Virus record (IMG/VR): IMGVR_UViG_644736364_000004 | From: a virus | Taxonomy: Duplodnaviria; Heunggongvirae; Uroviricota; Caudoviricetes | Reading direction: 5' to 3' (one strand) | Length of the DNA: 41,621 nt | In this document: piece by piece, positions 1 to 41,621 of the stretch | How positions within the stretch are numbered: the first letter of the stretch is position 1 | Layout: each line of letters starts with the position of its first letter | Notes under the pieces: generated by a model | Database searches by the model: none | Seen by the model: the letters and a program-made list of their open reading frames with translations, nothing else | What the model was told of the DNA's origin: nothing | Made by a program: the position numbers and the translations under genes

Positions 1-1143
1 CTATGCTGTTTTGATATCTACGATAATCCAGTCTTTACCACGATCATCATTGTATCGGTCGGTCATTTTTCTGGATTTATGGCCTAACAACTTTTGCGTA
101 TCCAGACCCTGTTCCCGATATAACCGTTCTGACAGAGATCGCTGCTCATGAAATGTGGGCGCAGTTCCTTGCTCCCATTTTATGCCACATTTTTCCCGGG
201 CCTTTTTAAAAGCCGTTGTCAGAGTATTCGCAGAAACCTGGTCTCCTCTGTTTGCTTGAGAGGTAGTGTGACGGTAATGGACCAGATATTTACTAACAAC
301 AGCATCCCTGCACTGAGATATAACTTCACGAAGGGTAATATTCAGAGCATCGCATTTCAGGTTAAGCGGAATAGCAAGTTTTGAACCGGTTTTTTCCTGA
401 GTAATGTGCAACATGTCGTCCCATATATCAGAGAATTTCAAATTGCAGATATCGCCTAAACGTTGTCCAGTAACAAGAGCAAGTAGCATGCCGCATTTTA
501 AATAGGGCTGCCGTCTGCTTACGCTGTCAAATATTGCCTGCCATTCGGGCAGTGACAATCTTTGGCGGTTTACTCGATTTCGTGGTTGTTTTGTTGCCTG
601 CGCTGGGTTAAATCCTGGCGGAACATGTCCTGCGTGTTGTGCTTCTTTGAAGACGTCGATCAACACCATTCTCACGACTTGCGCCATCCTGTTATGACCT
701 TCAGCCTTTACAGCATCAATTATTTCGGCAATATCAAGTGCGGTAATATCCTTGAGGTGTTGCATTCCACAATGCTCACGGAAAAGACGAATGGGTTTGC
801 CTTTTTGCCGATAGGAGTTGGGTCTTAGTTCATTATGTTGCAGCCTGTCCTCTTGGATAGAAATATATTTATCAAGCCATTCTGTCACCGTAATGTCTGA
901 GCGCCTGCCTTTCATTCTTTCCAGACGCTCATTGACGCTTAATATTTGTCTGGTACGTTGTTCAGCAATAATGGTATTTGCTTCAGTAGCAACTTGTTTT
1001 GCTTCATTCTCATCAGTTCCTAAGCTATGAAAACGACCGGATAGTGGATGTTTGTATTGCCAATATACCTTTCCGGTTCGCTTATCTAATTTGCAATATA
1101 AATTGGGTATAGAGATTTTGTGAGATCGGGGTCTAGCAGCCAT
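1..1143 (-). CDS. int: Tyrosine integrase (lambda Int family), 380 aa, complete; stop codon is at window positions 1-3
   Basis: ORF track; C-terminal catalytic region (…LGHKSRKMTDRY…) typical of tyrosine recombinases; terminal position next to an xis-like gene. Confidence 0.9.
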   Translation of the reverse strand: MAARPRSHKISIPNLYCKLDKRTGKVYWQYKHPLSGRFHSLGTDENEAKQVATEANTIIAEQRTRQILSVNERLERMKGRRSDITVTEWLDKYISIQEDRLQHNELRPNSYRQKGKPIRLFREHCGMQHLKDITALDIAEIIDAVKAEGHNRMAQVVRMVLIDVFKEAQHAGHVPPGFNPAQATKQPRNRVNRQRLSLPEWQAIFDSVSRRQPYLKCGMLLALVTGQRLGDICNLKFSDIWDDMLHITQEKTGSKLAIPLNLKCDALNITLREVISQCRDAVVSKYLVHYRHTTSQANRGDQVSANTLTTAFKKAREKCGIKWEQGTAPTFHEQRSLSERLYREQGLDTQKLLGHKSRKMTDRYNDDRGKDWIIVDIKTA

Positions 1144-1369
1144 CAGCGATTATCCTTTGGAGTTTTGGGTTTGCGTTTATTGGGAGTTGCGGTTCTGCAA
1201 GCGTTCCTACAAAACGGGAATTTCGGTCAATCATCCAGTAGCGACCAACTTTTATAGCGGGTGGGGCCATCATTTTCCCTTGCGCGTATTTTTTCAGAAC
1301 TCGCTCACTTGGTGCTAAGTCCCCAAATTCTTCTTTAGCCCAGTCCTGTAAAGTGATTAGTCGAGACAT
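1133..1369 (-). CDS. xis: Excisionase-like small DNA-binding protein, 78 aa
   Basis: Immediately upstream of int and overlapping its start by 11 nt; strong SD (AGAGGAGGACAA) before the ATG; size and position typical of Xis. The protein itself is not lambda Xis. Confidence 0.55.
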   Translation of the reverse strand: MSRLITLQDWAKEEFGDLAPSERVLKKYAQGKMMAPPAIKVGRYWMIDRNSRFVGTLAEPQLPINANPKLQRIIADGC

Positions 1370-1508
1370 TTGTCCTCCTCTTAGCTGCTGAGGGAGTTTG
1401 TGACCGATATATCTGACATGATATTAAGCTCATGGCAGGTACATCTCTTGACTGGTCATAGAGATAAATTTAATGCTGAGAAATGCAGTATTGAATTTAT
1501 CAATTTTT

Positions 1509-1748
1509 CTATTTCCTGCGCATGTCACGTAACTTCTTAATGTGTTCTGCCGTTTCGATCTCTTCTGCTATCCGATCTGCATCAGCTTTATTCACAGGTT
1601 CAAAGTCATGATTAAAGCGGAACATGCTGGCGATACATGTTCTGCCTTTTCGGATGTAGTGAACTTTGTTGTGGGTAGAACGCAGGATTTTGCAGGGAGT
1701 GCCGTGGTGGTCGACGTACCAGGTGTTAGGGTCAATCACTCTGAACAT
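1509..1748 (-). CDS. Hypothetical protein, 79 aa
   Basis: ORF track; co-oriented with the leftward early operon; no family recognised. Confidence 0.4.
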   Translation of the reverse strand: MFRVIDPNTWYVDHHGTPCKILRSTHNKVHYIRKGRTCIASMFRFNHDFEPVNKADADRIAEEIETAEHIKKLRDMRRK

Positions 1749-2061
1749 TCTTGACCTTGTGTTGTGCGGATTGATATTCAGTGCTGATATTCACCTTTAT
1801 AGCGAACACCTTTACCGGTTTATCGCCAAAGTGCGGATGTGTGATTGTCTTCACTTCATATCCGTCATACGGAACATCAATTCTGCGACTGGAATCGTCG
1901 CGCTTCGGATATCCCTTTGTGATAATCAGGCGGTCATATTCCCGGAACATAATTCGCTTATTCCAGTAGTCATTACACAAGCGATACTCTTCCGTTTTCT
2001 CTCCGCGAATCATGGCATCGAAGTATTCACTTTTAACAGCAAGTTGCAGGTTAGCCATCAC
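1732..2061 (-). CDS. Hypothetical protein, 109 aa, possible ASCH/PUA-like fold
   Basis: ORF track; N-terminus (LAVKSEYFDAMIRGEKTEEYR) resembles the start of ASCH-domain proteins. Weak, by-eye assignment. Confidence 0.4.
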   Translation of the reverse strand: MMANLQLAVKSEYFDAMIRGEKTEEYRLCNDYWNKRIMFREYDRLIITKGYPKRDDSSRRIDVPYDGYEVKTITHPHFGDKPVKVFAIKVNISTEYQSAQHKVKNVQSD

Positions 2062-2279
2062 TTAATCCCCCTTTGTTTGCGGATAAGCTCCAGATCTTGC
2101 TGGCAACTGGCGCAAGTCCGACAACCCTGAACGGCCAGGCGTCTTCGTTCATCTATCGGATCGCCACACTCACAACAATGAGTGGCAGATACAGCCAGGT
2201 AGTTCAGGCGGCGCATTTTTATTGCTGTGTTGCGCTGTAATTCTTCTATTTCTGATGCTGAATCAATGATGTCTGCCAT
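2058..2279 (-). CDS. TraR/DksA-family C4-type zinc-finger protein, 73 aa
   Basis: Two CxxC pairs (HCCECGD … CRTCASCQ) in a small prophage protein, a common early-region accessory gene. Confidence 0.6.
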   Translation of the reverse strand: MADIIDSASEIEELQRNTAIKMRRLNYLAVSATHCCECGDPIDERRRLAVQGCRTCASCQQDLELIRKQRGIK

Positions 2280-2330
2280 CTTTCATTAATCCCTGAACTG
2301 TTGGTTAATACGCTTGAGGGTGAATGCGAA

Positions 2331-2357
2331 CAATAAAAAAGGAGCCTGTAGCTCCCT
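2331..2357 (-). terminator. Rho-independent terminator candidate on the leftward transcript
   Basis: On the minus strand, hairpin GGAGC-TACAG-GCTCC (plus 2341-2355) followed by TTTTTTATTG. Confidence 0.45.
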
Positions 2358-2472
2358 GATAATTTTGCTTTTCATGTTCATCGTTCCTTAAAGACGCCGT
2401 TTAACATGCCGATTGCCAGGCTTAAATGAGTCGGTGTGAATCCCTTCAGCGTTACCGTTTCGCGGTGCTTCT

Positions 2473-2655
2473 TCAGTACGCTACGGCAAATGTCATTGAC
2501 GTTTTTGGAAACTGCTGTCTGACTTTTTTGATTTCAGAATTAGCCTGACGGGCAATGCTGCGAAGGGCGTTTTCTTGCTGAGGTGTCACTGAACAAGCCC
2601 CATGTCGGCAAGCATAAGCACACAGAATATGAAGCCCGCTGCCAGAAAAATGCAT
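2473..2655 (-). CDS. Small hypothetical protein, 60 aa
   Basis: ORF track with ATG start; position equivalent to the small orf61/orf63 genes left of exo in lambda. Weak. Confidence 0.3.
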   Translation of the reverse strand: MHFSGSGLHILCAYACRHGACSVTPQQENALRSIARQANSEIKKVRQQFPKTSMTFAVAY

Positions 2656-2665
2656 TCAGTGGTTG

Positions 2666-2857
2666 TCATACCTGGTCTCTCTCATCTGCTTCTGCTTTCG
2701 CCACCATCATTTCCAGCTTTTGTGAAAGGGATGTGGCTAACGTATGAAATTCTTCGTCTGTTTCTGCTGGTATTGGCACAAACCTGACTCCAATTTGAGC
2801 AAGGCTATGTGCCAAATCAATACTCGTTCTTAACTCAACAGGAGATGCTTTGTGCAT
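2666..2857 (-). CDS. Small early protein, 63 aa (lambda orf63-like)
   Basis: Size and position left of exo match lambda orf63; sequence identity is from recall only. Confidence 0.45.
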   Translation of the reverse strand: MHKASPVELRTSIDLAHSLAQIGVRFVPIPAETDEEFHTLATSLSQKLEMMVAKAEADERDQV

Positions 2858-3018
2858 ACCGCCCCCCGTTTATTATTTATCTCCTCAGCCAGCCGCTGGG
2901 CTTTCAGCGGATTTCGGATAACAGAAAGACCGTGAAATACCCAGCCTCGCTTTGTAACGGAGTAGACGAAAGTGATCGCGCCTACCCGGATATTATCGTG
3001 AGGATGGGTCATCGCCAT
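2830..3018 (-). CDS. Small early protein, 62 aa (lambda orf60a-like)
   Basis: Directly downstream of exo in the same orientation, as orf60a is in lambda. Confidence 0.45.
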
Positions 3019-3689
3019 TGCTCTCCAAATACAAAACCAATTTCAGCCAGTGCTTCGTCCATTTTTTCGATGAACTCCGGCACCATCTCGTCAAAACTCG
3101 CCATGTACTTTTCATCCCGCTCAACCACGACATAATGCAGGCCTTCACGCTTCATTCGTGGGTCATAGTTGGCAAAGTACCAGGCATCTTTTCGTGTCAC
3201 CCACATGCTGTACTGCACCTGGGCCATGTAAGCCGACTTTATGGCCTCGAAACCACCGAGCCGGAACTTCATGAAATCCCGGGAGGTAAACGGGCATTTC
3301 AGCTCAAGGCCATTGCCGTCACTGCATAAACCATCGGGAGAGCAGGCGGTGCGCATACTTTCGTCGCGATAGATGATCGGGGATTCAGTAACATTCACGC
3401 CGGAAGTGAATTCAAACAGGGTTCTGGCGTCGTTCTCGTACTGTTTTCCCCACGCCAGCGCCTTAGCATTAACTTCCGGAGCCACACCGGTGCAAACCTC
3501 AGCCAGCAGGGTGTGGAAGTAGGACATTTTCATGTCAGGCCACTTCTTTCCTGAGCGGGGCTTTGCTATCACGTTGTGAACTTCTGAAGCGGTGATGACG
3601 CCGAGCCGTAATTTGTGCCATGCATCATCCCCCTGTTCGACAGCTCTCACGTCGATCCCGGTACGCTGCAGGATAATGTCCGGTGTCAT
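3009..3689 (-). CDS. exo: Lambda exonuclease (Red-alpha), 226 aa
   Basis: Translation [50 protein letters not shown]… is essentially the lambda Exo sequence as I recall it. Confidence 0.95.
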
Positions 3690-4471
3690 GCTGCCACCTT
3701 CTGCTCAGTGGCTTTCTGTTTCAGGAATCCAAGAGCTTTCACTGCTTCGGCCTGTGTCAGTTCTGACGATGCGCGAATGTCGCGGCGAAATATCTGGGAA
3801 CAGAGCGGCAATAAGTCGTCATCCCATGTTTTGTCCAGGGCAATCAGCAGAGTGTTAATCTCCTGCATGGTTTCATCGTTAACCGGAGTGATGTCGCGTT
3901 CCGGCTGACGTTCTGCAGTGTATGCGGTATTTTCGACAATGCGCTCGGCTTCATCCTTGTCATAGATACCAGCAAATCCGAAGGCCAGACGGGCACACTG
4001 AATCATGGCTTTATGCCGTAACATCCGTTTGGGATGCGACTGCCACGGCCCCGTGATTTCTCTGCCTTCGCGGGTTTTGAATGGTTCGCGGCGGCATTCA
4101 TCCATCCACTCGGTAACGCAGATCGGATGATTGCGGTCTTTGCGGTAAATCCGGCATGTACATGATTCATTGTCCTGCTCAAAGTCCATACCATCAAACT
4201 GCTGGTTTTCATTGATGATGCGGGACCAGCCATCAACGCCCACCACCGGAACAATGCCGTTCTGCTTATCAGGGAAGGCGTAAATTTCTTTCGTCCACGG
4301 ATTAAGGCCGTACTGGTTGGCGACGATCAACAATGCGATGAACTGCGCATCGCTGGCATCACCTTTAAATGCCGTCTGGCGAAGAGTGGTGATCAGTTCC
4401 TGTGGGTCGACAGAATCCATGCCGACACGTTCAGCCAGCTTCCCTGCCAGCGTTGCGAGTGCTGTACTCAT
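3686..4471 (-). CDS. bet: Bet single-strand annealing protein (Red-beta), 261 aa
   Basis: Translation [59 protein letters not shown]… matches lambda Bet; start overlaps the exo start region (ATGA-type junction). Confidence 0.95.
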
Positions 4472-4476
4472 CCGTT

Positions 4477-4773
4477 TTATACCTCTGAATCAATATCAGC
4501 CTGATGGTGAGCAATGGTTTCAACTATGTACCGGATGTGTTCTGCCATGCGCTCCTGAAACTCAACATCGTCATCAAACGCACGGGTAATGGCTTTTTTG
4601 CTGGCCCCGTGGCGTTGTAAATGATCGATGCATAGCGATTCAAACAGGTGCTGGGGCAGGCCTTTTTCCATGTCGTCTGCCAGTTCTGCCTCTTTCTCTT
4701 CACGGGCGATCTGCTGGTAGTGACGCGCCCAGCTCTGAGCCTCAAGACGATCCTGAATGTAATAAGCGTTCAT
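4477..4773 (-). CDS. gam: Gam (RecBCD inhibitor), 98-aa short form
   Basis: Translation [44 protein letters not shown]… matches lambda GamS. Confidence 0.9.
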
Positions 4774-4848
4774 GGCTGAACTCCTGAAAATGGCTGTGAA
4801 AATATCGCCCGCGAAATGCCAGGCTGATTAGGAAAACAGGAAAGGGGG

Positions 4849-4992
4849 TTAGTGAATGCTTTTGCTTGATCTCAGTTTCAGTATTAATATCCATTTTTTA
4901 TAAGCGTCGACGGCCTCACGAAACATCTTTTCATCGCCAATAAAAGTGGCGATAGTGAATTTAGTCTGGATAGCCATAATTGTTTGATCCAT
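4849..4992 (-). CDS. kil: Kil (host cell-division inhibitor), 47 aa
   Basis: In-frame ATG at 4992 gives [47 protein letters not shown], matching lambda Kil; the track ORF 4849-5118 is an upstream extension of this frame. Confidence 0.7.
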
Positions 4993-5125
4993 TTTTTGGG
5001 ACTCCTGGCTGATTAAGTATGTCGATAAGGCGTTTCCATCCGTCACGTAATTTACGGGTGATTCGTTCAAGTAAAGATTCGGAAGGGCAGCCAGCAACAG
5101 GCCACCCTGCAATGGCATATTGCAT
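4961..5125 (-). CDS. cIII: CIII (FtsH inhibitor that stabilises CII), 54 aa
   Basis: Hand translation of the minus strand from the ATG at 5125: [54 protein letters not shown], stop TAA at 4961-4963. Too short for the ORF track; overlaps kil as in lambda. Confidence 0.7.
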   Translation of the reverse strand: MQYAIAGWPVAGCPSESLLERITRKLRDGWKRLIDILNQPGVPKNGSNNYGYPD

Positions 5126-5197
5126 GGTGTGCTCCTTATTTATACATAACGAAAAACGCCTCGAGTGAAGCGTAATTGGTATGCGGTAACGCCGCGC

Positions 5198-5566
5198 TCA
5201 GGCGGCCTTGATAGTCATATCATCTGAATCAAATATTCCTGATGTATCGATATCGGTAATTCTTATTCCTTCACTACCATCCATTGGAGGCCATCCTTCC
5301 TGACCATTTCCATCATTCCAGTCGAACTCACACACAACACCATATGCATTTAAGTCGCTTGAAATTGCTATAAGCAGAGCATGTTGCGCCAGCATGATTA
5401 ATACAGCATTTAATACAGAGCCGTGTTTATTGAGTCGGTATTCAGAGTCTGACCAGAAATTATTAATCTGGTGAAGTTTTTCCTCTGTCATTACGTCATG
5501 GTCAATTTCAATTTCTATTGATGCTTTCCAGTCGTAATCAATGATGTATTTTTTGATGTTTGACAT
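5198..5566 (-). CDS. ea10: Ea10-like early protein, 122 aa
   Basis: Position between cIII and ral and length match lambda ea10. Confidence 0.6.
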   Translation of the reverse strand: MSNIKKYIIDYDWKASIEIEIDHDVMTEEKLHQINNFWSDSEYRLNKHGSVLNAVLIMLAQHALLIAISSDLNAYGVVCEFDWNDGNGQEGWPPMDGSEGIRITDIDTSGIFDSDDMTIKAA

Positions 5567-5748
5567 CTATTCATATCCTCATAGATAAAAAATCGCCCTC
5601 ACACTGGAGGGCAAAGAAGATTTCCAATAATCAGAACAAGTCGGCTCCTGTTTAGTTACGAGCGACATTGCTCCGTGTATTCACTCGTTGGAATGAATAC
5701 ACAGTGCAGTGTTTATTCTGTTATTTATGCCAAAAATAAAGGCCACTA

Positions 5749-5949
5749 TCAGGCAGCTTTGTTGTTCTGTTTACCAAGTTCTCTGGCAATCATTGCCGTC
5801 GTTCGTATTGCCCATTTATCGACATATTTCCCATCTTCCATTACAGGAAACATTTCTTCAGGCTTAACCATGCATTCCGATTGCAGCTTGCATCCATTGC
5901 ATCGTTTGAATTGTCCACACCATTGATTTGTATCAATAGTCGTAGTCAT
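5749..5949 (-). CDS. ral: Ral (restriction alleviation), 66 aa
   Basis: Translation MTTTIDTNQWCGQFKRCNGCKLQSECMVKPEEMFPVMEDGKYVDKWAIRTTAMIARELGKQNNKAA matches lambda Ral. Confidence 0.8.
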   Translation of the reverse strand: MTTTIDTNQWCGQFKRCNGCKLQSECMVKPEEMFPVMEDGKYVDKWAIRTTAMIARELGKQNNKAA

Positions 5950-6019
5950 ACGGATAGTCCTGGTATTGTTCCATCACATCTTGAGGATGCTCTTCGAACT
6001 CTTCAAATTCTTCTTCCAT
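5933..6019 (-). CDS. Small acidic ORF, 28 aa (lambda orf28 position)
   Basis: Hand translation MEEEFEEFEEHPQDVMEQYQDYPYDYDY; overlaps the ral start. Very short, so weak. Confidence 0.3.
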   Translation of the reverse strand: MEEEFEEFEEHPQDVMEQYQDYPYDYDY

Positions 6020-6162
6020 ATATCACCTTAAATAGTGGATTGCGGTAGTAAAGATTGTGCCTGTCTTTTAACCACATCAGGCTCGGTGGTTCTCGTGTAC
6101 CCCTACAACGAGAAATCGGATAAACTCTATTCACCCCTACAGAGAGCAAAAGAGAAACGCCG

Positions 6163-6744
6163 ATGAACAACTCATGGTGGCAGGAACTAATGCATTTTTT
6201 CCTGCAAGGAATGACACTTAAACAGTTGATTCATATGCTAATCATCCTGATCATATTGATTATTGTTATGCCGGTAAGCGTAAAAGAATGGATAAACCTG
6301 CATAATCCAGAAATCCTTCCTCATTACTGGATGTATTACATCCTGTTGTTTTGCGTTAGCTATGTGCTTAACGGCGTTGTTAATTCCGCTTATCACGCTG
6401 TGACTGAAAGAATTGAGGTATTCGCTGCTCAGAAGCGCAAATCTAAAGAAGAAAAATATGTGCAAGATTTGTTTGATTCGTTAACTCTTGGAGAAAGAGC
6501 GTATTTGGCATTCGCTGTAGCCGCTAATAACCAGCTACAAACGGAAAAGGGCGCTCATGAATCAATTTCATTGCTCAAAAAAGGACTCCTCGTTCGAAGG
6601 CCTCCTGCTGTTGGATATCCTGATACCGACCGTTTCGTTATCCCTGAAAGCTATAGACATGAGTGCTACATTAGGTTTGCCGGGAAGGCAGACAGCCTTA
6701 TGGATGAACTTATCGCTCAGGATAAGCATGGCAAAAACAAGTAA
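6163..6744 (+). CDS. sieB: SieB superinfection exclusion protein, 193 aa
   Basis: Translation MNNSWWQELMHFFLQGMTLKQLIHMLIILIILIIVMPVSVKEW… matches lambda SieB; rightward gene embedded in the leftward operon, as in lambda. Confidence 0.8.
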   Translation: MNNSWWQELMHFFLQGMTLKQLIHMLIILIILIIVMPVSVKEWINLHNPEILPHYWMYYILLFCVSYVLNGVVNSAYHAVTERIEVFAAQKRKSKEEKYVQDLFDSLTLGERAYLAFAVAANNQLQTEKGAHESISLLKKGLLVRRPPAVGYPDTDRFVIPESYRHECYIRFAGKADSLMDELIAQDKHGKNK

Positions 6745-6760
6745 TTAGCAAATGAATTTA

Positions 6761-7033
6761 TCATCTCGCCGTCAGTTGTTTTGATTTCCGGTAGCCTGCC
6801 GCGTAAAGAGCTACGTTCGGAAGACAAGTTGAACCTTCATATTTTCTGGTCAACGTTGTCAGAGTTATCACTTCTGCTCTCATTGCTGGTTTGAGCTTGC
6901 ATTGCAAGACCACTCGTGAAGGGGTTGGCCTGTGTAGCTTGTCGGAGCTGATCGCCTCCTGACTTTGCAGATTTGCGCGACGAGCTCTACGGCGAGAAGC
7001 TGCGGTGCCTTTAAATTCTGTTTTTCTGGACAT
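6761..7033 (-). CDS. N: N-like transcription antiterminator, 90 aa
   Basis: Start at the in-frame ATG at 7033, preceded by GGGAGG with 5-nt spacing; N-terminal arginine-rich motif (GTAASRRRARRANLQ) of the N family; sits between pL/nutL and the early genes. Not lambda N itself. Confidence 0.65.
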   Translation of the reverse strand: MSRKTEFKGTAASRRRARRANLQSQEAISSDKLHRPTPSRVVLQCKLKPAMRAEVITLTTLTRKYEGSTCLPNVALYAAGYRKSKQLTAR

Positions 7034-7131
7034 GGATTCCTCCCGAATAAACTTTGGCGATGCAATCTCGAAGCTCCTCCTGAGACGGTTGCTTCGGCAT
7101 TGCATCCCACAGCTTATGTGGTTGGGTGATC

Positions 7132-7177
7132 TGGCTTTTCAGCCACGTAGTCGAGAGTCGACGTTGTTTAAAGAGCC
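7132..7177 (-). promoter_or_regulatory. nutL candidate (boxA-like GGCTCTTTA plus boxB-like hairpin UGGCU-GAAA-AGCCA)
   Basis: Minus strand reads GGCTCTTTAAACAACG…GGCTGAAAAGCC; a nearly parallel arrangement (CGCTCTTTG…CGCTGAAAAGCG) occurs on the plus strand after cro at 9813-9858. Confidence 0.5.
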
Positions 7178-7270
7178 TGCCAGTCTGTTCCATTTGGCTT
7201 CCAGCGTCCTGCTGACGGTTAAATAGTACGATATGTACTTTACAAGATCAATACAATTTGTTGTAAGTTG
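7178..7270 (-). promoter_or_regulatory. pL/oL interval (candidate -35 TTGATC, 17-nt spacer, -10 TACTAT, with operator-like repeats)
   Basis: Minus strand contains TTGATCTTGTAAAGTACATATCGTACTAT and a TACAA-N4-TTGTA inverted repeat; the motifs AAAGTACATAT and TTGTATT recur in the cI-cro intergenic region. Confidence 0.4.
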
Positions 7271-7437
7271 GCGTGGTTTTTTATAACGCTTTGTATTTAA
7301 TAGTGTTGTTTTTTAGCGTGGATGTATTGCCTCGGCGATGTAAGGAGAGATCAGAATTGCGTGGTTTAGTGGGTTGCATCTATTTATTTTTCAATAAATA
7401 TAATTGGTTATGTGTTTTTAGGTGGGCGAACGTGAGG

Positions 7438-7464
7438 CAAAGAAAACCCGGCGCTGAGGCCGGG
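7438..7464 (-). terminator. Rho-independent terminator closing the cI operon
   Basis: On the minus strand, stem CCCGGC-CUCAGC-GCCGGG (plus 7447-7464) followed by UUUUCUUUG, beginning 6 nt after the stop of the 250-codon gene. Confidence 0.6.
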
Positions 7465-7469
7465 TTGTA

Positions 7470-8222
7470 TTATGCTGCAAGTCTCTTAACCCAAGTCTCT
7501 CTTTTGGAGAATGGTAGAACTTGGCTTGATTCATGGAAGAGTAAGGAGAGTTGTTGCATTTGATCACCAATTGCTTCGCTGTCTATAACAACAAATCTGT
7601 TGTTATACTCCTCACTTGAAGCTTTAAGATCAATTAGTTTCCCAAGCAATGAGTAAGCACTATTCCAGCTTCCTCCGTGTTTCACGCTTGATGTAAAAAC
7701 GTATTTAGGTATGTCGGTTTTTATTGTTACAGGGACGGTAATTTGATGTCCACTCAAGCCATATACGTTTTCACGAAGAGAAAGTGCGTCTCTAAGCTCT
7801 GTGTGATATAGATAATCAATAACCATACTTTCAAACTTTTCAGCTTGAACTGGCTGATACCAGTCTAACGACAAAGTTGATGCGAGTATACCAGCTCTAA
7901 TTATGTTCGATGTAATCGCACCGACATCCTTTTCTGTTGCCCAAGCAATGATTTCTCCTCGAGCATTGAGTTCTGCGCCTTCTTTAAGCAGTAATTGTCG
8001 TATCTCATCAAGTCGTTTTTTGGTAAGCGAGATCCCTCTTGCCTCCATATTCATTAAGGCATCGCATCTGTCACTAACTAAATACCTACCATTGACTTCA
8101 CGGATAAAGGCACCGACATGCTCTCCATCATCACAGTAAGTGAATGGACTGATAATTCTCAAGGTCTTGCCTATTGGATGGCATTCGAAACCTAGTTGTG
8201 AGATCACTGTTGAGCACATCAT
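7470..8222 (-). CDS. Uncharacterised protein, 250 aa; distal gene of the cassette downstream of cI (rexB-equivalent position)
   Basis: ATGATG start whose first codon overlaps the TGA of the upstream 185-codon ORF; followed by a terminator; AT-rich by inspection; no transmembrane segments and no family recognised. Confidence 0.65.
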   Translation of the reverse strand: MMCSTVISQLGFECHPIGKTLRIISPFTYCDDGEHVGAFIREVNGRYLVSDRCDALMNMEARGISLTKKRLDEIRQLLLKEGAELNARGEIIAWATEKDVGAITSNIIRAGILASTLSLDWYQPVQAEKFESMVIDYLYHTELRDALSLRENVYGLSGHQITVPVTIKTDIPKYVFTSSVKHGGSWNSAYSLLGKLIDLKASSEEYNNRFVVIDSEAIGDQMQQLSLLFHESSQVLPFSKRETWVKRLAA

Positions 8223-8776
8223 ATTCCAAACCCCATTTGCCCCGACTCATCTTCAAGCGGTAAAGGTATTCTCCCAGAGTAAGTTATGTTCAGATGTTTA
8301 CAGAAGTAATTCCAATACCCTACCAGGTCATCTGGGTTTATGTCATCTTCGATTGGAAACGCTATTCTATCACTATAGTATCCAGCTTCTTCATAGTATA
8401 CATGGTAGTGAGCACCGTAAATGATATCTTGGTACTTCGGATGATCGACCTTGTAACTATTCGTGTGTTTGTCAAAGTGATAGGTATCTACCGCGAAAAC
8501 CCTCTTGTTATGATAGAAAGCAATAATATTTATTTTAGGGTAAGAAATCGGGTCATCAGGTTCTGAATCCTGATCTGGTTTCCATTTCAGTTCAAACTTT
8601 AGCCCTTGTATAGGTATACAATCCTCATCCAAGGGGATGATATGGGCTTGTAGCCACATATCAGAGCGACTTGGTTTCTGTTTCCATTTAACGCCAGAAA
8701 AGTTAACTATTTTTTTACAATAAAGTACTTTATCAACTTCTACTTGGCTTGGCTGATAATCATCTATTTTTGCCAA
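8219..8776 (-). CDS. Uncharacterised protein, 185 aa; proximal gene of the cassette downstream of cI (rexA-equivalent position)
   Basis: ORF starts at a TTG directly after an in-frame stop, 39 nt downstream of the cI stop; His/Tyr/Asp-rich; no family recognised. The start codon is uncertain. Confidence 0.55.
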   Translation of the reverse strand: MAKIDDYQPSQVEVDKVLYCKKIVNFSGVKWKQKPSRSDMWLQAHIIPLDEDCIPIQGLKFELKWKPDQDSEPDDPISYPKINIIAFYHNKRVFAVDTYHFDKHTNSYKVDHPKYQDIIYGAHYHVYYEEAGYYSDRIAFPIEDDINPDDLVGYWNYFCKHLNITYSGRIPLPLEDESGQMGFGI

Positions 8777-17881: not shown

Positions 17882-18175
17882 TTATTGTGAGCAATACACA
17901 CGCGCTTCCAGCGGAGTATAAATGCCTAAAGTAATAAAACCGAGCAATCCATTTACGAATGTTTGCTGGGTTTCTGTTTTAACAACATTTTCTGCACCAC
18001 CACAAATTTTTGCTGCATCGACAGTTTTCTTCTGCCCAATTCCCGAAACGAAGAAATGATGGGTGATGGTTTCCTTTGGTGTTACTGCTGTAGGTTTGTT
18101 TCCAACAGTAAACGTCTGTTGAGCACATCCTGTAATAAGCATTGCCAGAGCGGCAGAAAACAACATTTTTTTCAT
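17882..18175 (-). CDS. bor: Bor lipoprotein (serum-resistance type), 97 aa
   Basis: From the ATG at 18175: MKKMLFSAALAMLITGCAQQTFTVGNKPTAVTPKETITHHFF… matches lambda Bor; lipobox LITGC. Confidence 0.85.
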   Translation of the reverse strand: MKKMLFSAALAMLITGCAQQTFTVGNKPTAVTPKETITHHFFVSGIGQKKTVDAAKICGGAENVVKTETQQTFVNGLLGFITLGIYTPLEARVYCSQ

Positions 18176-18655
18176 CTTATTATCCTGCATTGTTAAAAAC
18201 GGCAGAATCCTATGTGACAACAATTAAACGATAGTTAAATGGATTGATGAAAATTAAAACTACACAGGTGGGCTCAGACTATTGGAGGAAGTTGGGGACA
18301 CTCAGAATCCTGTGGAATGAAATAAACCGGTCTATCCGTCCATTACCCTTTTAGCTGCGCTGTATCGTCGCCGTATTCCCGCATTAACCATGACCGTAGC
18401 CCGACGGGGAATTCCTTCTGCGTGAGTGTGCGGGAATAATTAAAAACGATGCACACCGGGTTTTTACCGCGTTAATGATTCGCGGGTTTATCCCGGTGCG
18501 ATGGTGGAAGAAACAGGAAGCTGTATTACAGAAAGTGCTACTACTGTATCCCGATGCGATGTATGTAATGTGAGTCAGATAATGGCACAGGATGTGGTGA
18601 TGTGGCAGTCTGGAACACAGGATATATTGTCAGAATAAGACCCGTAGGAATAAAA

Positions 18656-18982
18656 ATGAAAAGACGCCTTTTACTACTTTTTCTGTTATCTGTCCTGGCA
18701 GTGGGATGCTCGCAGCAAAAAGCTGATGAGCCCCGGCAATTAGTGACGGTGTATCCACGATATCCGGAATATGCTGCAGCAAATTATATCAAGGGGCTGG
18801 TTGAGGTTAAGTTCGATATTGGTGCTGATGGGACTGTGACACGGATCGTTTTTCTCCGCTCAGAGCCTCATAATTTGTTTCGTGATGAAGTGGTGAAGGC
18901 CATGGCGAAATGGCGATTTGAAAAGAATCGCCCCTGTCAGGGAGTGAAGAGACAATTTATCTTTACGCCGTCACGTCCTTGA
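18656..18982 (+). CDS. Putative envelope lipoprotein with TonB C-terminal-like domain, 108 aa
   Basis: ATG at 18656 preceded by AGGA; signal peptide with lipobox (LAVGCSQ). The TonB-C-like call is by eye. Confidence 0.5.
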   Translation: MKRRLLLLFLLSVLAVGCSQQKADEPRQLVTVYPRYPEYAAANYIKGLVEVKFDIGADGTVTRIVFLRSEPHNLFRDEVVKAMAKWRFEKNRPCQGVKRQFIFTPSRP

Positions 18983-19345
18983 TGCTTCCAGGTAGAGAGG
19001 GGCTGGAAGCAGGAGAAAAATGAAAGAGCCAGCGGTTATATTTTTGTCATGGCTGACGAGGAATGATGGAAGAAGGCGTTGTATGCCACACAACGCCTCA
19101 CTGTTCATTTCTTCTTTTTCTCTGGTGGAACCCGATGAATAAGAGTTGCACTGGTTTCCGATGAGATGGCGATATACTCGGGCAAAGTATGCTGGCAGTT
19201 TTCCAACTGGTCAAAAATACCTGCTCTCGTCTGTTGCAATGCCTGCAGCATGCGGCGGCAATGCGCCTTGCTTTTACTAACCATCTTTCCTTCCTCTATC
19301 AGTCGCTGCGTGAACTCATCATGGAATACCAGGTAAATGCGGATG

Positions 19346-19594
19346 TTATCGGTTTTGGCTACGCAGCATAGTACAAAACGGACAGGTGCATCCCGGGACG
19401 GGGGAGGCGTCACATGTCCCTGTGATGGTTGTTCCGGGTAATGTACTGTGTGGGGCATAAAAATGTCCGATAATTTTACTTTCTACCGCAGTTAGTTGAT
19501 TCGTTGGTCCTGGTAGCACATTGGGCGAGGATTTAAATGCCAGGCAACTGAAGGATGATGTCGCAAGGGAGATAGCGAGAATATTTCTGATTTT
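19346..19594 (-). CDS. Small hypothetical secreted protein, 82 aa
   Basis: In-frame ATG at 19594 gives signal-peptide-like MKIRNILAISLATSSFSCLA; overlaps another minus-strand ORF (19105-19458), so the gene model is uncertain. Confidence 0.3.
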   Translation of the reverse strand, partial: KIRNILAISLATSSFSCLAFKSSPNVLPGPTNQLTAVESKIIGHFYAPHSTLPGTTITGTCDASPVPGCTCPFCTMLRSQNR

Positions 19595-19745
19595 CATTTG
19601 ATGATGCCTCTGTGTGAAATGACGGTAAACGACGCACTTGTGCCGGCACATAATAGCAAGCACCATAATAGATCAGATTCGATTCTTGCTGTAAGTGATA
19701 ATTATTCTCGTTTTCGGGTCCTTTCCGTCGATCCAACAGGTTACG

Positions 19746-19757
19746 GGGCGGCGACCT
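19746..19757 (+). other. cos: cosN: 12-nt cohesive-end sequence GGGCGGCGACCT
   Basis: Sequence …CAGGTTACG|GGGCGGCGACCTCGCGGTTTTTCACTATTTATGAAAATTTT… matches the lambda cos junction as recalled; about 180 bp upstream of the terminase small-subunit gene. Confidence 0.65.
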
Positions 19758-19794
19758 CGCGGTTTTTCACTATTTATGAAAATTTTTCAGGGAA

Positions 19795-19920
19795 AATCGT
19801 GTCGGTACTTCTCGAATATAACTTTTTGTTTTTTTTAATATTGCATCCGTAAAGGTCCGACATGAAAGTGTCCGAAAATGCCTTTTTCTGGCGTTTTCAT
19901 GTCGGGCCTTGTATTTGATA
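19795..19920. promoter_or_regulatory. cosB-like region with repeated terminase-binding candidates
   Basis: Repeats GTCCGACATGAAA (19855-19867) and its near inverse TTTCATGTCGGGC (19895-19907), plus GTCGGTAC at 19801; these differ from the lambda R-site consensus. Confidence 0.4.
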
Positions 19921-19933
19921 ATGGGTTGTTTTC

Positions 19934-20482
19934 ATGAAGGTTAATAAAAAGAGGCTTGCCGAAATTTTCAACGTGGACCCGCGGACGATTGAACGCTGGC
20001 AGTCTCAGGGACTCCCTTGCGCCTCCAAAGGTAGTAAGGGCATTGAATCTGTATTTGATACTGCCATGGCAATTCAGTGGTATGCGCAGAGGGAAACTGA
20101 TATCGAAAACGAAAAGCTCCGCAAAGAACTGGCCGATTTGCGTGCGGCAGCGGAGTCAGATTTACAACCCGGCACCATTGACTATGAACGCTACCGGCTC
20201 ACAAAAGCGCAGGCAGATGCGCAGGAACTGAAAAATGCCCGTGAAGACGGAGTAGTGCTGGAAACTGAACTGTTTACCTTCATTCTGCAACGTGTGGCAC
20301 AGGAGATTTCGGGGATACTTGTGCGTGTGCCGTTGACATTACAGCGTAAATATCCGGACATTTCACCATCACACCTTGATGTGGTGAAAACTGAAATCGC
20401 GAAAGCCTCCAATGTTGCAGCTAAGGCCGGTGAAAACGTGGGCGGGTGGATCGATGATTTCAGACGCGCAGAAGGCAGCTAA
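19934..20482 (+). CDS. nu1: Terminase small subunit (Nu1 / phage-21 gp1 type), 182 aa
   Basis: [28 protein letters not shown]… aligns with lambda Nu1 (MEVNKKQLADIF…) with clear divergence. Confidence 0.9.
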
Positions 20483-22382
20483 TGCAGCCGGTGCGATAGC
20501 TACAGGGCTTTTATCTCTCATTATTCCTGTTCCACTGACGACAGTTCAGTGGGCCAATAAACATTATTACCTTCCTAAAGAGTCGTCTTATACCCCGGGG
20601 CGATGGGAAACACTGCCGTTTCAGGTTGGCATCATGAACTGTATGGGCAACGATCTGATTCGCACGGTTAACCTGATTAAATCTGCCCGTGTTGGTTATA
20701 CAAAGATGTTGCTGGGAGTGGAGGCTTATTTTATTGAGCATAAATCACGCAACAGCCTTCTTTTTCAGCCCACGGACTCAGCTGCTGAAGATTTTATGAA
20801 ATCTCATGTTGAGCCAACGATAAGGGATGTTCCTGCATTGCTGGAGCTGGCTCCATGGTTCGGAAGAAAACACCGCGATAATACGCTCACCCTGAAGCGT
20901 TTTTCCTCCGGTGTGGGGTTCTGGTGTCTGGGTGGTGCGGCAGCAAAAAACTACCGTGAAAAATCCGTGGATGTGGTCTGTTATGACGAGCTTTCCTCGT
21001 TCGAACCGGATGTTGAAAAAGAGGGTTCGCCAACCCTGCTGGGGGATAAACGTATTGAGGGCTCTGTATGGCCAAAATCCATTCGCGGCTCGACGCCTAA
21101 AATCAAAGGCTCCTGCCAGATCGAAAAAGCCGCTAACGAGTCGGCACACTTCATGCGTTTTTATGTGCCCTGTCCGCACTGTGGGGAGGAGCAGTATCTG
21201 AAATTTGGCGATGATGCCTCGCCTTTCGGTCTTAAGTGGGAGAAGAATAAGCCAGAAAGTGTTTTCTACCTTTGTGAGCATCATGGCTGTGTGATCCATC
21301 AGTCTGAGCTTGACCAGAGTAACGGGCGGTGGATCTGTGAAAACACGGGCATGTGGACCCGTGACGGCCTGATGTTTTTCAGCGCCCGGGGTGATGAAAT
21401 TCCGCCGCCGCGCTCCATCACTTTCCATATCTGGACGGCGTACAGTCCGTTCACCACCTGGGTACAGATTGTCTATGACTGGCTGGATGCACTGAAAGAT
21501 CCCAACGGCCTGAAAACCTTTGTGAACACCACGCTGGGCGAGACCTGGGAAGAGGCTGTGGGCGAAAAACTCGATCACCAGGTGCTGATGGATAAGGTTG
21601 TGCGTTACACGGCGGCGGTGCCTGCCCGGGTGGTTTATCTGACGGCGGGCATTGACTCGCAGCGAAACCGTTTTGAGATGTATGTCTGGGGATGGGCTCC
21701 GGGAGAGGAAGCCTTTCTGGTGGATAAAATCATCATTATGGGGCGTCCCGATGAGGAAGAGACGCTGTTACGTGTGGATGCGGCGATCAACAAAAAATAC
21801 CGCCATGCAGACGGAACCGAAATGACCATTTCCCGTGTCTGCTGGGACATCGGGGGGATCGATGGCGAAATCGTTTATCAGAGGTCAAAAAAACACGGTG
21901 TTTTCCGGGTGCTGCCGGTAAAAGGCGCATCTGTCTATGGCAAGCCGGTGATCACCATGCCAAAAACCCGCAATCAGCGGGGCGTGTATCTGTGTGAAGT
22001 GGGGACGGACACCGCAAAAGAAATTCTCTATGCCCGTATGAAAGCCGATCCCACGCCTGTGGATGAAGCCACGTCGTATGCTATCCGTTTTCCTGATGAT
22101 CCGGAGATTTTTTCGCAGACAGAGGCGCAGCAACTGGTCGCGGAAGAGCTTGTGGAGAAGTGGGAAAAAGGAAAGATGCGTCTGCTGTGGGATAACAAAA
22201 AGCGGCGTAACGAAGCGCTGGACTGCCTGGTGTATGCCTACGCGGCATTACGTGTGTCCGTGCAACGCTGGCAGCTTGATCTGGCTGTACTGGCAAAATC
22301 CCGGGAAGAAGAGACGACCCGGCCAACCCTTAAAGAACTGGCAGCGAAGCTGTCCGGAGGAGTGAATGGTTACAGTCGCTGA
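20454..22382 (+). CDS. A: Terminase large subunit (gpA)
   Basis: …[27 protein letters not shown]… and the rest align with lambda gpA; start chosen at the ATG at 20454 (alternative ATG at 20412); overlaps the nu1 3' end. Confidence 0.9.
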
Positions 22383-22572
22383 ACTGCAGGCGCTGCGTCA
22401 GGCGCGCCTTGATTTATTAACCGGTAAACGGGTGGTGTCTGTCCAGAAAGATGGTCGCAGAATTGAATATACGGCGGCTTCTCTGGATGAGCTTAACCGG
22501 GCGATCAATGATGCGGAGTCGGTACTGGGGACAACCCGGTGTCGCCGTCGTCCGCTGGGAGTGAGGTTATGA
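22366..22572 (+). CDS. W: Head-tail joining protein W, 68 aa
   Basis: [43 protein letters not shown]… resembles lambda gpW. Confidence 0.8.
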   Translation: MVTVAELQALRQARLDLLTGKRVVSVQKDGRRIEYTAASLDELNRAINDAESVLGTTRCRRRPLGVRL

Positions 22573-24161
22573 AACGAACGCCTGTCCTGATTGATGTGAA
22601 CGGCGTTCCGCTTCGTGAGAGTCTCAGCTACAACGGGGGCGGTGCAGGATTTGGCGGGCAAATGGCTGAGTGGTTGCCACCGGCGCAGAGTGCCGATGCG
22701 GCCCTGCTGCCCGCGTTGCGTCTGGGGAATGCCCGGGCAGATGATCTGGTGCGCAATAACGGAATAGCGGCTAATGCGGTGGCTCTGCATAAGGATCACA
22801 TTGTCGGGCATATGTTTCTGATCAGCTACCGTCCGAACTGGCGCTGGCTGGGGATGCGGGAGACCGCAGCAAAAAGCTTTGTCGATGAGGTGGAGGCGGC
22901 CTGGTCGGAATACGCCGAAGGGATGTTTGGCGAGATCGACGTGGAAGGAAAACGCACGTTCACGGAATTTATCCGTGAAGGTGTGGGCGTTCATGCGTTT
23001 AACGGCGAAATCTTTGTGCAGCCGGTCTGGGATACGGAAACCACGCAGTTATTCCGTACGCGTTTTAAAGCCGTGAGTCCGAAACGGGTGGACACGCCTG
23101 GACACGGTATGGGGAACCGTTTTCTGCGGGCCGGTGTGGAGGTCGATCGATATGGCCGTGCCGTCGCGTACCATATCTGTGAGGATGATTTTCCGTTCTC
23201 TGGTAGTGGACGATGGGAACGGATCCCGCGTGAACTTCCCACCGGGCGTCCGGCCATGCTGCATATTTTCGAGCCGGTGGAGGACGGGCAGACCCGTGGG
23301 GCTAATCAGTTTTACAGCGTCATGGAACGGCTGAAGATGCTCGATTCCCTGCAGGCAACACAGCTTCAGTCGGCCATAGTGAAGGCGATGTATGCAGCGA
23401 CGATTGAAAGTGAACTTGATACCGAAAAGGCCTTTGAATATATCGCCGGCGCGCCACAGGAGCAGAAGGATAATCCGCTTATTAATATTCTGGAGAAGTT
23501 TTCCAGCTGGTATGACACGAATAACGTGACACTGGGCGGTGTCAAAATTCCGCACCTTTTCCCTGGTGATGATCTGAAACTACAGACTGCGCAGGATTCA
23601 GACAATGGATTTTCTGCGCTTGAACAGGCGCTGCTGCGGTATATCGCCGCCGGTCTTGGCGTTTCCTACGAACAGTTGTCCCGTGATTACTCGAAGGTCA
23701 GTTACTCAAGTGCCCGCGCCTCCGCCAATGAGTCGTGGCGCTATTTTATGGGGCGGCGAAAATTTATTGCGGCCCGGCTGGCCACGCAGATGTTTTCCTG
23801 CTGGCTGGAAGAGGCACTTCTTCGGGGGATTATTCGTCCGCCACGGGCACGTTTTGATTTTTATCAGGCGCGATCAGCCTGGTCACGGGCAGAGTGGATT
23901 GGTGCCGGAAGAATGGCCATTGACGGGCTCAAGGAAGTCCAGGAATCAGTGATGCGCATTGAGGCCGGACTGAGCACGTATGAGAAAGAGCTGGCGCTGA
24001 TGGGCGAGGATTATCAGGACATTTTCCGCCAGCAGGTCAGGGAATCTGCTGAGCGGCAAAAAGCCGGACTCTCACGTCCGGTGTGGATAGAGCAGGCGTA
24101 TCAGCAGCAGATAGCGGAGAGTCGCAGGCCGGAAGAGGAGACAACACCACGTGAGACGTAA
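22569..24161 (+). CDS. B: Portal protein (gpB)
   Basis: From MKRTPVLIDVNGVPLRESLSYNGGGAGFGGQMAEWLPPAQSADAALLPALRLGN… onward matches lambda gpB. Confidence 0.9.
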   Translation: MKRTPVLIDVNGVPLRESLSYNGGGAGFGGQMAEWLPPAQSADAALLPALRLGNARADDLVRNNGIAANAVALHKDHIVGHMFLISYRPNWRWLGMRETAAKSFVDEVEAAWSEYAEGMFGEIDVEGKRTFTEFIREGVGVHAFNGEIFVQPVWDTETTQLFRTRFKAVSPKRVDTPGHGMGNRFLRAGVEVDRYGRAVAYHICEDDFPFSGSGRWERIPRELPTGRPAMLHIFEPVEDGQTRGANQFYSVMERLKMLDSLQATQLQSAIVKAMYAATIESELDTEKAFEYIAGAPQEQKDNPLINILEKFSSWYDTNNVTLGGVKIPHLFPGDDLKLQTAQDSDNGFSALEQALLRYIAAGLGVSYEQLSRDYSKVSYSSARASANESWRYFMGRRKFIAARLATQMFSCWLEEALLRGIIRPPRARFDFYQARSAWSRAEWIGAGRMAIDGLKEVQESVMRIEAGLSTYEKELALMGEDYQDIFRQQVRESAERQKAGLSRPVWIEQAYQQQIAESRRPEEETTPRET

Positions 24162-25656
24162 TCTTTCACACATTATTGCCGCAGCATTCAATGAACCGCT
24201 GCTTCTGGAGCCCGCCTATGCGCGGGTTTTCTTTTGCGCGCTCGGGCGCGAGATGGGGGCAGCAAGTCTTTCGGTACCACAACAGCAGGTACAGTTTGAT
24301 GCTCCCGGAATGCTGGCTGAAACGGACGAGTACATGGCCGGAGGTAAACGACCGGCCCGTGTTTACCGGGTGGTGAACGGTATTGCTGTACTGCCGGTGA
24401 CCGGCACGCTGGTGCACCGGCTGGGTGGTATGCGGCCATTTTCCGGAATGACAGGCTATGACGGCATTGTCGCCTGTCTTCAGCAGGCAATGGCGGATAG
24501 CCAGGTGCGGGGCGTACTGCTGGACATTGACAGTCCGGGCGGGCAGGCCGCCGGCGCGTTTGACTGCGCTGACATGATTTACCGCCTCCGTCAGCAGAAG
24601 CCGGTCTGGGCACTGTGCAATGACACGGCCTGTTCTGCAGCCATGCTGCTGGCGTCGGCCTGCTCCCGACGGCTGGTTACCCAGACATCCCGTATCGGCT
24701 CCATTGGCGTGATGATGAGCCATGTCAGCTATGCCGGTCATCTGGCGCAGGCCGGTGTGGATATCACGCTGATTTACTCAGGGGCGCACAAGGTGGATGG
24801 CAATCAGTTTGAAGCGTTGCCGGCAGAGGTTCGCCAGGACATGCAGCAGCGGATTGATGCGGCGCGCCGGATGTTTGCCGAAAAAGTGGCGATGTATACC
24901 GGTCTGTCTGTTGATGCCGTCACGGGAACAGAGGCTGCCGTTTTTGAAGGTCAGTCCGGCATTGAGGCCGGGCTGGCGGATGAATTAATCAATGCGTCGG
25001 ATGCCATCAGTGTGATGGCCACGGCGCTGAACAGTAATGTCAGAGGAGGCACTATGCCGCAATTAACTGCAACGGAAGCCGCCGCGCAGGAGAACCAGCG
25101 AGTGATGGGGATCCTGACATGCCAGGAAGCGAAAGGACGTGAACAGCTTGCCACGATGCTGGCAGGACAACAGGGCATGAGCGTTGAACAGGCCCGGGCG
25201 ATTCTGGCCGCGGCGGCACCGCAGCAGCCGGTGGCATCCACGCAGAGTGAAGCCGATCGCATTATGGTGTGTGAAGAAGCGAACGGTCGTGAACAACTGG
25301 CGGCAACGCTGGCGGCGATGCCGGAGATGACGGTGGAAAAAGCCCGCCCGATCCTGGCTGCTTCACCGCAGGCGGATGCCGGACCATCACTCCGTGATCA
25401 GATCATGGCACTGGATGAGGCAAAAGGGGCTGAGGCGCAGGCTGAACAGCTGGCTGCCTGCCCGGGAATGACAGTGGAGAGCGCCCGGGCTGTGCTGGCT
25501 GCGGGATCAGGTAAGGCAGAACCGGTCTCTGCATCCACAACCGCCATGTTTGAACATTTCATGGCGAACCATTCACCGGCAGCGGTACAGGGTGGCGTGG
25601 CACAGACGTCAGCAGACGGTGATGCGGACGTGAAAATGCTCATGGCCATGCCATGA
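24151..25656 (+). CDS. C: Head maturation protease/scaffold gpC (S49 family), 501 aa
   Basis: Homology to lambda gpC throughout; apparent GTG start overlapping the B stop; longer than lambda C because of an internal triplication. Confidence 0.85.
   Translation: MRRNLSHIIAAAFNEPLLLEPAYARVFFCALGREMGAASLSVPQQQVQFDAPGMLAETDEYMAGGKRPARVYRVVNGIAVLPVTGTLVHRLGGMRPFSGMTGYDGIVACLQQAMADSQVRGVLLDIDSPGGQAAGAFDCADMIYRLRQQKPVWALCNDTACSAAMLLASACSRRLVTQTSRIGSIGVMMSHVSYAGHLAQAGVDITLIYSGAHKVDGNQFEALPAEVRQDMQQRIDAARRMFAEKVAMYTGLSVDAVTGTEAAVFEGQSGIEAGLADELINASDAISVMATALNSNVRGGTMPQLTATEAAAQENQRVMGILTCQEAKGREQLATMLAGQQGMSVEQARAILAAAAPQQPVASTQSEADRIMVCEEANGREQLAATLAAMPEMTVEKARPILAASPQADAGPSLRDQIMALDEAKGAEAQAEQLAACPGMTVESARAVLAAGSGKAEPVSASTTAMFEHFMANHSPAAVQGGVAQTSADGDADVKMLMAMP
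25054..25656 (+). CDS. nu3: Nu3-like scaffold protein, in-frame nested start within C
   Basis: In-frame ATG at 25054 preceded by AGAGGAGG with 4-nt spacing; lambda makes Nu3 from an in-frame internal start in C. Confidence 0.4.
   Translation: MPQLTATEAAAQENQRVMGILTCQEAKGREQLATMLAGQQGMSVEQARAILAAAAPQQPVASTQSEADRIMVCEEANGREQLAATLAAMPEMTVEKARPILAASPQADAGPSLRDQIMALDEAKGAEAQAEQLAACPGMTVESARAVLAAGSGKAEPVSASTTAMFEHFMANHSPAAVQGGVAQTSADGDADVKMLMAMP
25102..25512 (+). repeat. Three imperfect tandem coding repeats (~40 residues each) within C/Nu3
   Basis: Copies VMGILTCQEAKGREQLATMLAGQQGMSVEQARAILAAAAP / RIMVCEEANGREQLAATLAAMPEMTVEKARPILAASPQAD / QIMALDEAKGAEAQAEQLAACPGMTVESARAVLAAGSG at residues 318-357, 370-409 and 417-454. 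Confidence 0.6.
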
Positions 25657-25692
25657 AGTCAGTGCTGACCATCAATAGGAGGTTTTTACAAT

Positions 25693-26040
25693 ATGGTGAC
25701 GAAAACCATCACTGAACAGCGTGCGGAAGTACGTATTTTTGCCGGTAATGATCCGGCTCATACCGCCACAGGCAGCAGCGGGATTTCCTCGCCAACACCG
25801 GCACTGACGCCCCTGATGCTGGATGAAGCCACCGGGAAACTGGTGGTCTGGGACGGACAGAAAGCCGGTAGTGCGGTTGGCATACTGGTACTGCCGCTTG
25901 AAGGCACAGAGACGGCGCTGACGTATTACAAGTCGGGAACCTTTGCGACGGAGGCAATCCACTGGCCTGAAAGTGTGGATGAACACAAAAAGGCCAACGC
26001 CTTTGCCGGCAGTGCCCTGAGTCACGCGGCGCTGCCGTAA
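25693..26040 (+). CDS. D: Head decoration protein D, 115 aa
   Basis: …DPAHTATGSSG…TPLMLDEATGKLVVWDG…TYYKSGTF… aligns with lambda gpD. Confidence 0.85.
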   Translation: MVTKTITEQRAEVRIFAGNDPAHTATGSSGISSPTPALTPLMLDEATGKLVVWDGQKAGSAVGILVLPLEGTETALTYYKSGTFATEAIHWPESVDEHKKANAFAGSALSHAALP

Positions 26041-26097
26041 CACGTTATCAGGCCACCGCGGTGGCCTGACTGATTTCTGAATGAAAGGAACTGATTT

Positions 26098-27126
26098 ATG
26101 GGATTGTTTACGACCCGCCAGTTACTCGGTTATACCGAACAAAAAGTTAAATTTCGTGCGCTGTTTCTGGAGCTGTTTTTCCGCCGTACGGTGAATTTCC
26201 ATACCGAAGAGGTGATGCTGGACAAAATTACCGGAAAAACGCCGGTGGCGGCCTATGTCTCCCCGGTTGTTGAAGGAAAAGTGCTGCGTCATCGTGGTGG
26301 TGAAACCCGCGTGTTGCGTCCGGGCTACGTCAAGCCGAAACACGAATTTAATTACCAGCAGGCGGTTGAGCGCCTTCCTGGTGAAGATCCATCTCAACTG
26401 AATGATCCGGCTTACCGCCGTCTGCGTATCATTACCGATAACCTCAAACAGGAAGAGCACGCGATTGTCCAGGTGGAAGAAATGCAGGCGGTAAATGCTG
26501 TGTTGTATGGCAAATACACCATGGAAGGAGACCAGTTCGAGAAAATTGAGGTCGATTTTGGCAGGTCGACGAAGAATAACATCACTCAGGGTAGTGGTAA
26601 GGAGTGGTCAAAACAGGATCGTGACACGTTCGATCCTACACATGATATTGACCTCTACTGCGACCAGGCCAGCGGTCTTGTGAATATTGCCATTATGGAC
26701 GGTACCGTCTGGCGTCTTCTGAATGGTTTTAAGCTGTTCCGCGAAAAACTGGATACCCGTCGCGGTTCAAATTCTCAACTCGAAACGGCAGTGAAAGATC
26801 TGGGCGCAGTGGTGTCCTTCAAGGGGTATTACGGCGATCTGGCCATTGTGGTGGCGAAAACGTCTTATATAGCAGAAGACGGTATCGAAAAACGTTATCT
26901 TCCAGATGGCATGCTGGTTCTGGGGAATACTGCTGCAGATGGGATCCGTTGTTACGGTGCCATTCAGGATGCTCAGGCGTTGTCCGAAGGTGTGGTGGCC
27001 TCTTCCCGTTATCCGAAACACTGGCTGACGGTAGGGGATCCCGCCCGTGAATTTACCATGACGCAGTCCGCGCCGCTGATGGTGTTGCCGGACCCGGATG
27101 AGTTTGTGGTGGTACAGGTGAAATAA
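26098..27126 (+). CDS. E: Major capsid protein E, 342 aa
   Basis: Strong similarity to lambda gpE over the full length (…GYVKPKHEFNYQQ… MQAVNAVLYGKYTMEGDQF… GSNSQLETAVKDLG…). Confidence 0.95.
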   Translation: MGLFTTRQLLGYTEQKVKFRALFLELFFRRTVNFHTEEVMLDKITGKTPVAAYVSPVVEGKVLRHRGGETRVLRPGYVKPKHEFNYQQAVERLPGEDPSQLNDPAYRRLRIITDNLKQEEHAIVQVEEMQAVNAVLYGKYTMEGDQFEKIEVDFGRSTKNNITQGSGKEWSKQDRDTFDPTHDIDLYCDQASGLVNIAIMDGTVWRLLNGFKLFREKLDTRRGSNSQLETAVKDLGAVVSFKGYYGDLAIVVAKTSYIAEDGIEKRYLPDGMLVLGNTAADGIRCYGAIQDAQALSEGVVASSRYPKHWLTVGDPAREFTMTQSAPLMVLPDPDEFVVVQVK

Positions 27127-27135
27127 TCCGTGAGC

Positions 27136-27164
27136 GGGGGCGAAATGCCCCCGTGTCTTTTTTC
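27136..27164 (+). terminator. Terminator-like hairpin after E
   Basis: Stem GGGGGC/GCCCCC with loop GAAAT, followed by GTGTCTTTTTTCAC. Confidence 0.4.
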
Positions 27165-27177
27165 ACAGGGGGCTGAT

Positions 27178-27552
27178 ATGGCAACGAAAGAGCAAAATCT
27201 GAAACGGCTTGATGAACTGGCCCTGATTCTGGGGCGTGAGCCGGATATATCCGGGAGTGCCGCAGAGATAGCGCAGCGGGTGGCAGAATGGGAAGAGGAA
27301 ATGCAGTCATCCGGCGATGATGTACAGGTTATGAATATGGATATCCGGGAGCGTGAAACCGCGGCTCATGATGTTCGTGAGGAAACATCCGGCGCGTTAA
27401 CGCGCATCAGAGTTCTGACCTGCCTCCATCTCTGTGGCGTTGATGGTGAAACGGGGGAATCCGTTGAGCTTGCGGATGTTGGTCGGGTGATTCTGATTAT
27501 GTCCTCAGATGCAAAAACACACGTTGATGGTGGAATGGCTGTTTATGCGTGA
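27178..27552 (+). CDS. FI: FI-like DNA-packaging accessory protein
   Basis: Position between E and FII; ATG at 27178; acidic central region. Diverged from lambda FI. Confidence 0.7.
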   Translation: MATKEQNLKRLDELALILGREPDISGSAAEIAQRVAEWEEEMQSSGDDVQVMNMDIRERETAAHDVREETSGALTRIRVLTCLHLCGVDGETGESVELADVGRVILIMSSDAKTHVDGGMAVYA

Positions 27553-27898
27553 TTTTCAGAATGCCTTTGATGCCGCCCTTGCCGGGGTGGACAGTACGAT
27601 TGTTGAAGTGATGGGCATCAGTGCGCAGTTCACCTCCGGTGCACAGCGTGGCGGCGAGGTTTATGGCGTTTTTGACGATCCGGAGTCGCTGGGTTTTGCC
27701 AGTAGTGGGATCCGTATTGAAGGAAGTAACCCGTCATTATTTGTGCTTACGGATACGGTTTGTGCTGTACGGCGTGGTGACACGCTGACCATTAACGGCG
27801 AGATGTTCTGGGTGGACCGTGTTTCTCCGGATGACGGAGGGAGTTGTTATCTCTGGCTCAACCGGGGGCAACCACCTGCCGCCAGCCGTCGTCGCTGA
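27545..27898 (+). CDS. FII: Head completion protein FII
   Basis: From the ATG at 27545: MRDFQNAFDAALAGVD … GVFDDPES … FWVDRVSPDDGGSCYLWL aligns with lambda FII. Confidence 0.8.
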   Translation: MRDFQNAFDAALAGVDSTIVEVMGISAQFTSGAQRGGEVYGVFDDPESLGFASSGIRIEGSNPSLFVLTDTVCAVRRGDTLTINGEMFWVDRVSPDDGGSCYLWLNRGQPPAASRRR

Positions 27899-27909
27899 AA
27901 GGGGGATGT

Positions 27910-28488
27910 ATGGCCATACAGGGTCTTGAGCAGGCCGTTGAAAACCTCAGCCGTATCAGCAAAACGGCGGTGCCCGGTGCCTCCGCAATGGCCATTAACC
28001 GCGTTGCTTCATCCGCGATATCGCAGTCTGCGTCACAGGTTGCCCGTGAGACAAAGGTACGCCGGAAACTGGTAAAGGAAAGGACCAGGCTGAAAAGGGC
28101 CACGGTCAAAAATCCGCAGGCCAGAATCAAGGTTAACCGGGGGGATTTGCCCGTAATCAGGCTGGGTAACGCGCGGGTTGTCCTGTCCCGACGCAGGCGT
28201 CGTAAAAAGGGGCAGCGTTCATCCCTGAAAGGTGGCGACAGCGTGCTTGTGGTGGGAAACCGTCGTATTCCCGGCGCGTTTATTCAGCAACTGAAAAATG
28301 GCCGCTGGCATGTCATGCAGCGTGTGGCCGGGAAAAACCGTTACCCCATTGATGTGGTGAAAATCCCGATGGCAGTGCCGCTGACCACGGCGTTTAAACA
28401 GAATATTGAGCGGATACGGCGTGAACGTCTTCCGAAAGAGCTGGGCTATGCGCTGCAGCATCAACTGAGAATGGTAATAAAGCGATGA
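27910..28488 (+). CDS. Z: Tail completion protein Z
   Basis: ATG at 27910 with a GGGGG SD; length and position match lambda Z. Confidence 0.8.
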   Translation: MAIQGLEQAVENLSRISKTAVPGASAMAINRVASSAISQSASQVARETKVRRKLVKERTRLKRATVKNPQARIKVNRGDLPVIRLGNARVVLSRRRRRKKGQRSSLKGGDSVLVVGNRRIPGAFIQQLKNGRWHVMQRVAGKNRYPIDVVKIPMAVPLTTAFKQNIERIRRERLPKELGYALQHQLRMVIKR

Positions 28489-28880
28489 AACATACTGAAC
28501 TCCGAGCAGCCGTACTGGATGCACTGGAGAAGCATGACACCGGGGCGACGCTTTTTGATGGTCGCCCCGCTGTTTTTGATGAGGAAGATTTTCCGGCAAT
28601 TGCCGTTTATCTCACCAGCGCTGAATACACGGGCGAAGAGCTGGACAGCGATACCTGGCAGGCGGAGCTGCATATTGAAGTTTTCCTGCCTGCTCAGGTG
28701 CCGGATTCAGAGCTGGATTCGTGGATGGAGTCCCGGATTTATCCGGTGATGAGCGATATCCCGGCACTGTCAGATTTGATCACCAGTATGGTGGCCAGTG
28801 GCTATGACTACCGACGCGACGATGATGCGGGCCTGTGGAGTTCAGCCGATCTGACTTATGTCATTACCTATGAAATGTGA
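28485..28880 (+). CDS. U: Tail terminator protein U, 131 aa
   Basis: Length identical to lambda U; ATGA-type overlap with the Z stop. Confidence 0.85.
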
Positions 28881-28887
28881 GGACGCT

Positions 28888-29628
28888 ATGCCTGTACCAA
28901 ATCCTACAATGCCGGTGAAAGGTGCCGGGACCACACTGTGGGTTTATAAGGGGAACGGTGACCCTTATGCGAACCCGCTTTCAGACGTTGACTGGTCGCG
29001 TCTGGCAAAAGTTAAAGACCTGACGCCCGGCGAACTGACCGCTGAGTCCTATGACGACAGCTATCTCGATGATGAAGATGCGGACTGGACTGCGACCGGG
29101 CAGGGGCAGAAATCAGCCGGAGATACCAGCTTCACGCTGGCGTGGATGCCCGGAGAGCAGGGGCAGCAGGCGCTGCTGGCGTGGTTTAATGAAGGTGATA
29201 CCCGTGCCTATAAAATCCGCTTCCCGAACGGCACGGTCGATGTGTTCCGTGGCTGGGTCAGCAGTATCGGTAAAGCGGTGACGGCGAAGGAAGTGATCAC
29301 CCGCACGGTGAAGGTCACCAATGTGGGACGCCCGTCGATGGCTGAAGATCGCAGTACGGTGACGGCAGCAACCGGCATGACGGTAACGCCAGCCAGTGCT
29401 TCCGTAGTGAAAGGGCAGAGCACCACGCTGACCGTGGCATTCCAGCCGGAAGGTGTAACCGACAAGAGCTTCCGTGCGGTGTCTGCGGATAAAACAAAAG
29501 CCACCGTGTCGGTCAGTGGTATGACCATCACCGTGAACGGCGTTGCTGCAGGCAAGGTCAACATTCCGGTTGTATCCGGTAATGGTGAGTTTGCTGCGGT
29601 TGCAGAAATCACCGTCACCGCCAGTTAA
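28888..29628 (+). CDS. V: Major tail tube protein V, 246 aa
   Basis: From the ATG at 28888: [22 protein letters not shown]… matches lambda V, including the C-terminal Ig-like region. Confidence 0.9.
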
Positions 29629-29643
29629 TCCGGAGAGTCAGCG

Positions 29644-30066
29644 ATGTTCCTGAAAACAGAATCATTTGAACATAACGGCGTGACCGTCACGCTTTCTGAA
29701 CTGTCAGCCCTGCAGCGTATTGAGCATCTCGCCCTGATGAAACGGCAGGCAGAACAGGCGGAGTCAGACAGCAACCGGAAGTTTACTGTGGAAGACGCCA
29801 TCAGAACCGGTGCTTTTGTGGTGGCGATGTCCCTGTGGCATAACCATCCGCAGAAGACAAAGCTGCCTTCCATGAATGAAGCCGTTAAACAGATTGAGCA
29901 GGAAGTGCTTACCACCTGGCCTACAGAGGCAATTTCTCATGCTGAAAACGTGGTGTACCGGCTGTCCGGTATGTATGAGTTTGTGGTGAATGATGCCCCT
30001 GAACAGGCAGAGGACGCCGGGTCTGCAGAGCCTGTTTCTGCGGGAAAGTGTTCGACGGTGAGCTGA
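29644..30066 (+). CDS. G: Tail assembly chaperone G, 140 aa
   Basis: MFLKTESFEHNGVTVTLSELSALQRIEHLALMKRQAEQAESD… matches lambda G; ends …AGKCSTVS. Confidence 0.85.
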   Translation: MFLKTESFEHNGVTVTLSELSALQRIEHLALMKRQAEQAESDSNRKFTVEDAIRTGAFVVAMSLWHNHPQKTKLPSMNEAVKQIEQEVLTTWPTEAISHAENVVYRLSGMYEFVVNDAPEQAEDAGSAEPVSAGKCSTVS

Positions 30067-30482
30067 GTTTTGCCCTGAAACTGGCGCGTGAGATGGGGCG
30101 ACCTGACTGGCGCGCCATGCTTGCCGGGATGTCATCCACAGAGTATGCCGACTGGCACCGCTTTTACAGTACCCATTATTTTCATGATGTTCTGCTGGAT
30201 ATGCACTTTTCCGGGCTGACGTACACCGTGCTCAGCCTGTTTTTCAGCGATCCGGATATGCATCCGCTGGATTTCAGTCTGCTGAACCGGCGTGAGGCTG
30301 ACGAAGAGCCTGAAGATGATGTGCTGATGCAGAAAGCGGCAGGGCTTGCCGGAGGCGTCCGCTTTGCCCCGGACGGAAATGAAGTTATCCCCGCTTCCCC
30401 GGATATGGCGGGCATGACGGAGGATGACGTAATGCTGATGACAGTATCAGAAGGGATCGCAGGAGGAGTCCGGTATGGCTGA
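29644..30482 (+). CDS. GT: G-T fusion tail assembly chaperone, made by -1 frameshift at 30042-30048
   Basis: The T-frame ORF has no independent start with an RBS and overlaps the G 3' end in the -1 frame, as in lambda. Confidence 0.75.
30042..30048 (+). other. Programmed -1 ribosomal frameshift slippery heptamer GGGAAAG (G to G-T)
   Basis: G GGA AAG sits in the G frame 18 nt before the G stop; the -1 frame continues open into the T ORF (30048-30482). Confidence 0.8.
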
Positions 30483-33036
30483 ACCGGTAGGCGATCTGGT
30501 CGTTGATTTAAGTCTGGATGCGGCCAGATTTGACGAGCAGATGGCCAGAGTCAGGCGTCATTTTTCCGGTACGGAAAGTGATGCGAAAAAAACAGCGGCA
30601 GTCGTTGAACAGTCGCTGAGCCGACAGGCGCTGGCTGCACAGAAAGCGGGGATTTCCGTCGGGCAGTATAAAGCCGCCATGCGTATGCTGCCTGCACAGT
30701 TCACCGACGTGGCCACGCAGCTTGCAGGCGGGCAAAGTCCGTGGCTGATCCTGCTGCAACAGGGGGGGCAGGTGAAGGACTCCTTCGGCGGGATGATCCC
30801 CATGTTCAGGGGGCTTGCCGGTGCGATCACCCTGCCGATGGTGGGGGCCACCTCGCTGGCGGTGGCGACCGGTGCGCTGGCGTATGCCTGGTATCAGGGC
30901 AACTCAACCCTGTCCGATTTCAACAAAACGCTGGTCCTTTCCGGCAATCAGGCGGGACTGACGGCAGATCGTATGCTGGTCCTGTCCAGAGCCGGGCAGG
31001 CGGCAGGGCTGACGTTTAACCAGACCAGCGAGTCACTCAGCGCACTGGTTAAGGCGGGAGTAAGCGGTGAGGCTCAGATTGCATCCATCAGCCAGAGTGT
31101 GGCGCGTTTCTCCTCTGCATCCGGCGTGGAGGTGGACAAGGTCGCTGAAGCCTTCGGGAAGCTGACCACTGACCCGACGTCGGGGCTGACGGCGATGGCG
31201 CGCCAGTTCCATAACGTAACGGCGGAGCAGATTGCGTATGTTGCTCAGTTGCAGCGTTCCGGCGATGAATCCGGGGCATTGCAGGCGGCGAACGAGGCCG
31301 CAACGAAAGGGTTTGATGACCAGACCCGACGCCTGAAAGAGAACATGGGCACGCTGGAAACCTGGGCAGACAGGACAGCACGGGCATTCAAATCCATGTG
31401 GGATGCGGTGCTGGATATTGGTCGTCCTGATACCGCTCAGGAGATGCTGATTAAGGCAGAGGCTGCGTTTAAGAAAGCGGACGACATCTGGAATCTGCGC
31501 AAGGATGATTATTTTGTTAACGATGAAGCGCGGGCGCGTTACTGGGATGATCGTGAAAAGGCCCGTCTTGCGCTTGAAGCCGCCCGAAAGAAGGCTGAAC
31601 AGCAGAGTCAACAGGACAAAAATGCGCAGCAGCAGAGCGATACCGAAGCATCACGGCTGAAATATACCGAAGAGGCGCAGAAGGCTTACGAACGGCTGCA
31701 GACACCGCTGGAGAAATATACCGCCCGTCAGGAAGAACTGAACAAGGCACTGAAAGACGGGAAAATCCTGCAGGCAGATTACAACACGCTGATGGCGGCG
31801 GCGAAAAAGGATTATGAAGCGACGCTGAAAAAGCCGAAACAGTCCGGCGTGAAGGTGTCTGCGGGCGATCGTCAGGAAGACAGTGCTCATGCTGCCCTGC
31901 TGACGCTTCAGGCTGAACTCCGGACGCTGGAGAAGCATGCCGGAGCAAATGAGAAAATCAGCCAGCAGCGCCGGGATTTGTGGAAGGCGGAGAGTCAGTT
32001 CGCGGTACTGGAGGAGGCGGCGCAACGTCGCCAGCTGTCTGCACAGGAGAAATCCCTGCTGGCGCATAAAGATGAGACGCTGGAGTACAAACGCCAGCTG
32101 GCTGCACTTGGCGACAAGGTTACGTATCAGGAGCGCCTGAACGCGCTGGCGCAGCAGGCGGATAAATTCGCACAGCAGCAACGGGCAAAACGGGCCGCTA
32201 TTGATGCGAAAAGCCGGGGGCTGACTGACCGGCAGGCAGAACGGGAAGCCACGGAACAGCGCCTGAAGGAACAGTATGGCGATAATCCTCTGGCGCTGAA
32301 TAACGTCATGTCAGAGCAGAAAAAGACCTGGGCGGCTGAAGACCTGCTTCGCGGGAACTGGATGGCAGGCCTGAAGTCCGGCTGGAGTGAGTGGGAAGAG
32401 AGTGCCACGGACAGTATGTCGCAGGTTAAAAGTGCTGCCACGCAGACCTTTGATGGTATTGCGCAGAATATGGCGGCGATGCTGACCGGCAGTGAACAGA
32501 ACTGGCGCAGCTTCACCCGTTCCGTGCTGTCCATGATGACAGAAATTCTGCTTAAGCAGGCAATGGTGGGGATTGTCGGGAGTATCGGCAGCGCTATTGG
32601 CGGGGCTGTTGGTGGCGGCGCATCCGCGTCAGGCGGTACAGCCATTCAGGCCGCTGCGGCGAAACTCCATTTTGCAACCGGAGGATTTACGGGAACCGGC
32701 GGCAAATATGAGCCAGCGGGGATTGTTCACCGTGGTGAATTTGTCTTCACGAAGGAGGCAACCAGCCGGATTGGCGTGGGAAATCTCTACCGGCTGATGC
32801 GCGGCTATGCCACCGGCGGTTATGTCGGTGGCACCGGAAGTCCGGCGCAAATGCGGCGTTCAGAGGGTATCAGGTTTGAGCAGAACAACAACGTGGTGAT
32901 TCAGAACGACGGTACGAATGGTCTGCCAGGTCCACAGATGATGAAGGCGGTGTATGACATGGCCCGCAAGGGTGCCCGTGATGAAATCCAGGCACAGATG
33001 CGCGATGGTGGTCTGTTCTCCGGAGGTGGACGATGA
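30475..33036 (+). CDS. H: Tail tape measure protein H, 853 aa
   Basis: MAEPVGDLVVDLSLDAARFDEQMARVRRHF… nearly identical to lambda gpH as recalled, and the same length. Confidence 0.9.
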   Translation: MAEPVGDLVVDLSLDAARFDEQMARVRRHFSGTESDAKKTAAVVEQSLSRQALAAQKAGISVGQYKAAMRMLPAQFTDVATQLAGGQSPWLILLQQGGQVKDSFGGMIPMFRGLAGAITLPMVGATSLAVATGALAYAWYQGNSTLSDFNKTLVLSGNQAGLTADRMLVLSRAGQAAGLTFNQTSESLSALVKAGVSGEAQIASISQSVARFSSASGVEVDKVAEAFGKLTTDPTSGLTAMARQFHNVTAEQIAYVAQLQRSGDESGALQAANEAATKGFDDQTRRLKENMGTLETWADRTARAFKSMWDAVLDIGRPDTAQEMLIKAEAAFKKADDIWNLRKDDYFVNDEARARYWDDREKARLALEAARKKAEQQSQQDKNAQQQSDTEASRLKYTEEAQKAYERLQTPLEKYTARQEELNKALKDGKILQADYNTLMAAAKKDYEATLKKPKQSGVKVSAGDRQEDSAHAALLTLQAELRTLEKHAGANEKISQQRRDLWKAESQFAVLEEAAQRRQLSAQEKSLLAHKDETLEYKRQLAALGDKVTYQERLNALAQQADKFAQQQRAKRAAIDAKSRGLTDRQAEREATEQRLKEQYGDNPLALNNVMSEQKKTWAAEDLLRGNWMAGLKSGWSEWEESATDSMSQVKSAATQTFDGIAQNMAAMLTGSEQNWRSFTRSVLSMMTEILLKQAMVGIVGSIGSAIGGAVGGGASASGGTAIQAAAAKLHFATGGFTGTGGKYEPAGIVHRGEFVFTKEATSRIGVGNLYRLMRGYATGGYVGGTGSPAQMRRSEGIRFEQNNNVVIQNDGTNGLPGPQMMKAVYDMARKGARDEIQAQMRDGGLFSGGGR

Positions 33037-33362
33037 AAACCTTCCGCTGGAAAGTGAAACCCGGGATGGATGTGACATCGGCTCCTTCCGTCAGGGAGGT
33101 GCGCTTTGGTGATGGCTATTCCCAGCGTGCGCCTGCCGGGCTGAACGCTGACCTGAAAACGTACAGCGTGACGCTGTCTGTCTCCCGTGAGGAGGCCACG
33201 GCGCTGGAGTCGTTTCTGGCTGAGCACGGGGGCTGGAAGGCCTTTCTGTGGACGCCGCCTTATGGTTACAGGCAGATAAAGGTGACCTGCGCAAAATGGT
33301 CGTCGCGGGTCAGTATGCTGCGTGTTGAGTTCAGCGCAGAGTTTGAACAGGTGGTGAACTGA
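33033..33362 (+). CDS. M: Minor tail protein M, 109 aa
   Basis: Length and position match lambda M; overlaps the H stop. Confidence 0.85.
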   Translation: MKTFRWKVKPGMDVTSAPSVREVRFGDGYSQRAPAGLNADLKTYSVTLSVSREEATALESFLAEHGGWKAFLWTPPYGYRQIKVTCAKWSSRVSMLRVEFSAEFEQVVN

Positions 33363-34060
33363 TGCAGGATATCCGGCAGGAAACATTGAATGAATGCACC
33401 CGTGCGGAGCAGTCGGCCAGCGTGGTGCTCTGGGAAATCGATCTGACAGAGGTCGGTGGAGAACGTTATTTTTTCTGTAATGAGCAGAACGAAAAAGGTG
33501 AGCCGGTCACCTGGCAGGGGCGACAGTATCAGCCGTATCCCATTCAGGGGAGTAGTTTTGAACTGAATGGCAAAGGCACCAGTACGCGCCCCACGCTGAC
33601 GGTTTCTAACCTGTACGGTATGGTCACCGGGATGGTGGAAGATCTGCAGAGTCTGGTCGGCGGAACGGTGGTCAGGCGTAAGGTTTACGCCCGTTTTCTG
33701 GATGCGGTGAACTTCGTCAACGGAAACAGCGACGCCGATCCGGAGCAGGAGGTGATCAGCCGCTGGCGCATTGAGCAGTGCAGCGAACTGAGTGCGGTCA
33801 GTGCCTCCTTTGTACTGTCCACACCGACGGAAACGGATGGTGCCGTTTTTCCGGGGCGCATCATGCTGGCTAATACCTGCACCTGGACCTATCGCGGTGA
33901 TGAGTGCGGTTATCACGGTCCGGCGGTCGCGGATGAATATGATCAGCCGACTTCCGATATCACGAAGGATAAATGCAGCAAATGCCTGAGCGGCTGTAAG
34001 TTTCGCAATAACGTCGGCAACTTTGGCGGCTTCCTTTCCATTAACAAACTTTCGCAGTAA
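33362..34060 (+). CDS. L: Minor tail protein L, 232 aa
   Basis: Length identical to lambda L; cysteine-rich C-terminus. Confidence 0.9.
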   Translation: MQDIRQETLNECTRAEQSASVVLWEIDLTEVGGERYFFCNEQNEKGEPVTWQGRQYQPYPIQGSSFELNGKGTSTRPTLTVSNLYGMVTGMVEDLQSLVGGTVVRRKVYARFLDAVNFVNGNSDADPEQEVISRWRIEQCSELSAVSASFVLSTPTETDGAVFPGRIMLANTCTWTYRGDECGYHGPAVADEYDQPTSDITKDKCSKCLSGCKFRNNVGNFGGFLSINKLSQ

Positions 34061-34065
34061 ATCCC

Positions 34066-34809
34066 ATGACAGAGACAGAATCAGCGATTCTGGCGCATGC
34101 CCGGCGATGTGCGCCAGCGGAGTCGTGCGGCTTCGTGGTGAGAGCGCCGGAGGGGGAAAGATATTTTCCCTGCGTGAATATCTCCGGTGAGCCGGAGGCG
34201 TATTTCCGGATGGCTCCGGAGGACTGGCTGCAGGCAGAGATGCAGGGTGAGATTGTGGCGCTGGTCCACAGTCATCCCGGTGGTCTGCCCTGGCTGAGTG
34301 AGGCCGACCGGCGGCTGCAGGTGCAGAGTGATTTGCCGTGGTGGCTGGTCTGCCGGGGGGCGATTCATAAGTTCCGCTGTGTGCCGCATCTCACCGGGCG
34401 GCGCTTTGAGCACGGGGTGACGGACTGTTACACGCTGTTCCGGGACGCTTACCATCTGGCGGGGATTGAGATGCCGGACTTTCATCGTGAGGATGACTGG
34501 TGGCGTAACGGCCAGAATCTCTATCTTGATAATCTGGAGGCCACAGGGCTGTATCAGGTGCCGTTGTCAGCGGCGCAGCCGGGCGATGTGCTGCTGTGCT
34601 GCTTTGGTTCATCGGTGCCGAATCATGCCGCTATTTACTGTGGTGACGGCGAGCTGCTGCACCATATTCCTGAACAACTGAGTAAACGAGAGAGGTATAC
34701 CGACAAATGGCAGCGACGCACACACTCCCTCTGGCGTCACCGGGCATGGCGCGCATCTGCCTTTACGGGGATTTACAACGATTTGGCCGCCGCATCGACC
34801 TTCGTGTGA
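34066..34809 (+). CDS. K: Tail tip assembly protein K, ORF as tracked 247 aa
   Basis: Position after L; JAB/MPN-like HSHP motif (ALVHSHPGG) and an NlpC/P60-like Cys/His region. The 3' end overlaps the I start by about 100 nt, so the true end is uncertain. Confidence 0.8.
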   Translation: MTETESAILAHARRCAPAESCGFVVRAPEGERYFPCVNISGEPEAYFRMAPEDWLQAEMQGEIVALVHSHPGGLPWLSEADRRLQVQSDLPWWLVCRGAIHKFRCVPHLTGRRFEHGVTDCYTLFRDAYHLAGIEMPDFHREDDWWRNGQNLYLDNLEATGLYQVPLSAAQPGDVLLCCFGSSVPNHAAIYCGDGELLHHIPEQLSKRERYTDKWQRRTHSLWRHRAWRASAFTGIYNDLAAASTFV

Positions 34810-35378
34810 AAACGGGGGCTGAAGCCATCCGCGCACTGGCCACACAGCTCCCGGTGTTTCGTCAGAAACTGAGCGACGGCTGGTATCAGGTACGGATTGC
34901 CGGGCGGGACGTCAGCACGTCCGGGTTAACGGCGCAGTTACATGAGACTCTGCCTGATGGCGCTGTGATTCATATTGTTCCCAGAGTCGCCGGGGCCAAG
35001 TCAGGTGGCGTATTCCAGATTGTCCTGGGGGCTGCCGCCATTGCCGGATCATTCTTTACCGCCGGAGCCACCCTTGCAGCATGGGGGGCAGCCATTGGGG
35101 CCGGTGGTATGACCGGCATCCTGTTTTCTCTCGGTGCCAGTATGGTGCTCGGTGGTGTGGCGCAGATGCTGGCACCGAAAGCCAGAACTCCCCGTACACA
35201 GACAACGGATAACGGCAAACAGAACACCTATTTCTCCTCACTGGATAACATGGTTGCCCAGGGCAATGTTCTGCCGGTTCTGTACGGTGAAATGCGCGTG
35301 GGGTCACGCGTGGTTTCTCAGGAGATCAGCACGGCAGACGAAGGGGATGGTGGTCAGGTTGTGGTGATTGGTCGCTGA
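34707..35378 (+). CDS. I: Tail tip protein I, 223 aa
   Basis: MAATHTLPLASPGMARICLYGDLQRFGRRIDLRVKTGAEAIRALATQLP… matches lambda gpI. Confidence 0.85.
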   Translation: MAATHTLPLASPGMARICLYGDLQRFGRRIDLRVKTGAEAIRALATQLPVFRQKLSDGWYQVRIAGRDVSTSGLTAQLHETLPDGAVIHIVPRVAGAKSGGVFQIVLGAAAIAGSFFTAGATLAAWGAAIGAGGMTGILFSLGASMVLGGVAQMLAPKARTPRTQTTDNGKQNTYFSSLDNMVAQGNVLPVLYGEMRVGSRVVSQEISTADEGDGGQVVVIGR

Positions 35379-35438
35379 TGCAAAATGTTTTATGTGAAAC
35401 CGCCTCCGGGCGGTTTTATCGTTTATGGAGCATGAGGA

Positions 35439-38400
35439 ATGGGTAAAGGCAGCAGTAAGGGGCATACCCCGCGCGAAGCGAAGGACAACCTGAAATCATC
35501 CCAGATGCTGAGCGTGATAGACGCCATCAGCGAAGGGCCGGTTGAAGGTCCGGTGGATGGATTAAAAAGCGTGCTGCTGAACAGTACGCCGGTGCTGGAC
35601 AGTGAGGGGAATACCAATATATTCGGCGTCACGGTGGTGTTCCGGGCCGGTGAGCAGGAGCAGACTCCGCCGGAGGGATTTGAATCCTCCGGCTCCGAGA
35701 CGGTGCTCGGTACAGAAGTGAAATATGACACGCCGATCACCCGGACCATCACGTCGGCAAACATTGACCGTCTGCGTTTTACTTTCGGCGTGCAGGCACT
35801 GGTGGAAACCACCTCAAAGGGGGACAGGAATCCATCGGAAGTCCGCCTGCTGGTTCAGATTCAACGTAACGGTGGCTGGGTGACGGAAAAAGACATCACC
35901 ATTAAGGGCAAAACCACGTCGCAGTATCTGGCCTCGGTGGTGGTGGATAACCTGCCGCCGCGCCCGTTTAATATCCGGATGCGCAGGATGACGCCGGACA
36001 GCACCACAGACCAGTTGCAGAACAAAACGCTCTGGTCGTCATACACCGAAATCATCGATGTGAAACAGTGCTACCCGAACACGGCACTGGTCGGCGTACA
36101 GGTGGACTCGGAGCAGTTCGGCAGCCAGCAGGTGAGCCGTAATTATCATCTTCGCGGGCGCATTCTGCAGGTGCCGTCGAACTATAACCCGCAGACGCGG
36201 CAATACAGCGGTATCTGGGACGGAACGTTTAAGCCAGCATACAGCAACAACATGGCCTGGTGTCTGTGGGATATGCTGACCCATCCGCGCTACGGCATGG
36301 GGAAACGTCTTGGTGCGGCAGATGTGGATAAATGGGCGCTGTATGTCATCGGCCAGAATTGCGACCAGTCAGTGCCGGACGGCTTTGGCGGCACGGAGCC
36401 GCGCATCACCTGTAATGCGTACCTGACCACACAGCGCAAGGCGTGGGATGTGCTCAGTGATTTTTGCTCGGCGATGCGCTGTATGCCGGTATGGAACGGG
36501 CAGACGCTGACATTCGTGCAGGACCGACCGTCGGATAAGGTGTGGACCTATAACCGCAGTAATGTGGTGATGCCGGATGATGGCGCGCCGTTCCGCTACA
36601 GCTTCAGCGCCCTGAAAGACCGCCATAATGCCGTTGAGGTGAACTGGATTGACCCGGATAACGGCTGGGAGACGGCGACAGAGCTTGTGGAGGACACGCA
36701 GGCCATTGCCCGTTACGGTCGTAACGTCACGAAGATGGATGCCTTTGGCTGTACCAGCCGGGGGCAGGCACACCGCGCCGGGCTGTGGCTGATTAAAACG
36801 GAGCTGCTGGAAACGCAGACCGTGGACTTCAGCGTGGGTGCAGAAGGGCTTCGCCATGTACCGGGCGATGTCATTGAAATCTGTGATGATGACTATGCGG
36901 GGATCAGCATCGGCGGGCGCGTGCTGGCGGTGAACAACCAGACGCGGACACTGACGCTCGACCGTGAAATCACGCTGCCATCCTCCGGCACCACGCTGAT
37001 AAGCCTGGCTGACGGACAGGGGAATCCGGTCAGCGTGGAGGTCCAGTCCGTCACCGACGGCGTGAAGGTAAAAGTGAGCCGTGTTCCTGACGGCGTTGCA
37101 GAATACAGCGTGTGGGGGCTGAAGTTGCCAACGTTGCGCCAGCGCCTGTTCCGCTGTGTGAGTATCCGTGAGAACGATGACGGCACGTATGCCATCACTG
37201 CCGTGCAGCATGTACCGGAAAAAGAGGCCATCGTGGATAACGGGGCGCACTTTGACGGCGACCAGAGCGGCACGGTGAATGGTGTCACGCCGCCAGCGGT
37301 GCAGCACCTGACTGCCGAAGTCACCGCAGACAGCGGGGAATATCAGGTGCTGGCGCGCTGGGACACGCCGAAGGTGGTGAAGGGGGTGAGCTTTATGCTT
37401 CGCCTGACCGTGGCAGCGGATGACGGCAGTGAGCGGCTGGTCAGCACGGCCCGGACGACGGAAACCACATACCGCTTCAGGCAACTGGCGCTGGGGAACT
37501 ACAGGCTGACAGTCCGGGCGGTAAATGCGTGGGGGCAGCAGGGCGATCCGGCATCGGTATCGTTCCGGATTGCCGCACCGGCAGCGCCGTCGCAGATTGA
37601 GCTGACACCGGGGTATTTTCAGATAACCGCCACGCCGCATCTTGCGGTTTATGATCCGACGGTACAGTTTGAGTTCTGGTTCTCGGAAAAGCGGATTGCG
37701 GATATCAGGCAGGTTGAAACCACAGCACGCTATCTTGGCACGGCGCTGTACTGGATAGCCGCCAGTATCAATATCAAACCGGGCCATGATTATTATTTTT
37801 ACATCCGCAGTGTGAACACCGTTGGCAAATCGGCATTTGTGGAGGCTGTTGGCCAGCCGAGTGATGATGCATCCGGCTATCTGAATTTTTTCAAAGGAGA
37901 GATAGGGAAAACCCATCTGGCTCAGGAGTTGTGGACGCAGATTGATAACGGTCAGCTTGCGCCTGACCTGGCTGAAATCAGGACGTCCATTACGGGTGTC
38001 AGCAATGAAATCACGCAGACCGTCAATAAGAAACTGGAAGACCAGAGTGCAGCGATCCAGCAGATACAGAAGGTTCAGGTTGATACAAATAATAACCTGA
38101 ACAGCATGTGGGCTGTGAAGCTGCAGCAGATGCAGGACGGACGCCTTTATATCGCGGGTATTGGTGCCGGTGTTGAGAATACTCCTGACGGTATGCAGAG
38201 TCAGGTGCTGCTGGCGGCGGACAGGATTGCGATGATTAATCCTGCGAATGGCAACACAAAGCCGATGTTTGTTGGGCAGGGCGATCAGATATTCATGAAC
38301 GAAGTGTTCCTGAAATATCTGACGGCTCCCACCATTACCAGCGGTGGCAATCCCCCAACGTTTTCACTGACACCTGATGGTCGACTTTCTGCGAAAAATG

Positions 38401-38921
38401 CGGATATCAGCGGTAACGTGAACGCGAACTCCGGGACGCTCAACAACGTCACGATTAATCAGAACTGTCGGATTCTGGGAAAACTGTCAGCTAACCAGAT
38501 TGAAGGTGATATTGTCAAAACGGTGGGAAAAGCCTTTCCGAGAAATGGCAGTTATGCCAGCGGTACAATAACGGTCACTGTGTACGATGACCAGGCTTTT
38601 GACCGTCAGATAGTAGTCCCCCCCGTTCTGTTTCGTGGGGGTAAGCATGAAAACTTCAACAGCAACAACCAACAGTCATACTGGTATTCAACCTGTAAGC
38701 TGCAGGTACTGAAGAACGGACAGGAAATCTTTCAGCAACCCGCGACGGATGTCAGCAGGGTATTTTCATCAGTCATTGATATGCCTGCCGGACACGGCCA
38801 TGTCACCCTGACTTTCAATGTTTCTTCATATGGTGCTAATAACTGGACGCCAACGACCAGTATCAGCGACCTTCTTGTTGTTGTGATGAAGAAATCTACA
38901 GCCGGTATCAGTATCAGTTGA
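35439..38921 (+). CDS. J: Central tail fibre / host specificity protein J, 1160 aa
   Basis: [34 protein letters not shown]… matches lambda gpJ through most of its length; the C-terminal ~150 residues (receptor-binding region) are diverged. Confidence 0.95.
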
Positions 38922-38940
38922 ATTTTATAACCCAGATACG

Positions 38941-38968
38941 GGCGCCAGAAATGGCGCCTTTTTTATTT
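38941..38968 (+). terminator. Rho-independent terminator after J
   Basis: Stem GGCGCC-AGAAAT-GGCGCC followed by TTTTTTATTTG. Confidence 0.55.
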
Positions 38969-38973
38969 GTGGA

Positions 38974-41621: not shown

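Follow-up and report, generated by a model that had tools for sequence, protein, structure and literature searches.

The closest described systems to the locus analyzed here are the early regions of the lambdoid phages lambda and 21. The lambdoid exo-xis region, for which a published definition exists (PMC8614690), is transcribed from pL (PMC4195576) and, according to repeated reports, biases both prophage induction and the decision between lysis and lysogeny, Stx phages included. Its gene order in lambda is orf60a-orf63-orf61-orf2313-orf73-ea22-ea8.5-orf55, with translation of orf2313 documented by ribosome profiling (PMC8614690). Lambda orf73 was characterized in 2022; its product binds RNA polymerase (RNAP), shuts off rRNA and ribosomal protein promoters without ppGpp, and raises burst size and phage yield (PMC9239242).

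We compared with these systems the interval 1370–3018 (1649 bp) of a viral DNA stretch of 41,621 nucleotides, which is referred to in its whole length as the window. The interval very likely (probability roughly 0.88, the mechanism proposed below included) belongs to a lambdoid prophage of phage 21 type that is integrated at icd, in which it forms the exo-xis part of the leftward early (pL) operon. It is located on the pL strand between exo and xis and contains the orf60a-orf63-orf61-orf73 block, the order in the direction of minus-strand transcription being exo, orf60a, orf63, orf61 (truncated), orf2313 with the putative partial terminator t2, orf73, an ASCH-fold gene, a DUF4222 gene, xis, and int. 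The right boundary is formed by the lambda exonuclease gene exo (3009–3689, minus strand; 223 of 226 residues identical to lambda exo) and the left boundary by a phage 21-type excisionase gene, xis (1133–1369, minus strand; Pfam Exc, E = 6.7e-6; phrog_629, E = 5.4e-36), which is annotated as excisionase in phage 21, phage ev207, and Escherichia coli ATCC 11775. Of the conserved exo-xis genes, the fifth, ea22, is missing, as the window has no homologue of it between orf73 and xis.

Phage 21 (OL657228, CPT_21_36 to CPT_21_42) has the same gene order, int/xis type, and attachment locus as the window, and its DNA is 97.6% identical over positions 1–5600. Across positions 1100–3300 the identities were 97.2% to phage 21, 99.9% to ev207, and 100% to phage PhiR63_2. 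The interval itself is 100% identical in PhiR63_2 and in 15 E. coli chromosomes among the matches listed, and at least 80% of it was found in 738 of 5426 complete E. coli genomes. Identical regions (97–100% DNA identity, phage 21 included) thus occur in PhiR63_2, ev207, and icd-integrated E. coli prophages such as that of ATCC 11775, which adjoins icd and in which RefSeq already annotates every gene of the region. At the protein level, Orf73 and the ASCH-fold protein of phage 21 are identical to those of the window, and 70 of 79 residues are identical in the DUF4222 protein, a few substitutions being located in its C-terminal helix. The exo-xis accessory block is already known; because the same sequence is present in published phages and was sequenced and annotated in hundreds of E. 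coli genomes, it carries little weight as a discovery. The useful product of the analysis is a correction, as a lambda gene had been labelled non-lambda.

The earlier note on this DNA had regarded the interval as a non-lambda block. In the blastn comparison, homology to lambda begins at position 2068 and continues at 96% identity through exo (2068–3761), so that lambda sequence makes up 58% of the interval. The description was therefore wrong for the TraR-like gene and everything to its right, a stretch that contains orf60a, orf63, a frameshifted orf61, the 31-codon orf2313, and the 73-aa TraR-like gene, and that occupies the same pL-operon position as in lambda, predicted t2 and 31-codon ORF included. 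The TraR-like gene does not stand in for ea8.5/ea22, as had been proposed, but is lambda's own orf73 (66 of 73 residues identical). It had been taken as non-lambda because neither orf73 nor orf2313 is annotated in the RefSeq record of lambda, although lambda encodes both. The non-lambda part is restricted to positions 1370–2067 with the DUF4222 gene (79 aa) and the divergent ASCH-fold gene (108 aa), and only these two genes replace ea22, ea8.5, and orf55 of lambda, exactly as in phage 21. The window further differs from lambda in its phage 21-type int and xis and in a degraded t1 hairpin. The three co-oriented minus-strand ORFs first noticed in the interval, at 1509–1748 (79 aa), 1732–2058/2061 (108/109 aa), and 2058–2279 (73 aa), were all recovered, and none of them is a chance ORF because each has a strong family match.

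Small orf60a- and orf63-like genes had been expected to follow. This holds for orf60a (2830–3018, minus strand; DUF1317, Pfam E = 8.5e-39; 61 of 62 residues identical to lambda) and orf63 (2666–2857, minus strand; DUF1382, Pfam E = 9.1e-29; 56 of 63 identical to lambda orf63), but the 60-aa ORF at 2473–2655 (minus strand) is a truncated allele of orf61. A 4-nt deletion between positions 2506 and 2507 shifts its frame compared with the intact long form that phage 21 keeps, phrog_26061 and phrog_303 cover the N-terminal part only, and RefSeq lists this very sequence as a ‘ZapA’ pseudogene with a frameshift. This lesion differs from the one truncating lambda orf61. The lambda hairpin t1 (31265–31287) is situated inside orf60a, and two substitutions break the stem of its degraded counterpart in the window (2926–2948, minus strand); the pattern scan called t1 in lambda but not here. 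The classical lambda tL3 is placed directly after exo, in which case t1 rather than t2 would probably correspond to it. The t1 sequences were compared by eye, using the t1 of Bloch et al. 2014.

The 31-codon orf2313 (2286–2381, minus strand; 31 of 31 residues identical to the lambda ORF) contains the predicted t2 of lambda and phi24B, a minus-strand terminator-like hairpin followed by a T6 run at 2329–2357. A terminator had been claimed at 2331–2357, and hairpin and T-run are indeed present (−15.3 kcal/mol, z = −2.1), but the pattern scan was not above chance, with two sites versus 2.9 expected. Support for t2 comes instead from lambda and phage 21, in which stem, loop, and T-run are exactly conserved, and from published lambda expression data: Bloch et al. 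2014 listed the same sequence as t2, and lambda mRNA was lower for the genes downstream (PMC4195576).

Orf73 (2058–2279, minus strand) is, as judged from its residues, clearly a TraR-family zinc-finger protein and the orthologue of lambda Orf73, which would make it a regulator acting through the RNAP secondary channel. The domain search that the earlier note had called for bore out the TraR assignment: Pfam zf-dskA_traR was matched above threshold (36.0 bits, cut-off 24.9, E = 6.7e-9), as were phrog_54 (E = 2.5e-25) and, over the full length, the TraR structures 5w1s/6n57 in the PDB (E = 1e-4); the score for NCBIfam TIGR02419 was slightly below the cut-off (55.1 versus 59.7 bits). The protein is 90% identical to lambda Orf73 (seven substitutions), identical in all 73 residues to that of phage 21, and 32% identical to F TraR. 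With F TraR and lambda Orf73 it shares the length of 73 aa, the C-terminal helix, and the residues D3, D6, A8, C35, C38, C56, C59, and R46-R47. These comprise the N-terminal DxxDxA motif (D3-I-I-D6-S-A8), an acidic motif reaching the RNAP active site (PMC9239242) that is invariant among the three proteins, the CxxC-(17)-CxxC zinc finger, whose cysteines align with TraR C37, C40, C58, and C61, and an invariant arginine pair equivalent to TraR R48/R49. The window protein also has the two additional cysteines found in lambda Orf73. The earlier view that no gene of the block could be assigned with confidence is thus outdated for orf73, whose 90%-identical lambda orthologue has been characterized for RNAP binding, promoter inhibition, and phage yield.

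The adjacent gene (1732–2058, minus strand) encodes 108 aa from an ATG at 2058, or 109 aa from a GTG at 2061. The sequence TGATG holds both the stop of orf73 and the start of this gene, which at its 3′ end shares 17 nt with the beginning of the DUF4222 gene. The protein belongs to phrog_625 (E = 2.5e-51), a family annotated as ‘unknown function’, and it can be assigned to ASCH only by predicted fold and motif. The tentative ASCH label given earlier is therefore upheld in part: the model is a PUA-like beta-barrel closest to solved ASCH structures, but Pfam ASCH (PF04266) was matched below threshold (14.3 bits, cut-off 21.2, E = 0.068), and only 6 of 60 diverse homologues matched it at E < 0.01. 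The AF2 model is confident apart from a 14-residue C-terminal extension of low confidence, which was created at the cassette junction. The N-terminal octapeptide of ASCH domains is defined as GxKxxExR, and it is present here as G19-E-K21-T-E-E24-Y-R26; across 60 homologues K21 is invariant, and G19, E24, and R26 are conserved in at least 90%. PDB searches with the single sequence and with a 60-sequence profile gave no sequence match. The PUA-like barrel and the octapeptide are common to the ASCH superfamily, which includes the E. coli N4-acetylcytidine (ac4C) amidohydrolase YqfB, the Zymomonas ribonuclease ZmASCH, PH0355, and the EF ASC-1-like protein 3iuw, whereas the window protein is a minimal domain of ~92 residues that lacks the Thr nucleophile of YqfB. 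The phage subfamily also has conserved motifs of its own (W32, GYP49-51, and THPHF73-77).

It is very unlikely that this protein is a YqfB-type N4-acetylcytidine/N4-acylcytosine amidohydrolase serving pyrimidine salvage or RNA de-acetylation. The octapeptides are in register, with G19, K21, and R26 corresponding to G19, K21, and R26 of YqfB, but of the catalytic set Lys21, Thr24, Arg26, and Glu74 the nucleophile Thr24 has given way to Glu24 in this protein and almost all of its homologues, and no residue could be aligned with Glu74. An hhalign comparison of the ASCH family with YqfB aligned 17 columns, the octapeptide only, at a probability of 0.5%, and no PDB chain was matched by sequence. 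Because of the Glu at the nucleophile position, we regard the protein not as a YqfB-type enzyme but as a putative minimal PUA-like/ASCH protein that would bind nucleic acids or nucleotides.

The DUF4222 gene (1509–1748, minus strand; 79 aa, pI 9.6) has no counterpart in lambda and adjoins xis, where lambda has orf55. Its product had been listed as unknown, but it matches Pfam DUF4222 (PF13973) at 68.5 bits (cut-off 27, E = 3.6e-19) over model positions 2–53 of 53. The confident AF2 model consists of a small five-stranded beta-barrel and a long C-terminal helix; it was built on a shallow alignment, and a second profile search found no homologue below ~64% identity among the 120 matches listed. 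A PDB search with the sequence gave no match. The only studied DUF4222 protein is RgdR (ECs1581; sequence taken from Sakai). It, too, is a small basic protein of a mobile element, with the DUF4222 domain followed by a basic C-terminal helix. It is encoded by an EHEC satellite prophage, its gene being situated beside a primase gene in a P4/PICI-like element and not in a lambdoid pL operon, and from the lysogen it activates LEE1/T3SS and represses motility. Identity to the window protein was 24% over 68 residues. The RGD motif at residues 20–22 of RgdR is missing from the window protein, which has P7-N8-T9 at this position when the alignment is extended upstream by eye.

In the variable slot that holds ea22, ea8.5, and orf55 in lambda, the window carries the ASCH-fold gene and the DUF4222 gene as two cassettes of one gene each, independent of each other. 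Among 80 IMG/VR loci, all of those kept being at least 87% identical, the arrangements of the ASCH-fold gene include ea22>ASCH>orf55>xis(lambda) and orf73>ASCH>DUF4222>xis21, and in many loci other than the window ea22 adjoins the ASCH-fold gene. The DNA of the two genes occurs separately in phages, and in phage 4A7 orf73 is directly beside the DUF4222 gene. We consider it extremely improbable that the two ORFs are decaying or non-functional filler. Such an interpretation would agree with the frameshift in the neighboring orf61, the low-confidence extension of this ASCH copy, and the dispensability of the b/exo-xis region in the laboratory (PMC4195576). Both families, however, comprise hundreds of homologues down to 40–50% identity with conserved motifs and intact frames, both proteins gave confident models, and the ASCH-fold protein is identical in the window and phage 21 although the surrounding DNA differs by ~3%.

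These two genes could alternatively be lysogenic-conversion morons that are expressed from their own promoter in the repressed prophage, insulated from pL by t2, and benefit the host, for instance through RgdR-like control of virulence or motility genes or through phage defense. This seems unlikely, even though RgdR acts from the lysogen, the cassettes move between phages independently, and a terminator-like hairpin is located upstream of orf73. Bloch et al. 2014 predicted a promoter, p1, overlapping this hairpin, and orf73/ea22 mRNA of phi24B rose independently after H2O2 (PMC4195576), so that expression via p1 may be independent of pL; in the window, both predicted p1 hexamers carry substitutions. 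The pattern scan called no minus-strand promoter of the sigma-70-like type within the block, the PADLOC defense models gave no matches for six proteins, and both the missing RGD motif and the 24% identity set the window protein apart from RgdR. Furthermore, the genes follow orf73 on the pL strand, packed head-to-tail so closely that stop and start codons overlap.

This arrangement is the operon logic expected for the favored reading as part of the pL operon, in which, judging from the gene order, RNAP modified by N (gene at 6761–7105) would pass the terminators after induction or infection, so that the whole string of genes is expressed; the cI repressor gene is located at 8816–9517. The N-terminal DxxDxA helix of Orf73 would then enter the RNAP secondary channel, as its intact motifs and 90% identity to the lambda protein suggest, and, by analogy with the lambda orthologue, Orf73 would inhibit rRNA and ribosomal protein promoters without ppGpp and thereby increase phage yield. 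The ASCH-fold protein is probably coupled to orf73 translationally via the overlapping TGATG. For the small basic barrel-plus-helix protein of the RgdR family, the most likely role would be to modulate the expression of host genes with low specificity, in association with nucleic acids or RNAP. The host-takeover or regulatory function suggested earlier for the early operon agrees with published work on lambda Orf73 and the exo-xis region (PMC9239242, PMC8614690).

A more specific idea is that orf73 and the two cassettes form one host-transcription takeover unit, in which the Tudor/SH3-like barrel of the DUF4222 protein docks on RNAP and the ASCH-fold protein binds host RNA or a modified nucleotide, with the joint effect of extending the ppGpp-independent reprogramming by Orf73. 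We regard it as speculative and quite improbable. The barrel can be likened to the similarly folded RNAP-interaction domains of CarD, Mfd, and the UvrD/PcrA C-terminus. If true, this would account for the pleiotropy of RgdR and provide two widespread phage families, phrog_285 and phrog_625, with a biochemical function. The ASCH-fold and DUF4222 genes are the truly variable part of the region; they represent large phage families and are reasonable, although not urgent, targets for simple genetics.

Additional searches yielded few features. NCBIfam had no match for the ASCH-fold, DUF4222, orf60a, orf61, and orf63 proteins, and the tRNA scan revealed no tRNA. With Rfam, only the cIII thermometer elsewhere in the window reached the gathering threshold, and nothing credible was found in 1200–3100 at E ≤ 1. 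The CII-box pattern TTGYN6TTGY, which could mark a pI-like promoter near xis, had no site in the block and five in the window versus 9.8 expected. The sRNA svsR of the related NC-SV prophage was considered as a candidate for the xis-DUF4222 gap and rejected, as svsR is located at the 3′ end of cI. Apart from chance-level pairs, the search for direct and inverted repeats returned a single palindrome. It lies in this non-coding gap (1370–1508; 139 bp, 37% GC) and consists of a 16-bp AT-rich inverted repeat at 1463–1501 that is followed by a T-run on the plus strand; this candidate antisense terminator folds better as plus-strand RNA (−21.3 kcal/mol, z = −3.4) than as minus-strand RNA (−14.7 kcal/mol, z = −1.8). 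The gap is at least 99.3% identical in all 27 of the 27 phage records carrying it.

Next to the interval between xis and exo (window 1370–3018), minus-strand genes for a 380-aa integrase (1–1143) and a 78-aa excisionase (1133–1369) are followed by a 139-bp gap and then by closely packed ORFs, all on the minus strand. These are the DUF4222 gene (79 aa; 1509–1748), the ASCH-like gene (108/109 aa; 1732–2058/2061), the TraR-like orf73 (73 aa; 2058–2279), orf2313 (31 aa; 2286–2381), orf61 (60 aa, truncated; 2473–2655), orf63 (63 aa, DUF1382; 2666–2857), and orf60a (62 aa, DUF1317; 2830–3018), after which the ORF listing continues with exo, bet, and gam. The 108-aa ORF shares 17 nt with the start of the 79-aa ORF, and its ATG overlaps the orf73 stop codon (TGATG). 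The ORF list and a hairpin scan confirmed that the co-oriented small ORFs and the minus-strand hairpin described in an earlier note are physically present.

The same note had regarded this block as foreign to lambda, which turned out to be mostly wrong. Blastn of window 1–5600 against lambda 27500–32100 gave one alignment of 96% identity over window 2068–3761, where position 3761 marks the end of the lambda stretch compared. The breakpoint with lambda is the orf73 stop codon, and non-lambda DNA is limited to 1370–2067 plus int and xis. Identity to lambda was 61/62 for orf60a, 56/63 for orf63, and 223/226 for exo. No gene is annotated between ea22 and orf61 in the RefSeq lambda record, but the lambda ORF list for this stretch includes a 73-aa and a 31-aa ORF (66/73 and 31/31 residues identical to the window ORFs, respectively). 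They are the orf73 and orf2313 of the literature (PMC9239242; PMC8614690). Despite these descriptions, orf73 (lambda 30392–30613) and the 31-codon orf2313 (30620–30715) are unannotated in NC_001416.1. The TraR-like gene looked non-lambda because of this omission, and the “non-lambda” framing is an artefact of incomplete reference annotation.

Identity over the interval was 100% with phage PhiR63_2, 99.9% with ev207, and 97.2% with the classical phage 21, which aligned end to end with window 1–5600 at 97.6% and encodes an identical Orf73 and ASCH protein. Annotation of the same genes exists for both phage 21 and ev207. Of 5426 complete E. coli genomes, 738 contained at least 80% of the interval, and the 15 best-matching chromosomes among the matches listed were 100% identical over it. 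In the E. coli type strain ATCC 11775, the block adjoins icd and carries the RefSeq labels DUF4222, ASCH domain-containing, TraR/DksA family, frameshifted ‘ZapA’, DUF1382, and DUF1317. The feature has therefore already been sequenced and annotated, and the block is an ordinary, known module. For its two small cassette genes, the fold was narrowed and the activity was not. The prophage type (lambda-like, phage 21 site in icd) fits the published description of NC-SV from AIEC strain NC101, in which svsR, an sRNA located at the cI 3′ end, curbs the infection of other phages (PMC12803456); cI of the window lies at 8816–9517.

The DUF4222 segment (1370–1752) and the ASCH segment (1768–2061) also occur apart in phage genomes. 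About 20 lambda-like isolates carry the former without the ASCH gene, which in turn is found without DUF4222 in Stx2 phages, P22-like and Jersey-like Salmonella phages, and a P1-like phage. The two occur together in just eight phage records, and in phage 4A7 DUF4222 directly follows orf73. Among 80 IMG/VR loci with close ASCH homologues, two main arrangements were observed, namely ea22>ASCH>orf55>xis(lambda)>int(lambda), or fragments thereof, and orf73>ASCH>DUF4222>xis21>int21. These gene orders place the ASCH gene in the ea8.5 slot and DUF4222 in the orf55 slot.

At the sequence level, support for the ASCH-like assignment proposed earlier was weak. The 108-aa protein matched phrog_625 (2.5e-51), but scored 14.3 bits against Pfam ASCH, below the cut-off of 21.2, and a PDB sequence search gave no match. 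An exhaustive HMMER search recovered 750 cluster representatives at E ≤ 1e-3. Of 60 diverse homologues (36–76% identity), only six matched Pfam ASCH at E < 0.01; G19, K21, E24, and R26, which form the ASCH octapeptide GxKxxExR, were conserved among the 60, as were W32, R35, G49-Y50-P51, H74, and F77. We accept the protein as a divergent minimal ASCH fold. Homologues are typically 93–96 aa long, compared with 108 aa in the window copy, where a 14-residue C-terminal extension of low pLDDT arises at the cassette junction. At 1732–1775, this extension forms where the cassette meets the DUF4222 cassette, overlapping the DUF4222 start; it looks more like an artefact of the junction than a conserved feature. 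The octapeptide of E. coli YqfB is in register with that of the window protein, but the nucleophile Thr24 of YqfB is replaced by Glu, which makes amidohydrolase activity of the YqfB type unlikely. Our best guess is a putative role in nucleic-acid or nucleotide binding.

The 79-aa protein belongs to Pfam DUF4222 (68.5 bits; cut-off 27) and phrog_285. Its homologues were found only in Enterobacteriaceae prophages and were at least 64% identical among the matches listed. The protein is basic (pI 9.6), and in its model (pLDDT 86) a five-stranded small barrel (residues 10–52) leads into a 25-residue helix. Among DUF4222 proteins, only RgdR of EHEC has been studied; it activates LEE1, represses motility, binds DNA weakly and non-specifically, and was proposed by its authors to be a co-factor. 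We confirmed the DUF4222 membership of RgdR from the Sakai genome; it shares only 24% identity with the window protein, in which the RGD motif is not conserved. A regulatory role of the window protein is plausible, if weakly supported.

Orf73 was borne out as a TraR/DksA-type zinc-finger protein by zf-dskA_traR (36 bits; cut-off 24.9), by phrog_54 (‘DksA-like zinc-finger protein’), and by full-length matches to the solved F-plasmid TraR chains 5w1s and 6n57 (E about 1e-4). Every named hallmark of TraR and lambda Orf73 is kept, including the DxxDxA motif (D3, D6, A8), four zinc cysteines spaced as in TraR, the two additional cysteines that set lambda Orf73 apart, and the Arg pair. Lambda Orf73, made from pL during early lytic growth, binds RNAP, complements a dksA-null strain, inhibits the promoters of rRNA and r-protein genes in vitro and in vivo, slows host growth, and raises phage yield after induction ~4-fold (Gopalkrishnan et al. 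2022, PMC9239242). Since the two proteins are 90% identical and all seven substitutions lie outside the hallmark motifs, the best inference is that the window protein would act by the same mechanism.

The putative minus-strand terminator noted earlier consists of a hairpin followed by T6 at 2329–2357, inside orf2313, which was reported to be translated in lambda (PMC8614690). Lambda and phage 21 share the same hairpin and T-run with the window, the few differences being confined to flanking bases, and these correspond to t2, one of the terminators predicted alongside t1 within lambda's exo-xis region and in phi24B. A promoter, p1, was predicted to overlap t2, and lambda mRNA of orf73, ea22, and ea8.5 was below that of upstream genes (Bloch et al. 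2014, PMC4195576). Support for the terminator comes from this conservation and the lambda expression data; by pattern scan alone, it was not above chance. The scan called t1, located inside orf60a, in lambda; its window counterpart (2926–2948, minus strand) was not called, and two substitutions break the stem. At the protein level, one of them replaces a Pro of Orf60a by His. Lambda t1 is presumably the classical tL3.

N (6761–7105, minus strand), sieB, ral, ea10, the cIII RNA thermometer (5080–5138), and the S24/HTH repressor (8816–9517) are all in lambda order. No sigma-70-like promoter was called on the minus strand within 1000–3800 except one inside int. Gene order and the lack of called internal promoters support expression from the pL operon. 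In the xis-DUF4222 gap, a 16-bp AT-rich inverted repeat is followed by a T-run on the plus strand (1463–1510). Because it folds much better as plus-strand RNA (−21.3 kcal/mol, z −3.4, 0/200 shuffles as good) than as minus-strand RNA (−14.7 kcal/mol, z −1.8), it looks like a terminator for a predicted transcript antisense to the pL operon. All 27 phage records that carry the repeat match it at 99.3% identity or more.

Relative to phage 21, where the long form is intact, orf61 (2473–2655) has a 4-nt deletion (GGAT) between 2506 and 2507, and RefSeq calls this allele a frameshifted ‘ZapA’ pseudogene. In contrast, lambda orf61 is truncated by an extra A in an A-run, and the two inactivations are independent. 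Between N/pL and the cI repressor, in the position of lambda rexB and rexA, two overlapping minus-strand genes (7470–8222, 250 aa with DUF1828; 8219–8776, 185 aa, weakly matching DUF6978) are candidates for an exclusion or defence pair expressed from the prophage. A phage-borne general porin (Porin_1, E 2e-151; 15009–16151, minus strand) and a homologue of the Bor lipoprotein (17882–18223, minus strand) are encoded opposite to the neighbouring late-region genes and are typical lysogenic-conversion morons.

Follow-up and report, generated by a model that had tools for sequence, protein, structure and literature searches.

What is the role of the long imperfect hairpin that separates nutL from the start codon of N in this lambdoid phage, and how is it related to the structure found at the same place in phage lambda? 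In the N leader of lambda, NUTL is followed by a hairpin sensitive to RNase III and then by the ribosome site of N, and cutting by RNase III prevents N autorepression and leaves antitermination unharmed. Expression from pL begins with N, whose level gates all delayed-early expression. The DNA analyzed here (hereafter the window) is the whole 41,621-nt stretch of IMG/VR virus record IMGVR_UViG_644736364_000004, in which the early-left operon is encoded by the minus strand. Positions 6700-7500 share 100% identity with Escherichia phages ev017 and ev207, and the N-leader segment (7000-7240) shares 99% identity with VT2-Sakai and many Stx-converting phages. A first-pass annotation, made from the sequence, had placed a hairpin in this leader and called it analogous to that of lambda.

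Organization and folding of the N leader

A putative pL promoter was located upstream of nutL (Table 1). It matches, position for position, the 'putative major leftward promoter' annotation of VT2-Sakai (AP000422), and scores under the 9/12 threshold in a consensus promoter scan. The boxA-spacer-boxB pattern of nutL gave one exact match, with 0 expected by chance, and its boxB hairpin reads UGGCU-GAAA-AGCCA on the minus strand (7145-7132). The ORF that follows carries the N annotation in the identical phages and in VT2-Sakai, and its product belongs to the Pfam family N_peptide (PF25694; E = 1.5e-32), the profile being aligned from the first Met (Met-7033). Positions 7034-7131 are the stretch between the 3' side of boxB and the last base 5' of the N ATG. 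The leader is approximately 183 nt long in the window vs. 223 nt in lambda.

The relevant strand for the hairpin is the minus strand, which is sense for pL and N. The two arms named in the first-pass annotation, GATGCAATCTCGAAGC (7059-7074) and GCTTCGGCATTGCATC (7091-7106), were recovered both by reading the sequence and by a repeat search. They are 16 nt each, 88% complementary (8 bp, a 2x2 mismatch, and 6 bp) and separated by a 16-nt gap, in agreement with the 14-bp stem, 2-nt mismatch and 16-nt loop described before. Its placement between nutL and the N start codon also held, with the order nutL, hairpin, Shine-Dalgarno sequence and ATG, as did the 25 nt between the end of the stem (7059) and the N ATG (7033-7031). 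RNA folding of the N leader, proposed earlier as a check, was run and found the hairpin to be thermodynamically favored. The RNA from 7131 to 7034 has a minimum free energy (MFE) of -39.3 kcal/mol, compared with -23.5 +/- 3.2 kcal/mol for 200 dinucleotide shuffles of the same segment (z = -4.98, 0/200). In the ensemble of the folded leader and early coding region (~243 nt), each of the 14 core pairs has a probability of at least 0.99. The raw MFE is unexceptional, falling in the top 1.8% of 98-nt windows across the 41.6-kb sequence, so that the case for the hairpin rests on the composition-corrected z-score and on conservation.

The extent of the stem had been given only in part. The 14-bp core stood, but the full length was understated, and the helix reaches 7117-7047. 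The hairpin of the first-pass annotation is the upper and middle part of this longer stem-loop, here called the stalk, which comprises approximately 24 bp plus a weak apical mini-helix. From the base upward, it consists of AUAAGCU paired with AGUUUAU, a 1x1 G/A mismatch, UGG paired with CCA, the bulged G7058, the core, and the 16-nt apical loop. The helix end at 7047 lies 2 nt from the Shine-Dalgarno sequence. The mean unpaired probability of the segment from the Shine-Dalgarno sequence to the AUG is 0.35 in the full leader vs. 0.64 in an RNA starting at 7055, which represents a virtual cut.

Table 1. Features of the pL-N region in the window (positions of the whole stretch; P, pair probability).
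Feature	Position	Strand	Basis or remark
Putative pL promoter	7223..7251	-	-35 TTGATC 7251-7246, 17-nt spacer, -10 TACTAT 7228-7223
pL transcript start	~7216	-	
nutL	7133..7176	-	exact pattern match and VT2-Sakai nutL annotation
nutL boxA GCUCUUUAA	7176-7168	-	
nutL spacer small dyad GUCGA-CUC-UCGAC	7162-7150	-	
nutL boxB GGCUGAAAAGCC	7144-7133	-	
Alternative short hairpin CCACA-UAAGC-UGUGG	7107..7121	-	ensemble probability ~0.36
Full long imperfect stem-loop ('processing stalk')	7047..7117	-	MFE and centroid structure
Core 5' arm (GAUGCAAU GC CGAAGC)	7091..7106	-	P at least 0.99
In-frame upstream AUG within 5' arm, probably no real start	7103..7105	-	ORF list
Apical loop (AACCGUCUCAGGAGGA)	7075..7090	-	variable within the window family
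Core 3' arm (GCUUCG AG AUUGCAUC)	7059..7074	-	P at least 0.99
Bulged purine G7058 and CCAAAG (7057-7052)	7052..7058	-	3' strand of stem base
N Shine-Dalgarno GGGAGG	7039..7044	-	read from sequence; 5 nt 5' of ATG
N antiterminator gene, ATG 7033-7031	6761..7033	-	90 aa, MSRKTEFKG...LTAR

Variation within the window family was surveyed in 88 copies of this leader type, which represent 19 distinct sequences and contain 25 substitution types. The 28 paired nucleotides of the core hold only two of these types, A7105>G and C7091>U, and a G.U pair is retained in both; nine of the 25 fall in the 16-nt apical loop. The bulged G7058 is frequently A. Such low variation in the core is the pattern expected of a selected stem, at a within-family diversity that is too low for a strong test. 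The covariation evidence given below derives from other N-leader families and none of it from the upper stem of the window hairpin itself.

A stem frame common to lambdoid N leaders

The pL transcript of lambda has the same order of elements as that of the window, i.e., nutL, a long imperfect hairpin, the Shine-Dalgarno sequence, and N. The stem base reads CUUUGG-GGUG...CACC-A-CCAAAG in lambda vs. CUGUGG-GAUG...CAUC-G-CCAAAG in the window, and the differences are one change that is left unpaired, one pair with compensation, and an exchange of purines in the bulge. The change from GGUG/CACC to GAUG/CAUC replaces a G-C pair by an A-U pair and is compensatory. Both phages have an unpaired purine 5' of CCAAAG and a similar distance from CCAAAG to the Shine-Dalgarno sequence, and window positions 7058-7052 are homologous to lambda +195 to +201. 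In contrast, the apical part of the window stalk is unrelated to that of lambda, with 49 nt between the six-base anchors compared with 107 nt in lambda, and the window stalk is among the shortest of those compared. Its stem base, unlike that of lambda, also contains the G x A mismatch and a family-specific AUAAGCU/AGUUUAU extension.

To place these two leaders in a wider group, leaders from lambda, P22, 21, phi80, H-19B, 933W, epsilon34, Oslo, 103203_sal5, mEpX2, mEp234, and POCJ13 were compared, together with approximately 75 pL leaders retrieved from IMG/VR by a scan for the conserved 5' end of the pL transcript (CATCAGCAGGACGC). Searches with the N protein for diverged relatives were of less use: IMG/VR returned only 98-100% identical copies, and a genome collection gave four loci of little use. 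Stems were located with a finder anchored on the CCAAAG-type motif, and phage 21, L120, L158, and some other leaders were inspected by eye only. A common frame was found 3' of boxB. It starts with a short hairpin, (A)CCAAAG-loop-(G)CUUUGG, continues with an 8-nt segment (b) and an apical module of variable length (approximately 12-190 nt), and ends with an 8-nt segment complementary to b (pre), one unpaired purine, CCAAAG, approximately 10 nt, the Shine-Dalgarno sequence, and the ATG. The lambda version is CUUUGG-GGUGUGUG ... CACACACC-A-CCAAAG, and the window version is CUGUGG-GAUGCAAU ... AUUGCAUC-G-CCAAAG. The frame recurs in approximately 40 distinct lambdoid leader classes. All lambdoid N leaders examined have it, even where they show no relationship in N protein, nut site, or apical sequence. 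The MFE fold of every leader contains a stalk closed by the CUUUGG:CCAAAG pairing.

In an alignment of 36 classes, the b:pre helix is 97.6% paired and shows double-sided changes at 8/8 pairs; b and pre are bounded by flanking sequence motifs, and the register of b and the upstream copy were placed partly by complementarity, so that these counts lean towards structure. The pair variants include GGUG/CACC, GAUG/CAUC, GAUU/AAUC, ACUG/CAGU, and GCAA/UUGC. None of 500 shuffles reached the observed values, and slid registers were 24-50% paired. With the same element order, the shared stem-base sequence and this covariation, the earlier term 'analogous' is supported and can be raised to 'homologous'. 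The window hairpin is very probably, on structural and evolutionary grounds, the VT2-Sakai/ev017-type version of a stalk common to lambda-like pL leaders. The lambda-type processing hairpin of the N leader is already known, and the window hairpin adds an uncharacterized member.

The phages H-19B, 933W, P22, 21, phi80, epsilon34, and mEpX2 share both the stalk frame and the upstream CCAAAG-loop-CUUUGG hairpin. In its N protein and in the part of the leader next to the Shine-Dalgarno sequence (CCAAAGUU.AU..GGAGG), the window most resembles the H-19B and epsilon34 types. CUGUGG, together with a matching CCACA upstream of it, occurs only in the window family. The apical module differs family by family among these leaders. 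Apical modules are mosaic and have been shuffled independently of N and nut type: phi80 and 933W carry close variants of one module, and the otherwise lambda-type leader L130 has the 933W module.

Rfam has no family for the stalk element. Searches with Rfam 15 gave no leader match at 6900-7500 even at E <= 10, none in ten related loci, and none in the whole window at the gathering threshold. The only gathering-threshold Rfam match in the window is Lambda_thermo (RF01804) at 5080-5138. Lambda_thermo describes the cIII mRNA of lambda, whose leader likewise belongs to the pL operon and whose translation is influenced by RNase III and by alternative RNA structures. The N-leader stalk has no match to it and differs from it in gene, sequence, and structure. 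A more distant likeness is found in the rrn leader, where the boxC sequence that follows a Nus-factor loading site supplies one side of a helix cut by RNase III (PMC8632103, PMC2724277). As in the window, the Nus-loading site (boxA/boxB/boxC with the 16S-flanking RNase III stem in rrn) precedes an RNase III-type helix. In rrn, however, the second strand is found 1.7 kb further downstream and rRNA is made, whereas the helix of the window is local and its product would be an mRNA with a shortened leader. A family-wide stalk frame with covarying pairs that is absent from Rfam could be used for the automatic annotation of N leaders and nutL.

Predicted processing and competing explanations

The RNase III cuts in the lambda leader, which we take to lie at about +88/89 and +197/198, fall within the conserved frame, at CUUUGG|GG and CC|AAAG, with a 2-nt stagger, as expected. 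For the corresponding positions of the window, these assumed sites predict cuts at 7107|7106 in the 5' strand and 7056|7055 in the 3' strand. Several sources bear on the lambda system. In a passage of PMC5725501 (citing Wilson 1997, 2002), the interval from nutL to N is called 'highly structured' and N and Nus factors at NutL are said to repress N translation. A statement in PMC9032294 (citing Kameyama 1991) counts lambda N mRNA among the transcripts positively regulated by RNase III, and one in PMC5371410 (citing Steege 1987) refers to the lambda N gene leader in connection with RNase III processing and targets. A search of the accessible literature returned no paper testing RNase III cleavage, or an effect on N translation, for Stx-type or VT2-Sakai-type N leaders.

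By homology with lambda, the stalk of the window would form on the nascent pL transcript as a helix of approximately 24 bp, in which the 5' arm CUGUGG-GAUGCAAU... pairs with the 3' arm ...AUUGCAUC-G-CCAAAG and abuts the N Shine-Dalgarno sequence. Host RNase III would cleave this helix on both sides near its base, at or close to the predicted sites. The nutL-N-Nus complex would thereby be separated from the N coding RNA, and the helix beside the ribosome site would be removed, leaving an N mRNA that starts at AAAGUUUAUUCGGGAGGAAUCCAUG. N autorepression would be relieved, N translation would rise, and the supply of N would be tied to the RNase III level of the host. We consider this full mechanism, with RNase III cleavage and raised N synthesis in the window phage family, to be reasonably probable. 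The higher accessibility of the segment from the Shine-Dalgarno sequence to the AUG after the virtual cut is a thermodynamic hint that supports a translational benefit. A cut at the homologous site would leave approximately 17-19 bp-equivalents above it, and the stem base has a mismatch and a bulge; with so short an apical part and so imperfect a base, efficient double-strand cleavage is not guaranteed.

Other explanations differ in whether the region is a translated or a structural element and in which enzyme acts on it. No stop codon interrupts the frame between 7105 and 7033, and some records use it: AP005153 annotates N with 345 nt (114 aa, from AUG 7105) vs. 273 nt in VT2-Sakai, and on that annotation the region would be coding and the inverted repeat incidental. 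An open frame of 24 codons, however, has a chance expectation of about 1 in 3. No Shine-Dalgarno sequence lies 5' of 7105, whereas the strong GGGAGG precedes 7033; the upstream AUG is buried in a helix whose pairs have probabilities of at least 0.99; the Pfam N_peptide profile begins at Met-7033 and leaves the extension uncovered; the N proteins of H-19B and 933W begin with the corresponding Met (MTRRTQFKG); and POCJ13 and 75/02 have GUG in place of the upstream AUG. A coding role is highly improbable, and a 114-aa N from ATG 7105 was rejected on the Shine-Dalgarno sequence, the Pfam start, the homologous N termini, and the GUG of POCJ13. The annotation of N in the window family should be corrected to 90 aa. 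A stable GC-containing hairpin in a leader could also be an intrinsic terminator or attenuator, acting on leftward transcription or on rightward read-through from sieB, but N must be transcribed through this hairpin, and neither the minus strand (CGCCAAAGUUUAUUCGG) nor the plus strand has a U-run after it. A terminator scan was negative at the hairpin on both strands, its only matches being the terminator of the pRM operon (7466-7445) and the nutL spacer dyad, and we regard termination as exceedingly improbable. A second boxB was rejected as well, the hairpin having a 16-nt loop and the wrong stem and lying 26 nt further downstream than the real boxB. A different enzyme would be involved if the stalk were a tRNA-acceptor-like minihelix, with a G1:C72-like pair, a purine 'discriminator' and CCA, that is a substrate of RNase P and tRNA 3'-end enzymes instead of RNase III, the short upstream hairpin keeping the 5' leader off the CCA. 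In the window, the bases G7058-C-C-A follow the G7106:C7059 pair, and across the alignment the 3' strand reads ...C-purine-CCA in 29/36 classes. ARAGORN reported a 70-nt tRNA in the stalk of the leader L187, with an acceptor stem that is exactly the b:pre helix and with the 'bulged' A at the discriminator position followed by CCU, and three other leaders have GGUUCGAxUCC T-arm-like hairpins beside the 3' strand. The small RNA M3 induced by phi80 is a classical non-tRNA substrate of RNase P (PMC11143913, PMC10731613), and phi80 has the same stalk frame. Pairing with UGG in the 5' arm, however, explains the CCA equally well, seven classes have U or C as the third base, and processing in lambda is reported to depend on RNase III. 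L187 is the sole exception among ARAGORN results that gave 0 genes in the window, the phi80 leader, and 22 other leaders, and for L187 itself the models of the Rfam tRNA clan matched only below threshold (16.7 bits against a gathering score of 47 bits). Processing of the stalk as a tRNA-like substrate is quite unlikely, and a tRNA-like identity of the window hairpin was rejected on the lack of an ARAGORN signal in the window and of an Rfam signal at 6900-7500.

A structural role without any cleavage is a serious alternative, if one that we hold to be rather unlikely. The stalk would then work uncut, compacting approximately 85 nt between nutL and the ribosome site and aiding occlusion and autorepression by the nutL-held N-Nus-RNA polymerase, and a stable helix so close to the Shine-Dalgarno sequence would dampen initiation, with RNase III not being the effector in the window family. 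The position of the helix end and the mostly paired ribosome site of the full leader fit this well, and a structured interval may, according to a passage of PMC5725501, affect the compactness of the nutL-RNAP loop. The relatives L120 and L158 keep the frame with stalks of only approximately 12-13 bp, seemingly too short for canonical RNase III substrates; either short stalks act in another way or not all of these phages use RNase III as the effector. The part of the stalk whose sequence is most conserved across phages, however, is the region of cleavage in lambda, which would be surprising if the stalk served compaction alone; a hairpin of any sequence would suffice for that purpose if stable, yet the CUUUGG / purine-CCAAAG frame has been retained.

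If RNase III cleavage operates as in lambda, the supply of N in VT2-Sakai-type phages would be coupled to host RNase III and hence to the growth state of the host. In the Stx-converting relatives, the N-dependent chain ends in toxin and phage release. Many VT2-Sakai-type phages carry stx2, and, if the coupling is true, rnc and the stalk would be testable levers on induction efficiency. The family-wide frame, the covarying alternative hairpin described below, and the tRNA-like variant in L187 are of moderate interest beyond the window hairpin.

A second pairing partner for the 5' arm

The short hairpin upstream of the stalk (Table 1) and the base of the long stem are mutually exclusive because both use the same 5' arm. 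Across the 36 classes, the equivalent of the short hairpin (CCAAAG-loop-CUUUGG), placed in the manner noted above, is 96.8% paired with double-sided changes at 4/6 pairs. Compensated upstream pairings comprise CCAAAC/GUUUGG (P22 type), CCGAAG/CUUCGG (L203), UCAAAG/CUUUGA (L137 type), and CCACA/UGUGG (window). The downstream CUUUGG:CCAAAG pairing is approximately 88% paired, with uncompensated mismatches in 11/36 classes at one position and in 7/36 at another. Across families, covariation is better in the short upstream hairpin than at the base of the long stem. In the window, the upstream copy has a change (A to C) that matches the U-to-G replacement in the arm, whereas the downstream copy has none, which gives the G x A mismatch.

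A joint reading of these patterns, which we put forward tentatively, is that the stalk is a conserved bistable processing module in which the CUUUGG-type strand pairs with either CCAAAG-type copy, with capping of the 5' product and with some members being tRNA-like. The upstream pairing would have been kept by compensation in at least four lineages, whereas the downstream pairing would often tolerate a mismatch. When folded, a 5' product with its last base at 7107 has the short hairpin precisely at the 3' end, and it may be speculated that after the cut this hairpin caps and stabilizes the N-nut RNA retained on RNA polymerase. The N mRNA would be released with a short open leader. Under the same bistable reading, tRNA-like stalks such as that of L187 may be processed by RNase P rather than RNase III, and processing of the L187 type might be linked to the classical M3 RNA substrate of phi80.

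The long form is favored over the short hairpin in every class, by 1-20 kcal/mol. In the full leader of the window, the two are close, with a probability of approximately 0.6 for the base extension compared with the value listed for the short hairpin in Table 1.

Modular stalks and a hairpin competing for their base

The apical modules of the stalk, the long imperfect stem-loop between nutL and the N SD, behave as mosaic cassettes, as seen in 933W (L091), mEp234 (L099), L130, L180 and phi80 (L220, 8800-8990). One module of roughly 100 nt (GGUGAAGGGUUCAUGGACGGG...GGGUCUCCCACCUACCAC) occurs as identical or close variants in 933W, mEp234 and phi80, and also in leaders whose nut sites are of the lambda or mEpX2 type. 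This module is swapped at the conserved stem base.

One strand of this base is contested between the long stem and a short hairpin directly downstream of boxB. The counterpart of the short hairpin in related leaders, CCAAAG-loop-CUUUGG, occupies the same position in all of them (e.g., L090, L096, and L005). At least four lineages have preserved its pairing by compensatory changes, whereas mismatches are often tolerated in the downstream pairing that forms the base of the long stem. Cleavage at the predicted RNase III site would leave a 5' fragment with the short hairpin exactly at its end.

Features of the window and of related N leaders
Feature	Location	Strand	Context or source
Short hairpin CCACA-UAAGC-UGUGG	window 7107-7121	minus	directly 3' of boxB
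pL transcript start, GUCAGCAGGACGC	window about 7216-7203		counterpart of (C)AUCAGCAGGACGC
Small dyad GUCGA-CUC-UCGAC	window 7150-7162	minus	nutL spacer between boxA and boxB
Lambda_thermo (cIII thermoregulator, RF01804)	window 5080-5138	minus	Rfam, 88.5 bits
Upstream ATG, in frame with N	window 7103-7105	minus	within stem
Extended N ORF from upstream ATG	window 6761-7105	minus	
70-nt tRNA call, anticodon UAG	L187 691-760		inside N-leader stalk; ARAGORN
T-arm-like hairpin	L138 about 8003-8066		adjoins stalk 3' strand
T-arm-like hairpin	L132 about 2357-2400		adjoins stalk 3' strand
T-arm-like hairpin	L151 about 7252-7300		adjoins stalk 3' strand

Transcript start and nutL spacer

Every pL leader from L100 to L219 was compared over its first 14 nt. 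The pL transcript opens with bases, (C)AUCAGCAGGACGC, that are nearly invariant in lambdoid phages despite unrelated N, nut and repressor types, and each compared leader carries a small hairpin upstream of boxA. Spacer dyads like that of the window have been reported for the H-19B nut sites. The nutL spacer dyad was scored as a weak terminator-like site in a terminator scan of the plus strand. Lambda_thermo was the sole family matched in the whole window by Rfam at the gathering threshold.

tRNA-like and very short stalks

The stalk of L187, an IMGVR_UViG leader starting at 587, contains a tRNA call in which the conserved b:pre helix, i.e., the inner stalk pairs (GGUGUGG/CCACACC), forms the acceptor stem. 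The discriminator position is occupied by the 'bulged' A of the stalk and the T-arm is perfect; Rfam gave only a sub-threshold tRNA-clan match (16.7 bits). Hairpins resembling a T-arm (GGUUCGAxUCC) abut the stalk 3' strand in three more N leaders, of which L138 has a weak match (E = 0.18) to the tmRNA T-arm/CCACC region.

Two IMG/VR leaders, L120 and L158, have very short stalks of about 12-13 bp in total with the frame otherwise kept (for example, GUUUUGG-GAUGG-AAACGA-CCAUC-G-CCAAAAU). Such stalks seem too short to serve as canonical RNase III substrates. The N encoded by L120 is a relative of that of the window.

Start codon and length of N

Some records give N as 114 aa (AP005153) because of the in-frame upstream ATG inside the stem. 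N is annotated as 90 aa in VT2-Sakai, and the evidence favours the 90-aa form over the 114-aa form for the window. N is likewise over-extended in the lambda RefSeq record (402-nt CDS). The lambda-type leader of L186, an IMG/VR sequence, has an insertion downstream of the stalk and ahead of the N start: a small additional ORF (MNNEALKEMIAKLLEDARRIQEVEPNAGTQSRIDEAMKLLKGE) that has an SD of its own. This ORF is driven by the usual SD of the stalk, and N follows downstream with a second SD.

What the first reader, a model, noticed from the sequence alone, without database searches (positions are those of the whole stretch)
17882..18982. Two envelope lipoprotein morons at the lysis-cassette boundary
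Seen in sequence: Bor (lipobox LITGC) on the minus strand and, 480 bp away on the plus strand, a 108-aa lipoprotein (lipobox LAVGCSQ) with a TonB C-terminal-like look, separated by a non-coding stretch. Established: Bor is a lysogen-expressed serum-resistance lipoprotein. Inference: the second lipoprotein is another lysogenic-conversion envelope factor.
Basis: partly seen in the sequence, partly recalled or inferred. Interest (0 to 1): 0.35.

Follow-up and report, generated by a model that had tools for sequence, protein, structure and literature searches.

The report
Bor, TonB-domain lipoprotein, conserved RNA

Summary
Bor/Iss lies at 17882-18175 (minus strand, lipobox LITGC). A 108-aa lipoprotein lies at 18656-18982 (plus strand, LAVGC|SQ), 480 bp away, just after the pinholin, SAR-endolysin and Rz/Rz1 genes. 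The DNA is 100% identical to E. coli Nissle 1917 and other strains, and the protein is identical to phage 21 gp73. Both genes are already annotated ("Iss", "TonB family protein"), so neither is new.

The second protein is a genuine TonB C-terminal domain: Pfam 7e-13, AF2 pLDDT 87, TM 0.88-0.92 and about 1 Å rmsd to E. coli TonB. It lacks TonB's membrane anchor and proline-rich spacer. It is under purifying selection (dN/dS 0.13).

It belongs to an uncharacterised Enterobacterales family of about 110-aa lipoproteins. Some members are chromosomal. Others sit directly after the spanin genes, co-oriented with them, in at least four phage types. Many relatives carry a Fur-box-like site 16-19 nt upstream of the start codon; this allele has lost it and has no convincing promoter of its own.

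My best guess (inferred, about 0.35) is an outer-membrane TonB-box decoy that blocks TonB-dependent phages and colicins. Lysogenic conversion is not shown.

The gap is not empty. Positions 18355-18521 hold a covariation-supported plus-strand RNA structure. It is present in lambda, DLP12, Stx phages, ES18 and 84% of complete E. coli genomes, with no Rfam match.

The parts
17389..17850 (+). Rz i-spanin, with the Rz1 o-spanin embedded at 17609-17791. This is the end of the lysis cassette (context).
   Evidence: ORFs; RefSeq and phage 21 annotation.
17809..17823 (-). Terminator-like hairpin followed by a T-run, just downstream of the bor stop codon on the minus strand.
   Evidence: Consensus scan. 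This is a pattern match only.
17882..18175 (-). bor/iss: a 97-aa outer-membrane lipoprotein (lipobox LITGC).
   Evidence: Pfam PF06291 at 1.1e-30. 93% identical to HK629/lambda Bor. Annotated iss in Nissle 1917 and 'outer membrane lipoprotein complement inhibitor' in phage 21.
18176..18354 (.). Variable spacer. It is not conserved between phage types and is the site of a 1.3-kb IS3-family insertion in some strains.
   Evidence: Alignment A4; IS3 in hits H1-H7; L068 has bor and the TonB-like gene 1.3 kb further apart with the conserved block intact.
18355..18521 (+). Conserved structured RNA element. Helices: P1 18362-18368/18446-18452; P2 18376-18383/18429-18436; P3 18395-18399/18418-18422; P4 18400-18402/18407-18409; P5 18467-18471/18481-18485; P6 18493-18497/18513-18517.
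   Evidence: More conserved than the adjacent coding gene. Found in 432 phage records and 4582 of 5426 E. coli genomes. On A6, 94.9% of cells are paired and 11 pairs show double changes versus 3.6 in shuffles, 0/500. RNAalifold gives -28.0 for the plus strand versus -11.2 for the minus strand. G-U pairs are common and A-C pairs rare. No Rfam match. No coding signal.
18646..18649 (+). AGGA ribosome-binding site, 6 nt before the ATG of the TonB-domain lipoprotein.
   Evidence: Read from the sequence; phage 21 annotates an RBS at the same place.
18656..18982 (+). TonB C-terminal-domain lipoprotein, 108 aa. Signal peptide 18656-18706; lipidated Cys18 codon 18707-18709; TonB_C fold roughly residues 26-103 (18731-18964).
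   Evidence: Pfam and NCBIfam. Gapless alignment to E. coli TonB 151-230. AF2 pLDDT 87.3. Foldseek to 1u07, 2gsk_B and 2grx_C with TM 0.88-0.92. dN/dS 0.13. Cys invariant and +2 never Asp in 47 relatives.
18984..19010 (+). 8-bp hairpin (GCTTCCAG/CTGGAAGC) directly after the stop codon, with no T-tract, so not an intrinsic terminator.
   Evidence: Read from the sequence; not reported as a terminator.
19746..19757 (+). cosN cohesive-end sequence GGGCGGCGACCT. The lipoprotein gene therefore lies in the last 1.1 kb of the virion chromosome.
   Evidence: Sequence; coordinates agree with the end of the phage 21 record.

Best explanation
The region holds three separate things at the junction between the lysis and packaging genes of a phage-21-type lambdoid prophage.

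(1) bor/iss is the known lysogen-expressed outer-membrane lipoprotein. It lies on the opposite strand and has its own terminator-like hairpin.

(2) A roughly 167-nt structured RNA element lies on the late-operon strand. It is conserved across lambdoid phages whatever sits on either side of it.

(3) A small lipoprotein consists of only a lipid anchor, a tether of about 8-12 residues and a TonB C-terminal domain.

Shown:
- The fold, the invariant lipobox cysteine, purifying selection, the family distribution and the gene position.

Follows from established rules:
[quoted passage not shown] That places the domain beside the periplasmic mouths of TonB-dependent transporters.

Inferred mechanism:
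- The domain binds TonB-box peptides by beta-strand augmentation, as TonB does, but cannot transmit energy.
- It therefore acts as a decoy or cap that uncouples transporters from TonB.
- This would block entry of TonB-dependent phages (T1/phi80 type) and group-B colicins and microcins.
- It would be a general counterpart of the FhuA-blocking lipoproteins Llp and Cor.

The ancestral gene appears to be iron (Fur) regulated. The allele in this window has lost that site and is most likely transcribed as part of the late operon.
For: TonB C-terminal domain identity:
-. The best structural matches include the TonB chains of the BtuB:TonB and FhuA:TonB complexes.
- The TonB aromatic core (F180, F202, W213, Y215, F230) and the YP motif are kept (with residue numbering from my own knowledge).

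Not a full TonB:
- Scores are far below the TonB equivalog cut-offs, and a lipobox replaces the transmembrane anchor.

A lipoprotein sorted to the outer membrane:
- Cys is invariant in 47 relatives. The +2 residue is S, A, T, V or G and never D. The tether is 14-23 residues to the invariant Pro.

A functional gene:
- dN/dS 0.13 at dS 1.37 between the two E. coli alleles.

Link to the TonB/iron regulon:
- Fur-like 19-mers (14-16 of 19) end 16-19 nt before the start codon in L084, L085, L086, L218, L220 and L223/224. The background frequency is 0.007-0.02 per window.

Precedent:
- Overproduced periplasmic TonB domain inhibits TonB-dependent iron import in E. coli (Howard 2001, as cited in PMC9841981).
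- The phage lipoprotein Llp binds the periplasmic face of FhuA from the outer-membrane inner leaflet (bioRxiv 10.64898/2026.03.26.714494).

Repeated capture by phages at the same site:
-.
Against: - No experiment or expression data were found for any member.
- TonB residues implicated in TonB-box contacts (Q160, R158, R166; numbering from my own knowledge) are Y, T and Y here, and beta3 ends in Thr-Pro.
- A decoy would also cost the host iron and B12 uptake.
- There is no PADLOC match.
- The phage's own receptor-binding protein is identical to that of phage 21. Phage 21 is reported to use LamB (cited in PMC12803456), so the protein would not exclude its own kind.
- If it is made only late, exclusion would bring little benefit.
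- Chromosomal members with no phage context suggest a housekeeping role that need not be defensive.
Confidence: 0.35

Rival explanations
1. Lysogenic-conversion virulence or fitness factor in the sense meant by the first reader. The protein is made from the prophage and changes the envelope for the host's benefit (serum, host iron or immune interactions), as Bor/Iss does, without acting on TonB boxes.
For: It sits next to bor/iss in strains such as Nissle 1917 and APEC or ExPEC isolates. Relatives have their own Fur-like site, which implies expression outside the lytic cycle. The region between lysis genes and cos is a classic place for cargo genes.
Against: This allele lacks the Fur-like site and any convincing promoter. 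The gene moves independently of bor. The domain is a periplasm-facing protein-binding module with no known surface role. Chromosomal members occur in non-pathogens such as Pantoea and Rahnella.
Confidence: 0.15
2. Positive accessory of TonB-dependent transport. Under iron limitation the lipoprotein holds or organises transporter N-termini (TonB boxes, signalling domains) at the outer membrane. This would help uptake or signalling, not block it.
For: Fur-like sites upstream of many members. Stand-alone chromosomal genes in several Enterobacterales, which suggests a cellular role. The TonB C-terminal fold.
Against: It does not explain repeated capture by phages directly behind the lysis genes. 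Soluble periplasmic TonB domain is inhibitory, not helpful. There is no ExbB/ExbD or transporter gene nearby.
Confidence: 0.15
3. Late lysis accessory, as the PHROGs label 'Rz-like spanin' implies. The protein would be an outer-membrane lipoprotein made with the spanins that helps to break or time disruption of the outer membrane or its link to peptidoglycan.
For: phrog_1267 'Rz-like spanin' at 5e-43. It always lies directly after the spanin genes in the late orientation, in five phage types. No promoter or terminator of its own in this window.
Against: The phage already has a complete Rz/Rz1 pair. The protein has no C-terminal membrane segment, coiled coil or proline-rich o-spanin character; it is a compact TonB C-terminal domain. 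Chromosomal relatives are not next to lysis genes. The PHROGs name is probably carried over from neighbouring genes.
Confidence: 0.08
4. Decaying fragment of a captured tonB gene with no function, as old annotations imply ('partial tonB-like', 'TonB fragment').
For: Database names. It covers only the last third of TonB.
Against: dN/dS 0.13. A newly acquired and invariant lipoprotein signal in 47 relatives. 100% protein identity across dozens of otherwise mosaic prophages. Confident compact fold.
Confidence: 0.03

Closest known systems
Lambda Bor / plasmid and prophage Iss (Pfam PF06291)
   Same: The minus-strand gene is a member. It has a full-length Pfam match, is 93% identical to lambda-type Bor, has the same lipobox and lies in the same place after Rz on the opposite strand.
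   Different: Nothing of note. It is the phage-21 / chromosomal iss allele. The lambda-type predicted bor promoter (TGGACA-N15-TACAAT, annotated in HK629) is degenerate here.
TonB energy transducer (E. coli TonB; PDB 1u07, 2gsk, 2grx)
   Same: The C-terminal domain has 38-40% identity, aligns without gaps to residues 151-230, and matches at about 1 Å rmsd with TM 0.88-0.92. The YP motif and aromatic core are conserved.
   Different: It has no N-terminal transmembrane anchor, no proline-rich spacer and no ExbB/ExbD partner. A lipoprotein signal anchors it from the outer-membrane side instead. It scores far below the TonB equivalog cut-offs. It therefore cannot transduce energy.
Phage receptor-blocking outer-membrane lipoproteins Llp (T5) and Cor (phi80, N15, HK022)
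   Same: All are small phage-encoded lipoproteins predicted to sit in the outer-membrane inner leaflet and act on the periplasmic face of a TonB-dependent transporter (for Llp). This is what I propose the protein works like.
   Different: The fold is unrelated. Foldseek found no viral structure match at E <= 0.001. The proposed target is the generic TonB box, not FhuA specifically. The activity is untested.
Soluble periplasmic TonB fragments (Howard et al. 2001)
   Same: A TonB C-terminal domain in the periplasm without an energy connection inhibits TonB-dependent uptake. This is the experimental precedent for a dominant-negative effect.
   Different: Those were artificial, over-expressed, soluble constructs that included the spacer. 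This is a natural, lipid-anchored, short-tethered version.
Spanins (PHROGs phrog_1267 label 'Rz-like spanin')
   Same: It is a lipoprotein encoded next to Rz/Rz1 in the late orientation.
   Different: It has none of the defining spanin features (see the membership test). The label is probably an annotation carry-over.
Known prophage RNAs (AgvB, AsxR, Esr41, STnc100, IsrK, DicF, Pas sRNAs, svsR)
   Same: The 167-nt element is also a prophage-borne, non-coding, conserved RNA-like element.
   Different: It has no Rfam match at E <= 1. PasA, PasC and PasD lie upstream of the holin and PasB within structural genes. svsR lies at the 3' end of cI. This element has no promoter or terminator of its own and sits between the lysis and packaging genes.

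Membership tests
Bor/Iss (PF06291) | Full-length match to the Lambda_Bor profile above the curated cut-off | tested here: met
   106 bits against a cut-off of 25, covering profile positions 1-75 of 75; 93% identity to HK629 Bor.
Bor/Iss (PF06291) | Lipoprotein signal with a lipobox cysteine | tested here: met
   MKKMLFSAALAMLITG|C.
Bor/Iss (PF06291) | Expressed in the lysogen and confers serum resistance | not testable with these tools
   Known for lambda Bor and Iss from the literature; not measured for this allele.
TonB energy transducer | N-terminal transmembrane anchor that couples to ExbB/ExbD | tested here: not met
   The N-terminus is a 17-residue signal peptide ending in lipobox AVG|C. 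No exbB or exbD lies nearby.
TonB energy transducer | Proline-rich periplasm-spanning spacer | tested here: not met
   Only about 8-12 residues separate Cys18 from the folded domain.
TonB energy transducer | TonB C-terminal domain (PF03544 / TIGR01352) with the TonB fold | tested here: met
TonB energy transducer | Score above the NCBIfam TonB equivalog cut-offs | tested here: not met
   Best score 69 bits against cut-offs of 265-448.
Receptor-blocking phage lipoproteins (Llp/Cor) | Small phage-encoded lipoprotein sorted to the outer membrane | tested here: met
   Met by sequence rules only: lipobox present and +2 is Ser, never Asp in the family.
Receptor-blocking phage lipoproteins (Llp/Cor) | Llp/Cor fold or sequence family | tested here: not met
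   No BFVD match at E <= 0.001; the fold is the TonB C-terminal domain.
Receptor-blocking phage lipoproteins (Llp/Cor) | Blocks infection through a TonB-dependent receptor | not testable with these tools
   Needs plating and adsorption assays.
Spanins | o-spanin: very short proline-rich lipoprotein, usually embedded in or overlapping the i-spanin gene. u-spanin: lipoprotein with a C-terminal membrane segment. | tested here: not met
   Separate gene 800 bp after Rz; 91-residue globular mature protein; no C-terminal hydrophobic segment; Rz/Rz1 already present.
Moron (own promoter and terminator, expressed from the prophage) | Own promoter upstream and terminator downstream of the TonB-domain gene | tested here: not met
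   No conserved sigma-70-like site and no plus-strand terminator in this window. Relatives have a Fur-like site that is deleted here. Consensus scans cannot exclude weak promoters.
Moron (own promoter and terminator, expressed from the prophage) | Accessory gene, present in some but not all related phages, with flanks that recombine independently | tested here: met
   Found in only 15 of 50,697 phage records. It is combined with different endolysins and Rz types, with or without bor, and with six terminase small-subunit types.
Any Rfam RNA family (for the 18355-18521 element) | Covariance-model match | tested here: not met
   No match at E <= 1 inside 18176-18655.

The most novel reading that the evidence does not exclude
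The 'non-coding stretch' contains an undescribed class of phage RNA. It is a roughly 167-190-nt structured element on the late-operon strand, with a long 5' hairpin (P1-P4) and two 3' hairpins (P5, P6). It has sharp borders and no promoter or terminator of its own.

It is kept at the junction between lysis and packaging genes in lambda itself, phage 21, DLP12 of E. coli K-12, 933W-type Stx phages, mEp460 and the Salmonella phages ES18 and SPN3UB, whatever genes flank it.

It would act in cis on the late transcript, for example as a processing or stability element, or as an element that sustains late transcription or translation into the head genes. Alternatively it could be cut out as a small RNA.
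Probability: 0.45. Interest if true: 0.7.

Novelty: new variant of a known kind. Interest (0 to 1): 0.5.

Why it matters
**The TonB-domain lipoprotein.** If it is a TonB-box decoy, it would be a new, general way for a prophage or a cell to shut the TonB-dependent entry route used by many phages, colicins and microcins.
- It would be a natural version of the dominant-negative TonB fragment.
- It is relevant to phage therapy, to colicin and microcin competition in the gut, and to TonB-targeting antibacterials.
- It is carried by widely used and clinically important strains, including Nissle 1917, the type strain ATCC 11775 and APEC or ExPEC lineages.
- It is directly testable in phage 21 and E. 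coli K-12.

**The RNA element.** It would be a conserved structured RNA in the best-studied phage family. It is present in 84% of complete E. coli genomes, yet I found it neither annotated under the matches inspected nor in Rfam.

**The ordinary part.** Bor/Iss is textbook, and both genes are already annotated.

Tried and rejected
- **Protein coding in the gap.** The 45-aa 'orf45' annotated in phage 21 (18501-18638) has no conserved start or reading frame in the 72% allele or in other phages and no PHROG match. The two frames that stay open across the 5' domain give pN/pS of 1.05 and 0.69 with no three-base periodicity. Rejected.
- **The conserved block as merely the bor promoter.** HK629 annotates a predicted promoter inside it. 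However, the -35 and -10 positions are not the conserved ones. The block is kept in phages without bor. Pair changes favour a plus-strand RNA. Rejected as the sole explanation, although IncF plasmids keep the first 104 nt with iss.
- **An alternative helix, ACCGGG/CCCGGT.** It forms in the window's own minimum-free-energy fold but is broken in the CCTGT variants, whereas P6 covaries.
- **Known RNAs.** Rfam found nothing. svsR and the Pas sRNAs lie elsewhere.
- **A Fur box in the window.** No match with up to 3 mismatches anywhere in the window. The best match upstream of the gene is 10 of 19.
- **Own promoter for the TonB-domain gene.** Only weak candidates were found, and they are not conserved.
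- **Defence-system libraries.** No PADLOC match.
- **First AF2 run.** With a shallow alignment it gave pLDDT 61; I replaced it with a 47-sequence alignment.
- **Literature.** I found no paper on this protein family or on the RNA element. The last search was spoiled because 'borD' matched 'Bordetella'. Howard 2001 could not be read directly.
- **Association of the RNA element with the TonB-domain gene.** Rejected. The element is absent from the Klebsiella and other non-E. coli phage loci that carry the gene.
Full report
**Context.** The window is a lambdoid prophage of the phage 21 type.
- Positions 16680-17850 encode the S21 pinholin, the SAR endolysin and Rz/Rz1. Position 19934 starts the small terminase subunit, and cosN (GGGCGGCGACCT) lies at 19746-19757.
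- Window 17600-19950 is 100% identical to E. coli Nissle 1917, ATCC 11775 and many other strains. Of 5426 complete E. coli genomes, 819 carry at least 80% of it.
- In Nissle the two genes are annotated 'increased serum survival lipoprotein Iss' and 'TonB family protein'.
- The 108-aa protein is identical to phage 21 CPT_21_73, 'TonB C-terminal domain protein'. The genome announcement assigns it no function (PMC9119081).
- The C-terminus of the tail-tip protein J is also 100% that of phage 21.

**Observation.** One correction applies: bor starts at the ATG at 18175, not at the upstream TTG of the mechanical ORF.

**Bor.** It gives a full-length Lambda_Bor match and is 93% identical to lambda-type Bor. 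It lies on the opposite strand with a terminator-like hairpin behind it. This is the textbook gene. Its role in serum resistance is established knowledge and was not tested here.

**The second lipoprotein: what it is.**
- It is a bona fide TonB C-terminal domain. It matches Pfam TonB_C at 7e-13 and TIGR01352 above its cut-off.
- It aligns without gaps to E. coli TonB residues 151-230.
- With a 47-sequence alignment, AlphaFold2 gives pLDDT 87, and above 96 for residues 31-100.
- Foldseek returns E. coli TonB C-terminal-domain structures first, including the chains bound to BtuB and FhuA, with TM 0.88-0.92 and rmsd about 1 Å.
- No viral predicted structure matches.
- It is not a TonB. It scores far below all TonB equivalog cut-offs. 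A lipoprotein signal replaces the membrane anchor, and there is no proline-rich spacer.

**Selection and family.**
- The gene is under purifying selection. Against the 72%-identical allele of Stx1a phages, dN/dS is 0.13 at dS 1.37.
- An exhaustive HMMER search and a profile search define a family of about 108-130-aa proteins in Escherichia, Klebsiella, Raoultella, Citrobacter, Erwinia, Pantoea and Rahnella, plus a genome labelled Salmonella.
- In 47 aligned members the lipobox cysteine is invariant. The +2 residue is S, A, T, V or G and never Asp.
- By the established Lol sorting rule this predicts anchoring in the outer membrane.

**Genomic context and regulation.**
- Some members are stand-alone chromosomal genes among unrelated metabolic genes. 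Examples are Raoultella, Pantoea and the Salmonella-labelled genome.
- Others are in prophages, always directly after the spanin gene, co-oriented with it and before the terminase. The packaging systems differ: Nu1/A here, Terminase_2/6 in K. pneumoniae, HNH-TerS-TerL in L223/224, and Klebsiella phage ST13-OXA48phi12.4.
- Within E. coli the gene block is about 100% conserved while its neighbours vary. The endolysin is 33% or 100% identical, Rz is 68-100% identical, bor is present or absent, and six small-terminase types occur. It is therefore an independent cargo module and not a partner of bor.
- In six to seven diverged relatives a Fur-box-like 19-mer (14-16 of 19 matches) ends 16-19 nt before the start codon. 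The background frequency is 0.007-0.02 per 95-nt window.
- The 72% E. coli allele keeps a weak version (13 of 19). The window allele has a 13-bp deletion there and no Fur-like site.
- I found no convincing promoter of its own and no plus-strand terminator between Rz and cos. This allele must therefore at least be read by Q-modified late transcription. Whether it is made in the lysogen is unknown.

**Mechanism (inferred).**
- A TonB C-terminal domain held about 8-12 residues from the inner leaflet of the outer membrane sits where transporter TonB boxes emerge.
- TonB binds those boxes by beta-augmentation on beta3 (PMC11658791).
- A periplasmic TonB domain without an energy connection inhibits TonB-dependent import (Howard 2001, cited in PMC9841981).
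- Phage lipoproteins that act on the periplasmic face of FhuA already exist, such as Llp.
- I therefore favour a TonB-box decoy that blocks TonB-dependent phages and bacteriocins (confidence about 0.35).
- Against this: polar contact residues of TonB are not conserved; the decoy would cost iron uptake; the phage itself is reported to use LamB; and there are no data.
- The rivals are a host-benefit conversion factor, a positive accessory of TonB-dependent transport, a lysis accessory (the PHROGs label 'Rz-like spanin', which the fold contradicts) and a dead fragment (refuted by the selection data).

**The gap.**
- Aligning upstream regions showed that 18355-18521 is more conserved between the two alleles than the coding gene. 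The block is about 76-80% identical by blastn, while the gene is 73% identical with synonymous sites 63% different.
- The block occurs in 432 of 50,697 phage records, including lambda-type phages, 933W-type Stx phages, mEp460, ES18 and SPN3UB.
- It occurs once in DLP12 of MG1655, between borD and ybcV, where no RNA is annotated.
- It occurs in 4582 of 5426 complete E. coli genomes, with a median of 2 copies and up to 11, and no feature annotated under the listed matches.
- It always lies just after Rz or bor and before the packaging genes. Its borders are sharp and at least ten different downstream sequences follow it.
- On 22 diverse sequences, a five-helix structure has 94.9% of cells paired. 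Eleven pairs show changes on both sides, against 3.6 ± 1.3 in shuffles (0/500). Slid controls give 32-55% paired.
- RNAalifold independently recovers P1, P2, P4 and P6 and adds P3.
- The plus strand folds far better than the minus strand (-28.0 versus -11.2 kcal/mol). G-U pairs are frequent and A-C pairs rare. The RNA is therefore in the sense of the late operon.
- It has no Rfam match, no coding signature and no promoter or terminator of its own.
- It is not tied to the TonB-domain gene, because the Klebsiella phage loci lack it.
- IncF plasmids keep its first 104 nt upstream of iss. In lambda-type phages a predicted bor promoter lies inside it. A DNA-level role on the other strand may therefore overlap.
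- Its function is unknown. A cis-acting element of the late transcript is my best guess.
- Caveat: the sequences are related, so shuffle counts overstate significance.

**Verdict.** The finding is real and correctly described but largely already annotated. The lysogenic-conversion reading of the second protein is unproven and, for this allele, rather weakened. Two things came out of the follow-up:
- a testable decoy hypothesis for an uncharacterised lipoprotein family that appears to be Fur-linked;

Noticed in passing
window 18355-18521 (+): A conserved structured RNA-like element lies in the 'non-coding' gap. It is present in lambda, phage 21, DLP12, Stx phages, ES18 and 84% of complete E. 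coli genomes. It has no Rfam match and no feature was annotated under the matches I inspected.
   Followed up: yes
L084 5964-5982, L085, L086 5972-5990, L218 6037-6055, L220 4997-5015, L223 322-340; window 18628-18655 for comparison: Fur-box-like 19-mers (14-16 of 19) end 16-19 nt before the start codon of many homologues of the TonB-domain lipoprotein, both chromosomal and prophage-borne. The window allele has a 13-bp deletion at that place and no such site.
   Followed up: partly
L096 2187-2211 and L097 2186-2210 (also many IMG/VR loci): In one class of Stx and lambdoid phages a strong Fur-box-like sequence (AAATGATAACCATTATCATTTT, 15-16 of 19) directly follows the 3' end of the RNA element, ahead of a small ORF and the small terminase gene.
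   Followed up: no
L225 1501-1605 (IncF plasmid NZ_CP010149.1) and about 580 other E. coli plasmids: Plasmid-borne iss keeps the first 104 nt (the whole 5' hairpin domain) of the RNA element about 160 nt upstream of iss, at about 87% identity. The 3' domain is lost.
   Followed up: partly
window 18176-18354; hits H1-H7; L068: Several strains, including APEC O2:K1 isolates, carry a 1.3-kb IS3-family insertion between bor/iss and the RNA element. Both remain intact.
   Followed up: partly
window 18783-18810 (-): The best sigma-70-like match of the whole region (TTAACC-16-TATAAT with a TG, 10 of 12) lies on the minus strand inside the TonB-domain gene and points towards the RNA element and bor. 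It could drive antisense transcription or be a distant bor promoter.
   Followed up: no
window 15009-16151 (-): A third envelope cargo gene lies between the Q antiterminator and the holin. It is an OmpC/NmpC-type porin on the opposite strand, annotated ompC in Nissle 1917. It is present in only some of the related prophages.
   Followed up: no
window 19346-19597 (-), inside ORF 19346-19666: An unannotated minus-strand ORF has an internal start, MKIRNILAISLATSSFSC..., that looks like a signal peptide with a lipobox-like SFSC. It has no PHROG match. It overlaps the RefSeq hypothetical gene at 19189-19371 (+), which matches phrog_3744 of unknown function.
   Followed up: partly
PHROGs phrog_1267: The PHROGs family that contains this TonB-domain lipoprotein is labelled 'Rz-like spanin', which the fold contradicts. 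It is probably an annotation carried over from neighbouring genes. NC_004913 and NC_049918 also label the RNA-element region 'Rz-like spanin'.
   Followed up: partly
window 19691-19715 (+): A Fur-like or AT-rich palindromic sequence (GTAAGTGATAATTATTCTCGTTTTC, 14-15 of 19) lies about 30 nt before cosN. It may simply be part of the cos region (cosQ or an IHF-type site).
   Followed up: no
cI region of the window (not located): [quoted passage not shown] I did not check whether this window carries it.
   Followed up: no

Follow-up and report, generated by a model that had tools for sequence, protein, structure and literature searches.

A lambdoid prophage of Escherichia coli carries, in all likelihood, the cohesive-end site of coliphage 21

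The DNA analysed here, a stretch of 41,621 nucleotides that we refer to as the window, carries in its middle a series of DNA-packaging signals that is followed by the genes for the two terminase subunits (Table 1). An earlier note on this DNA had reported a cosN junction of the lambda type at this place, and the junction is indeed present. Reading of the interval 19400-20700 gives CAACAGGTTACG on the left and GGGCGGCGACCTCGCGG on the right side of the nick. The junction itself consists of CAGGTTACG followed by GGGCGGCGACCT, with GTTACG (19740-19745) directly preceding the 12-nt cohesive end and the cosQ heptamer upstream of it, as in a cos of the phage 21 type. The top-strand nick was placed between positions 19745 and 19746 by alignment to virion-derived phage 21 records. 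A 47-nt pattern extending from cosQ to cosN occurs once in the window as compared to zero expected occurrences in shuffled sequences. cosQ falls within the older annotation 'R4' of M81255, which maps to 19715-19726, and the I2 site on the other side of cosN has been implicated in packaging termination (PMC4669245). An 84-codon ORF on the plus strand (19598-19852) crosses cosN as well as the R3 box; its counterpart in the related record PhiR63_2 is listed as 'hypothetical protein' (20510-20761), and the feature list of the PhiR57_1 match likewise includes a hypothetical protein. Since terminase would cut this ORF in two in virion DNA, the ORF called across cos in the related records is probably spurious, that is, an annotation artefact.

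The region between cosN and the small terminase gene is organized as a complex cosB. Two repeats that had been quoted from this region in the earlier note are present and inverted relative to each other (GTCCGACATGAAA, 19855-19867; TTTCATGTCGGGC, 19897-19909), and a repeat search revealed a 27-nt inverted repeat, 81% complementary, whose arms (19852-19878 and 19884-19910) include both of them. They are the annotated phage 21 cosB boxes R2 and R1, whereas the R3 box and the IHF site I1 had escaped notice. With these two added, the order is R3-I1-R2-R1 with inverted R2, which agrees with the phage 21 annotations; the OL657228 record words it such that R2 is 'in opposite orientation to R3 and R1'. 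A search with the 13-nt R-box pattern CRTGTCGGNMCTT, allowing up to one mismatch, returned exactly three matches in 41.6 kb, every one of them perfect and all located inside 113 bp (19798-19810 on the plus strand, 19852-19864 on the minus strand and 19898-19910 on the plus strand); the pattern was built from these same sites, and the informative point is the lack of any further match in the window. The R boxes conform to C(A/G)TGTCGGnmCTT, and the specificity base pairs of R3 are G at bp 56 (19801) and G at bp 59 (19804). An additional match to the IHF consensus, with one mismatch, is found on the minus strand at 19919-19931 and corresponds to I0.

Table 1. Packaging signals and terminase genes at the cos locus. 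Positions refer to the window and are related to the phage 21 records by window = OL657228 + 19745 = M81255 + 19579.
Feature	Position	Strand	Basis
cosQ heptamer GGGTCCT, packaging-termination subsite	19716..19722	+	OL657228 cosQ 42902-42908; identical in lambda
cosN cohesive-end sequence GGGCGGCGACCT, 12-nt 5' overhang	19746..19757	+	base 1 of OL657228 and X02501 = 19746
I2, putative IHF site between cosN and cosB, conserved with lambda	19775..19789	+	M81255 I2 196-210
cosB R3 box AATCGTGTCGGTACTT, small-subunit binding site	19795..19810	+	OL657228 R3 50-65; pattern match
I1, IHF site, minus strand AAACAAAAAGTTA, one mismatch from WATCAANNNNTTR	19819..19831	-	OL657228 I1 74-86; consensus scan
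cosB R2 box, inverted relative to R3 and R1, minus strand TTTCATGTCGGACCTT; the repeat GTCCGACATGAAA	19852..19867	-	OL657228 R2 107-122
cosB R1 box TTTCATGTCGGGCCTTG; the repeat TTTCATGTCGGGC	19895..19911	+	OL657228 R1 150-166
I0, putative IHF-like site, overlaps the RBS of gene 1	19917..19931	-	M81255 I0 338-352
RBS of gene 1	19923-19926		M81255 RBS 344-347
Gene 1, terminase small subunit (TerS, gp1), 182 aa	19934..20482	+	Pfam Phage_Nu1, E = 1.1e-80
Gene 2, terminase large subunit (TerL, gp2), 642 aa	20454..22382	+	Pfam GpA_ATPase, GpA_nuclease

The start of gene 2 overlaps the end of gene 1, and gp2 is predicted to act as the ATPase and as the endonuclease that nicks cosN. Pfam domains were assigned to all four ORFs tested, namely gene 1, gene 2, the W-like gene (gpW) and the portal gene (Phage_portal_2, a lambda-family portal). 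The gp1 protein is identical to phage 21 gp1 in 181 of 182 residues (1-66 and 68-182), its recognition helix and wing being those of phage 21. The only difference is D67A, which results from a change at position 20133: codon 67 reads GCC (Ala) here versus GAC (Asp) in phage 21 and in PhiR63_2. The exchange falls neither in the recognition helix (residues 17-24) nor in the wing (residues 31-39) but in the stretch that separates the winged helix-turn-helix region from the TerL-binding C-terminal half of gp1. IHF-independent mutants of the 21-type terminase map to gene 1. That D67A alters terminase assembly or IHF dependence appears highly improbable, and the exchange is probably a neutral polymorphism, which is by far the likelier of the two. 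In a cognate set, the gp1 C-terminus would pair with the gp2 N-terminus and the gp2 C-terminus with the portal, and the partners present here are phage 21's: gp2 is identical in 642 of 642 residues and the portal protein in 530 of 530.

At the DNA level, a megablast search of 19600-20500 against phage records retrieved Escherichia phage 21 (M81255) with 99.9% identity over the full length. Comparison of 19600-20700 with the three phage 21 records M81255, X02501 and OL657228 revealed a single mismatch, at position 20133 (C here, A in all three), so that cosQ, cosN and cosB match phage 21 at every position (100%). The fully identical interval 19600-20132 begins 146 bp to the left of the nick, extends across cosB and ends after the first 199 bases of gene 1. 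The feature tables of the phage 21 depositors (cosQ, cosN, R3, I1, R2, R1, RBS, genes 1 and 2) map cleanly to the window. Judged by these matches, the interval 19716-19931 is almost certainly (probability approximately 0.96) the cohesive-end site (cos) of coliphage 21, situated in the middle of an integrated lambdoid prophage that has the phage 21 late operon, and the sequence holds nothing that contradicts this assignment. The combination proposed in the earlier note, a lambda-type cosN with a non-lambda cosB and a small terminase of the phage 21 type, is thus borne out by a site that is 100% identical to the experimentally mapped phage 21 cos, and the proposed 21-like packaging specificity is supported as far as sequence goes, considering that gp1 and gp2 match their phage 21 counterparts as described above. 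This cos and its terminase genes, carried here by an E. coli prophage, are already known; they are fully annotated in public records and represent textbook material.

The cos of lambda has the same architecture, in which cosQ, cosN, I2, R3, I1, an inverted R2 and R1 precede the small-subunit gene. The cosQ heptamer and the cohesive end (12/12 positions) are identical in both; identity amounts to 83% in the 40 bp on the left side of the nick and to 81% in the segment 19758-19794, which includes I2. The latter segment aligns without gaps, and the distance between R3 and cosN is therefore the same as in lambda. The interval from R3 to R1, in contrast, is only 60% identical to lambda and the alignment contains gaps. 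The impression recorded previously that the repeats are unlike the lambda R sites holds upon alignment: R3, R2 and R1 of the window line up, position for position, with their lambda counterparts but have diverged in sequence, matching lambda at 10, 7 and 6 of 13 positions, respectively, as read by eye from the alignment. The 21-type boxes in the window differ from the lambda R-box consensus CGTTTCCnTTCT, and bp 56 and bp 59 of R3, both G in the window, are T and C in lambda. When searched for with CGTTTCCNTTCT and up to two mismatches, a lambda-type R box was absent from 19700-19940, and the 12 matches in the window compare to 11.1 expected by chance. Vice versa, there is no 21-type R box in lambda's cos, and matches elsewhere are at chance level.

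Both terminase subunits belong to the same Pfam families as lambda Nu1 and gpA. The small subunit had been described as diverged from Nu1, and this is confirmed by 94 identical residues in 182 aligned columns (52%), while gp2 is 64.5% identical to gpA. Similarity between gp1 and Nu1 is lowest in the C-terminal third (30-40% per 30-column block), and between gp2 and gpA it is lowest in the first 40 columns and the last ~40 columns (33%, and 38% or less, respectively, per 40-column block). At its two ends, gpA carries specificity domains, for Nu1 and for the prohead. The low identity at these termini of gp1 and gp2 is consistent with the subunit-contact domain described for the C-terminus of TerS (PMC9026076), a study that also describes the R3-I1-R2-R1 architecture, places the recognition helix at residues 17-24 and assigns TerL binding to a C-terminal domain. 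The recognition helix reads RTIERWQS in gp1, with Ser24, versus RTIQNWQE in Nu1, with Glu24. Lambda and phage 21 share cosQ and cosN, and each favours its own DNA over that of the other more than 1000-fold in packaging; this specificity depends critically on bp 56 and bp 59 of R3, and Glu24 of lambda TerS clashes with the GC pair at bp 56 of the R3 box of phage 21 (PMC4669245). The window has Ser24 together with G:C at bp 56, instead of a Glu24 that contacts T:A.

As to the genes downstream, the earlier note had called both head and tail genes lambda-like, which proved correct for the tail part and incorrect for the head part. A tblastn search with lambda proteins detected homologues of the head and tail genes from Nu1 to stf, all but FI. 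Identities to the lambda proteins are 52% for Nu1, 65-67% for A, 52% for W, 61% for B, 52% for C, 44% for Nu3, 57% for D, 62% for E and 65% for FII (that is, 44-65% from W to FII), as compared to 91-99% for Z, U, V, G, T, H, M, L, K and I, and 83% for J. Relative to lambda, a sharp mosaic boundary is accordingly seen at ~27,898/27,910, where the FII-like gene ends and Z starts, and not between the terminase and head genes. The head module differs from that of phage 21 by 19 nucleotides in 8600 bp (99.8% identical DNA). Its gp2, W-like, portal, protease/scaffold, decoration and FI-like proteins are identical to those of phage 21 and no stop codons are present; the major capsid and FII-like proteins each show a single change. 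The remainder of the late region (20801-41621) corresponds to phage 21 bases 1056-21875 with 99.2% identity. Because the tail region shares this degree of DNA identity, phage 21 should have the same FII/Z boundary towards lambda. We also considered a hybrid in which a phage 21 terminase serves lambda heads. This was rejected: the head genes are phage 21's own and are as diverged from lambda as the terminase, so that terminase and head genes are not mismatched. On these identities, the terminase, portal and head genes are one co-inherited phage 21 module, with a terminase that is matched to its heads.

To the left of cos, the segment 16679-19745 is 98.2% identical to phage 21 bases 39865-42931 and comprises the genes for pinholin, SAR endolysin and spanins, bor, a gene with a TonB-C domain and the right cos end. 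From its sequence, the late operon of the prophage (lysis, terminase, head and tail genes) is that of phage 21. The Bor lipoprotein gene (17882-18175, minus strand) and a small ORF that resembles a lipoprotein and has a TonB C-terminal domain (18656-18982, plus strand) are both located between the lysis genes and cos, an arrangement shared with phage 21 (CPT_21_71 and CPT_21_73). Just upstream of cos there is a 117-aa ORF on the minus strand (19105-19458), which corresponds to a hypothetical gene in PhiR63_2 (20014-20367), whereas OL657228 calls two short plus-strand ORFs at this place. The early region of the window, with integrase, immunity, Q and a porin moron, differs from that of phage 21. 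The gene in question encodes a 380-aa porin (15009-16151, minus strand) located between the Q antiterminator gene and the lysis cassette, and is named OmpD, NmpC or OmpC in related records; it looks like a moron and lies outside the phage 21 sequence that matches the window. That the window represents phage 21 itself was rejected: in the direct comparison, which covered bases 36000-42931 of the phage 21 right arm, only O/P/ren/ninB (~96-97%) and the segment from the lysis genes to cos match.

The same mosaic, a phage 21 late module combined with the early region of the window, is found in PhiR63_2 and PhiR57_1 (ECOR-related records) and in ev017, which are 99.2-100% identical over the window and which were taken to be viable phages from their deposition as phage genomes. 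The first 20.8 kb of the window, from integrase to cos and terminase, are 100% identical to PhiR63_2 apart from an IS200-type insertion. The latter comprises 705 bp with an IS200-family transposase gene between ren and ninB (12346-13050) in PhiR63_2 and is missing from the window (~12146). A literature search for ev017 did not retrieve an isolation paper for the ev phages, and no mention of PhiR63, PhiR57 or ECOR was found in PMC12315714.

It is conceivable that the site is a fossil, that is, that the prophage is cryptic or defective and that cos and terminase, albeit intact in sequence, never take part in packaging in this host. Defective lambdoid prophages are numerous in E. coli; moreover, the window is in prophage order and its early region is not that of phage 21. 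We nonetheless consider this very unlikely, as all nine genes from terminase through FII have their full length, lack stop codons and carry at most one substitution each relative to phage 21. Homologues of head and tail genes extend from Nu1 to stf, the FI-like gene matches that of phage 21, and outside the first 20.8 kb, which equal PhiR63_2 except for the insertion, the window is 99.2-99.4% identical to deposited phage records.

Two further explanations concern the function of the boxes. The R2/R1 inverted repeat might form an RNA or DNA hairpin or provide an operator for the control of gene 1 at the level of translation or transcription, rather than serve as a terminase site. An imperfect 27-nt palindrome of this complementarity just upstream of the RBS of gene 1 would suit such a role, but its arms coincide exactly with the annotated phage 21 boxes R2 and R1, a third copy (R3) is present in direct orientation at the same distance from cosN as lambda R3, and the R3-I1-R2-R1 layout is common to lambda, phi80, 21 and Gifsy-1 (PMC9026076), all of which leaves this explanation with an exceedingly small probability. 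A secondary regulatory role, in addition to that in terminase binding, is conceivable. Alternatively, the site could, notwithstanding its divergent sequence, have lambda or relaxed packaging specificity. It shares conserved cosQ, cohesive-end and I2 sequences with lambda, and packaging termination is reported to be independent of cosB specificity (PMC4669245). Against this stand the lack of a lambda-type R box in the region, G at both bp 56 and bp 59, and the replacement of Glu24 by Ser24, which render lambda or relaxed specificity practically negligible as an option.

For a cos of coliphage 21, the packaging pathway is established from work on phage 21 and lambda (PMC4669245, PMC9026076) and can be transferred to this locus through sequence identity. 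Following induction, rolling-circle replication would generate concatemers, on which dimers of gp1 (TerS) would dock their winged helix-turn-helix domains onto the R boxes. IHF would bend the DNA at I1 such that R3 and the inverted R2 face each other, and gp2 would thereby be anchored at the adjoining cosN, where two nicks placed 12 bp apart are expected to generate the GGGCGGCGACCT 5' overhangs. The complex would then dock on the portal and package the DNA rightward, gene 1 entering first, until packaging ends at the next cos, presumably recognised via cosQ, cosN and I2. The discrimination between lambda and phage 21 would reside in cosB and in the recognition helix of gp1.

The 241-bp site (19700-19940) was present with at least 80% coverage in 626 of 5426 complete E. 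coli genomes, and the part comprising cosQ, cosN and I2 in 1922 of 5426. A 23-kb segment (9000-32000) is 100% identical in strains N53, N62 and MS7163 and is covered to at least 80% in 228 genomes, including the type strain ATCC 11775 (99.6%). Thus, the late module of phage 21 is widespread in E. coli, where it is combined with different early regions. For annotation, the analysis places the virion genome ends of the prophage at the junction of 19745 and 19746. As a discovery, the site carries little weight: the cos in the window has the reference sequence of the lambda/21 cosB/TerS specificity pair, and this pair has been a standard system for the study of viral DNA-packaging recognition since the 1980s.

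A further comparison is provided by phage N15 and Monarch, which are likewise lambda-like: their cohesive end is 12 nt long, and their small subunit recognises R boxes (PMC4669245). N15, however, relies on a single critical R3, has a distinct packaging specificity and possesses a cohesive end that differs from that of lambda at bp 9 and bp 12 (PMC4669245). The site in the window, in contrast, is of the complex three-box type of phage 21 and is combined with the cohesive end shared by lambda and 21.

Follow-up and report, generated by a model that had tools for sequence, protein, structure and literature searches.

The closest described relatives of the gene analyzed here are the nested protease-scaffold genes of lambdoid phages. 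In lambda, C/Nu3 (NC_001416 4418-5737) encodes an S49 protease followed by a scaffold tail, in the same gene order as in phage 21, and the protease part of lambda C shares about 54% amino acid identity with the phage 21 gene 5 product. Two-hybrid work on lambda reported Nu3-E, Nu3-Nu3, and Nu3-C interactions (PMC3224144), and the title of another paper describes lambda gpNu3 as intrinsically disordered; for lambda-like scaffolds as a class, the contacts between scaffold and capsid have been poorly described so far. The head genes of phage 21 are available as the 1993 GenBank record M81255.1 (“Bacteriophage 21 head gene operon”), which annotates a nested “gene 6” coding sequence (CDS) within gene 5 and, in the same part of the gene, three repeat regions called “Tri boxes” with the remark “function unknown; putative.” The triplication that we describe below is thus already known as a feature of that record. 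Our literature search found no paper that cites the phage 21 head-operon sequence paper, which we take to be the article of Smith and Feiss (1993) on prohead genes of phage 21, to which M81255 belongs, nor one that uses the term “Tri box.”

We analyzed a stretch of viral DNA of 41,621 nucleotides (IMG/VR record IMGVR_UViG_644736364_000004), hereafter referred to as “the window.” It is a lambdoid genome in prophage order, whose early half is phage PhiR63_2 at 100% identity and whose late half is phage 21 at 99.3% identity. The gene under study is identical in DNA sequence, over all 1506 nt, to gene 5 in both M81255.1 and the complete phage 21 genome OL657228.1: The GTG start, the internal ribosome-binding site, and the internal ATG are the same, and no difference was found anywhere inside gene 5/6. 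The gene 6 CDS of M81255.1 starts at what is window position 25054, OL657228.1 names the two CDSs “capsid protease/scaffolding protein” and “scaffolding protein,” and the Gifsy-1 record quotes Swiss-Prot on gp5 of phage 21 with the words “Contains: Scaffold protein GP6.” It is virtually certain that the gene is phage 21 gene 5/6 with the anatomy listed in Table 1. As such, the finding in this window is of small weight by itself, as it rediscovers a 1993 GenBank feature of a classical lambdoid phage.

The surroundings of the gene are those of a lambda-type head gene cluster. Its GTG start lies within the 3' end of the portal gene, and the order of the open reading frames (ORFs) and the annotations place it between a lambda-family portal gene and the genes for a decoration protein and a gpE-family capsid protein, the latter of which matched Phage_cap_E in a Pfam scan (26098-27123; E = 4.6e-64). 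The N-terminal side of the product carries an S49 (SppA-like) serine peptidase domain, matched by PF01343. TIGR00706 (SppA_dom) matched the product as well (E = 1e-31), with a score that falls short of the equivalog cut-off, which is normal for a paralogue from a phage. The last 200 residues gave no significant Pfam match. They end in a C-terminal tail that comprises, according to AlphaFold2 and the alignment with relatives, one weakly predicted helix (FEHFMAN) and a disordered end (...KMLMAMP).

Table 1. Features of the gene 5/6 region and its neighbors (window coordinates).
Feature	Coordinates	Strand	Basis
Portal gene (gene 4, lambda B equivalent), upstream	22539-24161	+	ORF list; M81255.1/OL657228.1 annotation
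Gene 5 (lambda C equivalent), prohead protease/scaffold, 501 aa, GTG start	24151-25656	+	ORF list
Peptidase S49 domain, residues 146-293	24586-25029	+	Pfam PF01343, E = 3.7e-35
Internal Shine-Dalgarno AGGAGG	25044-25049	+	Sequence; M81255.1/OL657228.1 annotation (putative ribosome-binding site)
Nested gene 6 (lambda Nu3 equivalent), 200-aa scaffold protein, in the frame of gene 5	25054-25656	+	CDS AAA32344.1, UMO75421.1
Module copy 1 (T1), residues 311-358	25081-25224	+	Alignment, module HMM; AlphaFold2 three-helix bundle, pLDDT 92.9
“Tri1 box” repeat_region	25121-25224		M81255.1 feature table
Module copy 2 (T2), residues 364-407	25240-25371	+	Alignment, module HMM
“Tri box” repeat_region	25261-25371		M81255.1 feature table
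Module copy 3 (T3), residues 411-454	25381-25512	+	Alignment, module HMM
“Tri3 box” repeat_region	25402-25515		M81255.1 feature table
C-terminal tail, residues 455-501	25513-25653	+	gp6 AlphaFold2 (pLDDT 40-61), alignment with relatives
Head decoration gene (shp, lambda D equivalent), downstream	25693-26040	+	ORF list; M81255.1/OL657228.1 annotation
Major capsid gene (gene 7, lambda E family), 342 aa	26098-27126	+	Annotation; Phage_cap_E

A preliminary description of the window had noticed three imperfect tandem modules in the C-terminal part of the gene product, and the protein sequence confirmed them clearly. Pairwise local BLOSUM62 scores among the three copies were 101, 87, and 93, compared with means of 25-27 (sd about 5) for composition-preserving shuffles, i.e., z = 12-16, and the module HMM scored T1, T2, and T3 at 72-82 bits each. 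As an independent check, three PHROG profiles that derive from proteins with a single module (phrog_8399, “head scaffolding protein”; phrog_8940; and phrog_17040) each matched gp6 in three separate stretches. The conserved Nu3 module (...IMGIL.C.EAKGRE..A..LA..PGMTV..AR.ILAA...) is present in three copies in gene 5 and in one copy in lambda; in T3 of the phage 21 lineage, the EAKGRE turn has an Ala in place of its nearly invariant Arg. The repeat is visible at the protein level only. In the DNA, the copies share 52-59% nucleotide identity with a longest in-register exact run of 8 nt, Tandem Repeats Finder reported no repeat, and a search for DNA repeat pairs returned short chance pairs only. 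Neither Pfam nor NCBIfam contains a model for the ~45-aa module. A helix-hairpin-helix candidate (PF00633) was rejected, as it covered residues 427-450 only, at 13 bits (E = 0.097) against a gathering threshold of 24 bits.

Such a triplication might be suspected of being an assembly artefact, or a chance likeness in Ala-rich low-complexity sequence, given that the region is rich in Ala/Gln/Glu and that many of the homologues in the databases are truncated at the end of a contig. This reading carries next to no probability. The identical sequence occurs in the 1993 record, in the 2021 complete genome, and in other phage records (the whole gene 5 is found at full length in 19 phage records, the 1993 one included), the z scores of 12-16 lie far from what a biased composition yields, and the positional correspondence of the copies is kept in Salmonella Gifsy-1. 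Moreover, of 5426 complete E. coli genomes, 1863, or about a third, contain the 603-nt region at a coverage of 80% or more; the search returned 2919 places in 1869 complete E. coli genomes, with up to five per genome, and the full-coverage matches listed all spanned about 603 nt, with one of 602. An assembly artefact is effectively excluded by these records, the 1863 genomes, and the shuffle z scores. The collapse or expansion hazard that the preliminary description had raised was not borne out either: Because the copies share so little nucleotide identity, there is nothing for an assembler to collapse. For the partial proteins at contig ends that dominated the homologue search with gp6, which makes that search good for spotting variants and poor for counting, we infer a simpler cause, namely several near-identical lambdoid prophages per genome, rather than the repeat.

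The name “boxes” in M81255.1 could also suggest that these elements act as DNA or RNA sites, e.g., as regulatory CII-binding sites, instead of protein repeats, and two matches to the CII-site pattern indeed lie within the stretch (on the opposite strand, in the OL657228.1 annotation). We consider this very improbable. Between the phage 21 copies, pN (0.31-0.43) lies far under pS (0.65-0.73, near saturation), which indicates that the protein sequence was kept and not the DNA. The CII-site pattern occurs 5 times in the window versus 9.8 times expected by chance, and the lack of any DNA repeat in the Tandem Repeats Finder analysis points the same way; together, these observations effectively exclude boxes at the DNA level. 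In the comparison with Gifsy-1, the dN/dS ratios, which are approximate as dS is near saturation, were 0.13 for the protease domain; 0.08, 0.11, and 0.27 for T1, T2, and T3, respectively; and 0.33 for the tail. These ratios, together with the near-saturated pS between copies, argue that all three copies are maintained as protein under purifying selection, with T3 appearing as the most relaxed of the three.

The preliminary description had further proposed a nested protease-scaffold gene of the C/Nu3 type with a strong internal ribosome-binding site before the in-frame ATG at 25054, and both points were supported by the sequence, in line with the annotation of gene 6 in M81255.1 and OL657228.1. 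The AGGAGG is embedded in Gly-Gly codons of gene 5 and ends 4 nt before the ATG (codon 302), and a scan of the whole gene found a strong Shine-Dalgarno (SD) sequence with an in-frame start at this position only. The AGGAGG-N4-ATG geometry is common to phage 21, lambda, Gifsy-1, and PhiR12_1, of which Gifsy-1 and PhiR12_1 keep the SD-N4-ATG arrangement despite differing neighboring residues; a four-copy relative has a variant form, AAGGAG-N6-ATG. In lambda, the AGGAGG-N4-ATG at 5342 (Met309) aligns exactly with Met302 of the gene 5 product, and the RefSeq annotation begins lambda nu3 at an earlier Met, at 5132. The conserved SD-ATG constitutes good sequence evidence in support of a real internal start and a nested scaffold product. 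M81255.1 labels the ribosome-binding site of gene 6, and with it translation from the ATG at 25054, as “putative” only.

Alignment with lambda revealed how the copies relate to each other. Lambda C (439 aa) contains exactly one module, at residues 357-401, as the preliminary description had stated, and this module scored 126, 108, and 87 against T1, T2, and T3, respectively. Upon masking of the module, the next best match in lambda C was at shuffle level, so that the counterargument named at the time, that lambda C itself bears three copies, failed. T1 is clearly the copy orthologous to lambda's single module, and the first copy is the lambda-like one in every multi-copy enterobacterial protein. 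T1 and T2 of phage 21 were each closest to the same-position copy in Gifsy-1 and in four further proteins (P0030, P0019, P0076, and P0094); T3 also was closest to its same-position counterpart, yet narrowly so in Gifsy-1 and P0094. This same-position similarity suggests that the triplication is most likely older than the divergence of these phages, and hence that it was in place before the lineages of phage 21 in E. coli and Gifsy-1 in Salmonella separated. In four distant two-copy proteins (P0136, P0111, P0176, and P0139), both copies are T1-like, which looks like the outcome of independent duplications.

The module is widespread and its copy number varies. When 1.84 billion representative proteins were searched with a profile made from 18 diverse modules, we obtained 1591 clusters (50% identity) at E ≤ 0.001; among the best 150 of these, 135 had one near-complete copy, 7 had two, and 3 had three. 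Among 120 sampled IMG/VR stretches, we counted one, two, three, and four copies in 46, 5, 44, and 7 stretches, respectively, in a sample that was drawn with a degenerate DNA pattern for EAKGRE.LA and thus is biased to copies that keep the motif, as well as by the many enterobacterial proviruses. Single copies occur in lambda and in P0089-P0092, two copies in P0018 and P0022 (the latter an in-register T1/T2 hybrid), three in proteins of the phage 21 and Gifsy-1 types, and four in P0026. An intermediate state of 2.5 copies, with 19 residues of T2 missing, was found in E. coli WP3-W18-ESBL-08, whose complete genome encodes this protein of 482 aa.

This variation, from one to four copies among otherwise alike head gene clusters, is what would be expected if the modules were protease-handling cassettes (for docking or cleavage, with ~5-kDa pieces leaving the shell) or mere length spacers with a nearly neutral copy number. 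The similar AA(A/S)PQ-type linker that ends each module and the persistence of the half-T2 deletion in one complete genome would fit as well. Such an explanation nonetheless seems improbable to us: Surface-type residues such as those of the EAKGRE turn are under strong purifying selection in all copies and across a very wide phylogenetic range, which is more than a spacer would need, and a role in protease docking sits poorly with the presence of the module alongside two different protease families. Peptidase_S49 was found in 53 of 54 long module-bearing representatives; however, nine module-bearing IMG/VR proteins had no similarity to the phage 21 protease, and the three of these that were scanned proved to be prohead proteases of the ClpP type (PF00574) that carry a single module close to the C terminus. 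The module is therefore not tied to one protease family.

Structure prediction yielded a consistent picture of the module. In the AlphaFold2 model of gp6 (200 aa, 9-sequence alignment; mean pLDDT 69), each module forms three helices with a pLDDT of about 77-85, the linkers are of low confidence, and the tail is mostly disordered. A model of a single module (18-sequence alignment) reached a pLDDT of 92.9 and a pTM of 0.70, with helices at positions 2-10, 19-26, and 33-42; the module is thus confidently predicted to be a three-helix bundle, with which the label “intrinsically disordered” for gpNu3 fits uneasily. Among the viral models of BFVD, the sole good matches to the module were three other S49 prohead proteases, one of them from a cyanophage (TM 0.81-0.89 on the query), two of which superpose with an rmsd of about 1 Å. 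No matches came from Foldseek or from a sequence search of the PDB. Structural look-alikes of the module were noted to be small protein-binding domains, from which we draw no homology.

As to the partner of the module, we inspected the large downstream ORF at the 71 loci that yielded one. At 69 of these, this ORF fell into two sequence clusters, and the two proteins scanned, i.e., a representative of the distant cluster and the capsid protein of the window, which is related to the main cluster, both matched Phage_cap_E; the remaining two loci had one decoration-like ORF and one ORF in the wrong frame. Because of this co-occurrence and the lambda two-hybrid interactions, the gpE-family capsid protein is the likeliest conserved partner, although the co-occurrence may reflect only the inheritance of the head gene block as a whole.

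On balance, we lean toward an explanation in which the locus is the phage 21 gene pair 5/6 with three selected units that provide multivalent scaffold binding. One reading frame would yield the full-length S49 prohead protease with its scaffold tail, and the internal ribosome-binding site with the ATG at 25054 would yield the separate 200-aa scaffold gp6. Each unit is predicted to fold alone into a small three-helix bundle, flexible Pro/Gln/Ala/Ser linkers would join the units, and the extra copies would have arisen by tandem duplication downstream of the lambda-like copy. Each unit most likely acts as a protein-binding module. Both gp6 and the gp5 tail would then be multivalent, and scaffold and protease could attach at as many as three points within the procapsid as it assembles, probably to the major capsid protein of the gpE family; cleavage of the chain by the protease would later let the pieces leave. 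For the multivalent capsid binding taken by itself, our estimate stays somewhat short of an even chance. Three copies would not be needed for a different shell, because phage 21 and lambda build similar capsids from capsid proteins of near-equal size, and not every copy need be essential, because natural two-copy and half-T2-deleted variants exist. The loss of the nearly invariant Arg from T3 in the phage 21 lineage speaks against the mechanism. More tentatively, the module may be an autonomous, portable three-helix unit that couples S49 and ClpP proteases and nested scaffolds to gpE capsids, with its copy number tuning valency; the copy number, from 1 to 4, would then have changed independently in several lineages.

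The modules could instead be self-association units that bind scaffold to scaffold, and scaffold to the identical tail of the protease such that the protease is co-packaged, with the C-terminal tail (FEHFM...LMAMP) binding the capsid. Extra copies would then alter the order of the oligomer and not the capsid valency. In the scaffolds of P22, phi29, 80alpha, and herpesviruses, the capsid-binding element sits at the extreme C terminus, which would be in keeping with this assignment, and the 21-type, Gifsy-type, and lambda proteins share a conserved pattern in the tail that follows their last module. The Nu3-Nu3 and C-Nu3 interactions reported for lambda (PMC3224144) would likewise be accounted for. 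However, dN/dS is higher in the tail (0.33) than in the modules (0.08-0.27), the tail is for the most part predicted as disordered, and it is the module and not the tail that is conserved over 1591 clusters and two protease families. We regard self-association as rather unlikely. With the present survey, the Tri boxes become a well-delimited domain of lambda-like scaffolds that can be put to the test; the survey adds to the 1993 annotation a predicted fold, a range of one to four copies, selection on every copy, an association with two protease families, and a constant gpE-family partner. The partner of the module and the variation in copy number pose a modest, testable problem in lambda-like head assembly.

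Compared with other known systems, the architecture resembles that of the P22, phi29, and 80alpha scaffolds, which carry a small helical protein-binding element within an otherwise flexible scaffold. The likeness to the C-terminal coat-binding helix-turn-helix of the P22 scaffolding protein is by analogy only, as no sequence or fold similarity of the module to the solved C-terminal domain of the P22 scaffold was found. Closer to phage 21, the Gifsy-1 protease (STM2605.Gifsy1) and other S49 head proteases of Salmonella and E. coli prophages carry three modules in the phage 21 order. Gifsy-1 has its internal start as in phage 21 and about 60% identity to phage 21 in the scaffold part; it differs in a short C-terminal extension and in its T3, which retains the GRE turn that phage 21 lost. 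A four-copy E. coli prophage variant (P0026; IMG/VR loci L022, L040, L047, L062, and L114) has a protease/scaffold of the phage 21-like type, followed, as in phage 21, by decoration and gpE-family capsid genes. P0026 contains four modules with an exact 46-aa period, as confirmed in the DNA, and its copies 2-4 are more alike (75-76% nucleotide identity) than the copies of phage 21, suggesting that this expansion took place separately and more recently. Lambda, finally, has one module in 439 aa where phage 21 has three in 501 aa, and, unlike phage 21, it carries an extra Ser/Thr/Ala/Asp-rich segment of ~32 residues between the internal start and the module. If the multivalent reading holds true, phage 21 and lambda would form a natural pair for studying how scaffold valency controls procapsid assembly.

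On sequence comparison, the window is a mosaic lambdoid prophage in its integrated gene order and not phage 21 itself, since its early half is 100% identical to phage PhiR63_2, while its late half lies nearest to ev017, PhiR57_1, and phage 21 (99.3 to 99.4% identity). Probable mosaicism on a much smaller scale appeared within the protease/scaffold gene upon comparison with phage PhiR12_1, where the whole-gene identity was 95% but differences clustered in two stretches: 21 of 60 positions differed at 25471-25530, which covers helix 3 of the third module copy (T3) and the linker after it, and 9 of 60 differed at 24991-25050, immediately 5′ of the internal start. Judged from the alignment, both stretches look like small, gene-conversion-like mosaic patches in a gene that is otherwise near-identical to that of PhiR12_1.

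The number of modules itself varied among relatives. We observed that a prophage in the complete genome of Escherichia coli WP3-W18-ESBL-08 (NZ_AP022003.1, 3009071-3010519) encodes a 482-aa version of the protein, in which 19 residues are lost in frame and helices 2 and 3 of the second copy (T2) are gone (junction GREQ|LAAAP); the same T2-deleted form recurred in two protein clusters (P0009 and P0011, 53 members). One E. coli prophage lineage (exemplified by locus L004, 1-1043; further loci in the table) displayed four modules with an exact period of 138 nt (46 aa). Because copies 2 to 4 of this lineage are 75 to 76% identical to one another in DNA, the comparison suggests that the four-module expansion was separate from, and later than, the phage 21 triplication.

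The module is, moreover, common to two protease families, S49 and ClpP-type. Nine IMG/VR loci encode prohead proteases without similarity to the S49 protease of phage 21, each with a single copy of the module close to its C terminus; the three of these proteins that were scanned were of the ClpP type (PF00574). Where the next large open reading frame at these loci could be picked, it belonged to a cluster whose representative (from L017) matched Phage_cap_E.

Features and loci bearing on the module and its surroundings
Feature	Position or loci	Strand	Basis or content
"Transcription factor CII" binding site	25059-25072	minus	OL657228.1 annotation by pattern ttgynnnnnnttgy
"Transcription factor CII" binding site	25293-25306	minus	OL657228.1 annotation by pattern ttgynnnnnnttgy
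Early-half genes	window 1-20000		integrase, OmpD/NmpC-type porin, Bet/RecT-type recombinase, O-like replication gene
Module-bearing proteases dissimilar to the phage 21 S49 protease	IMG/VR loci L017, L028, L054, L060, L078, L102, L105, L120, L128		
Four-module lineage	IMG/VR loci L022, L032, L040, L047, L062, L077, L114		

Several database entries were aberrant. The copy of the gene in Escherichia phage 204576 (CP025907.1, 583-2082) is 96% identical in DNA and carries 16 stops in the gene frame, which reflect either sequencing-error frameshifts or the decay of a prophage gene. Two module-containing proteins look like chimaeras and are probably artefacts of gene calling or assembly: P0125, where an N terminus that by eye resembles the tail tape-measure type is fused to full lambda C, and P0046, where a DPPY methylase-like N terminus is fused to a Gifsy-type scaffold tail. 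The two CII sites annotated within the scaffold region in the phage 21 record are probably without meaning, as the pattern is rarer in the whole window than expected by chance (5 matches versus 9.8).

The scaffold starts, finally, are non-equivalent between the lambda and phage 21 records: RefSeq lambda (NC_001416) places the start of nu3 at Met239 (position 5132, 201 aa), but the conserved SD sequence and ATG, common to phage 21, Gifsy-1, and PhiR12_1, lie in lambda at 5342, corresponding to Met309 and a product of 131 aa.
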